Assembly (NCBI GenBank): GCA_013042105.1
Contig: JABDQU010000122.1
Location: forward strand, 1-45,793
Reading direction: 5' to 3'
DNA length: 45,793 nt
Source of the DNA: Boseongicola sp.
GTDB lineage: Bacteria; Pseudomonadota; Alphaproteobacteria; Rhodobacterales; Rhodobacteraceae
Of this stretch, positions 1 to 45,793 are shown one piece after another. Position 1 is the first letter of the stretch; each line of letters starts with the position of its first letter. Both the position numbers and the translations under genes were made by a program. The notes under the pieces were generated by a model, which saw only the letters and a list, made by a program, of their open reading frames with translations, did not search any database and had not been told where the DNA came from.

Positions 1-126
1 CCCCAACGCCGCAGTCATCAATCGGCGCGCATCGCGCATTCCGTAAGCCAGCCCCTGCGCCTCTAACAACCGCGCCGCATGAGCAATGGCCTCTTGCACA
101 GTTCTGTTCTGCTCTGGTCCGCTCAA
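1..126 (-). CDS. prmC: Release factor glutamine methyltransferase PrmC/HemK, N-terminal part (runs off the window)
   Basis: Manual translation from TTG at 126, which overlaps the prfA stop: [42 protein letters not shown]. It resembles the PrmC N-terminus, and prfA-prmC is the canonical gene order. Confidence 0.8.
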
Positions 127-1178
127 AGCCCTTGCTCAGCCAGTTTAGCGGCTTGATCCTCGGAGATAAGCGCATCAATCACCTCATCCAGATCGCCAGC
201 AAGAATATCTGCCAGCCGATAAAGCGTGAGACCAATCCTGTGATCCGTCAAACGTCCCTGCGGGAAATTATAGGTTCGAATCCGTTCAGAGCGATCCCCC
301 GAGCCGACTTGCGACTTGCGATTCTCTGCCCGTTCCTGATCCATACGCTGACGCTCCAGATCGAACAGTTTGGCGCGCAGGACCTGCATGGCAATGGCAC
401 GGTTCTGATGTTGTGACTTTTCAGATGACGTCACGACCACACCGGTTGGGATATGTGTGATGCGCACCGCGGAATCAGTCGTGTTCACATGCTGGCCACC
501 CGCCCCGCTGGCACGCATCGTATCAATGCGGATGTCGGTGGCGGGAATATCGATATCAACGTCCTCTGCCTCGGGCAAAACCGCGACCGTGGCTGCCGAG
601 GTATGAATACGCCCCCCCGATTCAGTTTCCGGCACCCGTTGCACGCGATGCACACCACTTTCGTACTTCAAACGCGCAAACACACCTTCCCCAGACACAT
701 TGGCCACGACCTCCTTGACGCCACCAAGCTCGGTCTCTGCGAACTCGACGATCGTGAACCGCCAGCCTTTCGCCTCGGCATAGCGTTGATACATCCGCAA
801 AAGATCGCCCGCGAACAACGCGGCCTCTTCACCACCCGTTCCTGGGCGGATTTCGACAATCGCAGGCCGCGCATCAGCGGCATCCCTTGGCAGCAGTGCG
901 ATCCGCAAAGCCTGCTCAACCTCTGGCAAACGCGCCTTTAGAGCAGAAAGTTCTTCTTCGGCAAGCGCCCGCATTTCGGGGTCTTCCAACATCTGCTGTG
1001 CCTCCGCCTCTGCGGAAACAAGCTCCTGATAATGATGGATTTCCTCGACGACAGGCTTCAACTCCGAGTATTCACGCGCAAGCTGCGCAATCTCAGAGCC
1101 TTCCGCACCGCCAGCCATCTTGGCCTCCAGAAACTGAAAGCGACCAATGATTTGCTGAAGGGTGTCTGAAGGGATCAT
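123..1178 (-). CDS. prfA: Peptide chain release factor 1
   Basis: GGQ motif ([10 protein letters not shown]), PxT motif (RVPETE), [20 protein letters not shown]. Confidence 0.98.
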
Positions 1179-1258
1179 CTTTGTCCTCTCTCCGATCCGC
1201 GGGATAAGGTCAAGACAGCGTTACTTGCCAAAAGAGATTGCGTGGCTATCTTTGGATC

Positions 1259-1561
1259 ATGTGGAAAATAGTTTTCATCGCAATTATGTCCGCCTTCCCG
1301 GCGTTCGCGGATATCATCGGACCTAACGGGCGGGTGATCGAATGCTATTGCACGGACACGCAAGGCGACCGTGTCGAACTGGGGCAGGAAATATGCCTCG
1401 TCGTGAATGGTCGGTCCTTCATGGCGACCTGCGAAATGTCTCTGAACGTGCCGATCTGGCGGGACACGGGTGTGGGATGTGTGTCGTCTTCACTCGATCA
1501 AAATCTGCTCGATTTTAGTAAACCAGTTCTCCAGTCTTTCCCGGTTGGTTCCCCAGTCTGA
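1259..1561 (+). CDS. Small exported cysteine-containing hypothetical protein
   Basis: Signal peptide ending AFA-D, followed by CYC...C...C...C. Start placed at ATG 1259. The 3' end overlaps the convergent gene. Confidence 0.6.
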   Translation: MWKIVFIAIMSAFPAFADIIGPNGRVIECYCTDTQGDRVELGQEICLVVNGRSFMATCEMSLNVPIWRDTGVGCVSSSLDQNLLDFSKPVLQSFPVGSPV

Positions 1562-1939
1562 GCCAATCTCATAGCGTGATCGCGAAATTGCAGCGAGCTT
1601 CGTTTGCGACCCTTCGGCGACCGCTTTGAACGTGACATAGTCTCTGAAACCAAGCCATTTTGAGCGGGCAACAAAGGTGAGCATTCCTTCATCCACGCTT
1701 CCATCAAGACGGCGAACACGTGGCTCTGCCCGAGCAACGCGCATCAAAGCCTCCATGACCGTATCGGGATCCCCATCAAAGCGAGGGGCTTCCAAGCCGA
1801 TAACTTTATGCCCGCGAGGCCCGGGATCATTCGCAATGGCCGGATCAATATGGAAAGCATCGATATCCGTCGGCGCAAAACGGATCCAACCCAGCCCCAA
1901 AACAGCAATCGAAATAATTACAAATAACGTCGTCTGCAT
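1490..1939 (-). CDS. DUF1499 family membrane-anchored protein
   Basis: N-terminal TM helix, then RSKWLGFRDYVT and SRSRY..SDWGTNRERL, typical of DUF1499. Confidence 0.8.
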   Translation of the reverse strand: MQTTLFVIISIAVLGLGWIRFAPTDIDAFHIDPAIANDPGPRGHKVIGLEAPRFDGDPDTVMEALMRVARAEPRVRRLDGSVDEGMLTFVARSKWLGFRDYVTFKAVAEGSQTKLAAISRSRYEIGSDWGTNRERLENWFTKIEQILIE

Positions 1940-2002
1940 ATCAAAATTGCCTCTTCTTCGGCCTTCTATCGGCACATAAGTGCGAAAGTCCTAATTTGAA
2001 GC

Positions 2003-2962
2003 TTATCGGCGGTTCCATGCCCAAAGGCAGATCAATTCATACCCAACATGGGCGCCCGCGACCGCCGTGATATTTGCATGGTCAAACGGCGGCGAAACCT
2101 CAACAACATCACCACCAATCAGATTAATACCGGCCAGATCACGCAAAATAATGGCAGCCTGTGCCGTCGTAAGACCACCCCACACAGGGGTCCCGGTCCC
2201 GGGAGCGTAAGCCGGATCAAGACCGTCAATGTCAAACGTAAGATAGGCCGGCGCGTCACCAACGATATCCTTCACCGCTCGTGCTGTCTTGGCCGCACCG
2301 TTTTCATGCACCGAGCGCGCATCAATACGTGTGATCCCCAAGGGGGTATCATTCGCGATCCGAATGCCGATCTGCACGGACCTTTTGACGTCGATCAGCC
2401 CTTCTTTCACAGCCTTGTAGACAAAAGTCCCATGATCGACACGTGCGTTGTCGTCATCCACCCATGTATCGGAATGTGCATCAAACTGGATCAAAGCCAA
2501 GGGGCCATGCTGCGCAACATGGGCTCGCAAAAGCGGCAGCGTGATCGAATGGTCTCCCCCCAGCGTCAGACACGCGGCACCCTGCTCTAAAATCCCGCGC
2601 GCATGCCGCTCTATCAGTTCCGGCACTTCAGCGACTTTTGCATAGTCGAAGGCCATGTCACCGTAGTCCGCGATTGCAAATTCTGCCAACGGATCGAAAT
2701 CCCAACCATACGGTGGATCACCTGCCTGAAGTGTGGACGCCTCGCGCAGCGCACGTGGCCCAAAACGCGTGCCGGGGCGATGCGTCACGGACTGGTCAAA
2801 CGGAACACCTGTAATCGCAAGATCAATGCCCGAGAGATCCTTCGTCAACTTGCGGCGAAGAAAGGACGGCACGCCAGCGAAGACGTTCTCAAAGGCCAGA
2901 CCACGCGGTTCCTCACGCGTGAAAGCCACATCGACCTCATTTGCAGCGTCTTCAAGTGCCAT
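2003..2962 (-). CDS. speB: Agmatinase (ureohydrolase family)
   Basis: Mn-binding motifs GGDHS, DAHSD and DIDGLDP, plus APGTGTP and DVVEVSP. Confidence 0.9.
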   Translation of the reverse strand: MALEDAANEVDVAFTREEPRGLAFENVFAGVPSFLRRKLTKDLSGIDLAITGVPFDQSVTHRPGTRFGPRALREASTLQAGDPPYGWDFDPLAEFAIADYGDMAFDYAKVAEVPELIERHARGILEQGAACLTLGGDHSITLPLLRAHVAQHGPLALIQFDAHSDTWVDDDNARVDHGTFVYKAVKEGLIDVKRSVQIGIRIANDTPLGITRIDARSVHENGAAKTARAVKDIVGDAPAYLTFDIDGLDPAYAPGTGTPVWGGLTTAQAAIILRDLAGINLIGGDVVEVSPPFDHANITAVAGAHVGYELICLWAWNRR

Positions 2963-3118
2963 GACCGGCTCTCCAATTGGTTCAACGCGAATAGCCCGAT
3001 GGCCATTTTTGCGTCATGCGTTTTTGCCCGAACGGCGTCTCCTGCAAGACTTGACTGGACTTCAGCCGCCCACCTGTAACAACTGCGCCTAGCGTTTCAA
3101 AATCACAGCGGCAAAGCA

Positions 3119-3940
3119 ATGACCAGCGATCCAATCTTTGAAATCCCCAACGGCCTGTCGCGACTGATCGAGATCATGCGCCGCCTCAGGGATCCCGAAA
3201 CAGGTTGCCCTTGGGACATCGAGCAGGACTTCAAAACCATCGCGCCATACACCATCGAAGAAGCCTATGAGGTATCCGACGCGATTGATCGCGCCGATTG
3301 GCCGGAACTGGAAGGCGAGCTGGGCGACCTTTTGTTGCAAGTCGTCTACCATGGACAAATGGGATCCGAGGCCGGGCATTTCGACGTCGACAGTATTGCG
3401 CGGCGCGTAAGCGACAAGATGATTGAACGTCATCCCCATGTCTTCGGTAACGCGACACGCGACAAATCCGCGGAAGACCAAAAACGCGACTGGGAAGCCT
3501 CAAAAGCCAGAGAACGCGCGACCAAAGGGGCCACTGGGGTGCTCGAGGACGTGGCACTTGGCCTCCCGGCTCTCTTGCGCGCCGTGAAGCTGCAAAAGCG
3601 GGCGGCTCGGGTTGGTTTCGACTGGCCGGATGCAACACTGGTCTTGGACAAAATAGCTGAAGAAACCCGTGAATTGGTCGAAGCACACGATCACGCGGAT
3701 CCAGATCACATACACGAGGAATTCGGCGACCTCCTGTTTGTCATGGCAAATCTCGCCCGTCACCTTGGCGTAGACCCTGAACACGCCTTGCGCGACGCAA
3801 ACTCGAAATTCACCCGTCGCTTCCGACAGATTGAACATCAGCTTGCGCAGGAAGGACGTCGCCCCGAGGACAGCAACCTCGCAGAGATGGACGCTCTTTG
3901 GGATGCTGCCAAGGCGCAGGAAAGGTCCGCTCCTTCCTGA
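3119..3940 (+). CDS. mazG: Nucleoside triphosphate pyrophosphohydrolase MazG
   Basis: GCPWDIEQ, EEAYEV, ELGDLLLQVV, RHPHVFG and a second domain with EEFGDLLF. Confidence 0.95.
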   Translation: MTSDPIFEIPNGLSRLIEIMRRLRDPETGCPWDIEQDFKTIAPYTIEEAYEVSDAIDRADWPELEGELGDLLLQVVYHGQMGSEAGHFDVDSIARRVSDKMIERHPHVFGNATRDKSAEDQKRDWEASKARERATKGATGVLEDVALGLPALLRAVKLQKRAARVGFDWPDATLVLDKIAEETRELVEAHDHADPDHIHEEFGDLLFVMANLARHLGVDPEHALRDANSKFTRRFRQIEHQLAQEGRRPEDSNLAEMDALWDAAKAQERSAPS

Positions 3941-3957
3941 AGAGCCGCCAATTTATC

Positions 3958-4001
3958 CTTACTAAAAGACTCGGAGATATTGACCCGACAAAAATAGTAA
4001 G
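3958..4001. promoter_or_regulatory. Paired IscR/Iron-Rhodo-box-like operator upstream of the iron-binding protein gene
   Basis: CTTACTA-N6-TCGG ... CCGA-N6-TAGTAAG: two 17-bp sites in inverted orientation, each resembling CTGACT-N5-AGTCAG. Confidence 0.55.
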
Positions 4002-4041
4002 ATTAATTCGTCGCAATGATTCTGATACCACGGAGAAGAAA

Positions 4042-5064
4042 ATGCGCCTTCCAGTCTTTGCCCTTGCCGCAACAGCGATGGCTGTTCCCGCCTACGCCGA
4101 AGAACTGAACGTTTATTCCTATCGCCAGCCGGAGTTGATCCAGCCTTTGCTGGACGCCTTTACCGACAAGACCGGCATCACGACCAATGTCGCCTATGTT
4201 GACAAAGGCCTGGTAGAGCGCCTGAAAGCTGAAGGCCGGCGCTCACCCGCCGACATCATCCTGACTGTGGATATTAGCCGCCTAACCGATGCAAAGGATG
4301 CAGGCGTCACTCAGGCGGTGGAAAGCGAAACCCTGAACGGCATCATTCCAGAGGCTGTCCGGGATCCTGAAGGCCATTGGTTTGGCCTGACGACCCGGGC
4401 ACGTATCGTATATGCCTCAAAGGACCGGGTCGCCGAAGGTGAGATTACCACATACGAAGACCTTGCGGACCCGAAATGGGCAGGTCGTATCTGCACACGT
4501 TCCGGCACCCACGTGTATACGCTCGGCCTGCTCAGCGCCGTGATTGAGCACAACGGAGCCGAAGCAGCCGAAAGCTGGCTGGAAGGCGTGAAAGCGAACC
4601 TCGCCAAAGATCCAGAAGGCAACGACCGCGCGCAGGTTAAGTCGATCTGGGCCGGTGAGTGCGACATCTCGCTTGGAAACACCTACTACATGGGCGCAAT
4701 GCTGGCCGACGACGAGCAAGCGGAATGGGCAAACTCAGTGCGCATCGCGTTCCCCACATTCGCCGACAATGGCGCAACGCACATCAACGTTTCCGGTGTT
4801 GCGATGACCGCAAGTGCGCCGAACCGCGAAAATGCCGTAGCCTTCATGGAATATCTCGCCTCACCAGAAGCACAGAATATCTACGCATCGGTTGTGCATG
4901 AATATCCTGCATCGCCCGCCGCCGCGCCGTCGGATTTGGTCGCAAGCTGGGGTGAGTTTACCCCCGACGACACAAATCTGGCCGCCATTGCCAGCCACCG
5001 CGCAGACGCGCTTCAGATGGTCGAGCGCGTAGACTTCGACGGAGGCGCGGGCTCCGGCGGTTAA
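4042..5064 (+). CDS. futA: Fe(III) ABC transporter substrate-binding protein (FutA/FbpA type)
   Basis: Signal peptide (AYA-E), NVYSYRQ, YEDLADPKWAGRICTRSG, GNTYY tyrosine pair. RBS GGAGAAG precedes ATG 4042. Confidence 0.9.
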   Translation: MRLPVFALAATAMAVPAYAEELNVYSYRQPELIQPLLDAFTDKTGITTNVAYVDKGLVERLKAEGRRSPADIILTVDISRLTDAKDAGVTQAVESETLNGIIPEAVRDPEGHWFGLTTRARIVYASKDRVAEGEITTYEDLADPKWAGRICTRSGTHVYTLGLLSAVIEHNGAEAAESWLEGVKANLAKDPEGNDRAQVKSIWAGECDISLGNTYYMGAMLADDEQAEWANSVRIAFPTFADNGATHINVSGVAMTASAPNRENAVAFMEYLASPEAQNIYASVVHEYPASPAAAPSDLVASWGEFTPDDTNLAAIASHRADALQMVERVDFDGGAGSGG

Positions 5065-5083
5065 TCGCGCAGCGTCAAGGAAA

Positions 5084-5107
5084 TTGTCCGGACGTTAGTC
5101 TGGACAA
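5084..5107. other. Intergenic inverted repeat (stem-loop or operator)
   Basis: TTGTCCGGAC-GTTA-GTCTGGACAA, a 10-bp stem with one G-T pair and no U-tract. Confidence 0.45.
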
Positions 5108-5152
5108 GCCCCTGAGGCGCGGCCAATGTATCGCTTTGAAACGGAGACATGC

Positions 5153-6097
5153 ATGGCCGCGCCTCGGAAAATCATCATCGATACCGACCCCGGACAGGAC
5201 GACGCGGTCGCGATCCTTCTGGCCCTTGCATCGCCCGAGGAAATTGCCGTGCTTGGCGTTGTCGCCGTGGCAGGCAATGTCCCACTTACACTGACCGAAA
5301 AGAATTCACGCATCATTTGCGAACTGGCCGGACGGACCGAAACGCCTGTCTATGCTGGCTGCGACAAGCCGATGAAACGCAAACTTGTCACCGCCGAGCA
5401 TGTGCACGGAAAGACCGGACTGGATGGACCACAGCTCCCGGTGCCAACAATGCCGCTCCAGTCACAACATGGCGTCGACTTTATCATTGAAACACTTCGC
5501 GCCGAGCCTGCCGGAACCGTCACACTGGTTCCGATCGGGCCTTTGACCAATATCGCGCTTGCCTTTGAGCGCGCTCCGGACATCGTTGGACGTGTCGAAG
5601 AAATCGTGCTGATGGGTGGCGCATATTTTGAAGTTGGCAACATTACACCCGCAGCCGAATTCAACATCTACGTCGACCCGGAAGCCGCTGAGATTGTGTT
5701 TAAATCTGGCGTGAAGCTGACCGCCATGCCGCTTGATGTGACGCACAAGGCTTTGACCAGCGCGCAGTGGATTGCCGACATCAAGGCACTGGACACTGAG
5801 GTTGGCCATATGGTGGCAAGCTGGACCGACTTTTTTGAGCGTTTCGACACCGAAAAATACGGCTCGCAGGGAGCACCACTGCATGACCCCTGCACTATCG
5901 CCTATTTGATCAATCCCGACCTTTTCCAAGGCCGGTTTATCAACGTCGAAATCGAAACCCAGTCCGAGCTGACTTTGGGCATGACAGTGGCCGACTGGTG
6001 GGGGGTAACCGACCGCCCGGCCAATGCGATGTTCATGGGGTCCGTTGATGACGCTGGCTTTTTCAGCCTCCTGACTGAACGACTGGCACGTTTGTGA
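5153..6097 (+). CDS. Nucleoside hydrolase (IU-NH/Rih family)
   Basis: DTDPGQDD, HVHGKTGL, GPLTN, GNITPAAEFN, LHDP. Confidence 0.95.
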   Translation: MAAPRKIIIDTDPGQDDAVAILLALASPEEIAVLGVVAVAGNVPLTLTEKNSRIICELAGRTETPVYAGCDKPMKRKLVTAEHVHGKTGLDGPQLPVPTMPLQSQHGVDFIIETLRAEPAGTVTLVPIGPLTNIALAFERAPDIVGRVEEIVLMGGAYFEVGNITPAAEFNIYVDPEAAEIVFKSGVKLTAMPLDVTHKALTSAQWIADIKALDTEVGHMVASWTDFFERFDTEKYGSQGAPLHDPCTIAYLINPDLFQGRFINVEIETQSELTLGMTVADWWGVTDRPANAMFMGSVDDAGFFSLLTERLARL

Positions 6098-6615
6098 GTC
6101 TGCTACAGCCGCCAGATCCGTCCTGGTCAGTAAGTGCAAAAACCGAAATCGAAACTTTGATGCACCAGGTCGAGGGTCTCGTTGAGGTCCATCATATCGG
6201 CTCAACCTCAGTGCCCGGGTTGCCCGCAAAACCGATCCTCGACCTAATGCCAATCCTTCAGACCGCATCACTGCAGGCCTACGCAAAGGATGACTTTGAA
6301 AGAATGGGCTACGAATGGATGGATGAATTTGGCCTGCCGGGTCGCGCCTATGCGCGCAAATCCGACCCGGCAACAGGTCAACGCCTTGTTCATGCACACA
6401 GCTACGTTGTCGGTCACCCCGACATCGCCAGACATCTTGCCTTTCGTGATGCTTTGCGCTCAAACGCGCCTCTCAAAGCGGCCTATACATCCGTTAAAGC
6501 CGCCTGTGCGGCCCGACACCCCGAAGGTGGCGCGACCTACGGTGCCTGTAAATCTGACTGGATTGAAAAGGCCGAAAATCGCGCCCTCGCACGCATTCAA
6601 GAGACACCCAAATGA
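6094..6615 (+). CDS. GrpB/UPF0157 family protein
   Basis: HIGSTSVPGLPAKPILD, HLAFRDALR, Y..K and YG..KSDWI motifs. GTGA overlap with the upstream gene. Confidence 0.88.
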   Translation: MSLLQPPDPSWSVSAKTEIETLMHQVEGLVEVHHIGSTSVPGLPAKPILDLMPILQTASLQAYAKDDFERMGYEWMDEFGLPGRAYARKSDPATGQRLVHAHSYVVGHPDIARHLAFRDALRSNAPLKAAYTSVKAACAARHPEGGATYGACKSDWIEKAENRALARIQETPK

Positions 6616-7070
6616 CCCAAATCCTTCATCTTGCAACGCCCGATGATACCGAAAAGCTTCTGCCAATGATTGCCAACTATCACGCAATGGAAGGCATCCG
6701 CACAGACGAAGACCACCGACGCGCCGCCATTGCGCCTTTGCTTGAGGGTTCGCCGCATGGTGCGATCTGGCTCATTGGTCCGAAAATATCCCCGGTCGGC
6801 TATGTCGCCGTCACCTTCGGCTGGTCGATTGAAATGGGTGGCCTCGATGGCTTCATCGACGAATTATGGGTGCGCGAGAAAGTGCGCGGCCGCGGCATGG
6901 GCAGCGAAGCCGTGATGACCCTGTTAAAGTCGCTAAAAAGTGCGGGCCTGATGGCGCTTCACCTTGAAGTCGGTCGCGAAAACGCCCGGGCAGAAAAGAT
7001 GTATGGCCGGCTTGGTTTTGAACGCCGCCCCTTCAACCTGATGACTTGGACCGCCCAAAGCCCTATCTGA
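6612..7070 (+). CDS. GNAT family N-acetyltransferase
   Basis: Acetyl-CoA motif VRGRGMGS, LEV..EN..A...Y..LGF. Confidence 0.9.
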   Translation: MTQILHLATPDDTEKLLPMIANYHAMEGIRTDEDHRRAAIAPLLEGSPHGAIWLIGPKISPVGYVAVTFGWSIEMGGLDGFIDELWVREKVRGRGMGSEAVMTLLKSLKSAGLMALHLEVGRENARAEKMYGRLGFERRPFNLMTWTAQSPI

Positions 7071-7076
7071 TACGCC

Positions 7077-8501
7077 ATGAGCATACACATCCCCTTTGAC
7101 AACAGCTACGCCCGACTTGACGAGCGGTTCTTCACTAAGATGAACCCCACCGCCGTCAAAGCGCCGTCGCTCATTGCGCTGAACGCGCCCCTCGCCGCCG
7201 ACCTTGGCCTTGACGCGGATGCTTTGACCACACCAGACGGTATCGCCGCCCTTGCGGGCAACCTTGTCCCGGACGGGGCGGCTCCGCTGGCGCAGGTCTA
7301 TGCTGGCCATCAGTTCGGTGGTTGGTCACCGCGCTTGGGCGACGGACGTGCCATTCTATTGGGTGAGGTCGTCTCTCCTGACGGCCAGCGCTTTGACATC
7401 CAGCTCAAAGGCTCGGGGCCCACGCCGTATTCCCGCATGGGGGACGGTCGCGCATGGGTGGGACCGGTCTTGCGCGAATACATCGTGTCCGAAGCCATGC
7501 ATGCCCTTGGTGTGCCAACAACCCGCGCGCTTGCAGCCGTCTCAACGGGCGACATCGTCCTGCGCGAAAATCCTCTGCCCGGCGCCATTCTCACACGCGT
7601 AGCCTCCAGCCACATTCGCGTTGGCACCTTCCAATATTTCGCATCGCAAAAGGATACCGAGGCACTGGCCGCCCTCACAGACCACGCTCTGGCGCGCCAT
7701 GATCCCGACGCGCAAGGCGTATTGGGACTTCTCGACGGCGTCATTCAGCGTCAGGCGAAACTGATCGCGCAATGGATGGGCTTTGGCTTCGTCCATGGCG
7801 TGATGAATACAGACAACATGACAGTCTCAGGCGAAACCATCGACTATGGACCCTGCGCCTTTCTCGACAGCTATCATCCGATGCAGGTCTTTTCGTCCAT
7901 CGATCAACAGGGCCGCTATGCCTATGGACGCCAACCCGACATGGCGATGTGGAACCTCGCTCAACTCGCAACCTCCCTCCTGCCGCTTATCGACGAGGTT
8001 GAAACCGCTCAAGCCAGTTTGGACCGGTTCCCCGAGCTTTTCCGCGCAGCTTGGATTGAGACGTTCCGCGCCAAGATCGGCCTTCAGACCCCGACCGAAG
8101 GCGATGGCGCACTGATCGAAGACCTTTTGACAAGAATGGCCCAGGGACAGGCGGACTTCACAAACACCTTCCGCGCACTTGGAACAGACAAGGCACGCGC
8201 CGAATTCGTCGATCCGGCACTCTACGACGCATGGGACATCACCTGGCGCGAGCGTCTGGCCAAAGAAAACACAACGCCAGAAGACCGCCTGAAGGACCTG
8301 CACCACACCAACCCGGCCTTGATTGCCCGCACCCACCGGATCGAACAGGCCATCGAAGCCGCCGTGGCGGGTGACTTCGCGCCATTTGAGCGGCTATCCA
8401 AAGCCCTGCGAAACCCATTTTCCGACCCGGGCGAGATGGCAGACTTGGCGCGTCCCCCTACAGAAGACGAGGTTGTCGCACAAACGTTTTGCGGCACCTG
8501 A
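7077..8501 (+). CDS. selO: Protein adenylyltransferase SelO/YdiU
   Basis: [45 protein letters not shown]-terminal TFCGT. Confidence 0.95.
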
Positions 8502-8644
8502 GTGTTAAACCTTGTGAAATCTGCAACCCGGGGTTTCATCAAAGCGCGCTACGCCCCTGATCCCAGAACACGCACGCGCTGATGGGCTTTTCCTCGCGCG
8601 CCCCTTCGCCTAAAAGGGGAATTCGACAGGGGATGCGACACACC

Positions 8645-9058
8645 ATGGCCGACACAATTATCGAGCGCTGCGAGGCCAAAGGACTTCGCCTAACCGAGCA
8701 ACGCCGCACAATCGCCACCGTTCTGGAAGGCGCAGATGACCACCCTGATGTCGAAGAACTCTACGCCCGCGCCAGCGCAGTAGATCCGCGCATCTCGCTG
8801 GCGACGGTCTATCGCACCGTAAAGCTTTTCGAAGAAGCCGGTATCCTAGAAAGGCTCGATTTCCGCGATGGACGCGCGCGCTATGAAGATGCCGATCGCG
8901 ACCACCACGACCACCTGATCGACCTCCATTCAGGCGAAGTCATCGAGTTTGTCGATGCCGAAATAGAGGCGCTTCAGGAACGCATCGCGGAAAAGCTGGG
9001 ATATGACCTCAAGGGTCACCGATTGGAACTCTACGCCGTTCCGCTCAAAAAACCCTGA
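8645..9058 (+). CDS. fur: Fur/Mur family metal-responsive regulator
   Basis: GLRLTEQR, DHPDVEELY, SLATVYRT, HHDHLID. Alphaproteobacterial Fur/Mur type; metal specificity cannot be determined from sequence. Confidence 0.9.
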   Translation: MADTIIERCEAKGLRLTEQRRTIATVLEGADDHPDVEELYARASAVDPRISLATVYRTVKLFEEAGILERLDFRDGRARYEDADRDHHDHLIDLHSGEVIEFVDAEIEALQERIAEKLGYDLKGHRLELYAVPLKKP

Positions 9059-9097
9059 TAGTCGCCCGGCCCGTCACGCCCGCATAAACGCCGCGCG

Positions 9098-10306
9098 TCA
9101 GACTTTCTTCAGCGCCAAAACAGCATTTAGCCCGCCGAACGCAAAAGCGTTTGAAAGCGCATAGGTCACGTCTGCATCACGTGCCTCGTTCGGGACCACG
9201 TCCAGCGCACACTCGGGATCGGGTTCCTGATAGCCAATCGTCGGGGCAATCACACCGTCCTTCAAAGCCATGACGACCGCAAGAAGCTCCACAGCACCCG
9301 TTCCCCCAATCAAATGCCCGTGCATCGATTTCGTCGACGAGATCATGACACTGTCTGCATGCGTTCCGAATACATTCGCCACCGCCGCACATTCCGTTTT
9401 GTCGTTTGCCGCCGTGCCTGTGCCGTGCGCATTGATATAGGCGACATCACTGGCGTTGATCCCAGCGTCTCGCAAGGCCCCGGACATGGCGCGTGCGGCA
9501 CCTTGTTGTGATGGCATAACGATATCAGCCGCGTCGGACGTCATGGAAAAGCCCACGACTTCACACAGAATATCAGCGCCCCGCGCTTTGGCGTGCTCGT
9601 AGTCCTCGAACACGAAAACCCCCGCGCCTTCGCCTTGCACCATCCCATTGCGGTTTGCAGAAAACGGGCGGCACGCATCGCGTGACATGACGCGTAATCC
9701 CTCCCAAGCCTTTACACCCCCGAAGCACAGCATGGATTCCGATCCACCCGTGATCATGGCCCGCGCAGCGCCATTTCTGACCAGCCAGAACGCCTGCCCC
9801 ATTGCGTGATTAGATGATGCACAGGCCGTCGCAACGGTGAACGAGGGCCCCTTCAAATTCCATGTCATTGACACGTGGCTGGCGGCGGCATTGTTCATCA
9901 GCTTCGGGACAATGAACGGATGAACCCGGTTTTTTCCCTCTTCATAAACGGCACGATAGTTTTCATCCTGCGTCGTAAGACCACCACCGCTGGTTCCAAG
10001 CACCACACCAGCCTCCGCCGCCAATGCGCCGGCAAACTCAAGCCCGGACTGCTCAATCGCCTCTTTCGCCGCGATCATCGTGAACTGCGTGAAACGGTCG
10101 TAAAGAGCTTGCTGCTGCCGGTTAAAACGATCGTCGGGCGCGTAGTTTTTGACCTGTCCGCCGATCTTGATCGACAAGCGCTCAACGTCTCGGATGTCCA
10201 ATGGACCGATCCCGCAACGTCCCTCGCGCATGGCTTCGAAAGTAGAGGCAACCGAATGCCCCAGCGGGTTTATCGTTCCCGCACCTGTAATAACGACACG
10301 TCGCAT
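9098..10306 (-). CDS. Beta-ketoacyl-ACP synthase (FabF/NodE-like)
   Basis: TACASS catalytic Cys, NAHGTGT, KSMHGH, SNAFAFGG. Segments such as GVKAWEGLRV and DIVMPS resemble rhizobial NodE. Confidence 0.9.
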   Translation of the reverse strand: MRRVVITGAGTINPLGHSVASTFEAMREGRCGIGPLDIRDVERLSIKIGGQVKNYAPDDRFNRQQQALYDRFTQFTMIAAKEAIEQSGLEFAGALAAEAGVVLGTSGGGLTTQDENYRAVYEEGKNRVHPFIVPKLMNNAAASHVSMTWNLKGPSFTVATACASSNHAMGQAFWLVRNGAARAMITGGSESMLCFGGVKAWEGLRVMSRDACRPFSANRNGMVQGEGAGVFVFEDYEHAKARGADILCEVVGFSMTSDAADIVMPSQQGAARAMSGALRDAGINASDVAYINAHGTGTAANDKTECAAVANVFGTHADSVMISSTKSMHGHLIGGTGAVELLAVVMALKDGVIAPTIGYQEPDPECALDVVPNEARDADVTYALSNAFAFGGLNAVLALKKV

Positions 10307-10573
10307 TCAGCTCGACTGCTCGGCAACGAGCGCCTCGACGGCCGCGACAATGGAAGCGACCGAAGATATATCGAAGGCGGACTTGTCAGGTTCGTTTGCA
10401 TTGAACGGAACAGAAATATCGAATTCCTCTTCAATGGCAAAAATCGCTTCAACCAAAGCCATGCTGTCGAGACTAAGGTCTTCCAGCGTTTGATCCATGG
10501 CGATATCGGATGGCTCAAGCAACGCCTGCTCAGCCACAATCCGCACCACTCTGTCTCTCACACTTTCAGCCAT
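10307..10573 (-). CDS. Acyl carrier protein (NodF/secondary ACP-like)
   Basis: LDSMALVE phosphopantetheine site, acidic 88 aa, abuts the KAS gene. Confidence 0.9.
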   Translation of the reverse strand: MAESVRDRVVRIVAEQALLEPSDIAMDQTLEDLSLDSMALVEAIFAIEEEFDISVPFNANEPDKSAFDISSVASIVAAVEALVAEQSS

Positions 10574-10604
10574 CGTTATCTGTCCTGTTTAACTTGCGGG
10601 TTAT

Positions 10605-11696
10605 TTAGTCATCCTTGTCATCGCTTAAAACCGCTTTCTTCAAAGCCCTGACGTCATCCATCATCCTTGGCAACCGCCGCCAGTTGCGCCCCGCTTCCAG
10701 ATATTGCTCCATCTTCATGGCCGGATACCCCAGCATCACACGTCCTGCAGGGACCTTTGACATGATCTTGGTGGCCCCACCGGCCACCACGTCATCACCA
10801 ACAAAAATATTATCCGAAACGCCAACCTGACCACCAAGTACAACCCGGTCACCGATTTTGGTCGAACCGGCGATGCCAACCTGACCGCACAAAAGCGTAT
10901 CCTCGCCAACCGAGACATTGTGACCAAGGTGGACAAGATTATCGAGCTTCGTGCGATCACCTATAGATGTTGCCCGGATGGTGCCGCGATCGATCGTCGA
11001 GTTGGCTCCGATTTCGACATCATCGCCAATCTGCACCGAGCCAATCGAGTAGATGCGAGTCCAACTTGCATTGACCGCAGCCGTCTCAGCCCCAAGCGAA
11101 GCGCGCGCCTCTTCTACCCGGCTTTTCTCTGGCGTGACAAAACTGAACCCATCCGCGCCAATCACCGCGCCCGGTTGGCAGATGAAGCGATCTCCGATCT
11201 CAACGCGCGCGCCAATCCGAACACCCGCATGGATCAAAGCGTCTGCCCCGATCACACTACCCTCGGCAATGGAAACATGCGACGCAATGCGTGCTCCGCG
11301 ACCAATACGAACGCCGGCACCAATGACGACAAATGGCCCAATGGCTGCGCCATCACCGATCTCAGCACTTGGGTCTACCACTGCAGAAGCATGGATGCCC
11401 GGCGCGATTTCAGGTCCGGGATCCATCAATGCTGTCAATCCGGACATCGCAAATCGCGGACGCGGAACAACCAAAGCCGCCTCCAATCCCAACGTTTGCC
11501 AATCCGCGCCATCCCAAAGGATCGCCGCCCGCGCGGCTCCCAAAGCAAGACCCTCGGCATATTTCGGATCCATTGCCAGTGCGAGGTCGTCCGGCCCCGC
11601 AGAGGCAGGTTCTGCCGCGCCGGTAATCACGATGTCGCCGTCGCCAAAGACCTCTGCCTTCAGCGCGGCAGCGACGTCAAAAACAGTGAAGCTCAT
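10605..11696 (-). CDS. lpxD: UDP-3-O-acylglucosamine N-acyltransferase
   Basis: Hexapeptide repeats, [31 protein letters not shown]. Confidence 0.93.
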
Positions 11697-11721
11697 AGGC
11701 CGCCCCTTTCAGGGCGTAGAC

Positions 11722-13323
11722 CTAGCCGCGTTGCGCGCTCAACACCACCCCGGCGTTGCTCAAAGCACGCCAGATCTTGCTGTCGCGCCCATAGACATCT
11801 CCACGAAACTGGATGTTGCCTTTGGCTTGCGTAAAGGCCGTGCGATACACCAAATGCACAGGAACCGGCTCGTTCAGAGGCACCACCGTTTCCTTGCGGG
11901 TTGCCAGCGTCGACTGAAAGAATCCCTCAGGGTTCCGCTCTTGTTTAGCCAACAAAGCATAAGCGAAATCAAAAGGATCGTTCAGACGCACACATCCATG
12001 GCTGAAGGCACGCTTTTCGCGTCCAAACAGGCTCTTGGCGGGCGTGTCGTGCAAATAGATATTATAGCGGTTTGGAAACATGAACTTTACCAGACCCAAT
12101 GCGTTTCCACGGCTTGGCGGCTCTTTCAGGTCGTAAGGAAAATTCGTCTCGTCGTACTCAGAGAAATCCATCTCTGCGCGAGATACAATCTGACCGCGCA
12201 CATTGATGATATTCAAATTGGAGACCGCAAAAGGATCTTGCTTCAAAAGCGGAAGATATTCCTTTGTCGCGATAGAGCGCGGAACATTCCACGTCGGATT
12301 AACAACCATGTGATCCATCACATCGGAAAACTCAGGCGTGCGGCGCTCAGGGTCGTTGGCCCCGACGACCGACCGCGTCTGAAATGTTATCTTGCCGTTG
12401 TCGACAATACGCGCGTGGAAATCCGTAACATTGACCCAGATATGGCGCTTACCGAGCGGCATATTGATCCAACGCTCACGCTCCATCGCAACGACGATCT
12501 GGCTAAGTCGCGTCGCGGCCGAGGTGTTGATCGCCTGCATGGTGCGCGGTCCCGCGACGCCATCTTGGGCCAGACCATGATCTTTTTGAAACGCCTGCAC
12601 CGCAGCGGCAATGGTGTTGTCGTAAGAACTGGTTGGCGTGCGCTTAAGATAACCCATCGCAATCAAGCGATTGCGAAGCTGTAAAACCGAGTTGTTCGAC
12701 GCACCCGGCTTCAGCGATTTCGCGGCGACCTTGTCCCCCCAACCGCCACGACCGATAAGCTTCTCAAAGCGCATCTTCTCTTTCATCAAACGCGCATATT
12801 CCGCACTCTTCGGCGGCAGAGCCTTCAGGAAACCCTTAGCCGAAGACTTCGAGAACGCCGAAAGCGTCGCTTTGCGCGGACGCAACGGCACTTCGCGCAC
12901 AAGACCCTCGTCAATCCGGCTTGGAATCAAAACGCCTGTCTGAATATCGCGGGCATAGGCCAGAAAAATCCGGCTCAGTTCCACTTCTAATGCGCCACGC
13001 TGACCATCGGTGCGCGCGGCACGCATCATCGCCCTGATCTCATCAGGCTGGTAAAGGGACGCTGGAAGCCCGTGCGTAGACGCGTTGGAAACCGCATCAA
13101 GAAAAGCTTCACGACGCTTCTTGTCGGCGCGTGCCGAACTTGTCCAAATCGGTTTATATCCGGTCTCTTTATAGAAAGCCGCGATATCACGATCACCCGC
13201 CGCTGCTTCGGCAACGGCTTGCTTGAACGCAAGGCTTTGCGCCCCGACCGGCTGTGCCGCAAAAAGAGGCAACAGCAAGAAAGCAAAGAACGTCAAAAAA
13301 GAAAGTCGTCTGATAATCGTCAT
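11722..13323 (-). CDS. ldtD: Murein L,D-transpeptidase (YcbB/LdtD family) with peptidoglycan-binding domain
   Basis: Signal peptide, FQKDHGLAQDGVAG PG-binding domain, NPTWNVP, YLHDTP, FSHGCVR. An alternative TTG start lies at 13335. Confidence 0.88.
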   Translation of the reverse strand: MTIIRRLSFLTFFAFLLLPLFAAQPVGAQSLAFKQAVAEAAAGDRDIAAFYKETGYKPIWTSSARADKKRREAFLDAVSNASTHGLPASLYQPDEIRAMMRAARTDGQRGALEVELSRIFLAYARDIQTGVLIPSRIDEGLVREVPLRPRKATLSAFSKSSAKGFLKALPPKSAEYARLMKEKMRFEKLIGRGGWGDKVAAKSLKPGASNNSVLQLRNRLIAMGYLKRTPTSSYDNTIAAAVQAFQKDHGLAQDGVAGPRTMQAINTSAATRLSQIVVAMERERWINMPLGKRHIWVNVTDFHARIVDNGKITFQTRSVVGANDPERRTPEFSDVMDHMVVNPTWNVPRSIATKEYLPLLKQDPFAVSNLNIINVRGQIVSRAEMDFSEYDETNFPYDLKEPPSRGNALGLVKFMFPNRYNIYLHDTPAKSLFGREKRAFSHGCVRLNDPFDFAYALLAKQERNPEGFFQSTLATRKETVVPLNEPVPVHLVYRTAFTQAKGNIQFRGDVYGRDSKIWRALSNAGVVLSAQRG

Positions 13324-13633
13324 GGCAGCCTTCAATTCACTATTTTTGTAACCGGTTCCCCGCTCCTATCTCCGCAAACACGGCACATTTGTCTATTCAC
13401 AATGCTGAGGACTACCCGCTTTCGGGTGTTTTAGCCCGCCAAAAGCGGCAATTGGGTCACGCAATGAAGATCAAATTGTAAGCAGAATTCCGCCGATTTT
13501 TGCCAATTGTTTCAGATTGCAATGCAACACTGTTTCCACGACGATTCCATCGTGCCATATAACATTTGCCTGGGGATGGGCATTTACCGTCGGCTTGATC
13601 GATGGGACGAAAAACGGGATGCAGTAGGCAGTA

Positions 13634-14203
13634 ATGACAAAGTTTCCTTCGAACGGGTTAACCCGACGCGGATTATTAGGTGCGTTTGCGGCAACCGCCG
13701 TGGCAGCAACACCCACGTATTCGAACGCTTTTGGCTTTTTGCGCGGCGCTGGCGACATCCGTCGTATCCGCCTTCACTCGGGTCGGACCGGTGAAAGCGT
13801 CGACACGATTTACTGGATCGAAGGCGAATACATCCCAGAAGCTCTGGCCGAAGTGAACTATTTCATGCGCGACTGGCGCACCAACGGCACAATCGACATC
13901 GACACACGCACAGTAGACATCATCGCAGCCTCCCACCGCATGTTGGACGCTGATACACCCTTCCTGATGTTGTCCGGCTATCGTTCACCAAAGACCAACG
14001 CTATGTTGCGCTCGCGCTCTGGGTCAGTGGCCCGCAACTCTCTTCACATGCAGGGTCAAGCCGCCGACCTGCGCCTTCATGGCCGGTCAGTCGCGCAGAT
14101 TTCTCGGGCAGCCATCGCATGTTCCGCAGGTGGCGTCGGCAAATACTCACGCTCAAACTTCGTTCACATGGACTGCGGTCCGGTACGGGTCTGGGGCCGC
14201 TAA
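13634..14203 (+). CDS. mepK: YcbK/MepK family (DUF882) murein endopeptidase with Tat signal
   Basis: TRRGLLG Tat motif, SGYRSPKTN, SLHMQGQAAD, FVHMDCG. Confidence 0.88.
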   Translation: MTKFPSNGLTRRGLLGAFAATAVAATPTYSNAFGFLRGAGDIRRIRLHSGRTGESVDTIYWIEGEYIPEALAEVNYFMRDWRTNGTIDIDTRTVDIIAASHRMLDADTPFLMLSGYRSPKTNAMLRSRSGSVARNSLHMQGQAADLRLHGRSVAQISRAAIACSAGGVGKYSRSNFVHMDCGPVRVWGR

Positions 14204-14223
14204 GAAGCCTCGACAGTTTACTG

Positions 14224-14253
14224 AAAGGGTCCGCTTCGTCGGGCCCTTTTCTT
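14224..14253 (+). terminator. Rho-independent terminator after mepK
   Basis: AAAGGGTCCG-CTTCGT-CGGGCCCTTTTCTT hairpin with T-tail. Confidence 0.75.
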
Positions 14254-14349
14254 ATGCGCAGCCCAATAATTCGAATTAGGCGACCACAAATATTGAACGC
14301 TTGCCAAAGCTGTGCTTACGCTTTGAAAACCATTGCGGAGTTCAATCAG

Positions 14350-15591
14350 ATGCCGGCGGAAACCATCAAGCAAAAAGCCGGATACCCAACGGCCCCCAAA
14401 CAGGCATCCTATGACATTGTGATCATCGGGGGCGCGATCATGGGATCGTCTACTGCGTGGTGGCTGACCAGGAATCCGGACTTCAATGGCTCTGTTCTGG
14501 TCGTTGAGCGCGACCCAACCATCGAAAACGCATCGACAGCCCACACCAATTCCTGCATCCGCCAGCAGTTCTCGACGGAACTGAATGTGCGCATTTCCCA
14601 GTTCGGCGCAGATTTCATCAACAACATCCGAGACTACATGGGCGGCGACGAACGTGTTCCCAATCTGAAAATACAATCCTTCGGATATCTTTATCTCGCC
14701 GATACAGAAGCCTTCGCCGACACGCTGCGCTCAAACCAAAAGGTGCAGCACGCGTGCGGGGCTGCGACTGAACTACTGGACGCGGACGCCATCCGGGCGC
14801 GATATCCGTTCTACAACGTCGATGACATCGTTTTGGGCTCCATCAACCGCGTGAATGAAGGGTATTGGGACGGCGCAGCCGTCTTTACCTGGTGGCGCCG
14901 ACAGGCCGTCGAAGGCGGCGTGGATTATATCGGAAATGAGGTCGTCTCGATCAGCAAAGCGCCCAAAGGCAACCGTATCGAAAGCGTGACACTTGCAACC
15001 GGCGAGGTCATTTCCTGTGGTCAGCTTGTGAACGCCTCGGGTCCACGCGGTGCCCGGACGGCGGCAATGGTCGGCATCGACATCCCCGTCGAGCCAAGGA
15101 AACGATATTCCTGGGTCTTCAAGGCCGAAAACCCGATAGATCAGGACTTGCCTCTCACCATTGATCCATCAGGCGTGCACGTGCGGGAAAACGGCGGTGG
15201 CACTTATCAATGCGGCGGACATTCCGACATCGACCCGGCTGTCGCGTTCGACGATTTCCACATGGATCACACGATCTGGCAAGATCACATCTGGCCCACT
15301 CTGGCCACACGCATCCCGCAGTTTGAAGCTATCAAGGTCATCTCGGAATGGGCCGGTCACTATGCCATGAATGTCTTTGATCACAACGCGATCACCGGAC
15401 CGCATCCGGACATCGAAAACTTCATCTTTCTGAACGGCTTTTCGGGCCATGGGTTGCAACAGTCTCCGGCAATGGGACGGGCCACATCCGAGTGGCTGAC
15501 CTATGGCGACTACAGGACGCTCGATTTGAAGCCGTTCCATTTCGACCGTGTCATCGCACAAACCCCGTATCTGGAACGCGCCGTCATTTGA
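14350..15591 (+). CDS. FAD-dependent oxidoreductase (DAO/sarcosine oxidase beta-like)
   Basis: IIGGAIMG Rossmann motif, WAGHY, NGFSGHGLQQSPA. Start placed at ATG 14350. Confidence 0.88.
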   Translation: MPAETIKQKAGYPTAPKQASYDIVIIGGAIMGSSTAWWLTRNPDFNGSVLVVERDPTIENASTAHTNSCIRQQFSTELNVRISQFGADFINNIRDYMGGDERVPNLKIQSFGYLYLADTEAFADTLRSNQKVQHACGAATELLDADAIRARYPFYNVDDIVLGSINRVNEGYWDGAAVFTWWRRQAVEGGVDYIGNEVVSISKAPKGNRIESVTLATGEVISCGQLVNASGPRGARTAAMVGIDIPVEPRKRYSWVFKAENPIDQDLPLTIDPSGVHVRENGGGTYQCGGHSDIDPAVAFDDFHMDHTIWQDHIWPTLATRIPQFEAIKVISEWAGHYAMNVFDHNAITGPHPDIENFIFLNGFSGHGLQQSPAMGRATSEWLTYGDYRTLDLKPFHFDRVIAQTPYLERAVI

Positions 15592-15624
15592 CGAAACAGG
15601 CCAAGACGCAAAAAAGAGATGGCT

Positions 15625-16365
15625 TCAGATAAACGCATCCCAAAGCAGCTTCACCGCGATCACCGCAAGCAAAGCCAAAACCACGCGGTCAAAGGCCTCC
15701 TTTGACAGGCGCCTAGCGATCCAGGCACCGACCGTGATCCCGAAAAACAGCGGGATCACCGCCAAAAGCGCCAGACCAGCCCGCTCCCACGACAAGATAC
15801 CAAGCACGATCAGCGTCGGTATCTGCAAAGACGCCATCGCCAGAAAAAACACCGATATCGTCCCGATGAAATCCACCCGACTGAGGCGCAAGGCATTCAG
15901 GAAAGACACAGACACCGGCGCAGACACGCCTCCTGCGCCTTGCATAAGGCCGCCAACAAACCCGAGCGAAGGCCCGAAGCGACGTCCCTGTTCGCGCGAC
16001 AGGCTCCAGTCAGGGCGCGTCAGGCGCAAAGCGATATAAAGAAACACAATCGCTGCCATCGCAACGGTCAGAACCTCGGTCGGCAAAGTTGCAAGCAGGA
16101 TCGAACCCGGCACCACACCGACGGCTGCGGCAACGGCATGGCTCCAGGCGAACCGCCGGTCGACGATCTCGTTGTAAAATGTCTTGGTTTGCCAGGTGTT
16201 TGAAATAACGTTCAACACGGCAAATATCGCAACCGCCATCGGCACGTCGAAAATAACGGCCAGAACCGGCACTCCCACAACTGGCGCGCCTGCACCTGTC
16301 GCGCCTTTCAGCACGCCTCCAAGTGCAATGCCCAAAAAGGCGAAGATAAGCAAAACCGGCTCCAT
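15625..16365 (-). CDS. Sulfite exporter TauE/SafE family membrane protein
   Basis: 246 aa, highly hydrophobic, with internally repeated GG..KGATGAG / GG..QGAGG motifs. Confidence 0.85.
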   Translation of the reverse strand: MEPVLLIFAFLGIALGGVLKGATGAGAPVVGVPVLAVIFDVPMAVAIFAVLNVISNTWQTKTFYNEIVDRRFAWSHAVAAAVGVVPGSILLATLPTEVLTVAMAAIVFLYIALRLTRPDWSLSREQGRRFGPSLGFVGGLMQGAGGVSAPVSVSFLNALRLSRVDFIGTISVFFLAMASLQIPTLIVLGILSWERAGLALLAVIPLFFGITVGAWIARRLSKEAFDRVVLALLAVIAVKLLWDAFI

Positions 16366-16545
16366 ACTTCCCTATCTATTGCTTTCAATCAAATGTCCGC
16401 CGCAAATCGCTGGAACAGCAAAAAAAGACGCCATATTCTGGTGTAACGCGCCCTTATTCGCACCCTGGTTTTCGACGGCAAAATTTCGTTGGAAGTCACA
16501 TGCCAAATCCAGCAAGTTCGAAATGGAAAAACTAAGGCGACTCAC

Positions 16546-18639
16546 ATGAGCAAACAATCCGTTCGGCTGGGCGTCGACATTGGCGGCACATTTACTGACG
16601 TTGTTCTTGAAGTGAACAATGCGGCATTCTCAACCAAGGTTCTGACCACCTACATTGCCCCTGAGAACGCTATTCTCGAAGGATTGAAACAGGTCTGCGC
16701 CAAGGCCGGTATAACCCCGGGCGACATTGATCAGATCATTCACGGAACGACCCTTGCCACCAATGCCCTCATCGAACGGCGCGGTGCCAAAACGGCCTTC
16801 ATCACAACCGAAGGGTTTCGCGACGTCATCGAGATGCGCACCGAATCCCGGTTCGAGCAGTATGACCTGAACCTCACGCTACCCGAACCCCTGTTGCCCC
16901 GCCAAAGGCGCTACACGGTTCCCGGTCGGATCGATGCCACTGGCGCGGAATTGAAACCACTGGATCGCAAGGACGTCGAGGCGGTTGTCGAGACGATTTG
17001 CGCGGCCGGATATGAGAGCATCGCAGTCGGGCTCATCCATTCCTATCTGAACGATGCGCACGAAACGCTCGTGCGGGACGTCCTGAACGAGAAAATGCCC
17101 CAAGCCATGGTGTCGCTCTCTTGTGAGGTCTCGCCACAAATGCGCGAATACGAACGGTTCAACACCGTCGTGGCCAACGCCTATATCAAGCCTCTGATGA
17201 AGTCGTATCTGGATCGCCTCGAAGATAAACTGCGCGAACAAGGAGTCACTTGTCAGGTCTTTCTGATGCACTCTGGCGGCGGCATCATTTCAATCGAAAG
17301 CGCAGCCGAATTCCCTGTGCGCCTCCTTGAAAGCGGCCCTGCTGGTGGGGCGGTCTTCGCCGCCAACATCGCGGCGCGCTATGGGCTGGACAAAGTGCTG
17401 TCATTTGACATGGGCGGAACGACCGCAAAAATTTGCCTGATCAAAAACCAGACGCCAAAGACGTCCCGTGTCTTTGAAGTTGCACGCACATACCGGTTCA
17501 AGAAAGGATCGGGCATGCCAATCTCGATTCCGGTTATTGATATGGTCGAAATCGGTGCGGGCGGCGGCTCTCTGGCCCACGTTGATAACATGCACCAAAT
17601 CCGTGTCGGCCCTGAAAGCGCAGGCTCGGAACCCGGTCCAGCCTGCTACGCACGCGGCGGCACCAAACCGGCCGTCACAGATGCCGATCTGGTGCTCGGA
17701 CGGCTCGATCCAGACAACTTCGCGGGTGGCAGCATCAAACTCGATCCACGTGCCGCCACGAGCGCTCTCACTGGCACCGTAGGTGAGAAACTTGGCATGG
17801 ACGCCGAAACCTCGGCTTTCGGAATTGCCGAGGTCGTCGACGAGAATATGGCAAACGCCGCGCGGGTCCATGCGGTCGAAAACGGCGAAGACCTTTCGGA
17901 ATATACCATGATTGCTTTCGGCGGCGCTGCCCCGCTCCATGCCGGCCGTCTCTGCGAGAAGCTTGGCATTGACCGCCTTCTCGTCCCACCGGGCGCAGGC
18001 GTCGGCTCGGCGATCGGGTTCCTGCGCGCGCCGTTCAGTTTCGAAGCGAACCGCTCGGTCTACATGAAGCTTGCCAACTTCGACGCCCCCAAAATCGCGC
18101 ACCTTCTGCAAGACTTGCAACGCGAGGCCACGGCCTTTGTGCGCAACTGCGACCCCGACAGTCCGATCCTGTCCGAATTTAAGGTCTATATGCGCTACAC
18201 AGGCCAAGGCTGGGAAATCCCGATAACCCTGTCGCAAGAACAGGCCACGAACCCGGACCAGACCAGCTTTGAGCAGCGCTTCATCGAGGAATACGCAAAG
18301 CTCTTTGGCCGGTCCGTTTCGGGCATGGATATTGAAATCACGGTCTGGTCTGTAAATGCCATGACGCCGCCCGAACCCGTCGAAGCAATTGCTGACGTTA
18401 CCGCAACGGCACCCGCCGTCCCTCAAACCTCCCGAAGGCTGTTCGACCCGACACGTGCAGAATCGGTGACCGCCAGTGTCATCCTGCGCAAAGATATGAA
18501 GGAAGGCGGCTCAGCCAGCGGACCCGCGATCATCACCGAAGATGAGACGACCATCATCGTTCCTTCCAGCCGTATCGCCACCCGACAGGCGGATGGCTGC
18601 ATCGACCTAAGTCTGAAAGGAATGGCCCATGGGGACTGA
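16546..18639 (+). CDS. Hydantoinase A/oxoprolinase alpha subunit (ATP-dependent)
   Basis: DIGGTFTD, HGTTLATNA, ESGPAGG, DMGGTT, GPESAGSEPGPACY, AFGGAAPLH. Confidence 0.92.
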   Translation: MSKQSVRLGVDIGGTFTDVVLEVNNAAFSTKVLTTYIAPENAILEGLKQVCAKAGITPGDIDQIIHGTTLATNALIERRGAKTAFITTEGFRDVIEMRTESRFEQYDLNLTLPEPLLPRQRRYTVPGRIDATGAELKPLDRKDVEAVVETICAAGYESIAVGLIHSYLNDAHETLVRDVLNEKMPQAMVSLSCEVSPQMREYERFNTVVANAYIKPLMKSYLDRLEDKLREQGVTCQVFLMHSGGGIISIESAAEFPVRLLESGPAGGAVFAANIAARYGLDKVLSFDMGGTTAKICLIKNQTPKTSRVFEVARTYRFKKGSGMPISIPVIDMVEIGAGGGSLAHVDNMHQIRVGPESAGSEPGPACYARGGTKPAVTDADLVLGRLDPDNFAGGSIKLDPRAATSALTGTVGEKLGMDAETSAFGIAEVVDENMANAARVHAVENGEDLSEYTMIAFGGAAPLHAGRLCEKLGIDRLLVPPGAGVGSAIGFLRAPFSFEANRSVYMKLANFDAPKIAHLLQDLQREATAFVRNCDPDSPILSEFKVYMRYTGQGWEIPITLSQEQATNPDQTSFEQRFIEEYAKLFGRSVSGMDIEITVWSVNAMTPPEPVEAIADVTATAPAVPQTSRRLFDPTRAESVTASVILRKDMKEGGSASGPAIITEDETTIIVPSSRIATRQADGCIDLSLKGMAHGD

Positions 18640-20338
18640 CAGCAAAACCGTAGCCCACCAGGTTATGTGGAACCGGTTGATCTCGGTCGTGGAAGAACAG
18701 GCCCAGGCCCTGGTGCGCACAGCGTTCTCAACCTCTGTGCGCGAAGCGGGCGACCTGTCAGCCGGTGTCTACGACGTCCAGGGTCAGATGCTGGCACAGG
18801 CGGTCACCGGCACGCCGGGCCATGTGAATGCCATGGCCGACGCTGTTGCCCATTTCATCCGACCGATCGGACGCGACAACATCGCTGAAGGCGACGTCTA
18901 TATCACCAATGATCCTTGGGAAGGCACCGGACACCTTCACGATATCACGATGGTCACGCCGTCGTTTTTCCAAGGCACCCTTGTCGGCTTCTTTGCCTGC
19001 ACCGCCCATATCGTCGACATCGGCGGGCGCGGCTTTGGCGCAGACGCAGCCAGCGTCTATGAAGAGGGTCTCTATATTCCAATCATGAAATTCGCCGACA
19101 AAGGCACCGTCGACGAAACCCTCCTGCGTATTGTGCGCGGCAACGTGCGCGAGCCCGACCAGTTGATCGGCGATATCTATGCACTCGCCACCTGCAATGA
19201 GATCGGTCATCGCAGATTGATCGACATGATGATCGAGTTTGGTCTCGGCGATCTCAACGGCATCGCCGACTTCATCCTCGAAAACTCAAGGCGCGCAACG
19301 CTCGAACGTATCGCCGCCTTGCCCCGAGAGTCCGCAACGGGCGAGATGACAATCGATGGTTTTGATACGCCGATAACGCTGAAAGTCGAAGTCACGGTTC
19401 ACGAAGACCGCATCGTGACCAATTTCGACGGAACCTCCGGCGTCGACAAGAAGGGCATCAACTGCCCGCTCGTCTATACCAAGGCCTATGCTTGCTACGC
19501 CTTAAAGGTCGCGATTGCGCCCGAGATCCCAAACAACGCCGCTTCCCTTGCTCCCTTCGAGGTCGAAGCCCCGGCACACACCATCGTGAACGCCATCCAC
19601 CCTGCACCCGTCGCTTTGCGCCACATCGTTGGCCACTTCGTGCCTGACACGGTTTTCGCAGCCTTCGACAAGATCGTCCCCGGCCTCGTGCCTGCTGAAG
19701 GTGCCGGATGTCTGTGCAACTTTCAGGTGTCCCTGCGCCCCCGCACCGACGCCCCTGCCCCCGCTGACGCACTTCGCTCGGAAGTCCTGACATTCAACTC
19801 CGGCGGCTCCGGCGCACGCCCGGAATATGACGGTCTGAACGCAACCGCTTTTCCATCCGGGGTCATGACAATGCCGGTGGAAGCCACCGAACATGCCGGA
19901 CCGGTGATCATCTGGCGCAAGGAACTTCGCCCCGACAGCGGTGGTGCGGGCAAGCAGCGCGGTGGTCTTGGTCAATTCATGGAAGTTGGCGCACGCGAAG
20001 GCCATGAGTTTGACATCCAGGCGATGTTTGACCGCGTTGACCACCCGGCGCGCGGCCGACGCGGCGGCAAATCAGGCGCTTCAACCACAATCGCCCAGGA
20101 CGATGGCACCGCGATGCGCGGAAAAGGCAAACAATTCGTCCCGCATGGGCGCAAAGTGGTCATGGCCTTCCCCGGAGGCGCTGGCTACGGAACAGCCGGG
20201 GATCGCGATGTAAACGCGGTGAAAAGAGACCTCGCACGCGGATACATATCTGCGCAAACCGCGAAAACCGACTACGGACTGTCCACCGACCAGATCAAAG
20301 ATGTGCTGGCCGCCGCGCAAAAAGGCGACGATATTTAA
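18629..20338 (+). CDS. Hydantoinase B/oxoprolinase beta subunit
   Basis: RTAFSTSVREAGDLS, NDPWEGTGHLHD, HIVDIGG, DSGGAGKQRGG, PGGAGYG. Confidence 0.92.
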   Translation: MGTDSKTVAHQVMWNRLISVVEEQAQALVRTAFSTSVREAGDLSAGVYDVQGQMLAQAVTGTPGHVNAMADAVAHFIRPIGRDNIAEGDVYITNDPWEGTGHLHDITMVTPSFFQGTLVGFFACTAHIVDIGGRGFGADAASVYEEGLYIPIMKFADKGTVDETLLRIVRGNVREPDQLIGDIYALATCNEIGHRRLIDMMIEFGLGDLNGIADFILENSRRATLERIAALPRESATGEMTIDGFDTPITLKVEVTVHEDRIVTNFDGTSGVDKKGINCPLVYTKAYACYALKVAIAPEIPNNAASLAPFEVEAPAHTIVNAIHPAPVALRHIVGHFVPDTVFAAFDKIVPGLVPAEGAGCLCNFQVSLRPRTDAPAPADALRSEVLTFNSGGSGARPEYDGLNATAFPSGVMTMPVEATEHAGPVIIWRKELRPDSGGAGKQRGGLGQFMEVGAREGHEFDIQAMFDRVDHPARGRRGGKSGASTTIAQDDGTAMRGKGKQFVPHGRKVVMAFPGGAGYGTAGDRDVNAVKRDLARGYISAQTAKTDYGLSTDQIKDVLAAAQKGDDI

Positions 20339-20368
20339 GCTTTGCATCAGTCCGAAACGAGCAACGCG

Positions 20369-21523
20369 TCAGCTTTGCGCCGCGATGGCCTTTGACGGAT
20401 CATAGAACGGCTTTGGAACCACGACAGCGCTACGCGATCCAAACTCGGTCTCAACAACAACACGATTGCCCACCTCAGCCTGATCCACGGCCACCATGGC
20501 CAGCGCGATATTTTTGCCCAACCGAGGCGAATGAACAGCCGAGGTCACATACCCGACCTGAGCCCCCTGCGACGAAATCACCCAAAACGTGTCGTTCGAT
20601 CCAACCAAAGCATCCCCATCCACTTCCAGACCGACAAAGCTTTGCGTCACACCTTGTTTCTTGATCGCCGCCAAGGCCGATTTGCCCACAAAATCAGCCT
20701 CAATCTCAAGGTTCACAAGTCGATCCATCCCCATCTCGTAAGGATTATTCGCAAGCGTCATGTCCGCGTGATAAGACAACATCCCAGCTTCAATGCGACG
20801 GATCGAAGACGTATGACCCGGCTTCAATCCAAGCGGCTGACCGACGGCCATAAGGTGTTCCCACAGCCGATCACCCGCAGACCCGTCACGCAGAAAAATC
20901 TCATACCCCAATTCACTGGACCAACCCGTTCGGGAAATGACAAGCGGCACACCCTCCCAGTCGTATTCCATGAACCAGTAATATTTCAGATCAGTCGGCG
21001 CATCGCCAAATGCCGCCCGCAAAACCTCGCGCGACTTTGGGCCCTGCAGCTGGAGAGGTGACACATCCGGCTCGCCAATCTGCACATCCATCCCGGCATG
21101 CAGCGCCACCCCCTTGGCCCAAAGCAGCACATCACTGTCTGCAATCGATAGCCAGAAATGATTGTCCGCAAGCTTGAGCAGAACCGGATCATTGATAATT
21201 GCGCCGTCCTGATCAGTGATCAAAACGTATTTGCACTGACCGACCTTCATTTTTGAAAGGTCCCGACAGCAAATGTATTGCGTGAACTTCGCAGCATCCG
21301 GACCGGTGATCTCAACTTGCCGCTCAACAGAGACATCACAAAGAATAGCCTCGTTCACGAGGTTCCAGAAATTCTGCACCGGATCGCCAAAATCGCGCGG
21401 GATATACATGTGGTTGTAAACGGAAAAGCCCATTGCCCCCCACCGCTGCGCGGCATCGGAAAAAGGCGATTTACGCACCTGCGTGCCAAAACTGAATTTC
21501 GAAAATGAAAGCGCTTCGTTCAT
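20369..21523 (-). CDS. GcvT-family THF-dependent methyltransferase, DmdA-like paralogue
   Basis: YNHM, DVSVERQVEITGPDA, NDPVLLKL, WLSIADSD and EPDVSPLQLQGP are shared with DmdA. GHTSSIRRIE replaces the DmdA GCPNxIERIE motif. Confidence 0.8.
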   Translation of the reverse strand: MNEALSFSKFSFGTQVRKSPFSDAAQRWGAMGFSVYNHMYIPRDFGDPVQNFWNLVNEAILCDVSVERQVEITGPDAAKFTQYICCRDLSKMKVGQCKYVLITDQDGAIINDPVLLKLADNHFWLSIADSDVLLWAKGVALHAGMDVQIGEPDVSPLQLQGPKSREVLRAAFGDAPTDLKYYWFMEYDWEGVPLVISRTGWSSELGYEIFLRDGSAGDRLWEHLMAVGQPLGLKPGHTSSIRRIEAGMLSYHADMTLANNPYEMGMDRLVNLEIEADFVGKSALAAIKKQGVTQSFVGLEVDGDALVGSNDTFWVISSQGAQVGYVTSAVHSPRLGKNIALAMVAVDQAEVGNRVVVETEFGSRSAVVVPKPFYDPSKAIAAQS

Positions 21524-21569
21524 TTTGCGTCCATGCTTCTCAGGTTTGAGGAACCGTCGGGTGACAAGT

Positions 21570-23183
21570 CTACCGAAACAGCTCGCGAAGTTCGTTTTTC
21601 CGGATTTTGCCGGTCGTTGTCTTTGGCAGGTCCTGAAAAATGACCTTCTTTGGTCTTTGATAGCCCGCCAGACGCGACCTTGCGTGCTCCAGAAGCGCCT
21701 CCTCCGTCACACGCGCCCCGGCCACAAGCTCGACGAATGCACAAGGCACTTCGCCCCACTTTTCGTCCGGCATCGCAACCACTGCCACAAGGCTCACGTC
21801 CGGGTGCGAATAAAGCGCTTTCTCGACCTCGATCGACGAAATGTTCTCGCCCCCCGAAATGATGATATCCTTCGCGCGGTCCCTGATTTCGACGTAGCCA
21901 TCAGGGTGCTGCACAGCAATGTCGCCAGACCAGAACCAACCGTCACGGAAGGCTTTCGCAGTCTCTTCAGGCTGTTTGAAATACCCCTTCATGACGATGT
22001 TGCCGCGAAAGACGATCTCACCTAGCGTTTCACCATCCCATGGGACGGGCTTGCCTGTGTCAGGGTCAAGAACCAACACATCTTCTTCAAGCTCGTAGGC
22101 CACGCCTTGTCGTGCGTTCAGGCGCGCCTGCTCTTCAAGTGGCAGGTTCAGCCAGTCCGGCTTTTTCGCGCAGACGACAGCCGGGCCATAAACCTCGGTC
22201 AAGCCATAGACATGGGTGATCGAAATGCCCATCTCCTCCATGCCTGCGATGACAGATGCCGGTGGCGGTGCCGCGGCGGTCATCATCTTGATATCTTGTG
22301 AGAAATTCCGCCGATCTTCCGGTGCCGCCCCCGAGATCATCGACATAATGATCGGCGCACCACACAAATGCGTCACGCCATGGTCCGCAAAGGCTGCGTA
22401 AATCGCGTCCGCCCGTGGTGCGCGCAAAAACACGTGGGTTCCCGCCAACATCGTGATCGTCCAGGGAAAGCACCAGCCATTGCAATGAAACAGTGGCAGC
22501 GTCCAAAGGTAGACCGGGAAATGCGGCATCTCCCAGGTCACCGTGTTGTTGACCGCATTTGTCCAGGCCCCACGGTGCGAATAAACTACGCCCTTAGGCC
22601 GCCCCGTCGTCCCCGACGTATAATTCAGCGCCAGTGCATCCCACTCGTCATCCGGCAAGACGTAAGCGAAATCAGGATCGCCTTCAGCCAGCAATGCGTC
22701 GTAGGTCAAAGCCCCGATCCGGTCGCCACCCGGCCCTTCCGGGTCCTCAATGTCAACGATCAGCAAATCCCGTTTCGACTGGCGCACAGCCTCCGCCGCC
22801 ATACCGGAAAACTCGGTGTCCACCAGCAGCACCTTCGCTTCGCCATGATCAAGAATGTAAGCAATCGTGCCCGCATCCAGTCGCACGTTGTTGGCGTTCA
22901 GCACCGCCCCCAAAAGCGGCAAAGCCAAAGCGCATTCCAAAGCTTCAGGAATGTTCGGCGCGATCAGAGCAACCGTATCGCCCTTGCCAATCCCACGAGC
23001 CTTCAGAGCCGACGCAAGCCGCTTGCACCGCTCTGCAACCTCGCCCCAATTGCGACGGATCGAGCCGTGAATCTGCGCGGGCAACTCGGGATGAACCCGC
23101 TCAACGCGCTTCAGAACCGAAACCGGCGACAGCGCCGTATGGTTGGCCGCGCACTTTTGCAGTTCGGGGCCGTCGAAGATCAT
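21570..23183 (-). CDS. Acyl-CoA synthetase (AMP-forming), DmdB1-like family
   Basis: YTSGTTGRPKG, LPLFHCNGWCF, YGLTE, DRAKDIIISGGENISS, PKTTTGK. Confidence 0.88.
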   Translation of the reverse strand: MIFDGPELQKCAANHTALSPVSVLKRVERVHPELPAQIHGSIRRNWGEVAERCKRLASALKARGIGKGDTVALIAPNIPEALECALALPLLGAVLNANNVRLDAGTIAYILDHGEAKVLLVDTEFSGMAAEAVRQSKRDLLIVDIEDPEGPGGDRIGALTYDALLAEGDPDFAYVLPDDEWDALALNYTSGTTGRPKGVVYSHRGAWTNAVNNTVTWEMPHFPVYLWTLPLFHCNGWCFPWTITMLAGTHVFLRAPRADAIYAAFADHGVTHLCGAPIIMSMISGAAPEDRRNFSQDIKMMTAAAPPPASVIAGMEEMGISITHVYGLTEVYGPAVVCAKKPDWLNLPLEEQARLNARQGVAYELEEDVLVLDPDTGKPVPWDGETLGEIVFRGNIVMKGYFKQPEETAKAFRDGWFWSGDIAVQHPDGYVEIRDRAKDIIISGGENISSIEVEKALYSHPDVSLVAVVAMPDEKWGEVPCAFVELVAGARVTEEALLEHARSRLAGYQRPKKVIFQDLPKTTTGKIRKNELRELFR

Positions 23184-23995
23184 TTGCCGGTCCAGTCGGG
23201 CATCGGCTCTTTGCGCGTAAACGCTCCGATCCCAGCCTCCGCATCGACGCCCATCATGTTCTCCGCCATCACGCGCCCGGCGAAAGCATAGGCCTCTTCA
23301 AGCGGCATTTCCGCCTGCTCATAAAACGCCCGCTTCCCGATCTTGATCGCCGCTGCCGGTTTGTCGGCAATGGTGCGCGCCATCTCCATGGTCTTTTGCT
23401 CAAGCCCATCACGCGGCACAACCGCGTTGATCAACCCAAAGTCCGCCACCCGCGCAGCCGGCAAAAACTCCCCGAGCAAAAGCATCTCCATCGCCTGTTT
23501 GCGCGGCACATTCCGGCTGAGCGCCACCATGGGCGTTGAACAAAACAGCCCGATATTCACCCCAGACGTCGCAAACCTCGTCTCTTCCGAGGCCACCGCC
23601 AGATCACAGGCCGCTACCAACTGGCACCCGGCCGCCGTCGCGATCCCTTTCACTTCTGCAATGACCGGCTGAGGCAAGCGGACAATCCGCAGCATCATCT
23701 CGGAACAAGTCGCAAAGAGGTCCTGAAAATACTGAAAGCCGCCGTCTGCATCCTGACGCCGCGCAGTCATTTCCTTCAGATTATGACCTGCGCAAAAGTG
23801 GTTACCAGCTGACCGCAGTATCACCGCTTTCACCGAACGGTCCTCCGCAATCTCATCAAACGCCGCGGATAACGCCGCCAGCATCTTCTCGGAAAGCGCA
23901 TTGATCGACTGCGGAGCGTTCAGCGTCAGAATGGTCACGCCAGCGTCGTCCTCGCGCAGCAGGATCGCTTCATCGCTCTGGGTCATATCGTTCAT
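23180..23995 (-). CDS. Enoyl-CoA hydratase/isomerase (ECHDC3-like subfamily)
   Basis: FCAGHNL, ATAAGCQLVAACDL, GVNIGLFCSTP. RBS AAGGGAG precedes ATG 23995. Confidence 0.9.
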   Translation of the reverse strand: MNDMTQSDEAILLREDDAGVTILTLNAPQSINALSEKMLAALSAAFDEIAEDRSVKAVILRSAGNHFCAGHNLKEMTARRQDADGGFQYFQDLFATCSEMMLRIVRLPQPVIAEVKGIATAAGCQLVAACDLAVASEETRFATSGVNIGLFCSTPMVALSRNVPRKQAMEMLLLGEFLPAARVADFGLINAVVPRDGLEQKTMEMARTIADKPAAAIKIGKRAFYEQAEMPLEEAYAFAGRVMAENMMGVDAEAGIGAFTRKEPMPDWTGK

Positions 23996-24065
23996 CTTGT
24001 CGCTCCCTTTCGCGATATACTTAGGCGTCTTTTCAACCGAACAAGCCCCACTCACGATCCGCCTG

Positions 24066-24530
24066 TCAAATCTTCAAATCAAGCCGAGGCTTCCAGAACG
24101 GCCTGAACAACTCGATCTTCGGACAGCGGTTCATCACAACCTGCAACCCGGCCGCTTCCGCCAGTTCAGCCGCCCGGTCATCATAAACCCCGATCTGTCC
24201 CCAAAGCACCTTGGCCCCGATCGCAATCGCCTGTTCAGCAATCCCGTAGAATTCTTCCTTGGGGCGAAACACCTCAACCATGTCCACAGGCCGGTCGATC
24301 TCTTCCAGCGAATGATACACCTTGATCCCGCGAATTTCGCTCAAATTCGGGTTCGGGTTCACCGGGATCATGTCATAGCCCGTCTCGTGCAGAACACGCA
24401 GAACGCCATAGCTGAATTTGGTCTTGTCCGCGCTTGCCCCCACCATCGCGATGGTCTTTACCGATTTCAGAATGCTGGCCAAGTATTTGGAATCGTAATC
24501 ATACAAGTCGTCCAATGCAGCGGCAGGCAT
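24066..24530 (-). CDS. CoA-binding protein (YccU family)
   Basis: TIAMVGAS, IPVNP, VDMVEVFR, LWGQIGV, VMNRCPKIE. Confidence 0.9.
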   Translation of the reverse strand: MPAAALDDLYDYDSKYLASILKSVKTIAMVGASADKTKFSYGVLRVLHETGYDMIPVNPNPNLSEIRGIKVYHSLEEIDRPVDMVEVFRPKEEFYGIAEQAIAIGAKVLWGQIGVYDDRAAELAEAAGLQVVMNRCPKIELFRPFWKPRLDLKI

Positions 24531-24533
24531 GGC

Positions 24534-24902
24534 TCAGACCTCCTTCGGCGTGGCGATATCCGCCTTAAGTTCATGGGGTTGCAAGGGATCCTTGAACGGA
24601 TTGCGATAAAGCCGGTCATGGCTTTCAACCCCGATCTCAATCGTGCAATCAGAGATGGGCCGCGCCACACAAAGCACAACATAACCATCCGAAATCTGGC
24701 GGTTATTCAAGGCAACCTGACGACGTTGATCGACCTGACCCTCGGTTAGCTTGGCCGCACATGTAATGCAGCCGCCATATTTGCACCCATAAGGCAGATC
24801 GACCCCTTGCTCGCGCAAAGTATCCAACAACGGACGCCGCGCATCGACCTCGAAAGTCGCACCCTCGCGGTTTGCAAGCGTTATGACCCGCGTCTCGCTC
24901 AC
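24534..24902 (-). CDS. Plant-type 2Fe-2S ferredoxin with C-terminal extension
   Basis: LPYGCKYGGCITC...VLCVARP. The GTG start at 24902 overlaps the SBP56 stop (GTGA). Confidence 0.88.
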   Translation of the reverse strand: MSETRVITLANREGATFEVDARRPLLDTLREQGVDLPYGCKYGGCITCAAKLTEGQVDQRRQVALNNRQISDGYVVLCVARPISDCTIEIGVESHDRLYRNPFKDPLQPHELKADIATPKEV

Positions 24903-26257
24903 AGCCAGATATCGCTCGTGCAATCCCCGCCCGGATAGCGCGTCTCGTGACAACGGCTCGGCCCGTTCGGCTCCTTACCAAAATCAACAATGAAATCCTC
25001 GTTGATCTTCATACCGCCATTTTCAACATCACAGTCAATCATCACCATGACCCCACCTTGCGTGCGGATCTCGGGGTAAAACTGGTTGTCCCACGTCGAG
25101 AAAAGCGAGGTCGTCACATAAAGCCGCTTGCCGTCCAGCGACAGCTGGAACATCTGCGGCCCGCCCGCCACCGGCACGCCATTCACTTCCGGTGCCTTGT
25201 TGAGCAATCCGCCCATCCACACCTGCCCTGTCAGCTTCGGATTATGCGGATCCGTGATGTCGTATTGGCGCATATCACCATGCAGCCAGTTGTTCAGATA
25301 GAGATACTTATCATCCATCGACACAAGGATCGCCGACATCACACCGGGAATTGGAATGGGCCATTCCGGATGCGGTTCATTCTCCACATCAATAATCTTC
25401 TCCCACTCCCATTTGCCCTCATCGGACTTCCAGAAATGGATCACATTCGCACTGAGCGCCGCCCCGCAGAACCCGTGCGTGCTGTCCGGGTCGTGGTGGA
25501 ACTTCACCTCCAGCGGGATCAATCCATCTTCGCCCAGATACATCGTCTCAATCGGCTCGCGCTTCTCAAAATCCCAAATGTGAAGACGTCGCCCGTATTT
25601 CAGATGCCCCACCTCTTCGAGATCAAACCCCGGCATAAACGTGTTCGGCGCAGCCCATTCCGACGACACCATCACGTTGTGGCGCGGCTGGTACCAGAAA
25701 TCATACCCGAACGGGATGTCCCCCATCGAGTTCTCCCAGCGTCCGATAATCTCGAAGTCCTTGTTCATATGGAGATACCCGCCGGGTGCCTCACCTTTTG
25801 CATCACCCAAAAACGAAATGATGATCTCAGAACCCAGACAATGCACCGTATGAGGTCCAGACAGATCCGCCTTCGCCTTGATCTCGGCCCCCTCAATCAC
25901 CTTATGCAAACGCGGCGCACGCGGGTCGGTCGCCGTATCAACCACGTGGATATTGTTCGACCGCACCCCTGGAACCAGCAGATACTTTCGCGACATCGAA
26001 CTGTCGTCATGACAGGACGAACAGGCATTCCACCCCATATGATGCAACTCGTCCCCAATGCCGGGCATTTCAAGACGGTGGATCACTTGTGAATACGTCG
26101 GGCTTTCAGGATCCGCATCAACGGTCGCAAGGTAATCCGGCTTTTGAATACCGGTGCCTGTGTAAATGGCGATCGTGTAAAGAAGCTTCTCTCGCGGAGC
26201 CTGAATGGCTTCAGCGGGACTCGCATAGCCCGGTCCGCAACACACCCCATCCATCAT
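24899..26257 (-). CDS. Selenium-binding protein SBP56/SELENBP1 family, probable methanethiol oxidase, cytoplasmic
   Basis: CGPGYASP, DELHHMGWNACSSC, GYDFWYQPRHNVMVSSEWAAP, NWLHGD, GGPQM, RYPGGDCTSDIW. No signal peptide. RBS GGAGG. Confidence 0.92.
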   Translation of the reverse strand: MMDGVCCGPGYASPAEAIQAPREKLLYTIAIYTGTGIQKPDYLATVDADPESPTYSQVIHRLEMPGIGDELHHMGWNACSSCHDDSSMSRKYLLVPGVRSNNIHVVDTATDPRAPRLHKVIEGAEIKAKADLSGPHTVHCLGSEIIISFLGDAKGEAPGGYLHMNKDFEIIGRWENSMGDIPFGYDFWYQPRHNVMVSSEWAAPNTFMPGFDLEEVGHLKYGRRLHIWDFEKREPIETMYLGEDGLIPLEVKFHHDPDSTHGFCGAALSANVIHFWKSDEGKWEWEKIIDVENEPHPEWPIPIPGVMSAILVSMDDKYLYLNNWLHGDMRQYDITDPHNPKLTGQVWMGGLLNKAPEVNGVPVAGGPQMFQLSLDGKRLYVTTSLFSTWDNQFYPEIRTQGGVMVMIDCDVENGGMKINEDFIVDFGKEPNGPSRCHETRYPGGDCTSDIWL

Positions 26258-26284
26258 CACGAACCTCCCTTGCGATGCGAACAG

Positions 26285-26305
26285 TAATCTCATAAATCGA
26301 GAATA
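26285..26305. promoter_or_regulatory. Candidate IclR operator in the 69-bp divergent promoter
   Basis: Imperfect palindrome TAATCTCATAAATCGAGAATA with a TCTC-N7-GAGA core. Confidence 0.4.
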
Positions 26306-26326
26306 GCAGTATCACAAGAGAATAAA

Positions 26327-27094
26327 ATGCACCTCGAACGCCTCACCATGATCCTAGAGATCATCGGTCAAAATGGAGAAGCCTCGGTGGCAGACATTGT
26401 CGCGCACTCCGACCTTCCCAAACCCTCTGCTTATCGCCTGGTCAAAGACCTTGCTGCAGTTGGGTTGATCGATCCCGTTTCCCGAGGCCACTTTGCAATC
26501 GGCAGTCGCCTGAAACAGATCGCTCTGACCGATCGCTCAGATGTTGCCCTGATCAGCCTTGCGGCCCCAATTCTGAAGCAAGCCGCAAACGAACACGGCG
26601 CGGCCTTCTTCCTGTCGAGACTGAAAGGTCAGGCTGTCGAAATCATCCACGTCGAGACCCCGCAAATCGGCGTTTCCTACCTTCATCCCGGCCTTGGCAA
26701 ACGCCCGCTCCATGCGTGTTCCTGCTCAAAAGCCGTCCTCGCATTCAACCCCTCACTGGAACCCGCCCAAGACCTTGCTGGCCGTCTCAAAGCCTATACC
26801 GACTTTACACTGACCGACGTGGCTGACCTCCACGCGGAGCTGGTGACTATCCGCGAACGCGGCTTCGCCGAATGCGTCGAAGAAATGGAACGCGGCATGT
26901 GCTCGGTTGCCTCACCACTTGGCAAAACCGGGTTTGGGGCAACGCTTTCAATCGGGGCAACCGGTTCGATGCGCGTTTTCACACCCGAATTTCGCGTGAA
27001 GATCGGAACGTATCTCACAGACTTAGCTACAAAAATCGCATTCACCACCGAAGGCACCGATGATAACACGCCGCAAAGGCAGTTGCGCTCGTGA
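26327..27094 (+). CDS. IclR family transcriptional regulator
   Basis: HTH LPKPSAYRLV, PLHACSCSKAVLAF, IRERGFA..EE.E.G..SVASP. Confidence 0.92.
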   Translation: MHLERLTMILEIIGQNGEASVADIVAHSDLPKPSAYRLVKDLAAVGLIDPVSRGHFAIGSRLKQIALTDRSDVALISLAAPILKQAANEHGAAFFLSRLKGQAVEIIHVETPQIGVSYLHPGLGKRPLHACSCSKAVLAFNPSLEPAQDLAGRLKAYTDFTLTDVADLHAELVTIRERGFAECVEEMERGMCSVASPLGKTGFGATLSIGATGSMRVFTPEFRVKIGTYLTDLATKIAFTTEGTDDNTPQRQLRS

Positions 27095-27132
27095 ACCGGC
27101 TTACCGGGGAAAAGAACTGTCAAAAGCTAGCT

Positions 27133-27924
27133 TTAAGTCAGCTTCTTGTGGACCTCAGGAACAAAGGTCTGGTCCCCCATTGGAGGGCGGACATAGCCAC
27201 GCTGCGCAGGTCGATCTTCCAACACAACCGGCGCGGGCTCAATGTCCTCGTATGGAATAAGAGACAGAAGATGGCTGATGCAATTCAGTCTCGCGTGCTT
27301 CTTCACATCCGAATCCACCACATACCAAGGCGCCTGCTTGATATCGGTGTGCGAGAACATGTCATCCTTGGCTTTCGAATAATCCACCCAACGCTTGCGG
27401 CTCTCCAAATCCATCGGGCTTAATTTCCACTGTTTCGTAGGGTCCGTCAGTCGTTTTTGGAAGCGGCGCTCCTGTTCCTCGTCACTTACGGAAAACCAGT
27501 ATTTGATCAATTGAATGCCCGAGCGAACCAACATGCGCTCAAACTCCGGACAACTGCGCATGAACTCTTTGTATTCCTCGTCGGTGCAAAACCCCATCAC
27601 CCGTTCGACGCCTGCGCGATTGTACCAGGACCGATCAAATATGATGATCTCGCCCGCCGCCGGCAGATGCGACACATAACGCTGAAAATACCACTGCGAC
27701 TTCTCGCGTTCGGTTGGCGCTGGCAAAGCAACGACCTGACATATGCGCGGGTTCATCGCCTCGGTTATGCGCTTGATCGTCCCCCCTTTACCCGCCGCAT
27801 CCCGGCCCTCGAAAATGATCGCAACGCGGTGGCCGGTCGCCTTGACCCACTCCTGCAACTTTACAAGTTCGATCTGCAATCGCGCCAGTTCAGCCTCATA
27901 GGCTGCATTCGTGATCTTCTTCAT
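27133..27924 (-). CDS. ppk2: Polyphosphate kinase 2 (class I-like)
   Basis: FEGRDAAGKGG Walker A, WYFQRY, FDRSWYNRAGVE, WKLSPMD. RBS GGAGGG precedes ATG 27924. Confidence 0.96.
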   Translation of the reverse strand: MKKITNAAYEAELARLQIELVKLQEWVKATGHRVAIIFEGRDAAGKGGTIKRITEAMNPRICQVVALPAPTEREKSQWYFQRYVSHLPAAGEIIIFDRSWYNRAGVERVMGFCTDEEYKEFMRSCPEFERMLVRSGIQLIKYWFSVSDEEQERRFQKRLTDPTKQWKLSPMDLESRKRWVDYSKAKDDMFSHTDIKQAPWYVVDSDVKKHARLNCISHLLSLIPYEDIEPAPVVLEDRPAQRGYVRPPMGDQTFVPEVHKKLT

Positions 27925-28010
27925 TTGCCACCCTCCCTGTGTTTTGTGTGTGCCATCAAACCATATTTCCGAGAAAATCACGACTTCAGCGCCAACTACG
28001 CAACGGCGCG

Positions 28011-28409
28011 CTAATCCCAACTGTCTTTCATGGCCCGCAAAGCATCGGCCCGACTTATCTGTCCGACAAGCCGGCCATCCTCAATGACCGGAAACCGCCG
28101 AAACGCGCTTTGCAGGAAGGCATTGGTTGCCGCAAAAATATCCAGTCCCGCCTCAAGTGTCTGCACATCACGCGACATATACGCCTCAACCCTGCCACCC
28201 CACGACCTGTAATAGCTCGCCTGCATCGCCGCCTTCAGACAGTCCTTCTTGGACAAAACGCCGACCAGCGTTCCGTCATCGGCCAGAACCGGCGCGCCGG
28301 AAATCCGGTTATCAAGCAGAATATTCATCGCGCGATTGATCTCGGTCTGCGGCGAGAGCGTGATCAACTCGCGCGTCATGTAATCTGAAACAAGTGCCAC
28401 ACGTTTCAT
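28011..28409 (-). CDS. Stand-alone CBS-pair protein
   Basis: DYMT...ISGAPV...LVGVLS and YMS...RRFPV..GRLVGQISRAD. The ATG overlaps the nqrM stop. Confidence 0.88.
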   Translation of the reverse strand: MKRVALVSDYMTRELITLSPQTEINRAMNILLDNRISGAPVLADDGTLVGVLSKKDCLKAAMQASYYRSWGGRVEAYMSRDVQTLEAGLDIFAATNAFLQSAFRRFPVIEDGRLVGQISRADALRAMKDSWD

Positions 28410-28576
28410 TTTGGCCCCTTCCCGCGACCAGCCTTGCAGACGCCGCAAGACAGACCCTTGTGGCAGGCCAGACCGCCACAACTGCCCTTGATCGGTGTCC
28501 GCCCTGCCAAAACGCCAACCGCAAGCCCTGCAATCGCAAGAAGCGAGACAACGAACGTCAGAATAATCGTTTCCAT
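28406..28576 (-). CDS. nqrM: Na+-NQR maturation factor NqrM (DUF539), 56 aa, absent from the ORF track
   Basis: Manual translation: METIILTFVVSLLAIAGLAVGVLAGRTPIKGSCGGLACHKGLSCGVCKAGRGKGPK. One TM helix, IKGSCGGL with Cys33, four Cys, RBS GAGGA, located directly after apbE. Confidence 0.9.
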   Translation of the reverse strand: METIILTFVVSLLAIAGLAVGVLAGRTPIKGSCGGLACHKGLSCGVCKAGRGKGPK

Positions 28577-28585
28577 TGGTTCCTC

Positions 28586-29548
28586 TCAGATCAGGACGTA
28601 ATCGGAAAACCGACCAGTCATAACATCGGACGTCTCATCACCATTTCGCACAATAAACAGAGCCGAAGCATTCAGCCGCCGTGCCAAAGCGATACCCTTC
28701 TCGACACCTGCCGCACAAAGCGCCGTGGCAAGCGCATCGGCTTCCTGTCCACTTGGCGCAAGCACCGAAACAGACGCCAGCGTCGTCGACGCCGGACGGC
28801 CCGACGTGGTGTCGATGATATGGCTTGTGCTGATCCTGCCACTTACACCATTGGCAGCATGCCCCGAAGTTGCCAAAGCCTGATCCCTCGGCGTCACCAG
28901 ACGATAGGGCTGGAAATCCAATGCGATCGGATCAGCCACCGCGCCAACCCATTCGCGCCCTCTGGGGTGGCGTCCCAGGACTTTTATTTCGCCACCGACC
29001 TCAATCATCGCGCTGTTTATGCCCTCGTCCACCAAAACCTCGGCCACCCGATCCAACGCATACCCTTTGGCAATCCCGCATAAATCCAAAGTCAAATCCG
29101 CCTCGCCCTTTCGCAAACCATCAGACGCAACCTCGATCTGTCGATACGACCCCAAGCCGCCCCTGATCGGCCCAAAACCAAACCGGGAAACAAGAGGTCC
29201 AACCGTTGGATCAAATGCGCCATCCGTCAGCCTTGCTATGCGCAAAGCCTCGCTGGTCACCGCACAAAGCTCCGGCGGCATCTCCGCAAACCCGACCCTG
29301 CGGATGGAATTGAAAACCGAAAGTGGCGATGTCGCGCGATAAGGCGACATTTGTTCATCGACCCGCCGAAATACAGCCTCCAGCTTCGGTCGCACGGCCG
29401 AAAGATCAACGATGCCACCGGCCGTGATGCGCCAACTTGATCCAAACGCAAGACCACCCTCGACCTGCAGGCCCTTTGCCCAGGCTTGCGTCGAACAAAG
29501 ACCCGCCCCGAGCAGCCCAAAGATCATCCCGCGTCGCGTCAAAACCAT
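28586..29548 (-). CDS. apbE: FAD:protein FMN transferase ApbE (Tat signal)
   Basis: TRRG Tat motif, GAFDPTVGPL, LDLCGIAKGY, EVGGE, LATSG, SHIID, ADALATA. Confidence 0.93.
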   Translation of the reverse strand: MVLTRRGMIFGLLGAGLCSTQAWAKGLQVEGGLAFGSSWRITAGGIVDLSAVRPKLEAVFRRVDEQMSPYRATSPLSVFNSIRRVGFAEMPPELCAVTSEALRIARLTDGAFDPTVGPLVSRFGFGPIRGGLGSYRQIEVASDGLRKGEADLTLDLCGIAKGYALDRVAEVLVDEGINSAMIEVGGEIKVLGRHPRGREWVGAVADPIALDFQPYRLVTPRDQALATSGHAANGVSGRISTSHIIDTTSGRPASTTLASVSVLAPSGQEADALATALCAAGVEKGIALARRLNASALFIVRNGDETSDVMTGRFSDYVLI

Positions 29549-29551
29549 CGG

Positions 29552-30772
29552 CTAAACTCCAAAATCATCGTTGTGAATGCTGTCCTCGTCCACGCCAAGG
29601 TCATCCAGCATCGACAGCACCGCACGGATCATCAACGGCGGCCCGCACAAATAATACTCACAGGCTTCCGGAGCCGGATGGTCCCCAAGATAGCGCTGCA
29701 AGGCGACTGCATGAACGAAGCCTACCGCGCCCGACCAGTTATCCGCGCCCTCCGGATCAGACAGTGCAACCGTCCAGTCGAAATTCGGGTGTGCAGCCTC
29801 CAGCGCATCGAACTCCTCGGCATAAAAGATATCCGCAGCACTGCGCGCACCATACCAGAAACTAATCCGGCGACCGGTCTTCTGGCGCTCCAACTGGTCA
29901 AAAATCATCGCCCTCAACGGGGCCATGCCAACGCCTCCACCAATGAAAACCATCTCGCGATCGGTATCTGATGCGCGAAACGTTCCGAAAGGCCCCGACA
30001 CCTTCACAGGATCACCTTCGCGCAGGGCAAACAACCACGAAGACACAATCCCCGGAGGCGCGTCCTTCACGGACGGCGGTGGCAGGGCGAGGCGGATATT
30101 GAGAACCAACCGTCCCGCCTCTGTGTCCTGCGGCCGATTAGAGATGGAATAAGCGCGCGTCACGTCCGTATCCGTCTCTACACTCAAACCCCGAAGCGGT
30201 GTCCACTCGTCCTGAAAGGCCTCCGGTATGTCGATATCCGTATACGCCAGCTCGAACGGAGGCGCAGTGATCTGCAAGAACGCACCGGCAACAACCTCGG
30301 GCCTGTTGCCCTCGGGAAGTTGCAGCACGATTTCCCGGATCAAAGGTGTGAGTTGCCGTGTCGATGCGACCTGAAGCATAAAAGCCTCTGCACCAAGCAA
30401 ATCCTCGTCAACGTTGACGTCCATATCGTTGCGCATCGTCACCTGACACGCCAAATGCGTGCCGTCGCGCAACTCAGCACGCGATAGCCGCGCAACCTCA
30501 ACCGGCAGAGCGTCCGGCCCCCCCTCCTCAATGCGCACCCGGCACAGACCGCAAGTTCCGGCACCAGCACAGGCAGACGGCACAAGAACGCCGTTGTCAT
30601 TCAACGCCGTCAGCAACTTCTGACCCGTCATGGCTTCAATCGTCTTGTGACCATTCACCGACAATCGCACCTGCCGCGCAGGCATCAAAAACGCCCTTGC
30701 GCCAATGACCAATCCGGTCAGCACACACACCAGCACGATCAGAAATACACTGCCCGAAAGGATATTGATCAC
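29552..30772 (-). CDS. nqrF: Na+-NQR subunit F (NADH dehydrogenase, 2Fe-2S/FAD)
   Basis: N-terminal [14 protein letters not shown]...[29 protein letters not shown]. Confidence 0.93.
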
Positions 30773-31368
30773 AAACCGATCCTCCCAAGTGCCGTAAACC
30801 CAATAGACATCAAACCGGTTACCAGAAACGCACTTCCCAGACCCTGCAAACCCTGTGGGATATCGCTGTATCTCAGACGCTCACGGATCGCCGCAAAAGC
30901 AACAATCGCCAAAGCCCAGCCAGCCCCGCTGCCGAACCCGAACACGACAGCCTCGGCGAAATCGTATTGGCGTTCCACCATGAAAAGACTGCCCCCAAGA
31001 ACGGCGCAATTCACGGTGATCAGAGGCAGGAAAATTCCCAAAGCGCGGTAGAGACGCGGGACAAATCGGTCAAGGAAAAGCTCAAGAATCTGCACCATCG
31101 CAGCAATCACGCCGATGAATGTGATCAGCTTCAGATAGCTCAGATCGACATCCGGCAGCCCCGCCCAACTCCAGGCACCTTCCAGCAGTATACTGTTGAA
31201 AATCAGATTGTTGACCGGCACCGTGATCGACTGAACGACGATAATCGCCAGCCCAAGCCCGAAAGCCGTCTCCAGACGCTCGGAAACCGCCAAAAACGTG
31301 CAAATCCCCAGAAACGAGGTAAGCGCAATGTTTTGATGAAAGATCGAGGCAACAAGAAGCTCTGTCAT
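30769..31368 (-). CDS. nqrE: Na+-NQR subunit E
   Basis: [37 protein letters not shown]. Start at ATG 31368. Confidence 0.93.
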
Positions 31369-32018
31369 CGCTTTGCCCCAATCTTCACAAGCGACAGCTT
31401 GGGCGTCTCGACCTGCTGGCTCCAACGCGACCGAATGGCCCAGATCAGCGCGCCGATGATAAAGAACGCACTTGGCGCAAGCTGCATCAATCCCAAGGGC
31501 TCAAACCAGCCCTCCTCTGATACCGGCACAAACACCGTGACCCCAAGAATTGCACCGGTCCCGAAAAGCTCGCGAATAGTTCCGATCAGAACAAGGATCA
31601 GACTGTATCCAAGCCCATTGCCCAATGCATCCAGAACCGAGGGCCCGACCGGGTTGCGCATAGCAAATGCCTCAGCCCGCCCCATTACCAGACAATTCGT
31701 CACAATCAGCCCCACGAAGACCGACAACTGACGGCTTATCCCGAAGGCATAGGCCTTCAGAATTTCGTCAATAACCACAACCATCGAAGCGATAATCACG
31801 ATTTGCACGATCAACCGAATGACGTTCGGAATATGATGGCGGATCAGGCTGATCGTGGCAGACGACAAACACAGCACAGCCGTAAGAGCGGCCGACATAA
31901 CCAATGCAGTGGCCAGCGACGTGGTGACCGCAAGCGCCGAACAGATACCCAGAATTTGTAGTGTGATCGGGTTCTGATCGATCAATGGCCCCGTCAGATA
32001 CGTCAGCTTCTTCGTCAT
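31365..32018 (-). CDS. nqrD: Na+-NQR subunit D
   Basis: [41 protein letters not shown]. Start at ATG 32018. Confidence 0.93.
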
Positions 32019-32019
32019 C

Positions 32020-32820
32020 TCAAAGCCCCTCCTGCCGCAAACGCTCAAGGAACGGACCAAACCCATGATCTCCCAGCCAGTAGCGCAACATGTTGCTCAC
32101 GCCATTGCTCGTCAGGGTCGCACCACTGATGCCGTCCACTTCATGGGGTCCGGTGCCCTGTCCGCGCACCACCGAGATCACGATCTGTCCGGTCTCATCA
32201 GCGACTTCCTTACCGGGCCACAATGCCTGCCATTCGGGTGTCTCAACGCGCGCACCAAGGCCCGGCGTTTCGCCCTGTTCGGTGATCGTCAGCGCGGCGA
32301 CAGTCCGCAAATCCGCCTCCAGCGCCAGCATAGCGCGCAGCGTGGACTGATACCCCGACCCGCTGACCGGCAGCACGACCAGAAGCAAGTCACCATCACG
32401 TTCCAGCAAATATACCGGCGCCAGATTTGCGCGCCGTCCAAGTCGGGCAACATCCAGTTCGCTCGGGATAGCAACGCTTTGCTCGGGGTCCGACGCAGCG
32501 GTCTGCATATTGAACTCAGCCGGATCGCGCCCGCTGACAAATGTCCCCGAACTCAGATCGACAAGGCGCGTCTCCAAAGCGTCAACGCCCAACTCCTCCA
32601 TCACCGAGCGCATCCCCGGCAGCGCATCAATCATCCGCGCCATGCGGGCTTCCCGCTCGGCGGCCAGATGTGCCTCCTGCAAAGGCTTCAGGGTCACCGA
32701 GGTGATCGACACCAGAATCGAACTGATCAACGCCACCAGAATTGCGACGCCAAACACTTTCACCCGATCATCGTTCGGGCGCGCCAGAAAGCCCCGCCAT
32801 ATCGTCACCGGGTTAAGCAT
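32020..32820 (-). CDS. nqrC: Na+-NQR subunit C (periplasmic FMN-binding)
   Basis: N-terminal [27 protein letters not shown] flavinylation motif. Confidence 0.92.
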
Positions 32821-33604
32821 GACGTCTCATTTCGCGCCGCGCATGGATCAGGATCACCACGTGATCTATCAATGGTGCAAAGACACCGGACATCAGCGCG
32901 GCAAAGACCATCGCCTCAGCGGTCGGCGCGCCCGGCGGCGAAAACACTATGACAAGCCCCCCCGCCAATGCGCCATAAATCCAGCGCCCGATCGGCGTCG
33001 CAGCCGCTGAAATCGGATCGCAAACCAGAAAAACAAGAGCGAAAGCCATCGCCGTCGCAACGGTGACCGGTTCCATCTCCGCGCCGCGCAATGCCAATAA
33101 AACCGCAGACGCGATGATAGCGCCCACAAGCACACGCCACGAAATCAATCCCATTAAGAGCAATAAAACCGCCCCCGGCACCGTCGCGACAGCCAACGCC
33201 GTGGTGGACTGGCGCAATTGCAACTCAGGAAAGGAAATCAAAAGCAAGGACAAGGCAACTGCCGCAGGTTGGACAAATCCAAAGCCACGCCCCCCGAAGA
33301 CCAGCTCCCCCAAAATCACACCCAATGACACTGCAAACACGATCTGCCAGATCGCAATTTCGGGCGGCAGCACGACGGCCACGATAAAAGCCGTCGTGAC
33401 CCCATGAAAACTCAAAACGCGGCGGCGAAGCGTTGCGAAAATCCCCTCCCACACAAGCGCTGCTACCAATGCAGCCACCAAATTTAACGCAAATCGCTCA
33501 GGATCAGCGGTCGCCACAACTGCCAAAGGCGCAATCAGCGCAACGCACTGCGCGATCGTCACGCCACCGACACTGCGAGGCGACAAGTGATCGATGCCGA
33601 TCAC
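32813..33604 (-). CDS. nqrB: Shortened Na+-NQR subunit B (NqrB/RnfD family), lacking the FMN-attachment loop
   Basis: WEGIFA, PP...WQ, VFGGRG, ISWR, DPISA...GRWIYG, FAPLIDH. Only 263 aa and no SGAT motif. Confidence 0.8.
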   Translation of the reverse strand: MIGIDHLSPRSVGGVTIAQCVALIAPLAVVATADPERFALNLVAALVAALVWEGIFATLRRRVLSFHGVTTAFIVAVVLPPEIAIWQIVFAVSLGVILGELVFGGRGFGFVQPAAVALSLLLISFPELQLRQSTTALAVATVPGAVLLLLMGLISWRVLVGAIIASAVLLALRGAEMEPVTVATAMAFALVFLVCDPISAAATPIGRWIYGALAGGLVIVFSPPGAPTAEAMVFAALMSGVFAPLIDHVVILIHARREMRRHA

Positions 33605-34842
33605 GCCGCGTCCGCCATCAGATCATCCAGAACCAGACGCAAGAGAACATCATACCGCGACCCGCTGGTGCAATGCCGGGACAATGCGGCAACGTCTTCT
33701 TCGATCAACGCAAGGCAGCCCAGACGCTCTGCGGTTTCGCTATCTCCAATGCTCAAGGCACGCAAAAGCGGCACCGGCAGGATATCGGGGGCAAGCGCAT
33801 GATCAAGCGCCCCGGTCGGAACCAGCGCAGACGGAATAGCCGCCCGATTTGCCTGCCAAAATCGTTTCCGTTGCCGGACCGGCCCATCGGGCACCGTAAT
33901 CTGACTGTGAAACCGTCCCAGATACGCCGCATCTCGTCCAGTCAACGCATCCCCTGCCAAAGCACAAGCGCGCTCTTCTGGTTGGCAAACCTCAGCTATT
34001 TTCGCGCCCAAACTGGTCCGCACAAGCCTCGCCGGCAATGCACCTGTGCCGGAAATCGCAATCACGCGATCCCCCATAAACAGCCCCGTCTCAAACAAAT
34101 GGCCGATGGCAATGACGTCCTGATAGCCAATCGACCAAACCTCCATTCCAGCCCGAACCGGGCGCAATCGGTCAATATGCGTGCCCGACAAACCAGCCGC
34201 CATGGTGCCGCTGAAGCTCGCAACCTCTAGCCGATCATCGCCCTTTGAAAGCGGCGCACCGGGCAACTGACACAGGAAAACCGGCCCCTCGGTCAGCTTG
34301 GTAAGCAGCGCAAGCCCACGGGCAAAAACGTCTTCTTTGCCAGCCAGCACAATACGCGGATCAGGCGCAAGTGGACTGGCATGACAAGCATTCACAAACA
34401 CAGCTTCCGGCCTTGCGTCAGGCACTGGCGTGCGCCCGAAAGGCCGCGTTCGAAATGCACTCCACATCCCGCTGCCTTGCAACACCTCGCGAATTGCAAA
34501 GCCATCGTCTGCGCCAACCGGCACCACTCTAGGAGAGTGAGCCACCTCGCCGTCCGAGGTCAAAATGCAAGCCGACAACGTTCTGCGCGCGCCAAAGGAA
34601 AGCGTGGCCACGTTGCCCGAAATTGGCGAAACGTATGCCACCTCTCTGTGCCGACGATCTCTAAACAAGACCTGACCAGCCTGCACACGCTCGCCTTCTT
34701 CAACCTCGAATTTCGGACGCAGCCCGGGCATATCGCTGCCCAGCAATGCGACAGATACCGCGCCCTGTTCTTCAATGACGTCCTGCTTGGGCGCACCCTG
34801 ACGTGTCGCCTTTTCACCCCGTTTTATGTGGAAATGTTTCAA
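33601..34842 (-). CDS. nqrA: Na+-NQR subunit A (divergent)
   Basis: V..GERVQAGQVLF.D, SPISG, RTRPF, PLAPDP, PVPLLRAL..GD, LGCLALIEED. Probable TTG start at 34842; an upstream in-frame TTG lies at 34857. Confidence 0.85.
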   Translation of the reverse strand: MKHFHIKRGEKATRQGAPKQDVIEEQGAVSVALLGSDMPGLRPKFEVEEGERVQAGQVLFRDRRHREVAYVSPISGNVATLSFGARRTLSACILTSDGEVAHSPRVVPVGADDGFAIREVLQGSGMWSAFRTRPFGRTPVPDARPEAVFVNACHASPLAPDPRIVLAGKEDVFARGLALLTKLTEGPVFLCQLPGAPLSKGDDRLEVASFSGTMAAGLSGTHIDRLRPVRAGMEVWSIGYQDVIAIGHLFETGLFMGDRVIAISGTGALPARLVRTSLGAKIAEVCQPEERACALAGDALTGRDAAYLGRFHSQITVPDGPVRQRKRFWQANRAAIPSALVPTGALDHALAPDILPVPLLRALSIGDSETAERLGCLALIEEDVAALSRHCTSGSRYDVLLRLVLDDLMADAA

Positions 34843-34930
34843 TGCGTCACCCTTCAAACCGCGTGTCGTTCAATAAGACCTGCGGGCGTGTCGTTGCCGT
34901 TGAATATGTCCGAGCCAATCCAACTTTGAA

Positions 34931-34944
34931 TTGATCCACCTCAA
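34931..34944. promoter_or_regulatory. FNR/FnrL/FixK-type box between nqrA and the cytochrome gene
   Basis: TTGAT-CCAC-CTCAA, one mismatch to TTGAT-N4-ATCAA. Confidence 0.7.
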
Positions 34945-35004
34945 TTCTCCAAATTGAAAAAGCAGCAACACTAGGCGCGTCACACATTGGAGAAGGACCC
35001 TGCC

Positions 35005-36108
35005 ATGATCCGCTCAGCAATCGCCCGCCTGACGCTTGTATTCGCGTTTTGCCTCGCCTTGATCGCCGCCCCCGCAACCGCACAAGACGAACAATCCGAC
35101 GCCGCGCGGCTGGTTACGATCATGGAAGCCTGGCTCGCCTCCCCGCACAACGACCGCACATCCGAAGCCTTCACCCACTGGGACGAGGACGGCGAAATCC
35201 CCGGCGGATGCGCAGTTTGCCACTCCAGCCTTGGCGCCGTGGACTGGATGCGCACGCCGGATGCGACCCCCGGCGTTATTGATCATCCCGTCGCAACAGG
35301 CACCACTGTCGATTGCGCGGTCTGCCACAATTCGGCAGCCGCTAACCTGACGTCGGTTCCCTTCCCTTCAGGAACCTCAATTGACAGCTTCGAATCTTCC
35401 GCAGTCTGCGCCGTCTGCCATCAGGGCCGGTCCTCGGTTCAGACGGTCAACGCCGCGACCGAAGGCATGGAAGACGATGTTGTCAGCGGCGATCTCGGCT
35501 TCATCAACACGCACTACGCGCCGTCTGCTGCGACCCAGATGGGATCAACCGTTCAAATCGGCTTTGAGTATCCGGGCAAGGTTTACAAAGGCCAGTTCAC
35601 ACATGTGCCTGACCTGAACACCTGCACCGATTGCCACCGTCCGCATTCTCTGGAAGTCCAGCTCGACAGCTGCACGGCCTGTCATCAGGGCGTCGCCTCC
35701 TTCAAGGACATCAGAATCTCTCCGATGGACTTCGATGGGGACGGCGTCACGACCAACGGTATCTCAGTGCCCATCGCAGCCCTGCACGCCAGACTGGAAG
35801 ACGCCATCGAACTCTACGCCACAGAGATCGTTCAGGCCCCTGTCGTGTATTCCTCACACGCCTATCCATACTTCTTTGCCGACACCAACGCCGACGGCGA
35901 AGCAACCGACGACGAGGCAATCTACCCCAATCGCTATCAAAACTGGACACCCCGGCTTTTGAAGGCCGCCTACAACTATCAGTTGGTGGCAAAAGACGGC
36001 GCGATCTATACGCACAACCCGCACTATGCGCTTCAACTGCTCTACGACAGCCTTGAAAGCCTCTCGGAAAGTGTCGAGGTCGATATGACAGGCCTCATCC
36101 GACCATAA
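35005..36108 (+). CDS. Periplasmic pentaheme cytochrome c
   Basis: Sec signal (ATA-Q) and five CxxCH motifs: CAVCH x3, CTDCH, CTACH. RBS AAGGA. Confidence 0.88.
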   Translation: MIRSAIARLTLVFAFCLALIAAPATAQDEQSDAARLVTIMEAWLASPHNDRTSEAFTHWDEDGEIPGGCAVCHSSLGAVDWMRTPDATPGVIDHPVATGTTVDCAVCHNSAAANLTSVPFPSGTSIDSFESSAVCAVCHQGRSSVQTVNAATEGMEDDVVSGDLGFINTHYAPSAATQMGSTVQIGFEYPGKVYKGQFTHVPDLNTCTDCHRPHSLEVQLDSCTACHQGVASFKDIRISPMDFDGDGVTTNGISVPIAALHARLEDAIELYATEIVQAPVVYSSHAYPYFFADTNADGEATDDEAIYPNRYQNWTPRLLKAAYNYQLVAKDGAIYTHNPHYALQLLYDSLESLSESVEVDMTGLIRP

Positions 36109-36128
36109 ACGAACACGTGCGAGCGCAC

Positions 36129-36563
36129 CTAACTATGCGCACGCACGAATTCCTCAATATCCTTTGCAGGTCGTGCGCCCGGCAGGCGCGCGACCTCGCG
36201 TCCTTTTGAGTAGAGGATCAAAAGCGGAATGCCTCTGATGCCAAGGCGCTGCGATACCTTCGGAAATTCCTCGGTGTTGATCTTTGCAAAGCGCGCTTTC
36301 AATTGCAGCGCGGACGCCGCTCTGGCGAACTCAGGAGCCATCATCTTGCAAGGCCCGCACCAGGGCGCCCAGTAATCCACCACCAATGGAAGCGTGTCGG
36401 ACTTGGTCGCCTTGTCGTGGGCGCTGATGTCCATCTCGCCAACCTTGCCACTCAACAGCAACTGCCCACAGGTGCCACATTTTGGTTTGGCCGACAGCCT
36501 GTCAGTGGCGACACGGTTCACCTGCCCGCAGGCCAGACACGTCAGCTTTGCTTTATCCGGCAT
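36129..36563 (-). CDS. trxC: Thioredoxin 2 (Zn-finger thioredoxin)
   Basis: CLAC and CGTC zinc-finger pairs plus the WCGPC active site. Confidence 0.92.
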   Translation of the reverse strand: MPDKAKLTCLACGQVNRVATDRLSAKPKCGTCGQLLLSGKVGEMDISAHDKATKSDTLPLVVDYWAPWCGPCKMMAPEFARAASALQLKARFAKINTEEFPKVSQRLGIRGIPLLILYSKGREVARLPGARPAKDIEEFVRAHS

Positions 36564-36620
36564 TTCAATAAACCTCTCACTGTTTTGGCGGTATACTGCG
36601 TGCCACCACCCTGTGCGCAT

Positions 36621-37832
36621 TCACTCGTGGCGCAAGGCCTCAATCGGATCCAGTCGTGCGGCACGGCGCGCTGGAAAGTAGCCAAAAATCACACCTACCG
36701 CAGCCGAGAACGCGAAAGCGACAAGTATGATTGTGATGTCCGGCGTAAACGGCACCGACAATGCCCGCGCGCCCGCAAAGCCAAGCCCAAGCCCGAACAC
36801 GACACCGATAAGACCTCCGACCAGCGACAAAACAATCGCTTCGACCAGAAACTGCAACAACACCTGACTGGCTTGCGCCCCGATCGCCAGACGTATGCCA
36901 ATCTCGCGCGTCCGCTCAGTGACCGACACCAGCATGATGTTCATGATCCCGATCCCGCCAACCAACAGACTGACCATCGCAACCGCAGCCAAAAGCCCGG
37001 TCAAAATATCCGTAATCCCTGACAGCATTGTCGCCAGCTGCTTCATATCGATAACGTCGAAATCATCTTCCTCGTCCGCGCTTATGCGGCGCCTCTGGCG
37101 CATCAATGCTTCAATCTCTTCAGTTGCACGATCCGTTGAAACCCCATCACGGACCGAAACATACAGAACCGATACGTCAGTGTTCCCCGCGATGCGACGC
37201 TGAAATGTGCGCAACGGCATAATCACAAAATCGTCCTGATCACTGCCAAATGTCGAAGCGCCCTTGGACTTCAGTAGTCCGATAACCTCGCAGGACAGAG
37301 CTTTGATGCGGATCGTTTCACCAAGCGGATCGCGGGTCGAGAACAGCGTATCCCGCACGGTTTCCCCGATCACGCACACCGCGCGTCCCGACTGAATTTC
37401 CGCAGCCGCAAAAGGTCGTCCCAAAGCGAACTCCCATTGTGCAGCCTCGAAGTATCGATTGTCCGTGCCGACAACGTCGGTCTGTCGGTTCTCGTTCCCA
37501 AACACCACGCGCGACCGGATTTGGCTGATCGGCGCAGACACAGCGACGCTCGAAATCTGCTCATCAACCGCATCATTGTCGCGCAATGAAAACATCGGCA
37601 CGGCCGTTCCCGGCGGACCACCACCCATTGGATCCTCGCCTGGCAAAACCATCAGCGTATTGGCTCCCAACTTCTCGACATCCGCCGTGACCTGATCCGC
37701 CGACCCCTGCCCGACAGTCACCATCGCGATCACGGCTCCGACACCAATGACAATGCCCAGAACTGTAAGAAATGACCGAAGCGCGTTTCGGAAAATGGCC
37801 TGCAACGCCAGTCGAAGTGTTTCAAGCAGCAT
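36621..37832 (-). CDS. MacB-family ABC permease
   Basis: RSFLTVLGIVIGV, VGGIGIMNIMLVSVTERTREIGIR, FPARRAARLDPIEALR. Confidence 0.93.
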   Translation of the reverse strand: MLLETLRLALQAIFRNALRSFLTVLGIVIGVGAVIAMVTVGQGSADQVTADVEKLGANTLMVLPGEDPMGGGPPGTAVPMFSLRDNDAVDEQISSVAVSAPISQIRSRVVFGNENRQTDVVGTDNRYFEAAQWEFALGRPFAAAEIQSGRAVCVIGETVRDTLFSTRDPLGETIRIKALSCEVIGLLKSKGASTFGSDQDDFVIMPLRTFQRRIAGNTDVSVLYVSVRDGVSTDRATEEIEALMRQRRRISADEEDDFDVIDMKQLATMLSGITDILTGLLAAVAMVSLLVGGIGIMNIMLVSVTERTREIGIRLAIGAQASQVLLQFLVEAIVLSLVGGLIGVVFGLGLGFAGARALSVPFTPDITIILVAFAFSAAVGVIFGYFPARRAARLDPIEALRHE

Positions 37833-37833
37833 G

Positions 37834-38550
37834 TCAGGCCGCCTTCCGTGTGGGTTCGTCGCGCTCAATCTTTCCGTCAACCATCCAGATCAAACGGTCG
37901 GCGAATGCAGCCATATCAGCCTCATGCGTGACCATCACAATCGTCAGCCCAGCCTCCTTGTTCAGCCGCTGCAACACTTCCATAATCTCGACCGAACGTT
38001 TGGTGTCGAGGTTCCCTGTCGGCTCGTCCGCCAGCATCACACGCGGATTACCGGCAAGCGCGCGCGCAATCGCGACCCGTTGCTGTTGGCCGCCGGAAAG
38101 CTCGGAGGGATCATGCTTGGCGCGATGTTCAAGCCCCACCATCGAAAGCGCCAAAAGCGCCTCTCTTTTTCGCTCGGCACTTCGCATGCCTTTGTAAATC
38201 AGTGGCAATTCCACGTTGTGAAGCGCGCTCGTGCGCGACAAAAGATTATACCCCTGAAAAACAAACCCCAGATAATGCCGCCTGAGCAACGCCCGCTGAT
38301 CCCGCGTCAGGTTCGCAACCTCGGTGCCGCTGAAAAGATAATGCCCCGACGTCGGGCTATCGAGACAACCGATCACATTCAAAGCCGTGGACTTCCCAGA
38401 CCCGCTCGGTCCCATAATGGCGACAAACTCGCCTTCGTTGATATCCAGATCAATCCCATCCAAAGCACGGACTTCCGTCGCACCCTGACCATAGATACGG
38501 CGAATATCCGACAGTGAGATTAACGGAGACTGGGACCCTGCGTCACTCAT
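37834..38550 (-). CDS. ABC transporter ATP-binding protein (MacB/LolD type)
   Basis: GPSGSGKST, LSGGQQQR, ADEPTGNLD, VTHE. Confidence 0.95.
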   Translation of the reverse strand: MSDAGSQSPLISLSDIRRIYGQGATEVRALDGIDLDINEGEFVAIMGPSGSGKSTALNVIGCLDSPTSGHYLFSGTEVANLTRDQRALLRRHYLGFVFQGYNLLSRTSALHNVELPLIYKGMRSAERKREALLALSMVGLEHRAKHDPSELSGGQQQRVAIARALAGNPRVMLADEPTGNLDTKRSVEIMEVLQRLNKEAGLTIVMVTHEADMAAFADRLIWMVDGKIERDEPTRKAA

Positions 38551-39790
38551 CGATCTGCTCTGTTATCAACAGATCATTGACGGCAATCTCCCCCGAAAGG
38601 ATCTGTGTGACTTTGCCGTCGGTAGCCCCTGCGACGACGTTTACCTCGCGCGGCGCGCCGTCCTCAAGGACCCAGACCGTGCCGCTATCCGCCCTTGCAT
38701 GACCGCCTGCAGGCGCATCCGGAATCAGCATCCCCAAAAGCCCACTGCGTTCCTCGCGCTCGGGCGCTTCGTCCACAATCACAAGCGGCGCATAGCGAAG
38801 CGCTGCGTTCGGAACGACCAAAGCCTCTCGAATTTCATCCACCGTAATATCAGCCGTCGCCGTCATCCCCGGACGCAGCAGAAGATCGGAATTGTCTATC
38901 TTTAGAATACCCTTGTAGGTCACAATGCCATCGACCATTTCGGGCGCAAATCTCACCTGCACGATGGTCGCCGGAAACTGGCGATCATCATAGGCATCGA
39001 CCGTGAAAGTTGCCTGTTGACCGACTTCAATCTGACCAATGTCGGCCTCATCGATATCCAGCCTCAACTCCATCTGAGACAAGTCTTCCGCAACGGTGAA
39101 CAAAACTGGAGCCGACAAAGCGGACGCAACAATTTGCCCCGGATCCACCGCCCGGTTCAAAACAACCCCATCGACCGGCGAACAAATACAGGCCTTCGCC
39201 AGCTCTGCCTGCTGCAAGTCAAGACTGGCTTCTGCCAGAGACCGGTCCGCCTTCGCTGACTGTAATTCCGCCTGCGCGCGCAAAAACCTGGCTTCTCGCT
39301 CAATGAACACCTGATGCGGCGTCACCCCTCTTTCTTCGAGGCTCAACGTGGTCTCATACATTTCTCGTGCTTCATGCAACGAAGCTTCGGCCATAGCGAC
39401 CCGGGCTATCGCCGCATCAAGTGACGCTTTGCTGACCGCAAGTTGCGCCTCCAGCTTCGTGGTGTCCAATGATGCAAGAACCGTCCCGACAGTCACCTCA
39501 TCATTATAATCGACATGGACATCCGCCAGAGTGCCCGAAAGCTCACTTGATATCTCGACCAGATTGGTCGGCTCAACCGTTCCCGTCCCGGTTACAATCA
39601 CGTCAAAGTCAGAAATCACGGCAGGCGACGTCAGATAAACCGGTGCGTTTGAGCGTTGAAACGCCCCCATCGCAAACGCACCGCCCAAAATCACGATGCC
39701 AATCCCAGCACCAATGAATGCCCACCGGCGAAACCTGTGCGTCGGTCCATCAAGCGCAAGCGTTGCTGCAACATCGTCTTTGCTGTCCAT
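38543..39790 (-). CDS. MacA-like periplasmic adaptor (membrane fusion protein)
   Basis: N-terminal TM, TGTVEP, SPVDGVV, DEADIG, LRPGMTA. Confidence 0.92.
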   Translation of the reverse strand: MDSKDDVAATLALDGPTHRFRRWAFIGAGIGIVILGGAFAMGAFQRSNAPVYLTSPAVISDFDVIVTGTGTVEPTNLVEISSELSGTLADVHVDYNDEVTVGTVLASLDTTKLEAQLAVSKASLDAAIARVAMAEASLHEAREMYETTLSLEERGVTPHQVFIEREARFLRAQAELQSAKADRSLAEASLDLQQAELAKACICSPVDGVVLNRAVDPGQIVASALSAPVLFTVAEDLSQMELRLDIDEADIGQIEVGQQATFTVDAYDDRQFPATIVQVRFAPEMVDGIVTYKGILKIDNSDLLLRPGMTATADITVDEIREALVVPNAALRYAPLVIVDEAPEREERSGLLGMLIPDAPAGGHARADSGTVWVLEDGAPREVNVVAGATDGKVTQILSGEIAVNDLLITEQIDE

Positions 39791-39851
39791 GATGACCCCC
39801 TTTTTTGATATGGCTTTGGGGCAAAACTATTCGAGCTTAGAGATCCGATGA

Positions 39852-39865
39852 ATGATCCGGATCAA
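39852..39865. promoter_or_regulatory. FNR-type box upstream of the MacA-like gene
   Basis: ATGAT-CCGG-ATCAA (TTGATCCGGATCAT on the minus strand), centred about 68 bp upstream of the ATG. Confidence 0.7.
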
Positions 39866-39884
39866 GTCCCGACCACTTCTTGGA

Positions 39885-41663
39885 TCAGGGCGCGGACACA
39901 AGCGGCCAGAACCACGGCACCAAAAGCACCAGAATACTGATCAAAAACACCGTAAGCGGGCCACCCACCCGGATAAAATCGACAAACCGGTAACGCCCCG
40001 GCCCGTAAACGATCAAAAGCGCAGGCTCCAGCGGCGCGATGAACGACAGCGATGCCGCCAGAGTGACCAGAATGACAACGGGCCGCGGATCAATCTGAAG
40101 CAACTCGGCCGAAGACACCGCCACCGGCAACATCGTAAGAGCCGCCGCGGCATTTGACATCGGCTGCGTCAGGGCAACGGTCAGAAAGGCAAGCGCAAAC
40201 AGGCTCGGCATCAGACCGAAAGGCGCGATCCAGCCGACGAGACCCGCCGCCAAAGCGTCCGCCGCACCGGATTGATACATCGCCAGACCAAAGCCGATCA
40301 TACAGGCCACCATCACGAGAAGCCTCCAGTCGATCATGCGATAGGCTTCCTGAATGGGTGTGATCCCTGCAATCGCAAGGCAGACGATCACGGACAGCAA
40401 CGCAATCGAGAGCGGAAGGATGCCGAGGATCCCAAACACCACCGCAACAGCCAGCAATCCACTTGCCAACAATCCTTCGCGAAGTGTCGGTCGCGGCGGG
40501 CCAACCTCGGAAAGCCCCCATAAATCAGGGTGTCCCTTCAAAGCAGAGAGGTCATCGCTTGCGCCTTGAAGCAACAGAACATCCCCCGCCTGCAGCCTCA
40601 GATCATCCAACCGCGTGCCATAGGCGCGCCCACGCCGGTGAACCGCCAGAACAACCAGTCGAAACCGATGAAAGAAAGGCGATGATCCCAACCGACGCCC
40701 AACAAGTCGCGATCCGGGCATCACAACGGCCTCTCCCAGCCCCGTAAACTCGGCGCGCGGCAAGGCGACGTCCTGGCCAATGTCCGGCTCGATCACAAAC
40801 CGTTTGTCCTCGCGCGCGCGAAGCAATCCATCCAGCGTGCCTTTGACCAACATGCGATCCTGCGCCTGTATTTTGCGCAAATGATGTGCCGACAGGCGTT
40901 CTTGCCCCCGCAAAACATGCAACGGCGTCAGCTCAAGCCGGTTCAGCTCCAATTCGGTGATCTGGCAGCCGATAGCTTTGGAATCGTCGGGAAACACAAG
41001 TTCAGACAAGTAATCCCGCACCCCGTAGCCCTCGGTCAGATCGCGCTGGCGGCGCTCGGGTATCAGCATGGCCCCCGGTCCAAGCATGAACGCAATACCG
41101 CACACGGCCAGAATGGCCCCAATCCCCGAGAACTCCAGAAACCCATAAGGCTCCAACCCAAGCCCCGCGATCATGCCGCTCGCTGACAGGTTCGTTGACG
41201 TGCCGATAAGCGTCATCGTGCCGCCCATCATCGAGGCAAAGGCAAGCGGCATCAGCAACTTACTGGCGCTTGTGCCCGCCTGCTTGGCATAGGCAATCGC
41301 GGCAGGCGTCAGCACGGACGTGGTGCTTGTATTGCTGAAGACCGTCGAAAGCGCCGCAGAGATCGACATGATGATCGCCAGAGCAGCCGTGTCTTTGCCC
41401 TTCGCGCGGCGCAACACCAGACCCGCAATCGCCTCCGCAAGACCGGCGCGCGCAATCGTCCCCGCAATCACAAAGATCGCGGCCAGCATAATAACCGTTT
41501 CGCTGGCAAATCCCGAAAACGCATCAGCCGGGCTCAGGACACCCGCCGCCACCACCGCGATCAACATAGCAATCGCGACAAGATCAATCGCCACAACCTC
41601 AAACGCAATCAAGCCGATAGCTACGACAAGAACCGCCAATACAAAAATCGCTTCAAGCGTCAT
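39885..41663 (-). CDS. SLC13/DASS family permease with two TrkA-C domains
   Basis: FSNTS, GGTMTLIGTSTN, MSNAAAA, VYGPGRYRFVDF..VG, central soluble TrkA-C repeats. Confidence 0.9.
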   Translation of the reverse strand: MTLEAIFVLAVLVVAIGLIAFEVVAIDLVAIAMLIAVVAAGVLSPADAFSGFASETVIMLAAIFVIAGTIARAGLAEAIAGLVLRRAKGKDTAALAIIMSISAALSTVFSNTSTTSVLTPAAIAYAKQAGTSASKLLMPLAFASMMGGTMTLIGTSTNLSASGMIAGLGLEPYGFLEFSGIGAILAVCGIAFMLGPGAMLIPERRQRDLTEGYGVRDYLSELVFPDDSKAIGCQITELELNRLELTPLHVLRGQERLSAHHLRKIQAQDRMLVKGTLDGLLRAREDKRFVIEPDIGQDVALPRAEFTGLGEAVVMPGSRLVGRRLGSSPFFHRFRLVVLAVHRRGRAYGTRLDDLRLQAGDVLLLQGASDDLSALKGHPDLWGLSEVGPPRPTLREGLLASGLLAVAVVFGILGILPLSIALLSVIVCLAIAGITPIQEAYRMIDWRLLVMVACMIGFGLAMYQSGAADALAAGLVGWIAPFGLMPSLFALAFLTVALTQPMSNAAAALTMLPVAVSSAELLQIDPRPVVILVTLAASLSFIAPLEPALLIVYGPGRYRFVDFIRVGGPLTVFLISILVLLVPWFWPLVSAP

Positions 41664-41694
41664 AAGATCAAGGACCAGCGCCGCGCCAATATGC

Positions 41695-41946
41695 TCATCG
41701 AACCTGATCCATCAGCCGCGATATCGCCCCCGGATACAGCGTCTCGACCGCGTCGGCATCAAGGTCGCGTCCCTTGATATCAATAACCTCTACTTCGTCA
41801 CTCCAGGCAATCAGAACAACGCGCGGCTGCTTGCAAGACGAGACTTTGATAGAACGCGCAGCAGCATGCGCTGACGTTTGTGTCTCAACAATCGCCGCGA
41901 CAGCCACTTTTCCGACTCTCACCACAGGATCAAGCGACCACGTCAT
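41695..41946 (-). CDS. Hypothetical protein (83 aa)
   Basis: ATG at 41946 overlaps the upstream stop (ATGA). The ORF fills the gap within the operon. Confidence 0.6.
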   Translation of the reverse strand: MTWSLDPVVRVGKVAVAAIVETQTSAHAAARSIKVSSCKQPRVVLIAWSDEVEVIDIKGRDLDADAVETLYPGAISRLMDQVR

Positions 41947-42503
41947 CGCACAGGCCCGAATACAGTCCATCCAAATCTAAAAAGAGGCCCCAAAAGCGCC
42001 GCTGGAACCAGTGATAAATCCAGTTTGGCCTGCCCCTCCAACACAGCACGATCAAACACAGGCTCAACGTCAAATGACAGCTTCTGGCCTACGCCGGCAC
42101 CATAAATCACAGGCGCCATATAGCCGAACACCTCACCCGTCTCTGCCGGGTCTCCCAAACCAAACCGCATCTGAAGGGTCGCAGTTTCAATGCGCACACA
42201 CCGCAAAATATCCCCGACAAGCTTCGCACCCGCCTGCGCAAGACGATCTATTCGCATCTTGCCTAACCTTCGTCTGGCGTTTCTTTTACGGCGCTTTTCG
42301 GGCGGTTTGTCCGTCTTTCCCTTGCGACCAGAAAGCGGAAGGCGCGGCCCAAAGCGACCAAATGGCCGAAGGGCCGCACGAAACCGCCACCGGGTCCCCT
42401 TTTGCACGTCAATTTCAAGCCGAACCGGCATCGCAATCACAAGCAAGACCGCTCCAAGGCAAAGGCCAAGCCCCCAAAGCAGGACGGATATCGCGATGCT
42501 CAC
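41943..42503 (-). CDS. DUF2953/YtfI-like membrane-anchored protein
   Basis: N-terminal TM, basic linker, FGLGDPAETG..FG, EPVFD motif. Adjacent to the YtfJ-like gene. Confidence 0.7.
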   Translation of the reverse strand: MSIAISVLLWGLGLCLGAVLLVIAMPVRLEIDVQKGTRWRFRAALRPFGRFGPRLPLSGRKGKTDKPPEKRRKRNARRRLGKMRIDRLAQAGAKLVGDILRCVRIETATLQMRFGLGDPAETGEVFGYMAPVIYGAGVGQKLSFDVEPVFDRAVLEGQAKLDLSLVPAALLGPLFRFGWTVFGPVR

Positions 42504-42512
42504 AGCCCCGCC

Positions 42513-42872
42513 TCAGCTTTTGGAGGACGATTTCGCATCACGGCTCGCGGCCGCCTCAATCGCCTTGCCGGCGGTATTACCGAACACTTCGGCAAAGGTG
42601 GTCATCGCGCCTTGCACCGACTCCACCCGCGCGCCCTCGTCGTCAATGATGATCGCGCCCAAAGGCTTGATGCCACCACCAGCCCCGGTGCCCGCACCCT
42701 CACCCGACTTTGCATCACCGCCACCGCCCGCGCCGAAGCCAAAGCCATAACTGACAATCGGAATGACCGTTGCAGCCCCCTTTTCAATCGGATCGCCAAG
42801 AACATTCTTGGCATTCAGCAAGCGGTCCAGTTCCTCAACTGTGCCTTTCAAAAGGCGTTCCACGTTCTCCAT
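42513..42872 (-). CDS. GerW/YtfJ family protein
   Basis: VLGDPIE..ATVIPIVSYGFGFGAGGG...GTGAGGGIKPLGAIII. Confidence 0.85.
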   Translation of the reverse strand: MENVERLLKGTVEELDRLLNAKNVLGDPIEKGAATVIPIVSYGFGFGAGGGGDAKSGEGAGTGAGGGIKPLGAIIIDDEGARVESVQGAMTTFAEVFGNTAGKAIEAAASRDAKSSSKS

Positions 42873-42938
42873 TCTCAAACCCTTTCAGCAATCCAAAATT
42901 CACACGCCAAAAGCATGACACGACCGCAAACCGACCGG

Positions 42939-42952
42939 TTGATATCGCTCAA
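42939..42952. promoter_or_regulatory. FNR-type box for the gerW-like operon
   Basis: TTGAT-ATCG-CTCAA, one mismatch, centred about 73 bp upstream of ATG 42872. Confidence 0.68.
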
Positions 42953-43007
42953 TTCTAAAAGCTCTTCGCCCGCCCGGCCCCACAAACTGTCCCGAAGCCC
43001 ACGCCAA

Positions 43008-43021
43008 ATGATCTGAATCAA
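43008..43021. promoter_or_regulatory. FNR-type box for ppsA
   Basis: ATGAT-CTGA-ATCAA, one mismatch, centred about 62 bp upstream of ATG 43077. Confidence 0.68.
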
Positions 43022-43076
43022 TGTCAGACACCATCCGGTCGCCAGACTGGTCGAAATGACAAAAGGGGAAGCAAAA

Positions 43077-45452
43077 ATGGCGCAAACAGAAAAGCTCGTG
43101 ATCAATTTCACAGACGTCAAACGCACAGATGTCGGCCTTGTCGGCGGCAAAAACGCCTCGCTTGGCGAGATGATCAGCACGCTGGAACCAAAAGGCATCC
43201 TTGTTCCACCGGGGTTCGCGACGACCTCGGACGCCTTTCGCGCCTATCTCACCCACAACGATCTGAACACGGCCATGTCTAAAGAACTCGACGCGCTGGC
43301 GGCGGGCAAGATCACTCTGCAAACCGCGGGCGAACGCGTGCGCGCCCTGATCCTCGGTGGCGACTGGCCCAAGGACACCGCCGAGGCCATCCTGACGCAA
43401 TATCGCGCCTTGGGAGAGACCTCGAACGAAACCGATGTGCCCGTCGCCGTGCGCTCCAGTGCGACAGCCGAAGACCTGCCCGACGCAAGCTTCGCCGGTC
43501 AACAAGAGACGTTCTTGAACGTCATCGGCGAAACCGCACTCCTTGACGCTTGCAAGCGGTGTTACGCTTCGCTGTTCACCGACCGCGCCATCTCCTACCG
43601 CACAATCCAGGGCTTCGAGCACGATCAGGTCGCCCTGTCAGTCGGCGTTCAGCGCATGGTGCGCGCCGACACCGGTGGCTCTGGTGTGATGTTTTCTATC
43701 GACACTGAATCCGGCTTTCCCGACGCGGTGCTGATCAACGCAGCCTGGGGTCTGGGCGAAAACGTGGTGCAAGGGGCCGTCGACCCGGACGAATATCAGG
43801 TCTTCAAACCTTTCCTGAAGAACCCCGACCTGACCCCCATTCTCGAAAAGCGTCTGGGTGCCAAAGAAATCAAGATGATCCACGACCGCGATGGAACGCC
43901 GCGCAATGTGCCGACCTCCAAAGCAGAGCGAAAGCAATTTGTGCTGAGCGATGCCGAGATACTCTCACTCGCCCGTCAGGCCGCGACCATCGAAGACCAC
44001 TACGGCCAGCCGATGGACATGGAATGGGCCCGCGACGGCGTGACCGGTACGCTTTACATCGTGCAAGCGCGACCCGAAACCGTGCAATCCCGCCTCGATA
44101 TGGGAACGCTCAAAAGCTACGCGGTCGAAAACCCCGGACGTGAAATTCTCACCGGCCTCAGCGTCGGCAGCGCAGCCGTGGCGGGCCGTGTTTCGATCAT
44201 CGAAAGCGCCGGAGACATCGACCAATTTGTCGACGGCTCGGTCCTTGTTACCAGCACCACGGACCCCGACTGGGTCCCGATCATGAAGCGCGCCGCCGCC
44301 ATTGTCACCGACCACGGCGGGCGCACCTCACACGCCGCCATCGTTAGTCGCGAACTGGGCCTGCCCGCCATCGTCGGCTGCGGAAACGCCACCCATGTGC
44401 TGCACGATGAACAGGACGTCACGGTCTCTTGCGCAGGCGGCGAAGAAGGCGTCGTCACCGAAGGCCTGTCCGAAATTAAGGTCACCGAAGAAGCTTTGGA
44501 ACACCTGCCTCAAACGCGCACCAACGTCATGCTCAACCTTGCCAACCCAAGTGCGGCGCTCCGTTGGTGGCGCCTGCCCGTGGAAGGCGTCGGCCTTGCG
44601 CGCATGGAGTTTGTCGTGAACGGCGCAGTGCGCGTTCATCCAATGGCGCTTGCCCACCTTGATCGCGTCACCGACCCCGCCGCGCGCGAGGAAATCGAAA
44701 CCCTGACCGCTGGTTACGACAGCAAGCCCGAGTATTTCGTCGACAAACTCTCGCGCGGCCTCTCTCGGATCGCCGCCTTCTGCTATCCAAAGCCCGTGAT
44801 CGTGCGGATGAGCGACTTCAAAACCAACGAATACGCCGATCTTCTGGGCGGCAGAGACTTCGAACCCAAAGAAGAAAATCCGATGCTCGGCTTTCGCGGC
44901 GCGTCCCGGTATTACTCCGACAACTACCGTGACGGCTTCGCGCTCGAGTGTCAGGCAATCGCCCGGCTGCGCAACCAAATGGGCTTTGACAACGTCGTCA
45001 TGATGATCCCGTTCTGCCGCACCCCGGAGGAGGCCGACAAGGTCCTCGCGGTCATGGCAGACCACGGATTGAAACGCGGTCAGAACGGGCTGGAAGTCTA
45101 TGTCATGTGCGAAATCCCGGCCAACGTCATCCGCGCCGCTGAATTCGCCGAACGCTTTGACGGCTTTTCGATCGGTTCCAATGACCTGACACAGCTCACG
45201 CTTGGAATTGACCGCGATTCAGACGCCCTGGCACCCCTGTTCCGCGAAGACGATCCAGCCGTTTTGTCGATGATCGAAACCGTCATTCGCGAGGCGCATA
45301 AAGCAGGCTCAAAGGTCGGATTTTGCGGTCAGGCCCCCAGCAATGATCCGGACTATGCCAAGTATCTGGTCAAATACGGAATAGACTCGATTTCGGTCAC
45401 CCCCGACAGCTTCGTTCAGGTCCTCAGGAACGTGGAAAAAGCCGAGTCCTAA
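43077..45452 (+). CDS. ppsA: Phosphoenolpyruvate synthase
   Basis: VGGKNASLGE, AVRSSATAED, GGRTSHAAI phospho-His motif, EENPMLGFRG, SIGSNDLTQ, CGQAPS. Confidence 0.96.
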   Translation: MAQTEKLVINFTDVKRTDVGLVGGKNASLGEMISTLEPKGILVPPGFATTSDAFRAYLTHNDLNTAMSKELDALAAGKITLQTAGERVRALILGGDWPKDTAEAILTQYRALGETSNETDVPVAVRSSATAEDLPDASFAGQQETFLNVIGETALLDACKRCYASLFTDRAISYRTIQGFEHDQVALSVGVQRMVRADTGGSGVMFSIDTESGFPDAVLINAAWGLGENVVQGAVDPDEYQVFKPFLKNPDLTPILEKRLGAKEIKMIHDRDGTPRNVPTSKAERKQFVLSDAEILSLARQAATIEDHYGQPMDMEWARDGVTGTLYIVQARPETVQSRLDMGTLKSYAVENPGREILTGLSVGSAAVAGRVSIIESAGDIDQFVDGSVLVTSTTDPDWVPIMKRAAAIVTDHGGRTSHAAIVSRELGLPAIVGCGNATHVLHDEQDVTVSCAGGEEGVVTEGLSEIKVTEEALEHLPQTRTNVMLNLANPSAALRWWRLPVEGVGLARMEFVVNGAVRVHPMALAHLDRVTDPAAREEIETLTAGYDSKPEYFVDKLSRGLSRIAAFCYPKPVIVRMSDFKTNEYADLLGGRDFEPKEENPMLGFRGASRYYSDNYRDGFALECQAIARLRNQMGFDNVVMMIPFCRTPEEADKVLAVMADHGLKRGQNGLEVYVMCEIPANVIRAAEFAERFDGFSIGSNDLTQLTLGIDRDSDALAPLFREDDPAVLSMIETVIREAHKAGSKVGFCGQAPSNDPDYAKYLVKYGIDSISVTPDSFVQVLRNVEKAES

Positions 45453-45466
45453 ACACTCCGCAAGCC

Positions 45467-45793
45467 CTACTCTTTGACGTAGGGCTTGCCATCCGCCGCA
45501 GGCGCCCGCGCCCGGCCCACGACCCCCGCGACGACCACAATCGTCGCAATATAAGGCGCCATCGCCAAAAACTCAGACGGAATTGGCGTGCGCAACAACG
45601 CCAGCTTTTGTTGCAACGAGTCTGCAAATCCAAAGACCAAAGCCGCCAAAAGCGCGCCAACCGGATGCCAGCGCCCGAAGATCATCGCCGCAAGCCCGAT
45701 AAACCCGCGCCCGCCGGTCATGCCCTCATCAAACCGCCCGACCGAACCCAGCGTGAACCACGCCCCTCCGAACCCCGCGACCATGCCCGCCAC
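45467..45793 (-). CDS. ABC transporter permease (BMP/nucleoside-type), C-terminal part
   Basis: MTGGRGFIGLAAMIFGRWHP, PYIATIVV, APAADGKPY. Truncated by the window edge. Confidence 0.88.
   Translation of the reverse strand: MAGMVAGFGGAWFTLGSVGRFDEGMTGGRGFIGLAAMIFGRWHPVGALLAALVFGFADSLQQKLALLRTPIPSEFLAMAPYIATIVVVAGVVGRARAPAADGKPYVKE

What the first reader, a model, noticed from the sequence alone, without database searches (positions are those of the whole stretch)
20369..27094. Candidate undescribed methyl-sulfur catabolic operon: SELENBP1, ferredoxin, CoA-binding protein, ECH, acyl-CoA ligase, DmdA-like demethylase, with divergent IclR
Seen: six co-directional genes with 4-bp overlaps or gaps of 3-70 bp, divergent from an IclR gene. 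Known: DMSP demethylation runs DmdA (THF demethylase), DmdB (CoA ligase), DmdC, then DmdD/AcuH (hydratase releasing methanethiol), and SBP56 proteins oxidise methanethiol. Inference: the operon has the same chemical logic but uses paralogous parts and lacks a DmdC acyl-CoA dehydrogenase. This suggests a different methylated S (or Se) carboxylate, possibly one that is already unsaturated, with the released thiol detoxified in the cytoplasm.
Basis: partly seen in the sequence, partly recalled or inferred. Interest (0 to 1): 0.82.

Follow-up and report, generated by a model that had tools for sequence, protein, structure and literature searches.

The report
Second sulfonium-to-methanethiol pathway with ECHDC3
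A seven-gene cluster that recurs across marine bacteria joins a methanethiol-oxidase-type gene to an unstudied relative of the DMSP demethylase, a CoA ligase and a cysteine-bearing relative of the orphan human enzyme ECHDC3, and it likely strips a methyl group and then methanethiol from an algal sulfur compound other than DMSP (best guess dimethylsulfonioacetate) and would then oxidise the released gas.

Summary
Observation confirmed: six co-directional genes and a divergent IclR. The cluster joins two conserved modules.

Module 1 (SBP56, ferredoxin, YccU-type CoA-binding protein) keeps every published copper ligand and cysteine of cytoplasmic methanethiol oxidases. This scan reported it before on other DNA (six earlier notes, one with the ECHDC3 gene).

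Module 2 (DmdA paralogue, ECHDC3-type crotonase, PRK08162 ligase) recurs in a second layout (Lrp, OsmC). There it sometimes sits beside a different methanethiol-oxidase subclade.

All six genes co-occur in 15 of 80 paralogue loci. The genome also holds canonical dmdA, dmdB and dmdD.

The 'hydratase' lacks both DmdD glutamates and has an invariant Cys152 (183/183). acuI and dmdD lie in 0 of 135 paralogue loci. So 'hydratase on an unsaturated substrate' is unlikely.

Best guess: a sulfonium acetate is demethylated to tetrahydrofolate and CoA-activated; Cys152 then cleaves the thioether reductively, and the methanethiol is oxidised. Odds: about 0.8 for a methanethiol-releasing route, about 0.4 for this exact chemistry. 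No expression or enzyme data. Ten paper searches found no description.

The parts
26327..27094 (+). IclR-family regulator, divergent
   Evidence: PF09339 + PF01614; within the fetched stretch in 15 of 34 SBP56-centred loci at >=42% identity
26287..26314 (.). Candidate IclR operator in the 69-bp intergenic gap (repeated YGAKA / TMTCR half-sites, core TCR-N3-TAYGA at 26290-26300)
   Evidence: core motif in 23 of 26 intergenic regions whose IclR is >=55% identical, shuffles mean 0.27, max 2; 1 of 14 for the other IclR subgroup; motif defined post hoc from these regions
24899..26257 (-). SELENBP1-type ('cluster 1') methanethiol oxidase, SBP56; no leader peptide evident
   Evidence: PF05694 691 bits; GWNACS, HTVHC, GGDCT motifs and H72/H73, H136/H139, D186, E250, C79, C140, C446 match the RdMTO residues of PMC10936201 and PMC13603461 with a 2-3 residue offset; only SBP56 found in the genome
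24534..24902 (-). Plant-type [2Fe-2S] ferredoxin, 4-bp overlap with SBP56
   Evidence: TIGR02008 above cut-off; beside this SBP56 subclade in 33 of 34 loci; fused to the CoA-binding protein in L035
24066..24530 (-). YccU-type CoA-binding protein with invariant Cys136; likely thiol carrier or resolver
   Evidence: PF13380; PDB 2DUW, 2D59 relatives; Cys motif in 82 of 82 sequences; 34 of 34 SBP56 loci; fused to MetY in Thermomicrobium
23180..23995 (-). ECHDC3/PRK08139-type crotonase without catalytic glutamates, invariant H71, Q125, G145, C152; predicted C-S cleaving enzyme
   Evidence: PRK08139 above cut-off; best PDB hits 3MYB and human ECHDC3 2VX2; invariants in 183 of 183 sequences; DmdD E121/E141 map to Q125/G145
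21570..23183 (-). PRK08162-family short-chain acyl-CoA ligase (DmdB-like)
   Evidence: 827 bits, cut-off 677; 51% identical to the ligase of the P. inhibens dmdC-dmdD-ligase-dmdA cluster, which scores in the same family
20369..21523 (-). DmdA paralogue ('non-DmdA' clade), predicted THF-dependent sulfonium demethylase
   Evidence: 376 bits, below the DmdA cut-off of 410; nearest structure DmdA 3TFH, E 3e-79; 37% identical to the genome's own DmdA on C75; clade-fixed substitutions

Best explanation
The cluster joins a SELENBP1-type oxidase module to a DmdA-paralogue, ligase and glutamate-less crotonase module, and likely works as a second, DmdC-independent route in which a dimethylsulfonium carboxylate other than DMSP (best guess dimethylsulfonioacetate, DMSA) would be demethylated, CoA-activated and cleaved to methanethiol that the oxidase is predicted to destroy.

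Steps:
(1) The DmdA paralogue moves one S-methyl group to THF, giving 5-methyl-THF and methylthioacetate (inferred).
(2) The PRK08162 ligase makes methylthioacetyl-CoA (family activity known; substrate inferred).
(3) The crotonase cannot hydrate in the classical way (shown: no glutamates). Its invariant Cys152 would attack the thioether sulfur, releasing the acetyl-CoA enolate into the oxyanion hole and leaving enzyme-S-S-CH3. This is inferred, by recalled analogy to 2-ketopropyl-CoM oxidoreductase/carboxylase and omega-class GST S-phenacylglutathione reductase.
(4) A small Cys protein would resolve the disulfide and free methanethiol: the YccU-type protein, perhaps re-reduced through the ferredoxin, here, and OsmC in the second layout (inferred).
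(5) Cu-SBP56 oxidises methanethiol to formaldehyde plus sulfide or sulfane sulfur (shown for relatives, predicted here). Rhodanese and persulfide dioxygenase genes are present in many copies.
(6) IclR likely controls the operon through the conserved intergenic motif.

I put about 0.8 on 'methylsulfur compound to methanethiol to oxidation' and about 0.4 on this exact substrate and chemistry.
For: Sulfur link, repeated independently:
- SBP56 carries all published catalytic residues.
- Rhodanese in 17 of 80 and MBL/PDO-like in 6 of 80 paralogue loci.
- The second layout, Lrp-DmdA paralogue-OsmC-ECH-ligase (40 loci: Lrp 28, ECH 19, OsmC 18, ligase 16), runs into a different, ~41%-identical SBP56 subclade in 3 of 42 loci and on a Loktanella plasmid. 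That subclade has the cysteine spacing of the assayed RlMTO.
- 32 of 49 family genomes with the paralogue hold a cytoplasmic SBP56, against 60 of 251 without it (kin not independent).
- ECHDC3-type genes elsewhere sit with the same CoA-binding protein (14 of 40 loci) and with MetY (7 of 40). In Thermomicrobium the order is PRK08162 ligase, MetY::CoA-binding fusion, ECHDC3-type.

Different substrate:
- The genome has dmdA, a dmdB-type ligase, dmdD, dmdEF-like and DmdC-like genes elsewhere.
- The clade fixes S203-E204-L205, H237-T238-S239 and R242 where DmdA has K-Q-G, C-P-N and E.
- E204, H237 and R242 are shared with a haloarchaeal homologue in a MetF / FAD-oxidoreductase / Rieske cluster.
- BCCT transporter in 4 and MetF C-terminal gene in 3 of 135 loci.

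Reductive rather than eliminative or hydrative chemistry:
- No acid at either crotonase site, and C152 in 183 of 183.
- acuI and dmdD in 0 of 135 loci.
- 47 of 55 module ECH copies have a Cys-invariant small protein just upstream, OsmC (22) or CoA-binding (25), never both.
- A GST pair precedes ligase-ECH in Burkholderia YI23.
- ECH trimer plus CoA-binding protein: weak support, score 0.37 against best control 0.00, runs agree in >=46% of contacts, partner pLDDT >=80. The mark was reached by 116 of 157 solved and 2 of 215 mismatched pairs, but at <=0.60 by 18 of 157 and both mismatches.
- PMC7221440 calls for an unrecognised DMSA demethylation/demethiolation pathway and notes that DmdA does not accept DMSA.
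Against: - No expression, genetic or enzyme data; the substrate is a guess.
- The modules are separable: 38 of 80 paralogue loci have none of the five partners, and only 6 of 34 SBP56-centred loci have the paralogue clade within about 9 kb.
- The ECHDC3-type gene is near-core in the family (260 of 301 genomes), usually beside rplM/rpsI (13 of 14).
- Among 42 distant metagenomic ECHDC3 loci none had MetY or the ligase and only 6 had the CoA-binding gene.
- The published DMSA-to-methanethiol activity is in R. pomeroyi DSS-3. Its two DmdA-family sequences in the PMC7487153 alignment are canonical DmdA and a different paralogue clade, so that activity does not trace to this demethylase.
- No dedicated transporter is conserved.
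- The position of Cys152 relative to the substrate was not modelled (one search failed).
- The 135 loci include a few places fetched twice.
Confidence: 0.4

Rival explanations
1. C3 shortcut: the paralogue demethylates DMSP (or a homologue) to MMPA, the ligase makes MMPA-CoA, and the crotonase eliminates methanethiol directly to give acryloyl-CoA, bypassing DmdC and DmdD.
For: Explains the lack of DmdC (remote acyl-CoA dehydrogenases in only 5 of 135 loci). The ligase family is the one in canonical dmd clusters. DMSP is the abundant sulfonium. H71 or C152 could act as base.
Against: No acuI in 0 of 135 paralogue loci, whereas it follows canonical dmdA in L146 and L166, and no AcuI-family gene over cut-off in this 84%-complete genome. 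The E164-type base is Gly. It does not explain the OsmC or CoA-binding Cys partners. The genome already has the canonical route.
Confidence: 0.17
2. One reading: the product is an unsaturated methylthio-acyl-CoA (from an unsaturated sulfonium, or through an unlinked DmdC), and the crotonase frees methanethiol by addition-elimination, perhaps through a covalent Cys152 adduct.
For: DmdC-like genes exist elsewhere in the genome (41-44% identity, C102 and C103). A nucleophilic Cys can add to an enoyl-CoA (general chemistry). No dehydrogenase in the cluster.
Against: Both hydratase glutamates are absent. A true dmdD is already present (C141, 75%). A different DmdA paralogue clade is the one that clusters with dmdC and dmdD (Marivivens).
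Confidence: 0.12
3. Loose island: a methanethiol-oxidase module and an unrelated one-carbon/acyl-CoA module were brought together on mobile DNA. The paralogue demethylates an N-methyl betaine, and the crotonase is a general or non-catalytic acyl-CoA protein.
For: The modules occur apart more often than together. Plasmid copies lie beside relaxase or integrase genes. The TGxxxELG motif matches GcvT/TMAO-demethylase-type proteins. The haloarchaeal relative lies in a betaine-like cluster.
Against: Two separate paralogue subclades each travel with their own dedicated crotonase clade (25 of 28 and 22 of 24 sequences in clades of 27 and 23) and each is linked to a different SBP56 subclade. Translational coupling is tight. 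Invariant H71 and C152 argue for catalysis.
Confidence: 0.16
4. Amino-acid route: the paralogue demethylates S-methylmethionine (or a related amino-acid sulfonium); after transamination and decarboxylation the methylthio acid enters the ligase and crotonase steps.
For: An Lrp/AsnC regulator in 28 of 40 second-layout loci. An invariant new Glu204 could bind an amine. A 56%-identical relative in Lichenihabitans lies with an aminotransferase, MetF, PurU, FolD and amino-acid ABC genes.
Against: No conserved aminotransferase, 2-oxoacid dehydrogenase or methionine lyase among recurrent neighbours.
Confidence: 0.1

Closest known systems
DMSP demethylation/demethiolation pathway DmdA-DmdB-DmdC-DmdD/AcuH with MtoX (Ruegeria pomeroyi, Pelagibacter)
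   Same: GcvT-fold demethylase nearest to DmdA (3TFH), same ligase family as in dmd clusters, a crotonase-fold last step, and methanethiol handed to an SBP56 oxidase.
   Different: The demethylase is below the DmdA cut-off with fixed active-loop changes. No DmdC, DmdD or AcuI. The crotonase has no catalytic Glu. The oxidase is the cytoplasmic type with ferredoxin and a CoA-binding protein. Regulator is IclR or Lrp, not DmdR.
'Cluster 1' methanethiol oxidases RdMTO and RlMTO (PMC10936201, PMC13603461) and human SELENBP1
   Same: Three Cys motifs and six copper ligands conserved; no leader; no mauG/sco1 beside it.
   Different: By cysteine spacing RdMTO matches a ~67%-identical subclade and RlMTO the ~41% subclade; the window's >=80% subclade appears unassayed. 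The text I read gives no gene neighbourhood.
Human ECHDC3 (PDB 2VX2) / PRK08139 crotonases
   Same: AAGCQL and GLFCSTP motifs and His71 shared; PRK08139 above cut-off.
   Different: The window copy belongs to a dedicated clade tied to the ligase and demethylase, apart from the rplM-linked housekeeping copies. No reaction for the family turned up.
'non-DmdA' paralogues of Hernandez et al. 2020 (PMC7487153)
   Same: The clade is in their alignment (e.g. ABF63906.1, AGI71500.1, AFS47213.1, ADE39159.1 carry the same motifs).
   Different: Treated there as phylogenetic outgroup; the passages read give no function or neighbourhood.
2-ketopropyl-CoM oxidoreductase/carboxylase and omega-class GST S-phenacylglutathione reductase (recalled)
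   Same: Proposed chemistry: a Cys thiolate attacks a thioether sulfur alpha to a carbonyl, releasing an enolate and forming a mixed disulfide.
   Different: Unrelated folds; a works-like analogy only, not tested by any search.

Membership tests
DmdA (DMSP demethylase) | Score above NF009133 equivalog cut-off (410) | tested here: not met
   376.4 bits; the C75 gene scores 670
DmdA (DMSP demethylase) | DmdA-specific loop residues (K-Q-G, C-P-N, E, G-N) | tested here: not met
   replaced throughout the 129-sequence clade versus 6 canonical sequences
DmdA/GcvT folate-binding fold | GCV_T domains and residues shared with DmdA 3TFH (Y36, E67, Y99, N111-D112, S126, W201, E208) | tested here: met
   the DmdA Y206 position is Phe in all 74 window-type sequences; the roles of these residues are recalled (the structure paper is not held)
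DmdA (DMSP demethylase) | DMSP + THF gives MMPA + 5-methyl-THF | not testable with these tools
   needs enzyme assay
DmdD / AcuH / classical enoyl-CoA hydratase | Two catalytic glutamates (DmdD E121, E141) | tested here: not met
   Q125 and G145 in 183 of 183 family members; 26% identity to P. inhibens DmdD
ECHDC3 / PRK08139 | NF006008 above cut-off and shared motifs with 2VX2 | tested here: met
   393.5 vs 313; alignment to 2VX2, E 2e-58
MtoX (periplasmic TTQ methanethiol oxidase) | NF052453 cut-off 650; signal peptide; mauG and sco1 neighbours (PMC5739008) | tested here: not met
   159 bits; conserved CCGPGY motif starts at residue 6, leaving no room for a leader (no predictor run); no mauG/sco among recurrent neighbours
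'Cluster 1' SELENBP1-type methanethiol oxidase | GWNACS, HT[VI]HC, GGDC[ST] motifs and six Cu ligands | tested here: met
   against PMC10936201 and PMC13603461
'Cluster 1' SELENBP1-type methanethiol oxidase | Cu-dependent methanethiol oxidation | not testable with these tools
   shown only for RdMTO, RlMTO and SELENBP1
DmdB (MMPA-CoA ligase) | NF005426 3-(methylthio)propionyl-CoA ligase cut-off 822 | tested here: not met
   299 bits; the ligase of a canonical dmd cluster also fails it (314 bits), so the model misses this branch
DmdB (MMPA-CoA ligase) | Same family (PRK08162) as ligases in canonical dmdA clusters | tested here: met
   827 and 774 bits vs 677; 49-51% identity, lower than the 62-67% among dmd-cluster ligases

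The most novel reading that the evidence does not exclude
ECHDC3-type crotonases are reductive thioether-cleaving enzymes that release methanethiol from methylthioacetyl-CoA through an enzyme mixed disulfide, resolved by YccU- or OsmC-type Cys proteins. With the DmdA paralogue they form the missing DMSA demethylation/demethiolation pathway in roseobacter, SAR116, SAR11-type and other marine bacteria. The same chemistry would feed MetY in rhizobia and Thermomicrobium and give human mitochondrial ECHDC3 a role upstream of SELENBP1.
Probability: 0.25. Interest if true: 0.9.

Novelty: new variant of a known kind. Interest (0 to 1): 0.68.

Why it matters
Methanethiol is a main fate of marine organic sulfur, and surveys treat dmdA-dmdBCD as its source. 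This paralogue clade is common (49 of 300 sampled family genomes; present in the SAR11, SAR116 and Thioglobus set of PMC7487153) and is sometimes annotated as DmdA, yet has no function. The cluster gives it a concrete pathway and names candidate genes for a route that PMC7221440 says is missing. It also ties two orphan families, ECHDC3/PRK08139 (with a human member) and YccU, to thiol metabolism by repeated gene linkage. A three-protein assay can test all of this, and a cultured host with a plasmid copy (P. inhibens P30) exists.

Tried and rejected
- RNA runs: no RNA holder listed; no evidence either way.
- Promoter scan: no sigma-70 consensus site, and terminator-like hits below shuffle level (4 vs 8.3); uninformative.
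- Single-sequence fold of the crotonase failed (pLDDT 42); not used.
- The idea that the window SBP56 is the direct orthologue of RdMTO: rejected, its spacing fits the ~67% subclade better.
- The cluster as a stand-in for a missing canonical pathway: rejected, dmdA, the dmdB-type ligase, dmdD and dmdEF-like genes are on C75 and C141.
- MMPA-to-3-mercaptopropionate second demethylation: set aside, since redox-neutral methyl transfer from a neutral thioether to THF is unfavourable (own knowledge) and would not need a methanethiol oxidase.
- Gonyol: would need a hydroxyacyl-CoA dehydrogenase and a thiolase, not among recurrent neighbours.
- Selenium: no in-frame TGA in the seven genes, and no selenium gene among recurrent neighbours.
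- Flanking oxoprolinase/DAO/TauE and nqr/ppk2 genes: not conserved with the cluster (HydA at >=45% in 1 of 80 loci).
- Three papers were not held (Schuller 2012 DmdA structure, Gonzalez 2019, Reisch 2011), so DmdA substrate-contact residues could not be checked.
- Searches that showed no description of the cluster or of an ECHDC3 reaction. The library lacks most subscription papers.


Full report
**Observation.** The six minus-strand ORFs and the divergent IclR are present and intact, with gaps of -4, 3, 70, -4 and 46 bp. Family scans give SBP56, a plant-type ferredoxin, a CoA_binding_2 (YccU-type; name recalled) protein, a PRK08139 crotonase, a PRK08162 ligase and a GcvT-fold protein nearest to DmdA but under its cut-off (376 vs 410 bits). 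GC content is close to the genome (0.56 vs 0.58). The host is an 84%-complete genome whose closest plasmid matches are Roseobacteraceae. It also holds canonical dmdA (670 bits, C75) behind a PRK08162-type ligase, dmdD (75% to P. inhibens DmdD), dmdEF-like genes and a GntR gene on C141, and DmdC-like genes on C102 and C103 (dmdEF as defined in passages of PMC12992908). So the cluster is an addition to the DMSP route, not a replacement.

**Conservation and modularity.** A GTDB scan with the paralogue found 558 encoding stretches and kept the best 80. In these, the CoA-binding gene occurs in 33, ferredoxin 31, SBP56 30, IclR 29, crotonase 27, ligase 22, rhodanese 17 and an MBL protein of the persulfide-dioxygenase type 6. 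All six genes occur together in 15, and none of the five partners in 38 (some contigs are short). From the SBP56 side, 36 of 300 family genomes carry the >=80% subclade. In 34 fetched loci from 33 of them (three fragmented ones left out), the CoA-binding gene follows in 34 and ferredoxin in 33, but the paralogue clade in only 6. The paralogue clade (>=61% identity) is in 49 of 300 genomes. In 40 of these loci a second layout dominates: Lrp 28, crotonase 19 (two not adjacent), OsmC 18, ligase 16, SBP56 1. This layout runs straight into a different SBP56 subclade (~41% identity) in 3 of 42 fetched loci and on a Loktanella plasmid. At genome level 32 of 49 paralogue carriers have a cytoplasmic SBP56 against 60 of 251 others (kin inflate this). 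Both layouts occur on plasmids. A motif TCR-N3-TAYGA lies in 23 of 26 IclR-SBP56 gaps of the window's IclR subgroup (shuffle mean 0.27; 1 of 14 in the other subgroup), a candidate operator defined post hoc.

**The oxidase.** PMC10936201 (abstract and parts 1-3 of 6 read) defines 'cluster 1' oxidases by three Cys motifs and assays RdMTO and RlMTO. PMC13603461 (parts 1-2 of 6 read) lists six copper ligands and shows Cu-dependent activity. The two papers disagree on sulfane sulfur versus H2S plus H2O2 as product. The window protein has all nine residues. By Cys spacing, RlMTO matches the ~41% subclade exactly and RdMTO fits a ~67% subclade best. It is not MtoX (159 vs 650 bits; PMC5739008 passages). 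Methanethiol oxidation is thus a strong prediction, not a result.

**The crotonase.** Its best structures are 3MYB and human ECHDC3, 2VX2. The DmdD glutamates (E121, seen mutated in 4IZC, and E141) align with Q125 and G145. PMC5395565 (passages) notes that DmdD keeps the classical glutamates. Across 183 distinct family sequences H71, Q125, G145, C152 and P155 never vary. The family is near-core (260 of 301 family genomes), mostly beside rplM/rpsI (13 of 14). The module copies form two dedicated clades. Outside the module the gene keeps company with the same CoA-binding protein and with MetY, the enzyme that captures methanethiol into methionine (role from own knowledge). Examples: S. meliloti PaaI, ECH, CoA-binding, MetY; 14 and 7 of 40 hand-spread Pseudomonadota loci out of 72 matches; and Thermomicrobium roseum ligase, MetY::CoA-binding fusion, ECH. 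Against a universal link: of 42 more distant metagenomic loci of at least 5 kb (of 80 returned; the Thermomicrobium-like ones left out), none had MetY or the ligase and 6 had the CoA-binding gene, and several plasmid copies had unrelated neighbours.

**Choosing a mechanism.** Without DmdC the thioether must break by elimination, by addition-elimination, or reductively. Elimination from MMPA-CoA gives toxic acryloyl-CoA, yet acuI is in 0 of 135 paralogue loci, and the usual alpha-proton base is Gly. The AcuI query was taken from a canonical dmdA locus and named by context; the 135 loci include a few repeats. dmdD is likewise in 0 of 135, and remote acyl-CoA dehydrogenases in 5, one of them co-directional. 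What does recur is a small Cys protein directly upstream of the crotonase: OsmC in 22 and the CoA-binding protein in 25 of 55 copies, never both, with Cys motifs in 25 of 25 and 82 of 82 sequences. A GST pair precedes ligase-ECH in Burkholderia YI23. A predicted complex of crotonase trimer and CoA-binding protein gave weak support: 0.37 against 0.00 for the best control, runs agreeing in at least 46% of contacts, partner pLDDT at least 80. The mark was reached by 116 of 157 solved and 2 of 215 mismatched pairs, but at 0.60 or under by 18 of 157 and both mismatches. This pattern fits reductive cleavage of an alpha-thioether: Cys152 takes the methylthio group and the oxyanion hole stabilises the acetyl-CoA enolate. 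That requires a two-carbon acid, methylthioacetate, the demethylation product of DMSA.

**The demethylase and ligase.** The paralogue clade keeps the residues shared with 3TFH but fixes changes in three loops. Three of these changes are shared with a haloarchaeal homologue in a MetF / FAD-oxidoreductase / Rieske cluster that resembles betaine catabolism. BCCT transporters (4 loci) and MetF C-terminal genes (3 loci) nearby fit a betaine-like substrate and a methyl-THF product. PMC7221440 (passages) found DMSA in 11 of 16 algae and calls for an unrecognised demethylation/demethiolation route. R. pomeroyi DmdB1 works best on butyrate (table in PMC5395565), which is isosteric with methylthioacetate; that DmdB1 is a PRK08162 member is recalled, not tested. 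A counterpoint: the strain that made methanethiol from DMSA, DSS-3, shows only canonical DmdA and another paralogue clade in the PMC7487153 alignment (supplement S10, part 1 of 3 read, plus a search that skipped 12 of 23 files; AAV94935.1 assigned to DSS-3 from the accession series and recall). Methylthioacetaldehyde from the DHAP shunt (PMC13474568 passages) is a possible internal source for housekeeping copies.

**Comparison and novelty.** The cluster works like DMSP demethylation coupled to methanethiol oxidation, but fails membership in DmdA, DmdD/AcuH and MtoX. The oxidase type is published, and the paralogue clade appears as unannotated 'non-DmdA'. PMC7157515 and PMC12262181 (passages) mention such SBP56 genes without neighbours. 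Ten full-text searches gave no paper on this cluster or on an ECHDC3 reaction; subscription papers and unseen supplements may bear on this. Six earlier notes of this scan describe the SBP56-ferredoxin-CoA core, one with the ECHDC3-like gene. What this analysis adds is the demethylase-ligase-crotonase module, its second layout, the missing glutamates, the exclusive Cys partners and the MetY link.

**Verdict.** Real, conserved and apparently undescribed as a pathway; a new variant of a known kind. About 0.8 for a methanethiol-releasing and -oxidising route, 0.4 for the DMSA/reductive mechanism. Interest 0.68.

Noticed in passing
L174:7977-13136 (Marivivens sp. LCG002 plasmid): A different DmdA paralogue clade (360 bits, under the DmdA cut-off; motifs like AAV94935.1) heads an operon with ligase, acyl-CoA dehydrogenase and dmdD, suggesting a third demethylase that yields an MMPA-like C3 product.
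   Followed up: partly
L241:2228-6795 (Thermomicrobium roseum plasmid): PRK08162 ligase, MetY fused to a CoA_binding_2 domain, and an ECHDC3-type crotonase in a row: a candidate methylthio-acid-to-methionine salvage unit.
   Followed up: partly
L035:1539-2414: Ferredoxin and CoA-binding protein are fused in one open frame in an uncultured Thiotrichales contig.
   Followed up: partly
L239:3202-8998 and L330-L361: Alphaproteobacterial housekeeping locus rpsI-rplM-PaaI divergent from ECHDC3-type, CoA-binding and MetY genes.
   Followed up: partly
L224:6491-14001: ECHDC3-type gene next to a YeeE/YedE sulfur transporter and genes that look like the sox cluster (sox names recalled, not scanned).
   Followed up: no
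L219:4002-7289 and L221:2991-7510: ECH-ligase pair close to the window's type, without demethylase or SBP56, converging on a BKACE (beta-keto acid cleavage) gene.
   Followed up: no
L061:7443-11122: Two tandem copies of the DmdA paralogue (67% each to the window protein) near a BCCT transporter, Lrp, OsmC and ECH in Marinobacterium ramblicola.
   Followed up: no
window 14119-20338: FAD-dependent oxidase, TauE-family exporter and a hydantoinase/oxoprolinase A-B pair converge on the cluster end; not conserved with it.
   Followed up: partly
window 27133-34857: ppk2, a CBS-domain gene and what look like an ApbE gene and nqr operon follow the IclR (nqr/ApbE names from the translations, not scanned).
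   Followed up: no
G000 C141:1-3833 and C75:7909-10288: Canonical DMSP locus split over two contigs: GntR and dmdD divergent from dmdE/dmdF-like genes, dmdB-type ligase and dmdA; no acuI found with the queries used.
   Followed up: partly

Follow-up and report, generated by a model that had tools for sequence, protein, structure and literature searches.

Organization of the short-NQR gene cluster

The window, a stretch of Boseongicola sp. DNA of 45,793 nt, contains a six-gene nqrABCDEF operon with NqrF as the NADH input, as in Na+-NQR. The genes nqrA (33601..34845; 414 aa), nqrB' (32813..33604; 263 aa), nqrC (32020..32820), nqrD (31365..32018), nqrE (30769..31368) and nqrF (29552..30772) are followed on the same reverse strand by apbE (28586..29548), encoding a flavin transferase, an nqrM-like gene (28406..28576; 56 aa) and a gene for a stand-alone CBS-pair protein (28011..28409), the final gene of the operon. 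A gene for a pentahaem cytochrome c (35005..36108, forward strand; 367 aa), the predicted electron acceptor, diverges from nqrA, and an FNR/FnrL-type box (34931..34944) lies in the spacer between the two. The gene nqrB' encodes a short NqrB from which the domain for covalent FMN, the quinone helices of the N-terminus and most of the proposed NqrB Na+ residues are missing, and the operon is referred to here as the short NQR.

NqrC, NqrD, NqrE and NqrF passed the NCBIfam cut-offs, whereas NqrA and NqrB' did not. The best NCBIfam matches of NqrB' were NqrB models with scores far under the cut-offs, and its Pfam domain content is PF03116 only. In the source genome (84% complete), nqrB' was the only PF03116 gene found, a search of the contigs with the single NqrB' protein gave one locus, and a complex I 49-kDa subunit is encoded.

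NqrC carries an SGAT flavinylation motif whose T235 corresponds to V. cholerae T225; the position is Thr or Ser in 93/93 short-operon homologues, and with ApbE encoded in the operon NqrC is predicted to bear covalent FMN at this site. The gate and Fe-S residues of NqrD and NqrE follow the available text of PMC12901251. The Fe-S cysteines and gate leucines are kept in both source proteins, as are D133 of NqrD and E95 and P114 of NqrE. Among homologues, NqrD L26, L107, C112 and D133 occur in 89/89 and C29 in 88/89, whereas NqrE L23 and C26 occur in 87/87 and E95, P114, L115 and C120 in 86/87. NqrF keeps its [2Fe-2S], FAD and NADH residues, with R210, Y212, S246 and F406 in 81/81. The first-pass annotation of the window had described the SGAT motif of NqrC, the Fe-S cysteines of NqrD/E and the cofactor motifs of NqrF as intact, and all of these were found.

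NqrA's C-terminal loop, which wraps the N-terminal helices of NqrB (PMC9325719), is about 22 residues shorter than in canonical NqrA (medians of 31 vs 53 residues around the NqrB N-terminus). The basic patch that anchors NqrF is kept, with Arg at positions 40, 61 and 85 in 78, 86 and 76 of 92 sequences, respectively.

The neighbourhoods were compared over the 115 short loci left once 6 partial matches and 16 cuts that were duplicates or off target had been removed; 79 of these had at least 3.2 kb upstream and 73 had 6 kb downstream. The gene apbE lies downstream in 69/73 loci. The CBS gene is present in 72/73 and in 0/22 canonical loci of the family, and one gammaproteobacterial canonical locus also carries it; as a guess, the CBS protein is a nucleotide-sensing regulator. 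The nqrM-like product has a hydrophobic helix, a GSCGG motif and further Cys, and resembles the nqrM of canonical loci. Such open reading frames pass a Cys-motif test in 59/76 loci, and those of the short lineage gave no match with PF04400 or NCBIfam. Some subclades are without GSCGG yet have Cys pairs. A loss of nqrM, as the blank PF04400 result in three short-type genomes might be read, was rejected since the small nqrM-like frame was found. Elsewhere in the window, a protein of the SBP56 family, weakly matching methanethiol oxidase (MtoX) under the cut-off, is encoded at 24899-26293 (reverse strand), divergent from a putative IclR-like regulator; in locus L021, this pair of genes again lies after the operon.

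The short NqrB and its missing sites

The nqrB' frame starts with GTG, has zero internal stops, and overlaps the nqrA stop by 4 nt (33601) and the nqrC start by 8 nt (32820), so that the intact 263-aa frame overlapping both neighbours in the first-pass annotation is confirmed by the coordinates. In the alignment with V. cholerae NqrB proposed there, residues 46-127 of NqrB' match 137-218 and residues 139-262 match 278-412; the match begins at 137 and skips the FMN domain, in agreement with the claim that the region of the FMN-Thr and much of the N-terminus are missing. A linker of 13 codons (residues 127-139; 33188..33226, reverse strand) stands where an FMN domain of 57-61 residues would be. 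The alignment-based interval P217-A279 comprises 61 residues in V. cholerae, 57 in 24/24 canonical (long) Rhodobacteraceae NqrB and 13 in 103/103 distinct short homologues. The motif [ST]GA[ST] was found in the linker of 0/103 short homologues, which bears out the reported lack of SGAT. The QSTT sequence was considered as an alternative flavinylation site and rejected because it is not conserved among the short homologues. The AlphaFold model of NqrB' (pLDDT 94) superposes on NqrB over 258 residues (Z 27.9, rmsd 2.5 A).

Residue numbers were bridged by aligning one canonical NqrB of the Rhodobacteraceae to PDB 7XK3, and residue roles were taken from the available text of PMC10643135, PMC9325719, PMC9293633 and PMC12901251. 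The comparison excludes R43, P172, G185, N391, F393 and P395, whose labels carried wrong numbers. T236 and its FMN domain are gone in 103/103 short NqrB, R209 is retained in 0/103 and G141 in 16/103, G140 is outside the five commonest residues, and neither E157 nor F159 ranks among the commonest; T236 with its domain, R209, G140, G141, E157 and F159 are invariant in the 24 canonical proteins. The quinone-site residue N156 is lost, and the N-terminal helices AH-I/II, which close the quinone site (PMC10643135), are absent from the alignment. The ubiquinone site formed by AH-I/II, G141, F159, N156 and the NqrA C-terminal loop is not present in the short NQR. The loss of the FMN domain and of most quinone-pocket residues supports the earlier proposal that the canonical route to quinone is broken.

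The proposed Na+ residues D52, E157, E274, I371, R372 and N375 are lost, whereas the proposed channel residues F338, F342 and D397 are retained in 66, 77 and 102 of 103, respectively. The acidic residues noted earlier in DPISA and PLIDH are present as D196 (= D346) and D247 (= D397). Position 346 is Asp in 100/103 and Glu in 2 more, and P347 is kept in 102/103. In V. cholerae the DP aspartate binds riboflavin (PMC9293633, PMC10643135), and its presence alone is therefore no sign of Na+ handling. The FGG-G motif is retained in 101-103 of 103 (F194, G195 and G198 in 103/103). Of the riboflavin-site residues, T162 occurs in 78/103, N200 in 37/103 and N203 in 47/103; the source NqrB' has T, G, Q and D at T162, N200, N203 and D346, respectively, and one subclade of 23 sequences holds all four together. 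An acidic residue (E100 in the source) replaces K191 in 95 short NqrB. In the canonical Rhodobacteraceae NqrB, Glu stands at D346 and Phe at Y378 in 24/24 (L026, L027, L141-L160).

The partly kept riboflavin pocket is not obviously needed by a pure scaffold and is the main loose end. It could be used if the FMN of NqrC docked deeper on NqrB' and reduced the retained riboflavin, with electrons passing to quinone or a membrane acceptor and the cytochrome serving as a side branch. The near-invariance of D346, P347 and the FGG-G loop, the joint retention of all four ligands in the subclade of 23, and the flavin sampling of a vacated site proposed from AlphaFold models of two-subunit Nqr/Rnf-like complexes (PMC11334425) are consistent with such a short circuit. 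It is nonetheless considered unlikely, as parts of the quinone site are gone from NqrB' and NqrA alike, N200 and N203 are replaced by G and Q in the source protein, and linkage to a haem protein (see below) is nearly complete.

Distribution, selection and phylogeny

Among the matches listed (120 of 127), about 105 were 229-297 aa long; the named sources of short NqrB include Boseongicola, Yoonia, Aestuariibius, Hoeflea and Tranquillimonas. In a survey of 401 Rhodobacteraceae genomes, with six candidates scored per genome, 49 contained a short NqrB (two of them, G196 and G293, with both forms) and 54 the long form only. Beyond the source genome, short NqrB was found in 2/400 class-wide and 2/300 phylum-wide genomes, all of the same class, and one protein with a short linker is named Granulosicoccus. 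Some copies of the short-NQR operon, complete or partial, are carried on plasmids. Shinella sp. HZN7, Nitratireductor sp. OM-1 and Pseudooceanicola algae are among the carriers of the operon. Many canonical Rhodobacteraceae NQR operons also sit on plasmids.

Intact short-NqrB frames persist to about 30% identity, with 29 near-invariant positions. The dN/dS of NqrB', estimated by NG86, a crude method on GC-rich DNA, had a median of 0.35 (range 0.12-1.11; 25 disjoint pairs), and the medians for NqrA and NqrF of the short operons were 0.37 and 0.31, compared with 0.12, 0.15 and 0.10 for NqrB, NqrA and NqrF of canonical operons (8 pairs). These values indicate purifying but looser selection that is operon-wide. 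Decay of the operon with a dead NqrB would fit the dN/dS of 0.35 against 0.12 and the few broken loci (L023, L086 and plasmid pAMI8 of Paracoccus aminophilus, cut by Tn3). This explanation is extremely improbable, as the junction of 13 residues is fixed in 103/103, 29 positions are near-invariant, frames are intact at low identity, the fold is confident, every partner gene is kept, and the raised dN/dS is common to all subunits of these operons, not to NqrB alone. The first-pass annotation had read the complex as rewired rather than decayed and had proposed a dN/dS comparison across short homologues; a junction that recurs throughout the family, the median of 0.35 and the kept maturation genes uphold that reading. 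In pAMI8 (L204, 6667-13037), nqrA-B'-C are severed by the Tn3 element and no cytochrome gene is annotated in the vicinity.

An unrooted FastTree of NqrD+E+F was built from 74 rows, taking every other locus and adding 21 new regions, in each case where complete; with support 1.0 it separates the 46 short operons from the 28 canonical ones. By its sequences, the short NQR is a separate conserved lineage, not an allele of one strain. A recent deletion in a local canonical operon was rejected on the deep split and on the presence of both forms in G196 and G293. In the tree of the NqrB core, where two RnfD serve as outgroup, NqrB' groups with NqrB despite the RefSeq name RnfD; descent from RnfD was rejected in view of this tree, the gene content of the operon and the HMM scores.

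The short forms lie within a clade of 92 (support 0.92) that includes 21 proteins with a full-length loop. R209, which we take to be an FMN contact, occurs in none of the 21, G141 in one and a loose SGAT-like motif in five, whereas R209 is kept in 45/52 NqrB outside the clade. The existence of long-loop relatives without R209 and G141 suggests that the FMN and quinone sites decayed first and that the loop was deleted later. Likely intermediates with a long loop, a degenerate flavinylation motif and no R209 are P0109, P0116, P0303, P0309, P0317, P0321, P0322, P0329 and others. One cluster among the full-length-loop proteins is named Myxococcota.

Two further arrangements were observed. A variant from another alphaproteobacterial family (L183, 8864-15000, G541; L203, G665) has a linker of 20 residues, a degraded FGG-G loop and a substituted D346; no nqrA was detected in L183, which has a tetrahaem cytochrome about 2 kb upstream. 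NqrA and NqrB' are fused in four proteins of 671-692 aa (P0276, P0285, P0290 and P0295, one of them checked with Pfam), which fits a lasting scaffold of A and B'.

The pentahaem cytochrome and its partners

The cytochrome has a signal-peptide-like N-terminus, five CxxCH motifs, whose His are conserved in 73-74 of 74 sequences, and six further His invariant in all 74. The CxxCK active-site haem of NrfA is absent from it, five CxxCH being present instead. Its model (pLDDT 83) gives a middling match to the fold of NrfA and OcwA (Z 9.3), and its profile matches NrfA at E 2e-4; Foldseek against PDB gave no match at E<=0.001 and phmmer gave weak matches only. With respect to the catalytic Arg/Tyr/His triad of NrfA, the comparison extends to the overall fold. 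The protein may serve as a carrier with all haems bis-His, or this cytochrome of NrfA-like fold may itself be the reductase. The search gave 1246 homologues, those of Chloroflexi including longer forms that resemble tandem doubles.

The cytochrome adjoins 71 of the 79 short loci (67 divergent, 4 in line) compared with 0/22 canonical loci, and 42 of the 45 short loci derived from genomes; the loci are related and the metagenome loci partly redundant, so these counts overstate independence. Genome-wide, a cytochrome homologue occurs in 62/401 genomes, namely 44/49 short-form, 1/54 long-only and 17 others, and none was found in 5/49 short-form genomes. Among the eight loci without the adjacent cytochrome, one has an 11-haem cytochrome, four have flavocytochrome c with c3-type cytochromes and one has an EB_dh-family protein; no haem protein was seen near the other two of the 79 (L113 and L122).

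Eighteen genomes contain the cytochrome without a short NqrB. In 14 of these it adjoins a ferric-reductase/FAD/NAD membrane protein of roughly 490 aa (Pfam on 4; conserved His in an alignment of 15, one of them a second copy from G088). The remaining four have PepSY-FNR with DUF2271 and apbE (1), an nqrA fragment at a contig end (1) or neither (2). A PepSY/DUF2271 neighbourhood recurs on a Defluviimonas plasmid, a few genes from the cytochrome. Cytochromes linked to the reductase fall into a single clade (support 0.987) nested among the NQR-linked ones and thus represent one swap event, not 14. The two-gene module of cytochrome and ferric reductase/FNR, found in 14 genomes without a short NQR (L164-L182) and often with an FNR box, is apparently uncharacterised in itself.

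Ferric-reductase-type FNR and PepSY-FNR families move electrons outward from NAD(P)H. Both types of system are described as NAD(P)H-to-outside conduits (PMC8238504). The families of these substitute partners argue against a device running in reverse, in which a periplasmic donor would reduce the cytochrome and NqrC, and the Na+ gradient would drive electrons through NqrD/E and NqrF to NAD+. The direction is not fixed by sequence and RNF/NQR cores are reversible (PMC12174285), which leaves room for such a device; flavocytochrome c reductases adjoin four loci and control by FNR suits a low-oxygen electron sink, so that reverse operation is given a low probability and electrons would rather run from NADH outward.

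FNR boxes and a probable low-oxygen setting

The box at 34931..34944 has one mismatch to the FNR consensus TTGAT-N4-ATCAA (PMC5398030, PMC2908626). Boxes with at most one mismatch were found in 47/70 spacers between nqrA and the cytochrome, compared with 0.2 in base shuffles and 1/22 canonical NQR promoters. They also precede 12/19 cytochromes not linked to NQR. The window contains six FNR-like boxes (1.4 expected), four of which (34931, 39852, 42939 and 43008) gather in 35-43 kb, preceding the nqr/cytochrome pair, RND-ABC-trxC genes and a PEP synthase gene; this suggests that 35-43 kb is a low-oxygen island. PEP synthase is also encoded near several short-NQR loci.

The divergence of cytochrome and operon around a single box also allows that the two share a promoter only. 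Co-regulation by FNR could account for the adjacency without direct electron transfer, with NqrC-FMN reducing another periplasmic acceptor such as free flavin, a metal or another protein; the boxes of 12/19 cytochromes away from NQR and two cytochromes (L171 and L177) without a conduit gene nearby are compatible with this. Four loci in which the cytochrome is on the same strand, immediately ahead of nqrA, speak against it, as do the various haem proteins that occupy one place and the various conduits that pair with one cytochrome, and this explanation is quite unlikely.

Proposed electron route and its significance

The short NQR is probably a low-oxygen conduit from NADH to a periplasmic cytochrome, in which NqrA and NqrB' would serve as scaffold and NqrD/E may still pump Na+. 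Of the electron path, the outward half appears to be kept: NADH would reduce the FAD and [2Fe-2S] of NqrF, from which the electron would pass to the [2Fe-2S] of NqrD/E and then to NqrC-FMN, as in NQR. This order follows partly from what is known of the family and partly from the conserved residues described above. As NqrB' offers neither an FMN nor a quinone site, the electrons of NqrC-FMN likely go to the pentahaem cytochrome; this step is deduced from gene linkage and from the two kinds of partner substitution. A complex prediction with NqrB', NqrC and the cytochrome (score 0.00, mark 0.32) gave no answer either way. NqrA would anchor the mobile NqrF head as part of the scaffold, and FNR would likely induce the operon when oxygen is low, and the result would be a sink for NADH independent of quinone. 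The likely electron destination, comprising the divergent cytochrome, its substitutes and the FNR box, is new beyond the first-pass annotation.

The route of Na+ through NQR is contested between passage via NqrB (PMC10643135) and passage via NqrD/E only (PMC12901251 and the Rnf work cited there). Under the alternating-access model of NqrD/E in PMC12901251, the short NQR would still pump Na+; under the NqrB channel model of PMC10643135, it would pump none. Given the conduit, the chance of Na+ pumping through NqrD/E is about even. The full reading, a Na+-pumping NADH:cytochrome c oxidoreductase with energy conservation by NqrD/E only, forming a quinone-independent, FNR-induced branch that originated as the FMN site of NqrB was lost step by step, is more doubtful; if true, NqrB would be dispensable for ion pumping. 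Since the gates and acidic residues of NqrD/E are kept and the NqrB FMN and most channel residues are lost, this natural enzyme bears on the dispute.

In about 12% of the sampled Rhodobacteraceae genomes, the short NQR would be an outlet for electrons at low oxygen that is so far unstudied, giving many marine members a second NQR lineage apart from the canonical one, and a large unannotated cytochrome family gains a likely role. Databases label the subunit RnfD or the operon plain NQR, so that metabolic models would wrongly count the short NQR as an NADH:quinone reductase. No description of a short-NqrB operon was found in the titles and abstract openings searched, mainly of open-access papers, and the available text of PMC4014512 and PMC12052999 makes no mention of a short NqrB. 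Clusters of this kind may appear under plain NQR in the supplementary tables of Meheust 2021 and Huang 2024.

Comparison with known systems

The Na+-NQR of V. cholerae (PDB 7XK3, 8A1T; PMC9325719, PMC10643135, PMC12901251) shares with the short NQR the gene order A-F with apbE and an nqrM-like gene, the NqrB fold, the cofactor residues of NqrF, NqrD/E and NqrC, and the NqrD/E gates. The short NQR differs from it in lacking the NqrB FMN domain and AH-I/II, in the loss of G141, F159, E157, E274, D52, I371, R372 and N375, in the shorter NqrA loop, and in the addition of the pentahaem cytochrome, the CBS gene and the FNR box. The FMN of RnfD/NqrB was described as strictly conserved in a 2025 review (PMC12174285), whereas the short NqrB has it deleted.

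The same review describes the Rnf of Methanosarcina acetivorans, in which an RNF/NQR core has a multihaem c-type cytochrome as its expected outlet, as here. That system takes electrons from ferredoxin via RnfB and has an RnfC subunit, whereas the input of the short NQR is NqrF. RnfB, RnfC and an RnfD-type subunit are not encoded in the operon, which has NqrA and NqrF, and it is not an Rnf. NrfA/OcwA-fold cytochromes (PDB 1QDB, 6I5B, 3UBR) resemble the pentahaem cytochrome in their five haem motifs and C-terminal helical bundle; unlike NrfA, the latter has all motifs as CxxCH, and with the six additional invariant His every haem could be bis-His, although the protein may still include a catalytic site.

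In the two-subunit Nqr/Rnf-like systems (Meheust 2021, PMC8238504; Huang 2024, PMC11334425), the NqrB/RnfD homologue is also without the flavinylation Thr, the NqrC-like partner is flavinylated by ApbE, and a one-way flow from NAD(P)H to the outside is proposed, as here. The conduit of those systems is a B-like domain joined in one protein with an NAD-binding domain, and A, D, E and F are absent, whereas in the short NQR B' is unfused, six subunits are kept and D/E/F are the likely conduit. NqrB' is without the fusion of PF03116 to a C-terminal PF00175 that defines the two-subunit systems (PMC8238504). The short NQR would work like the outward half of NQR and is in aim like the two-subunit systems; since it has neither the NqrB FMN and quinone site of the Na+-NQR nor this fusion, it is a member of neither.
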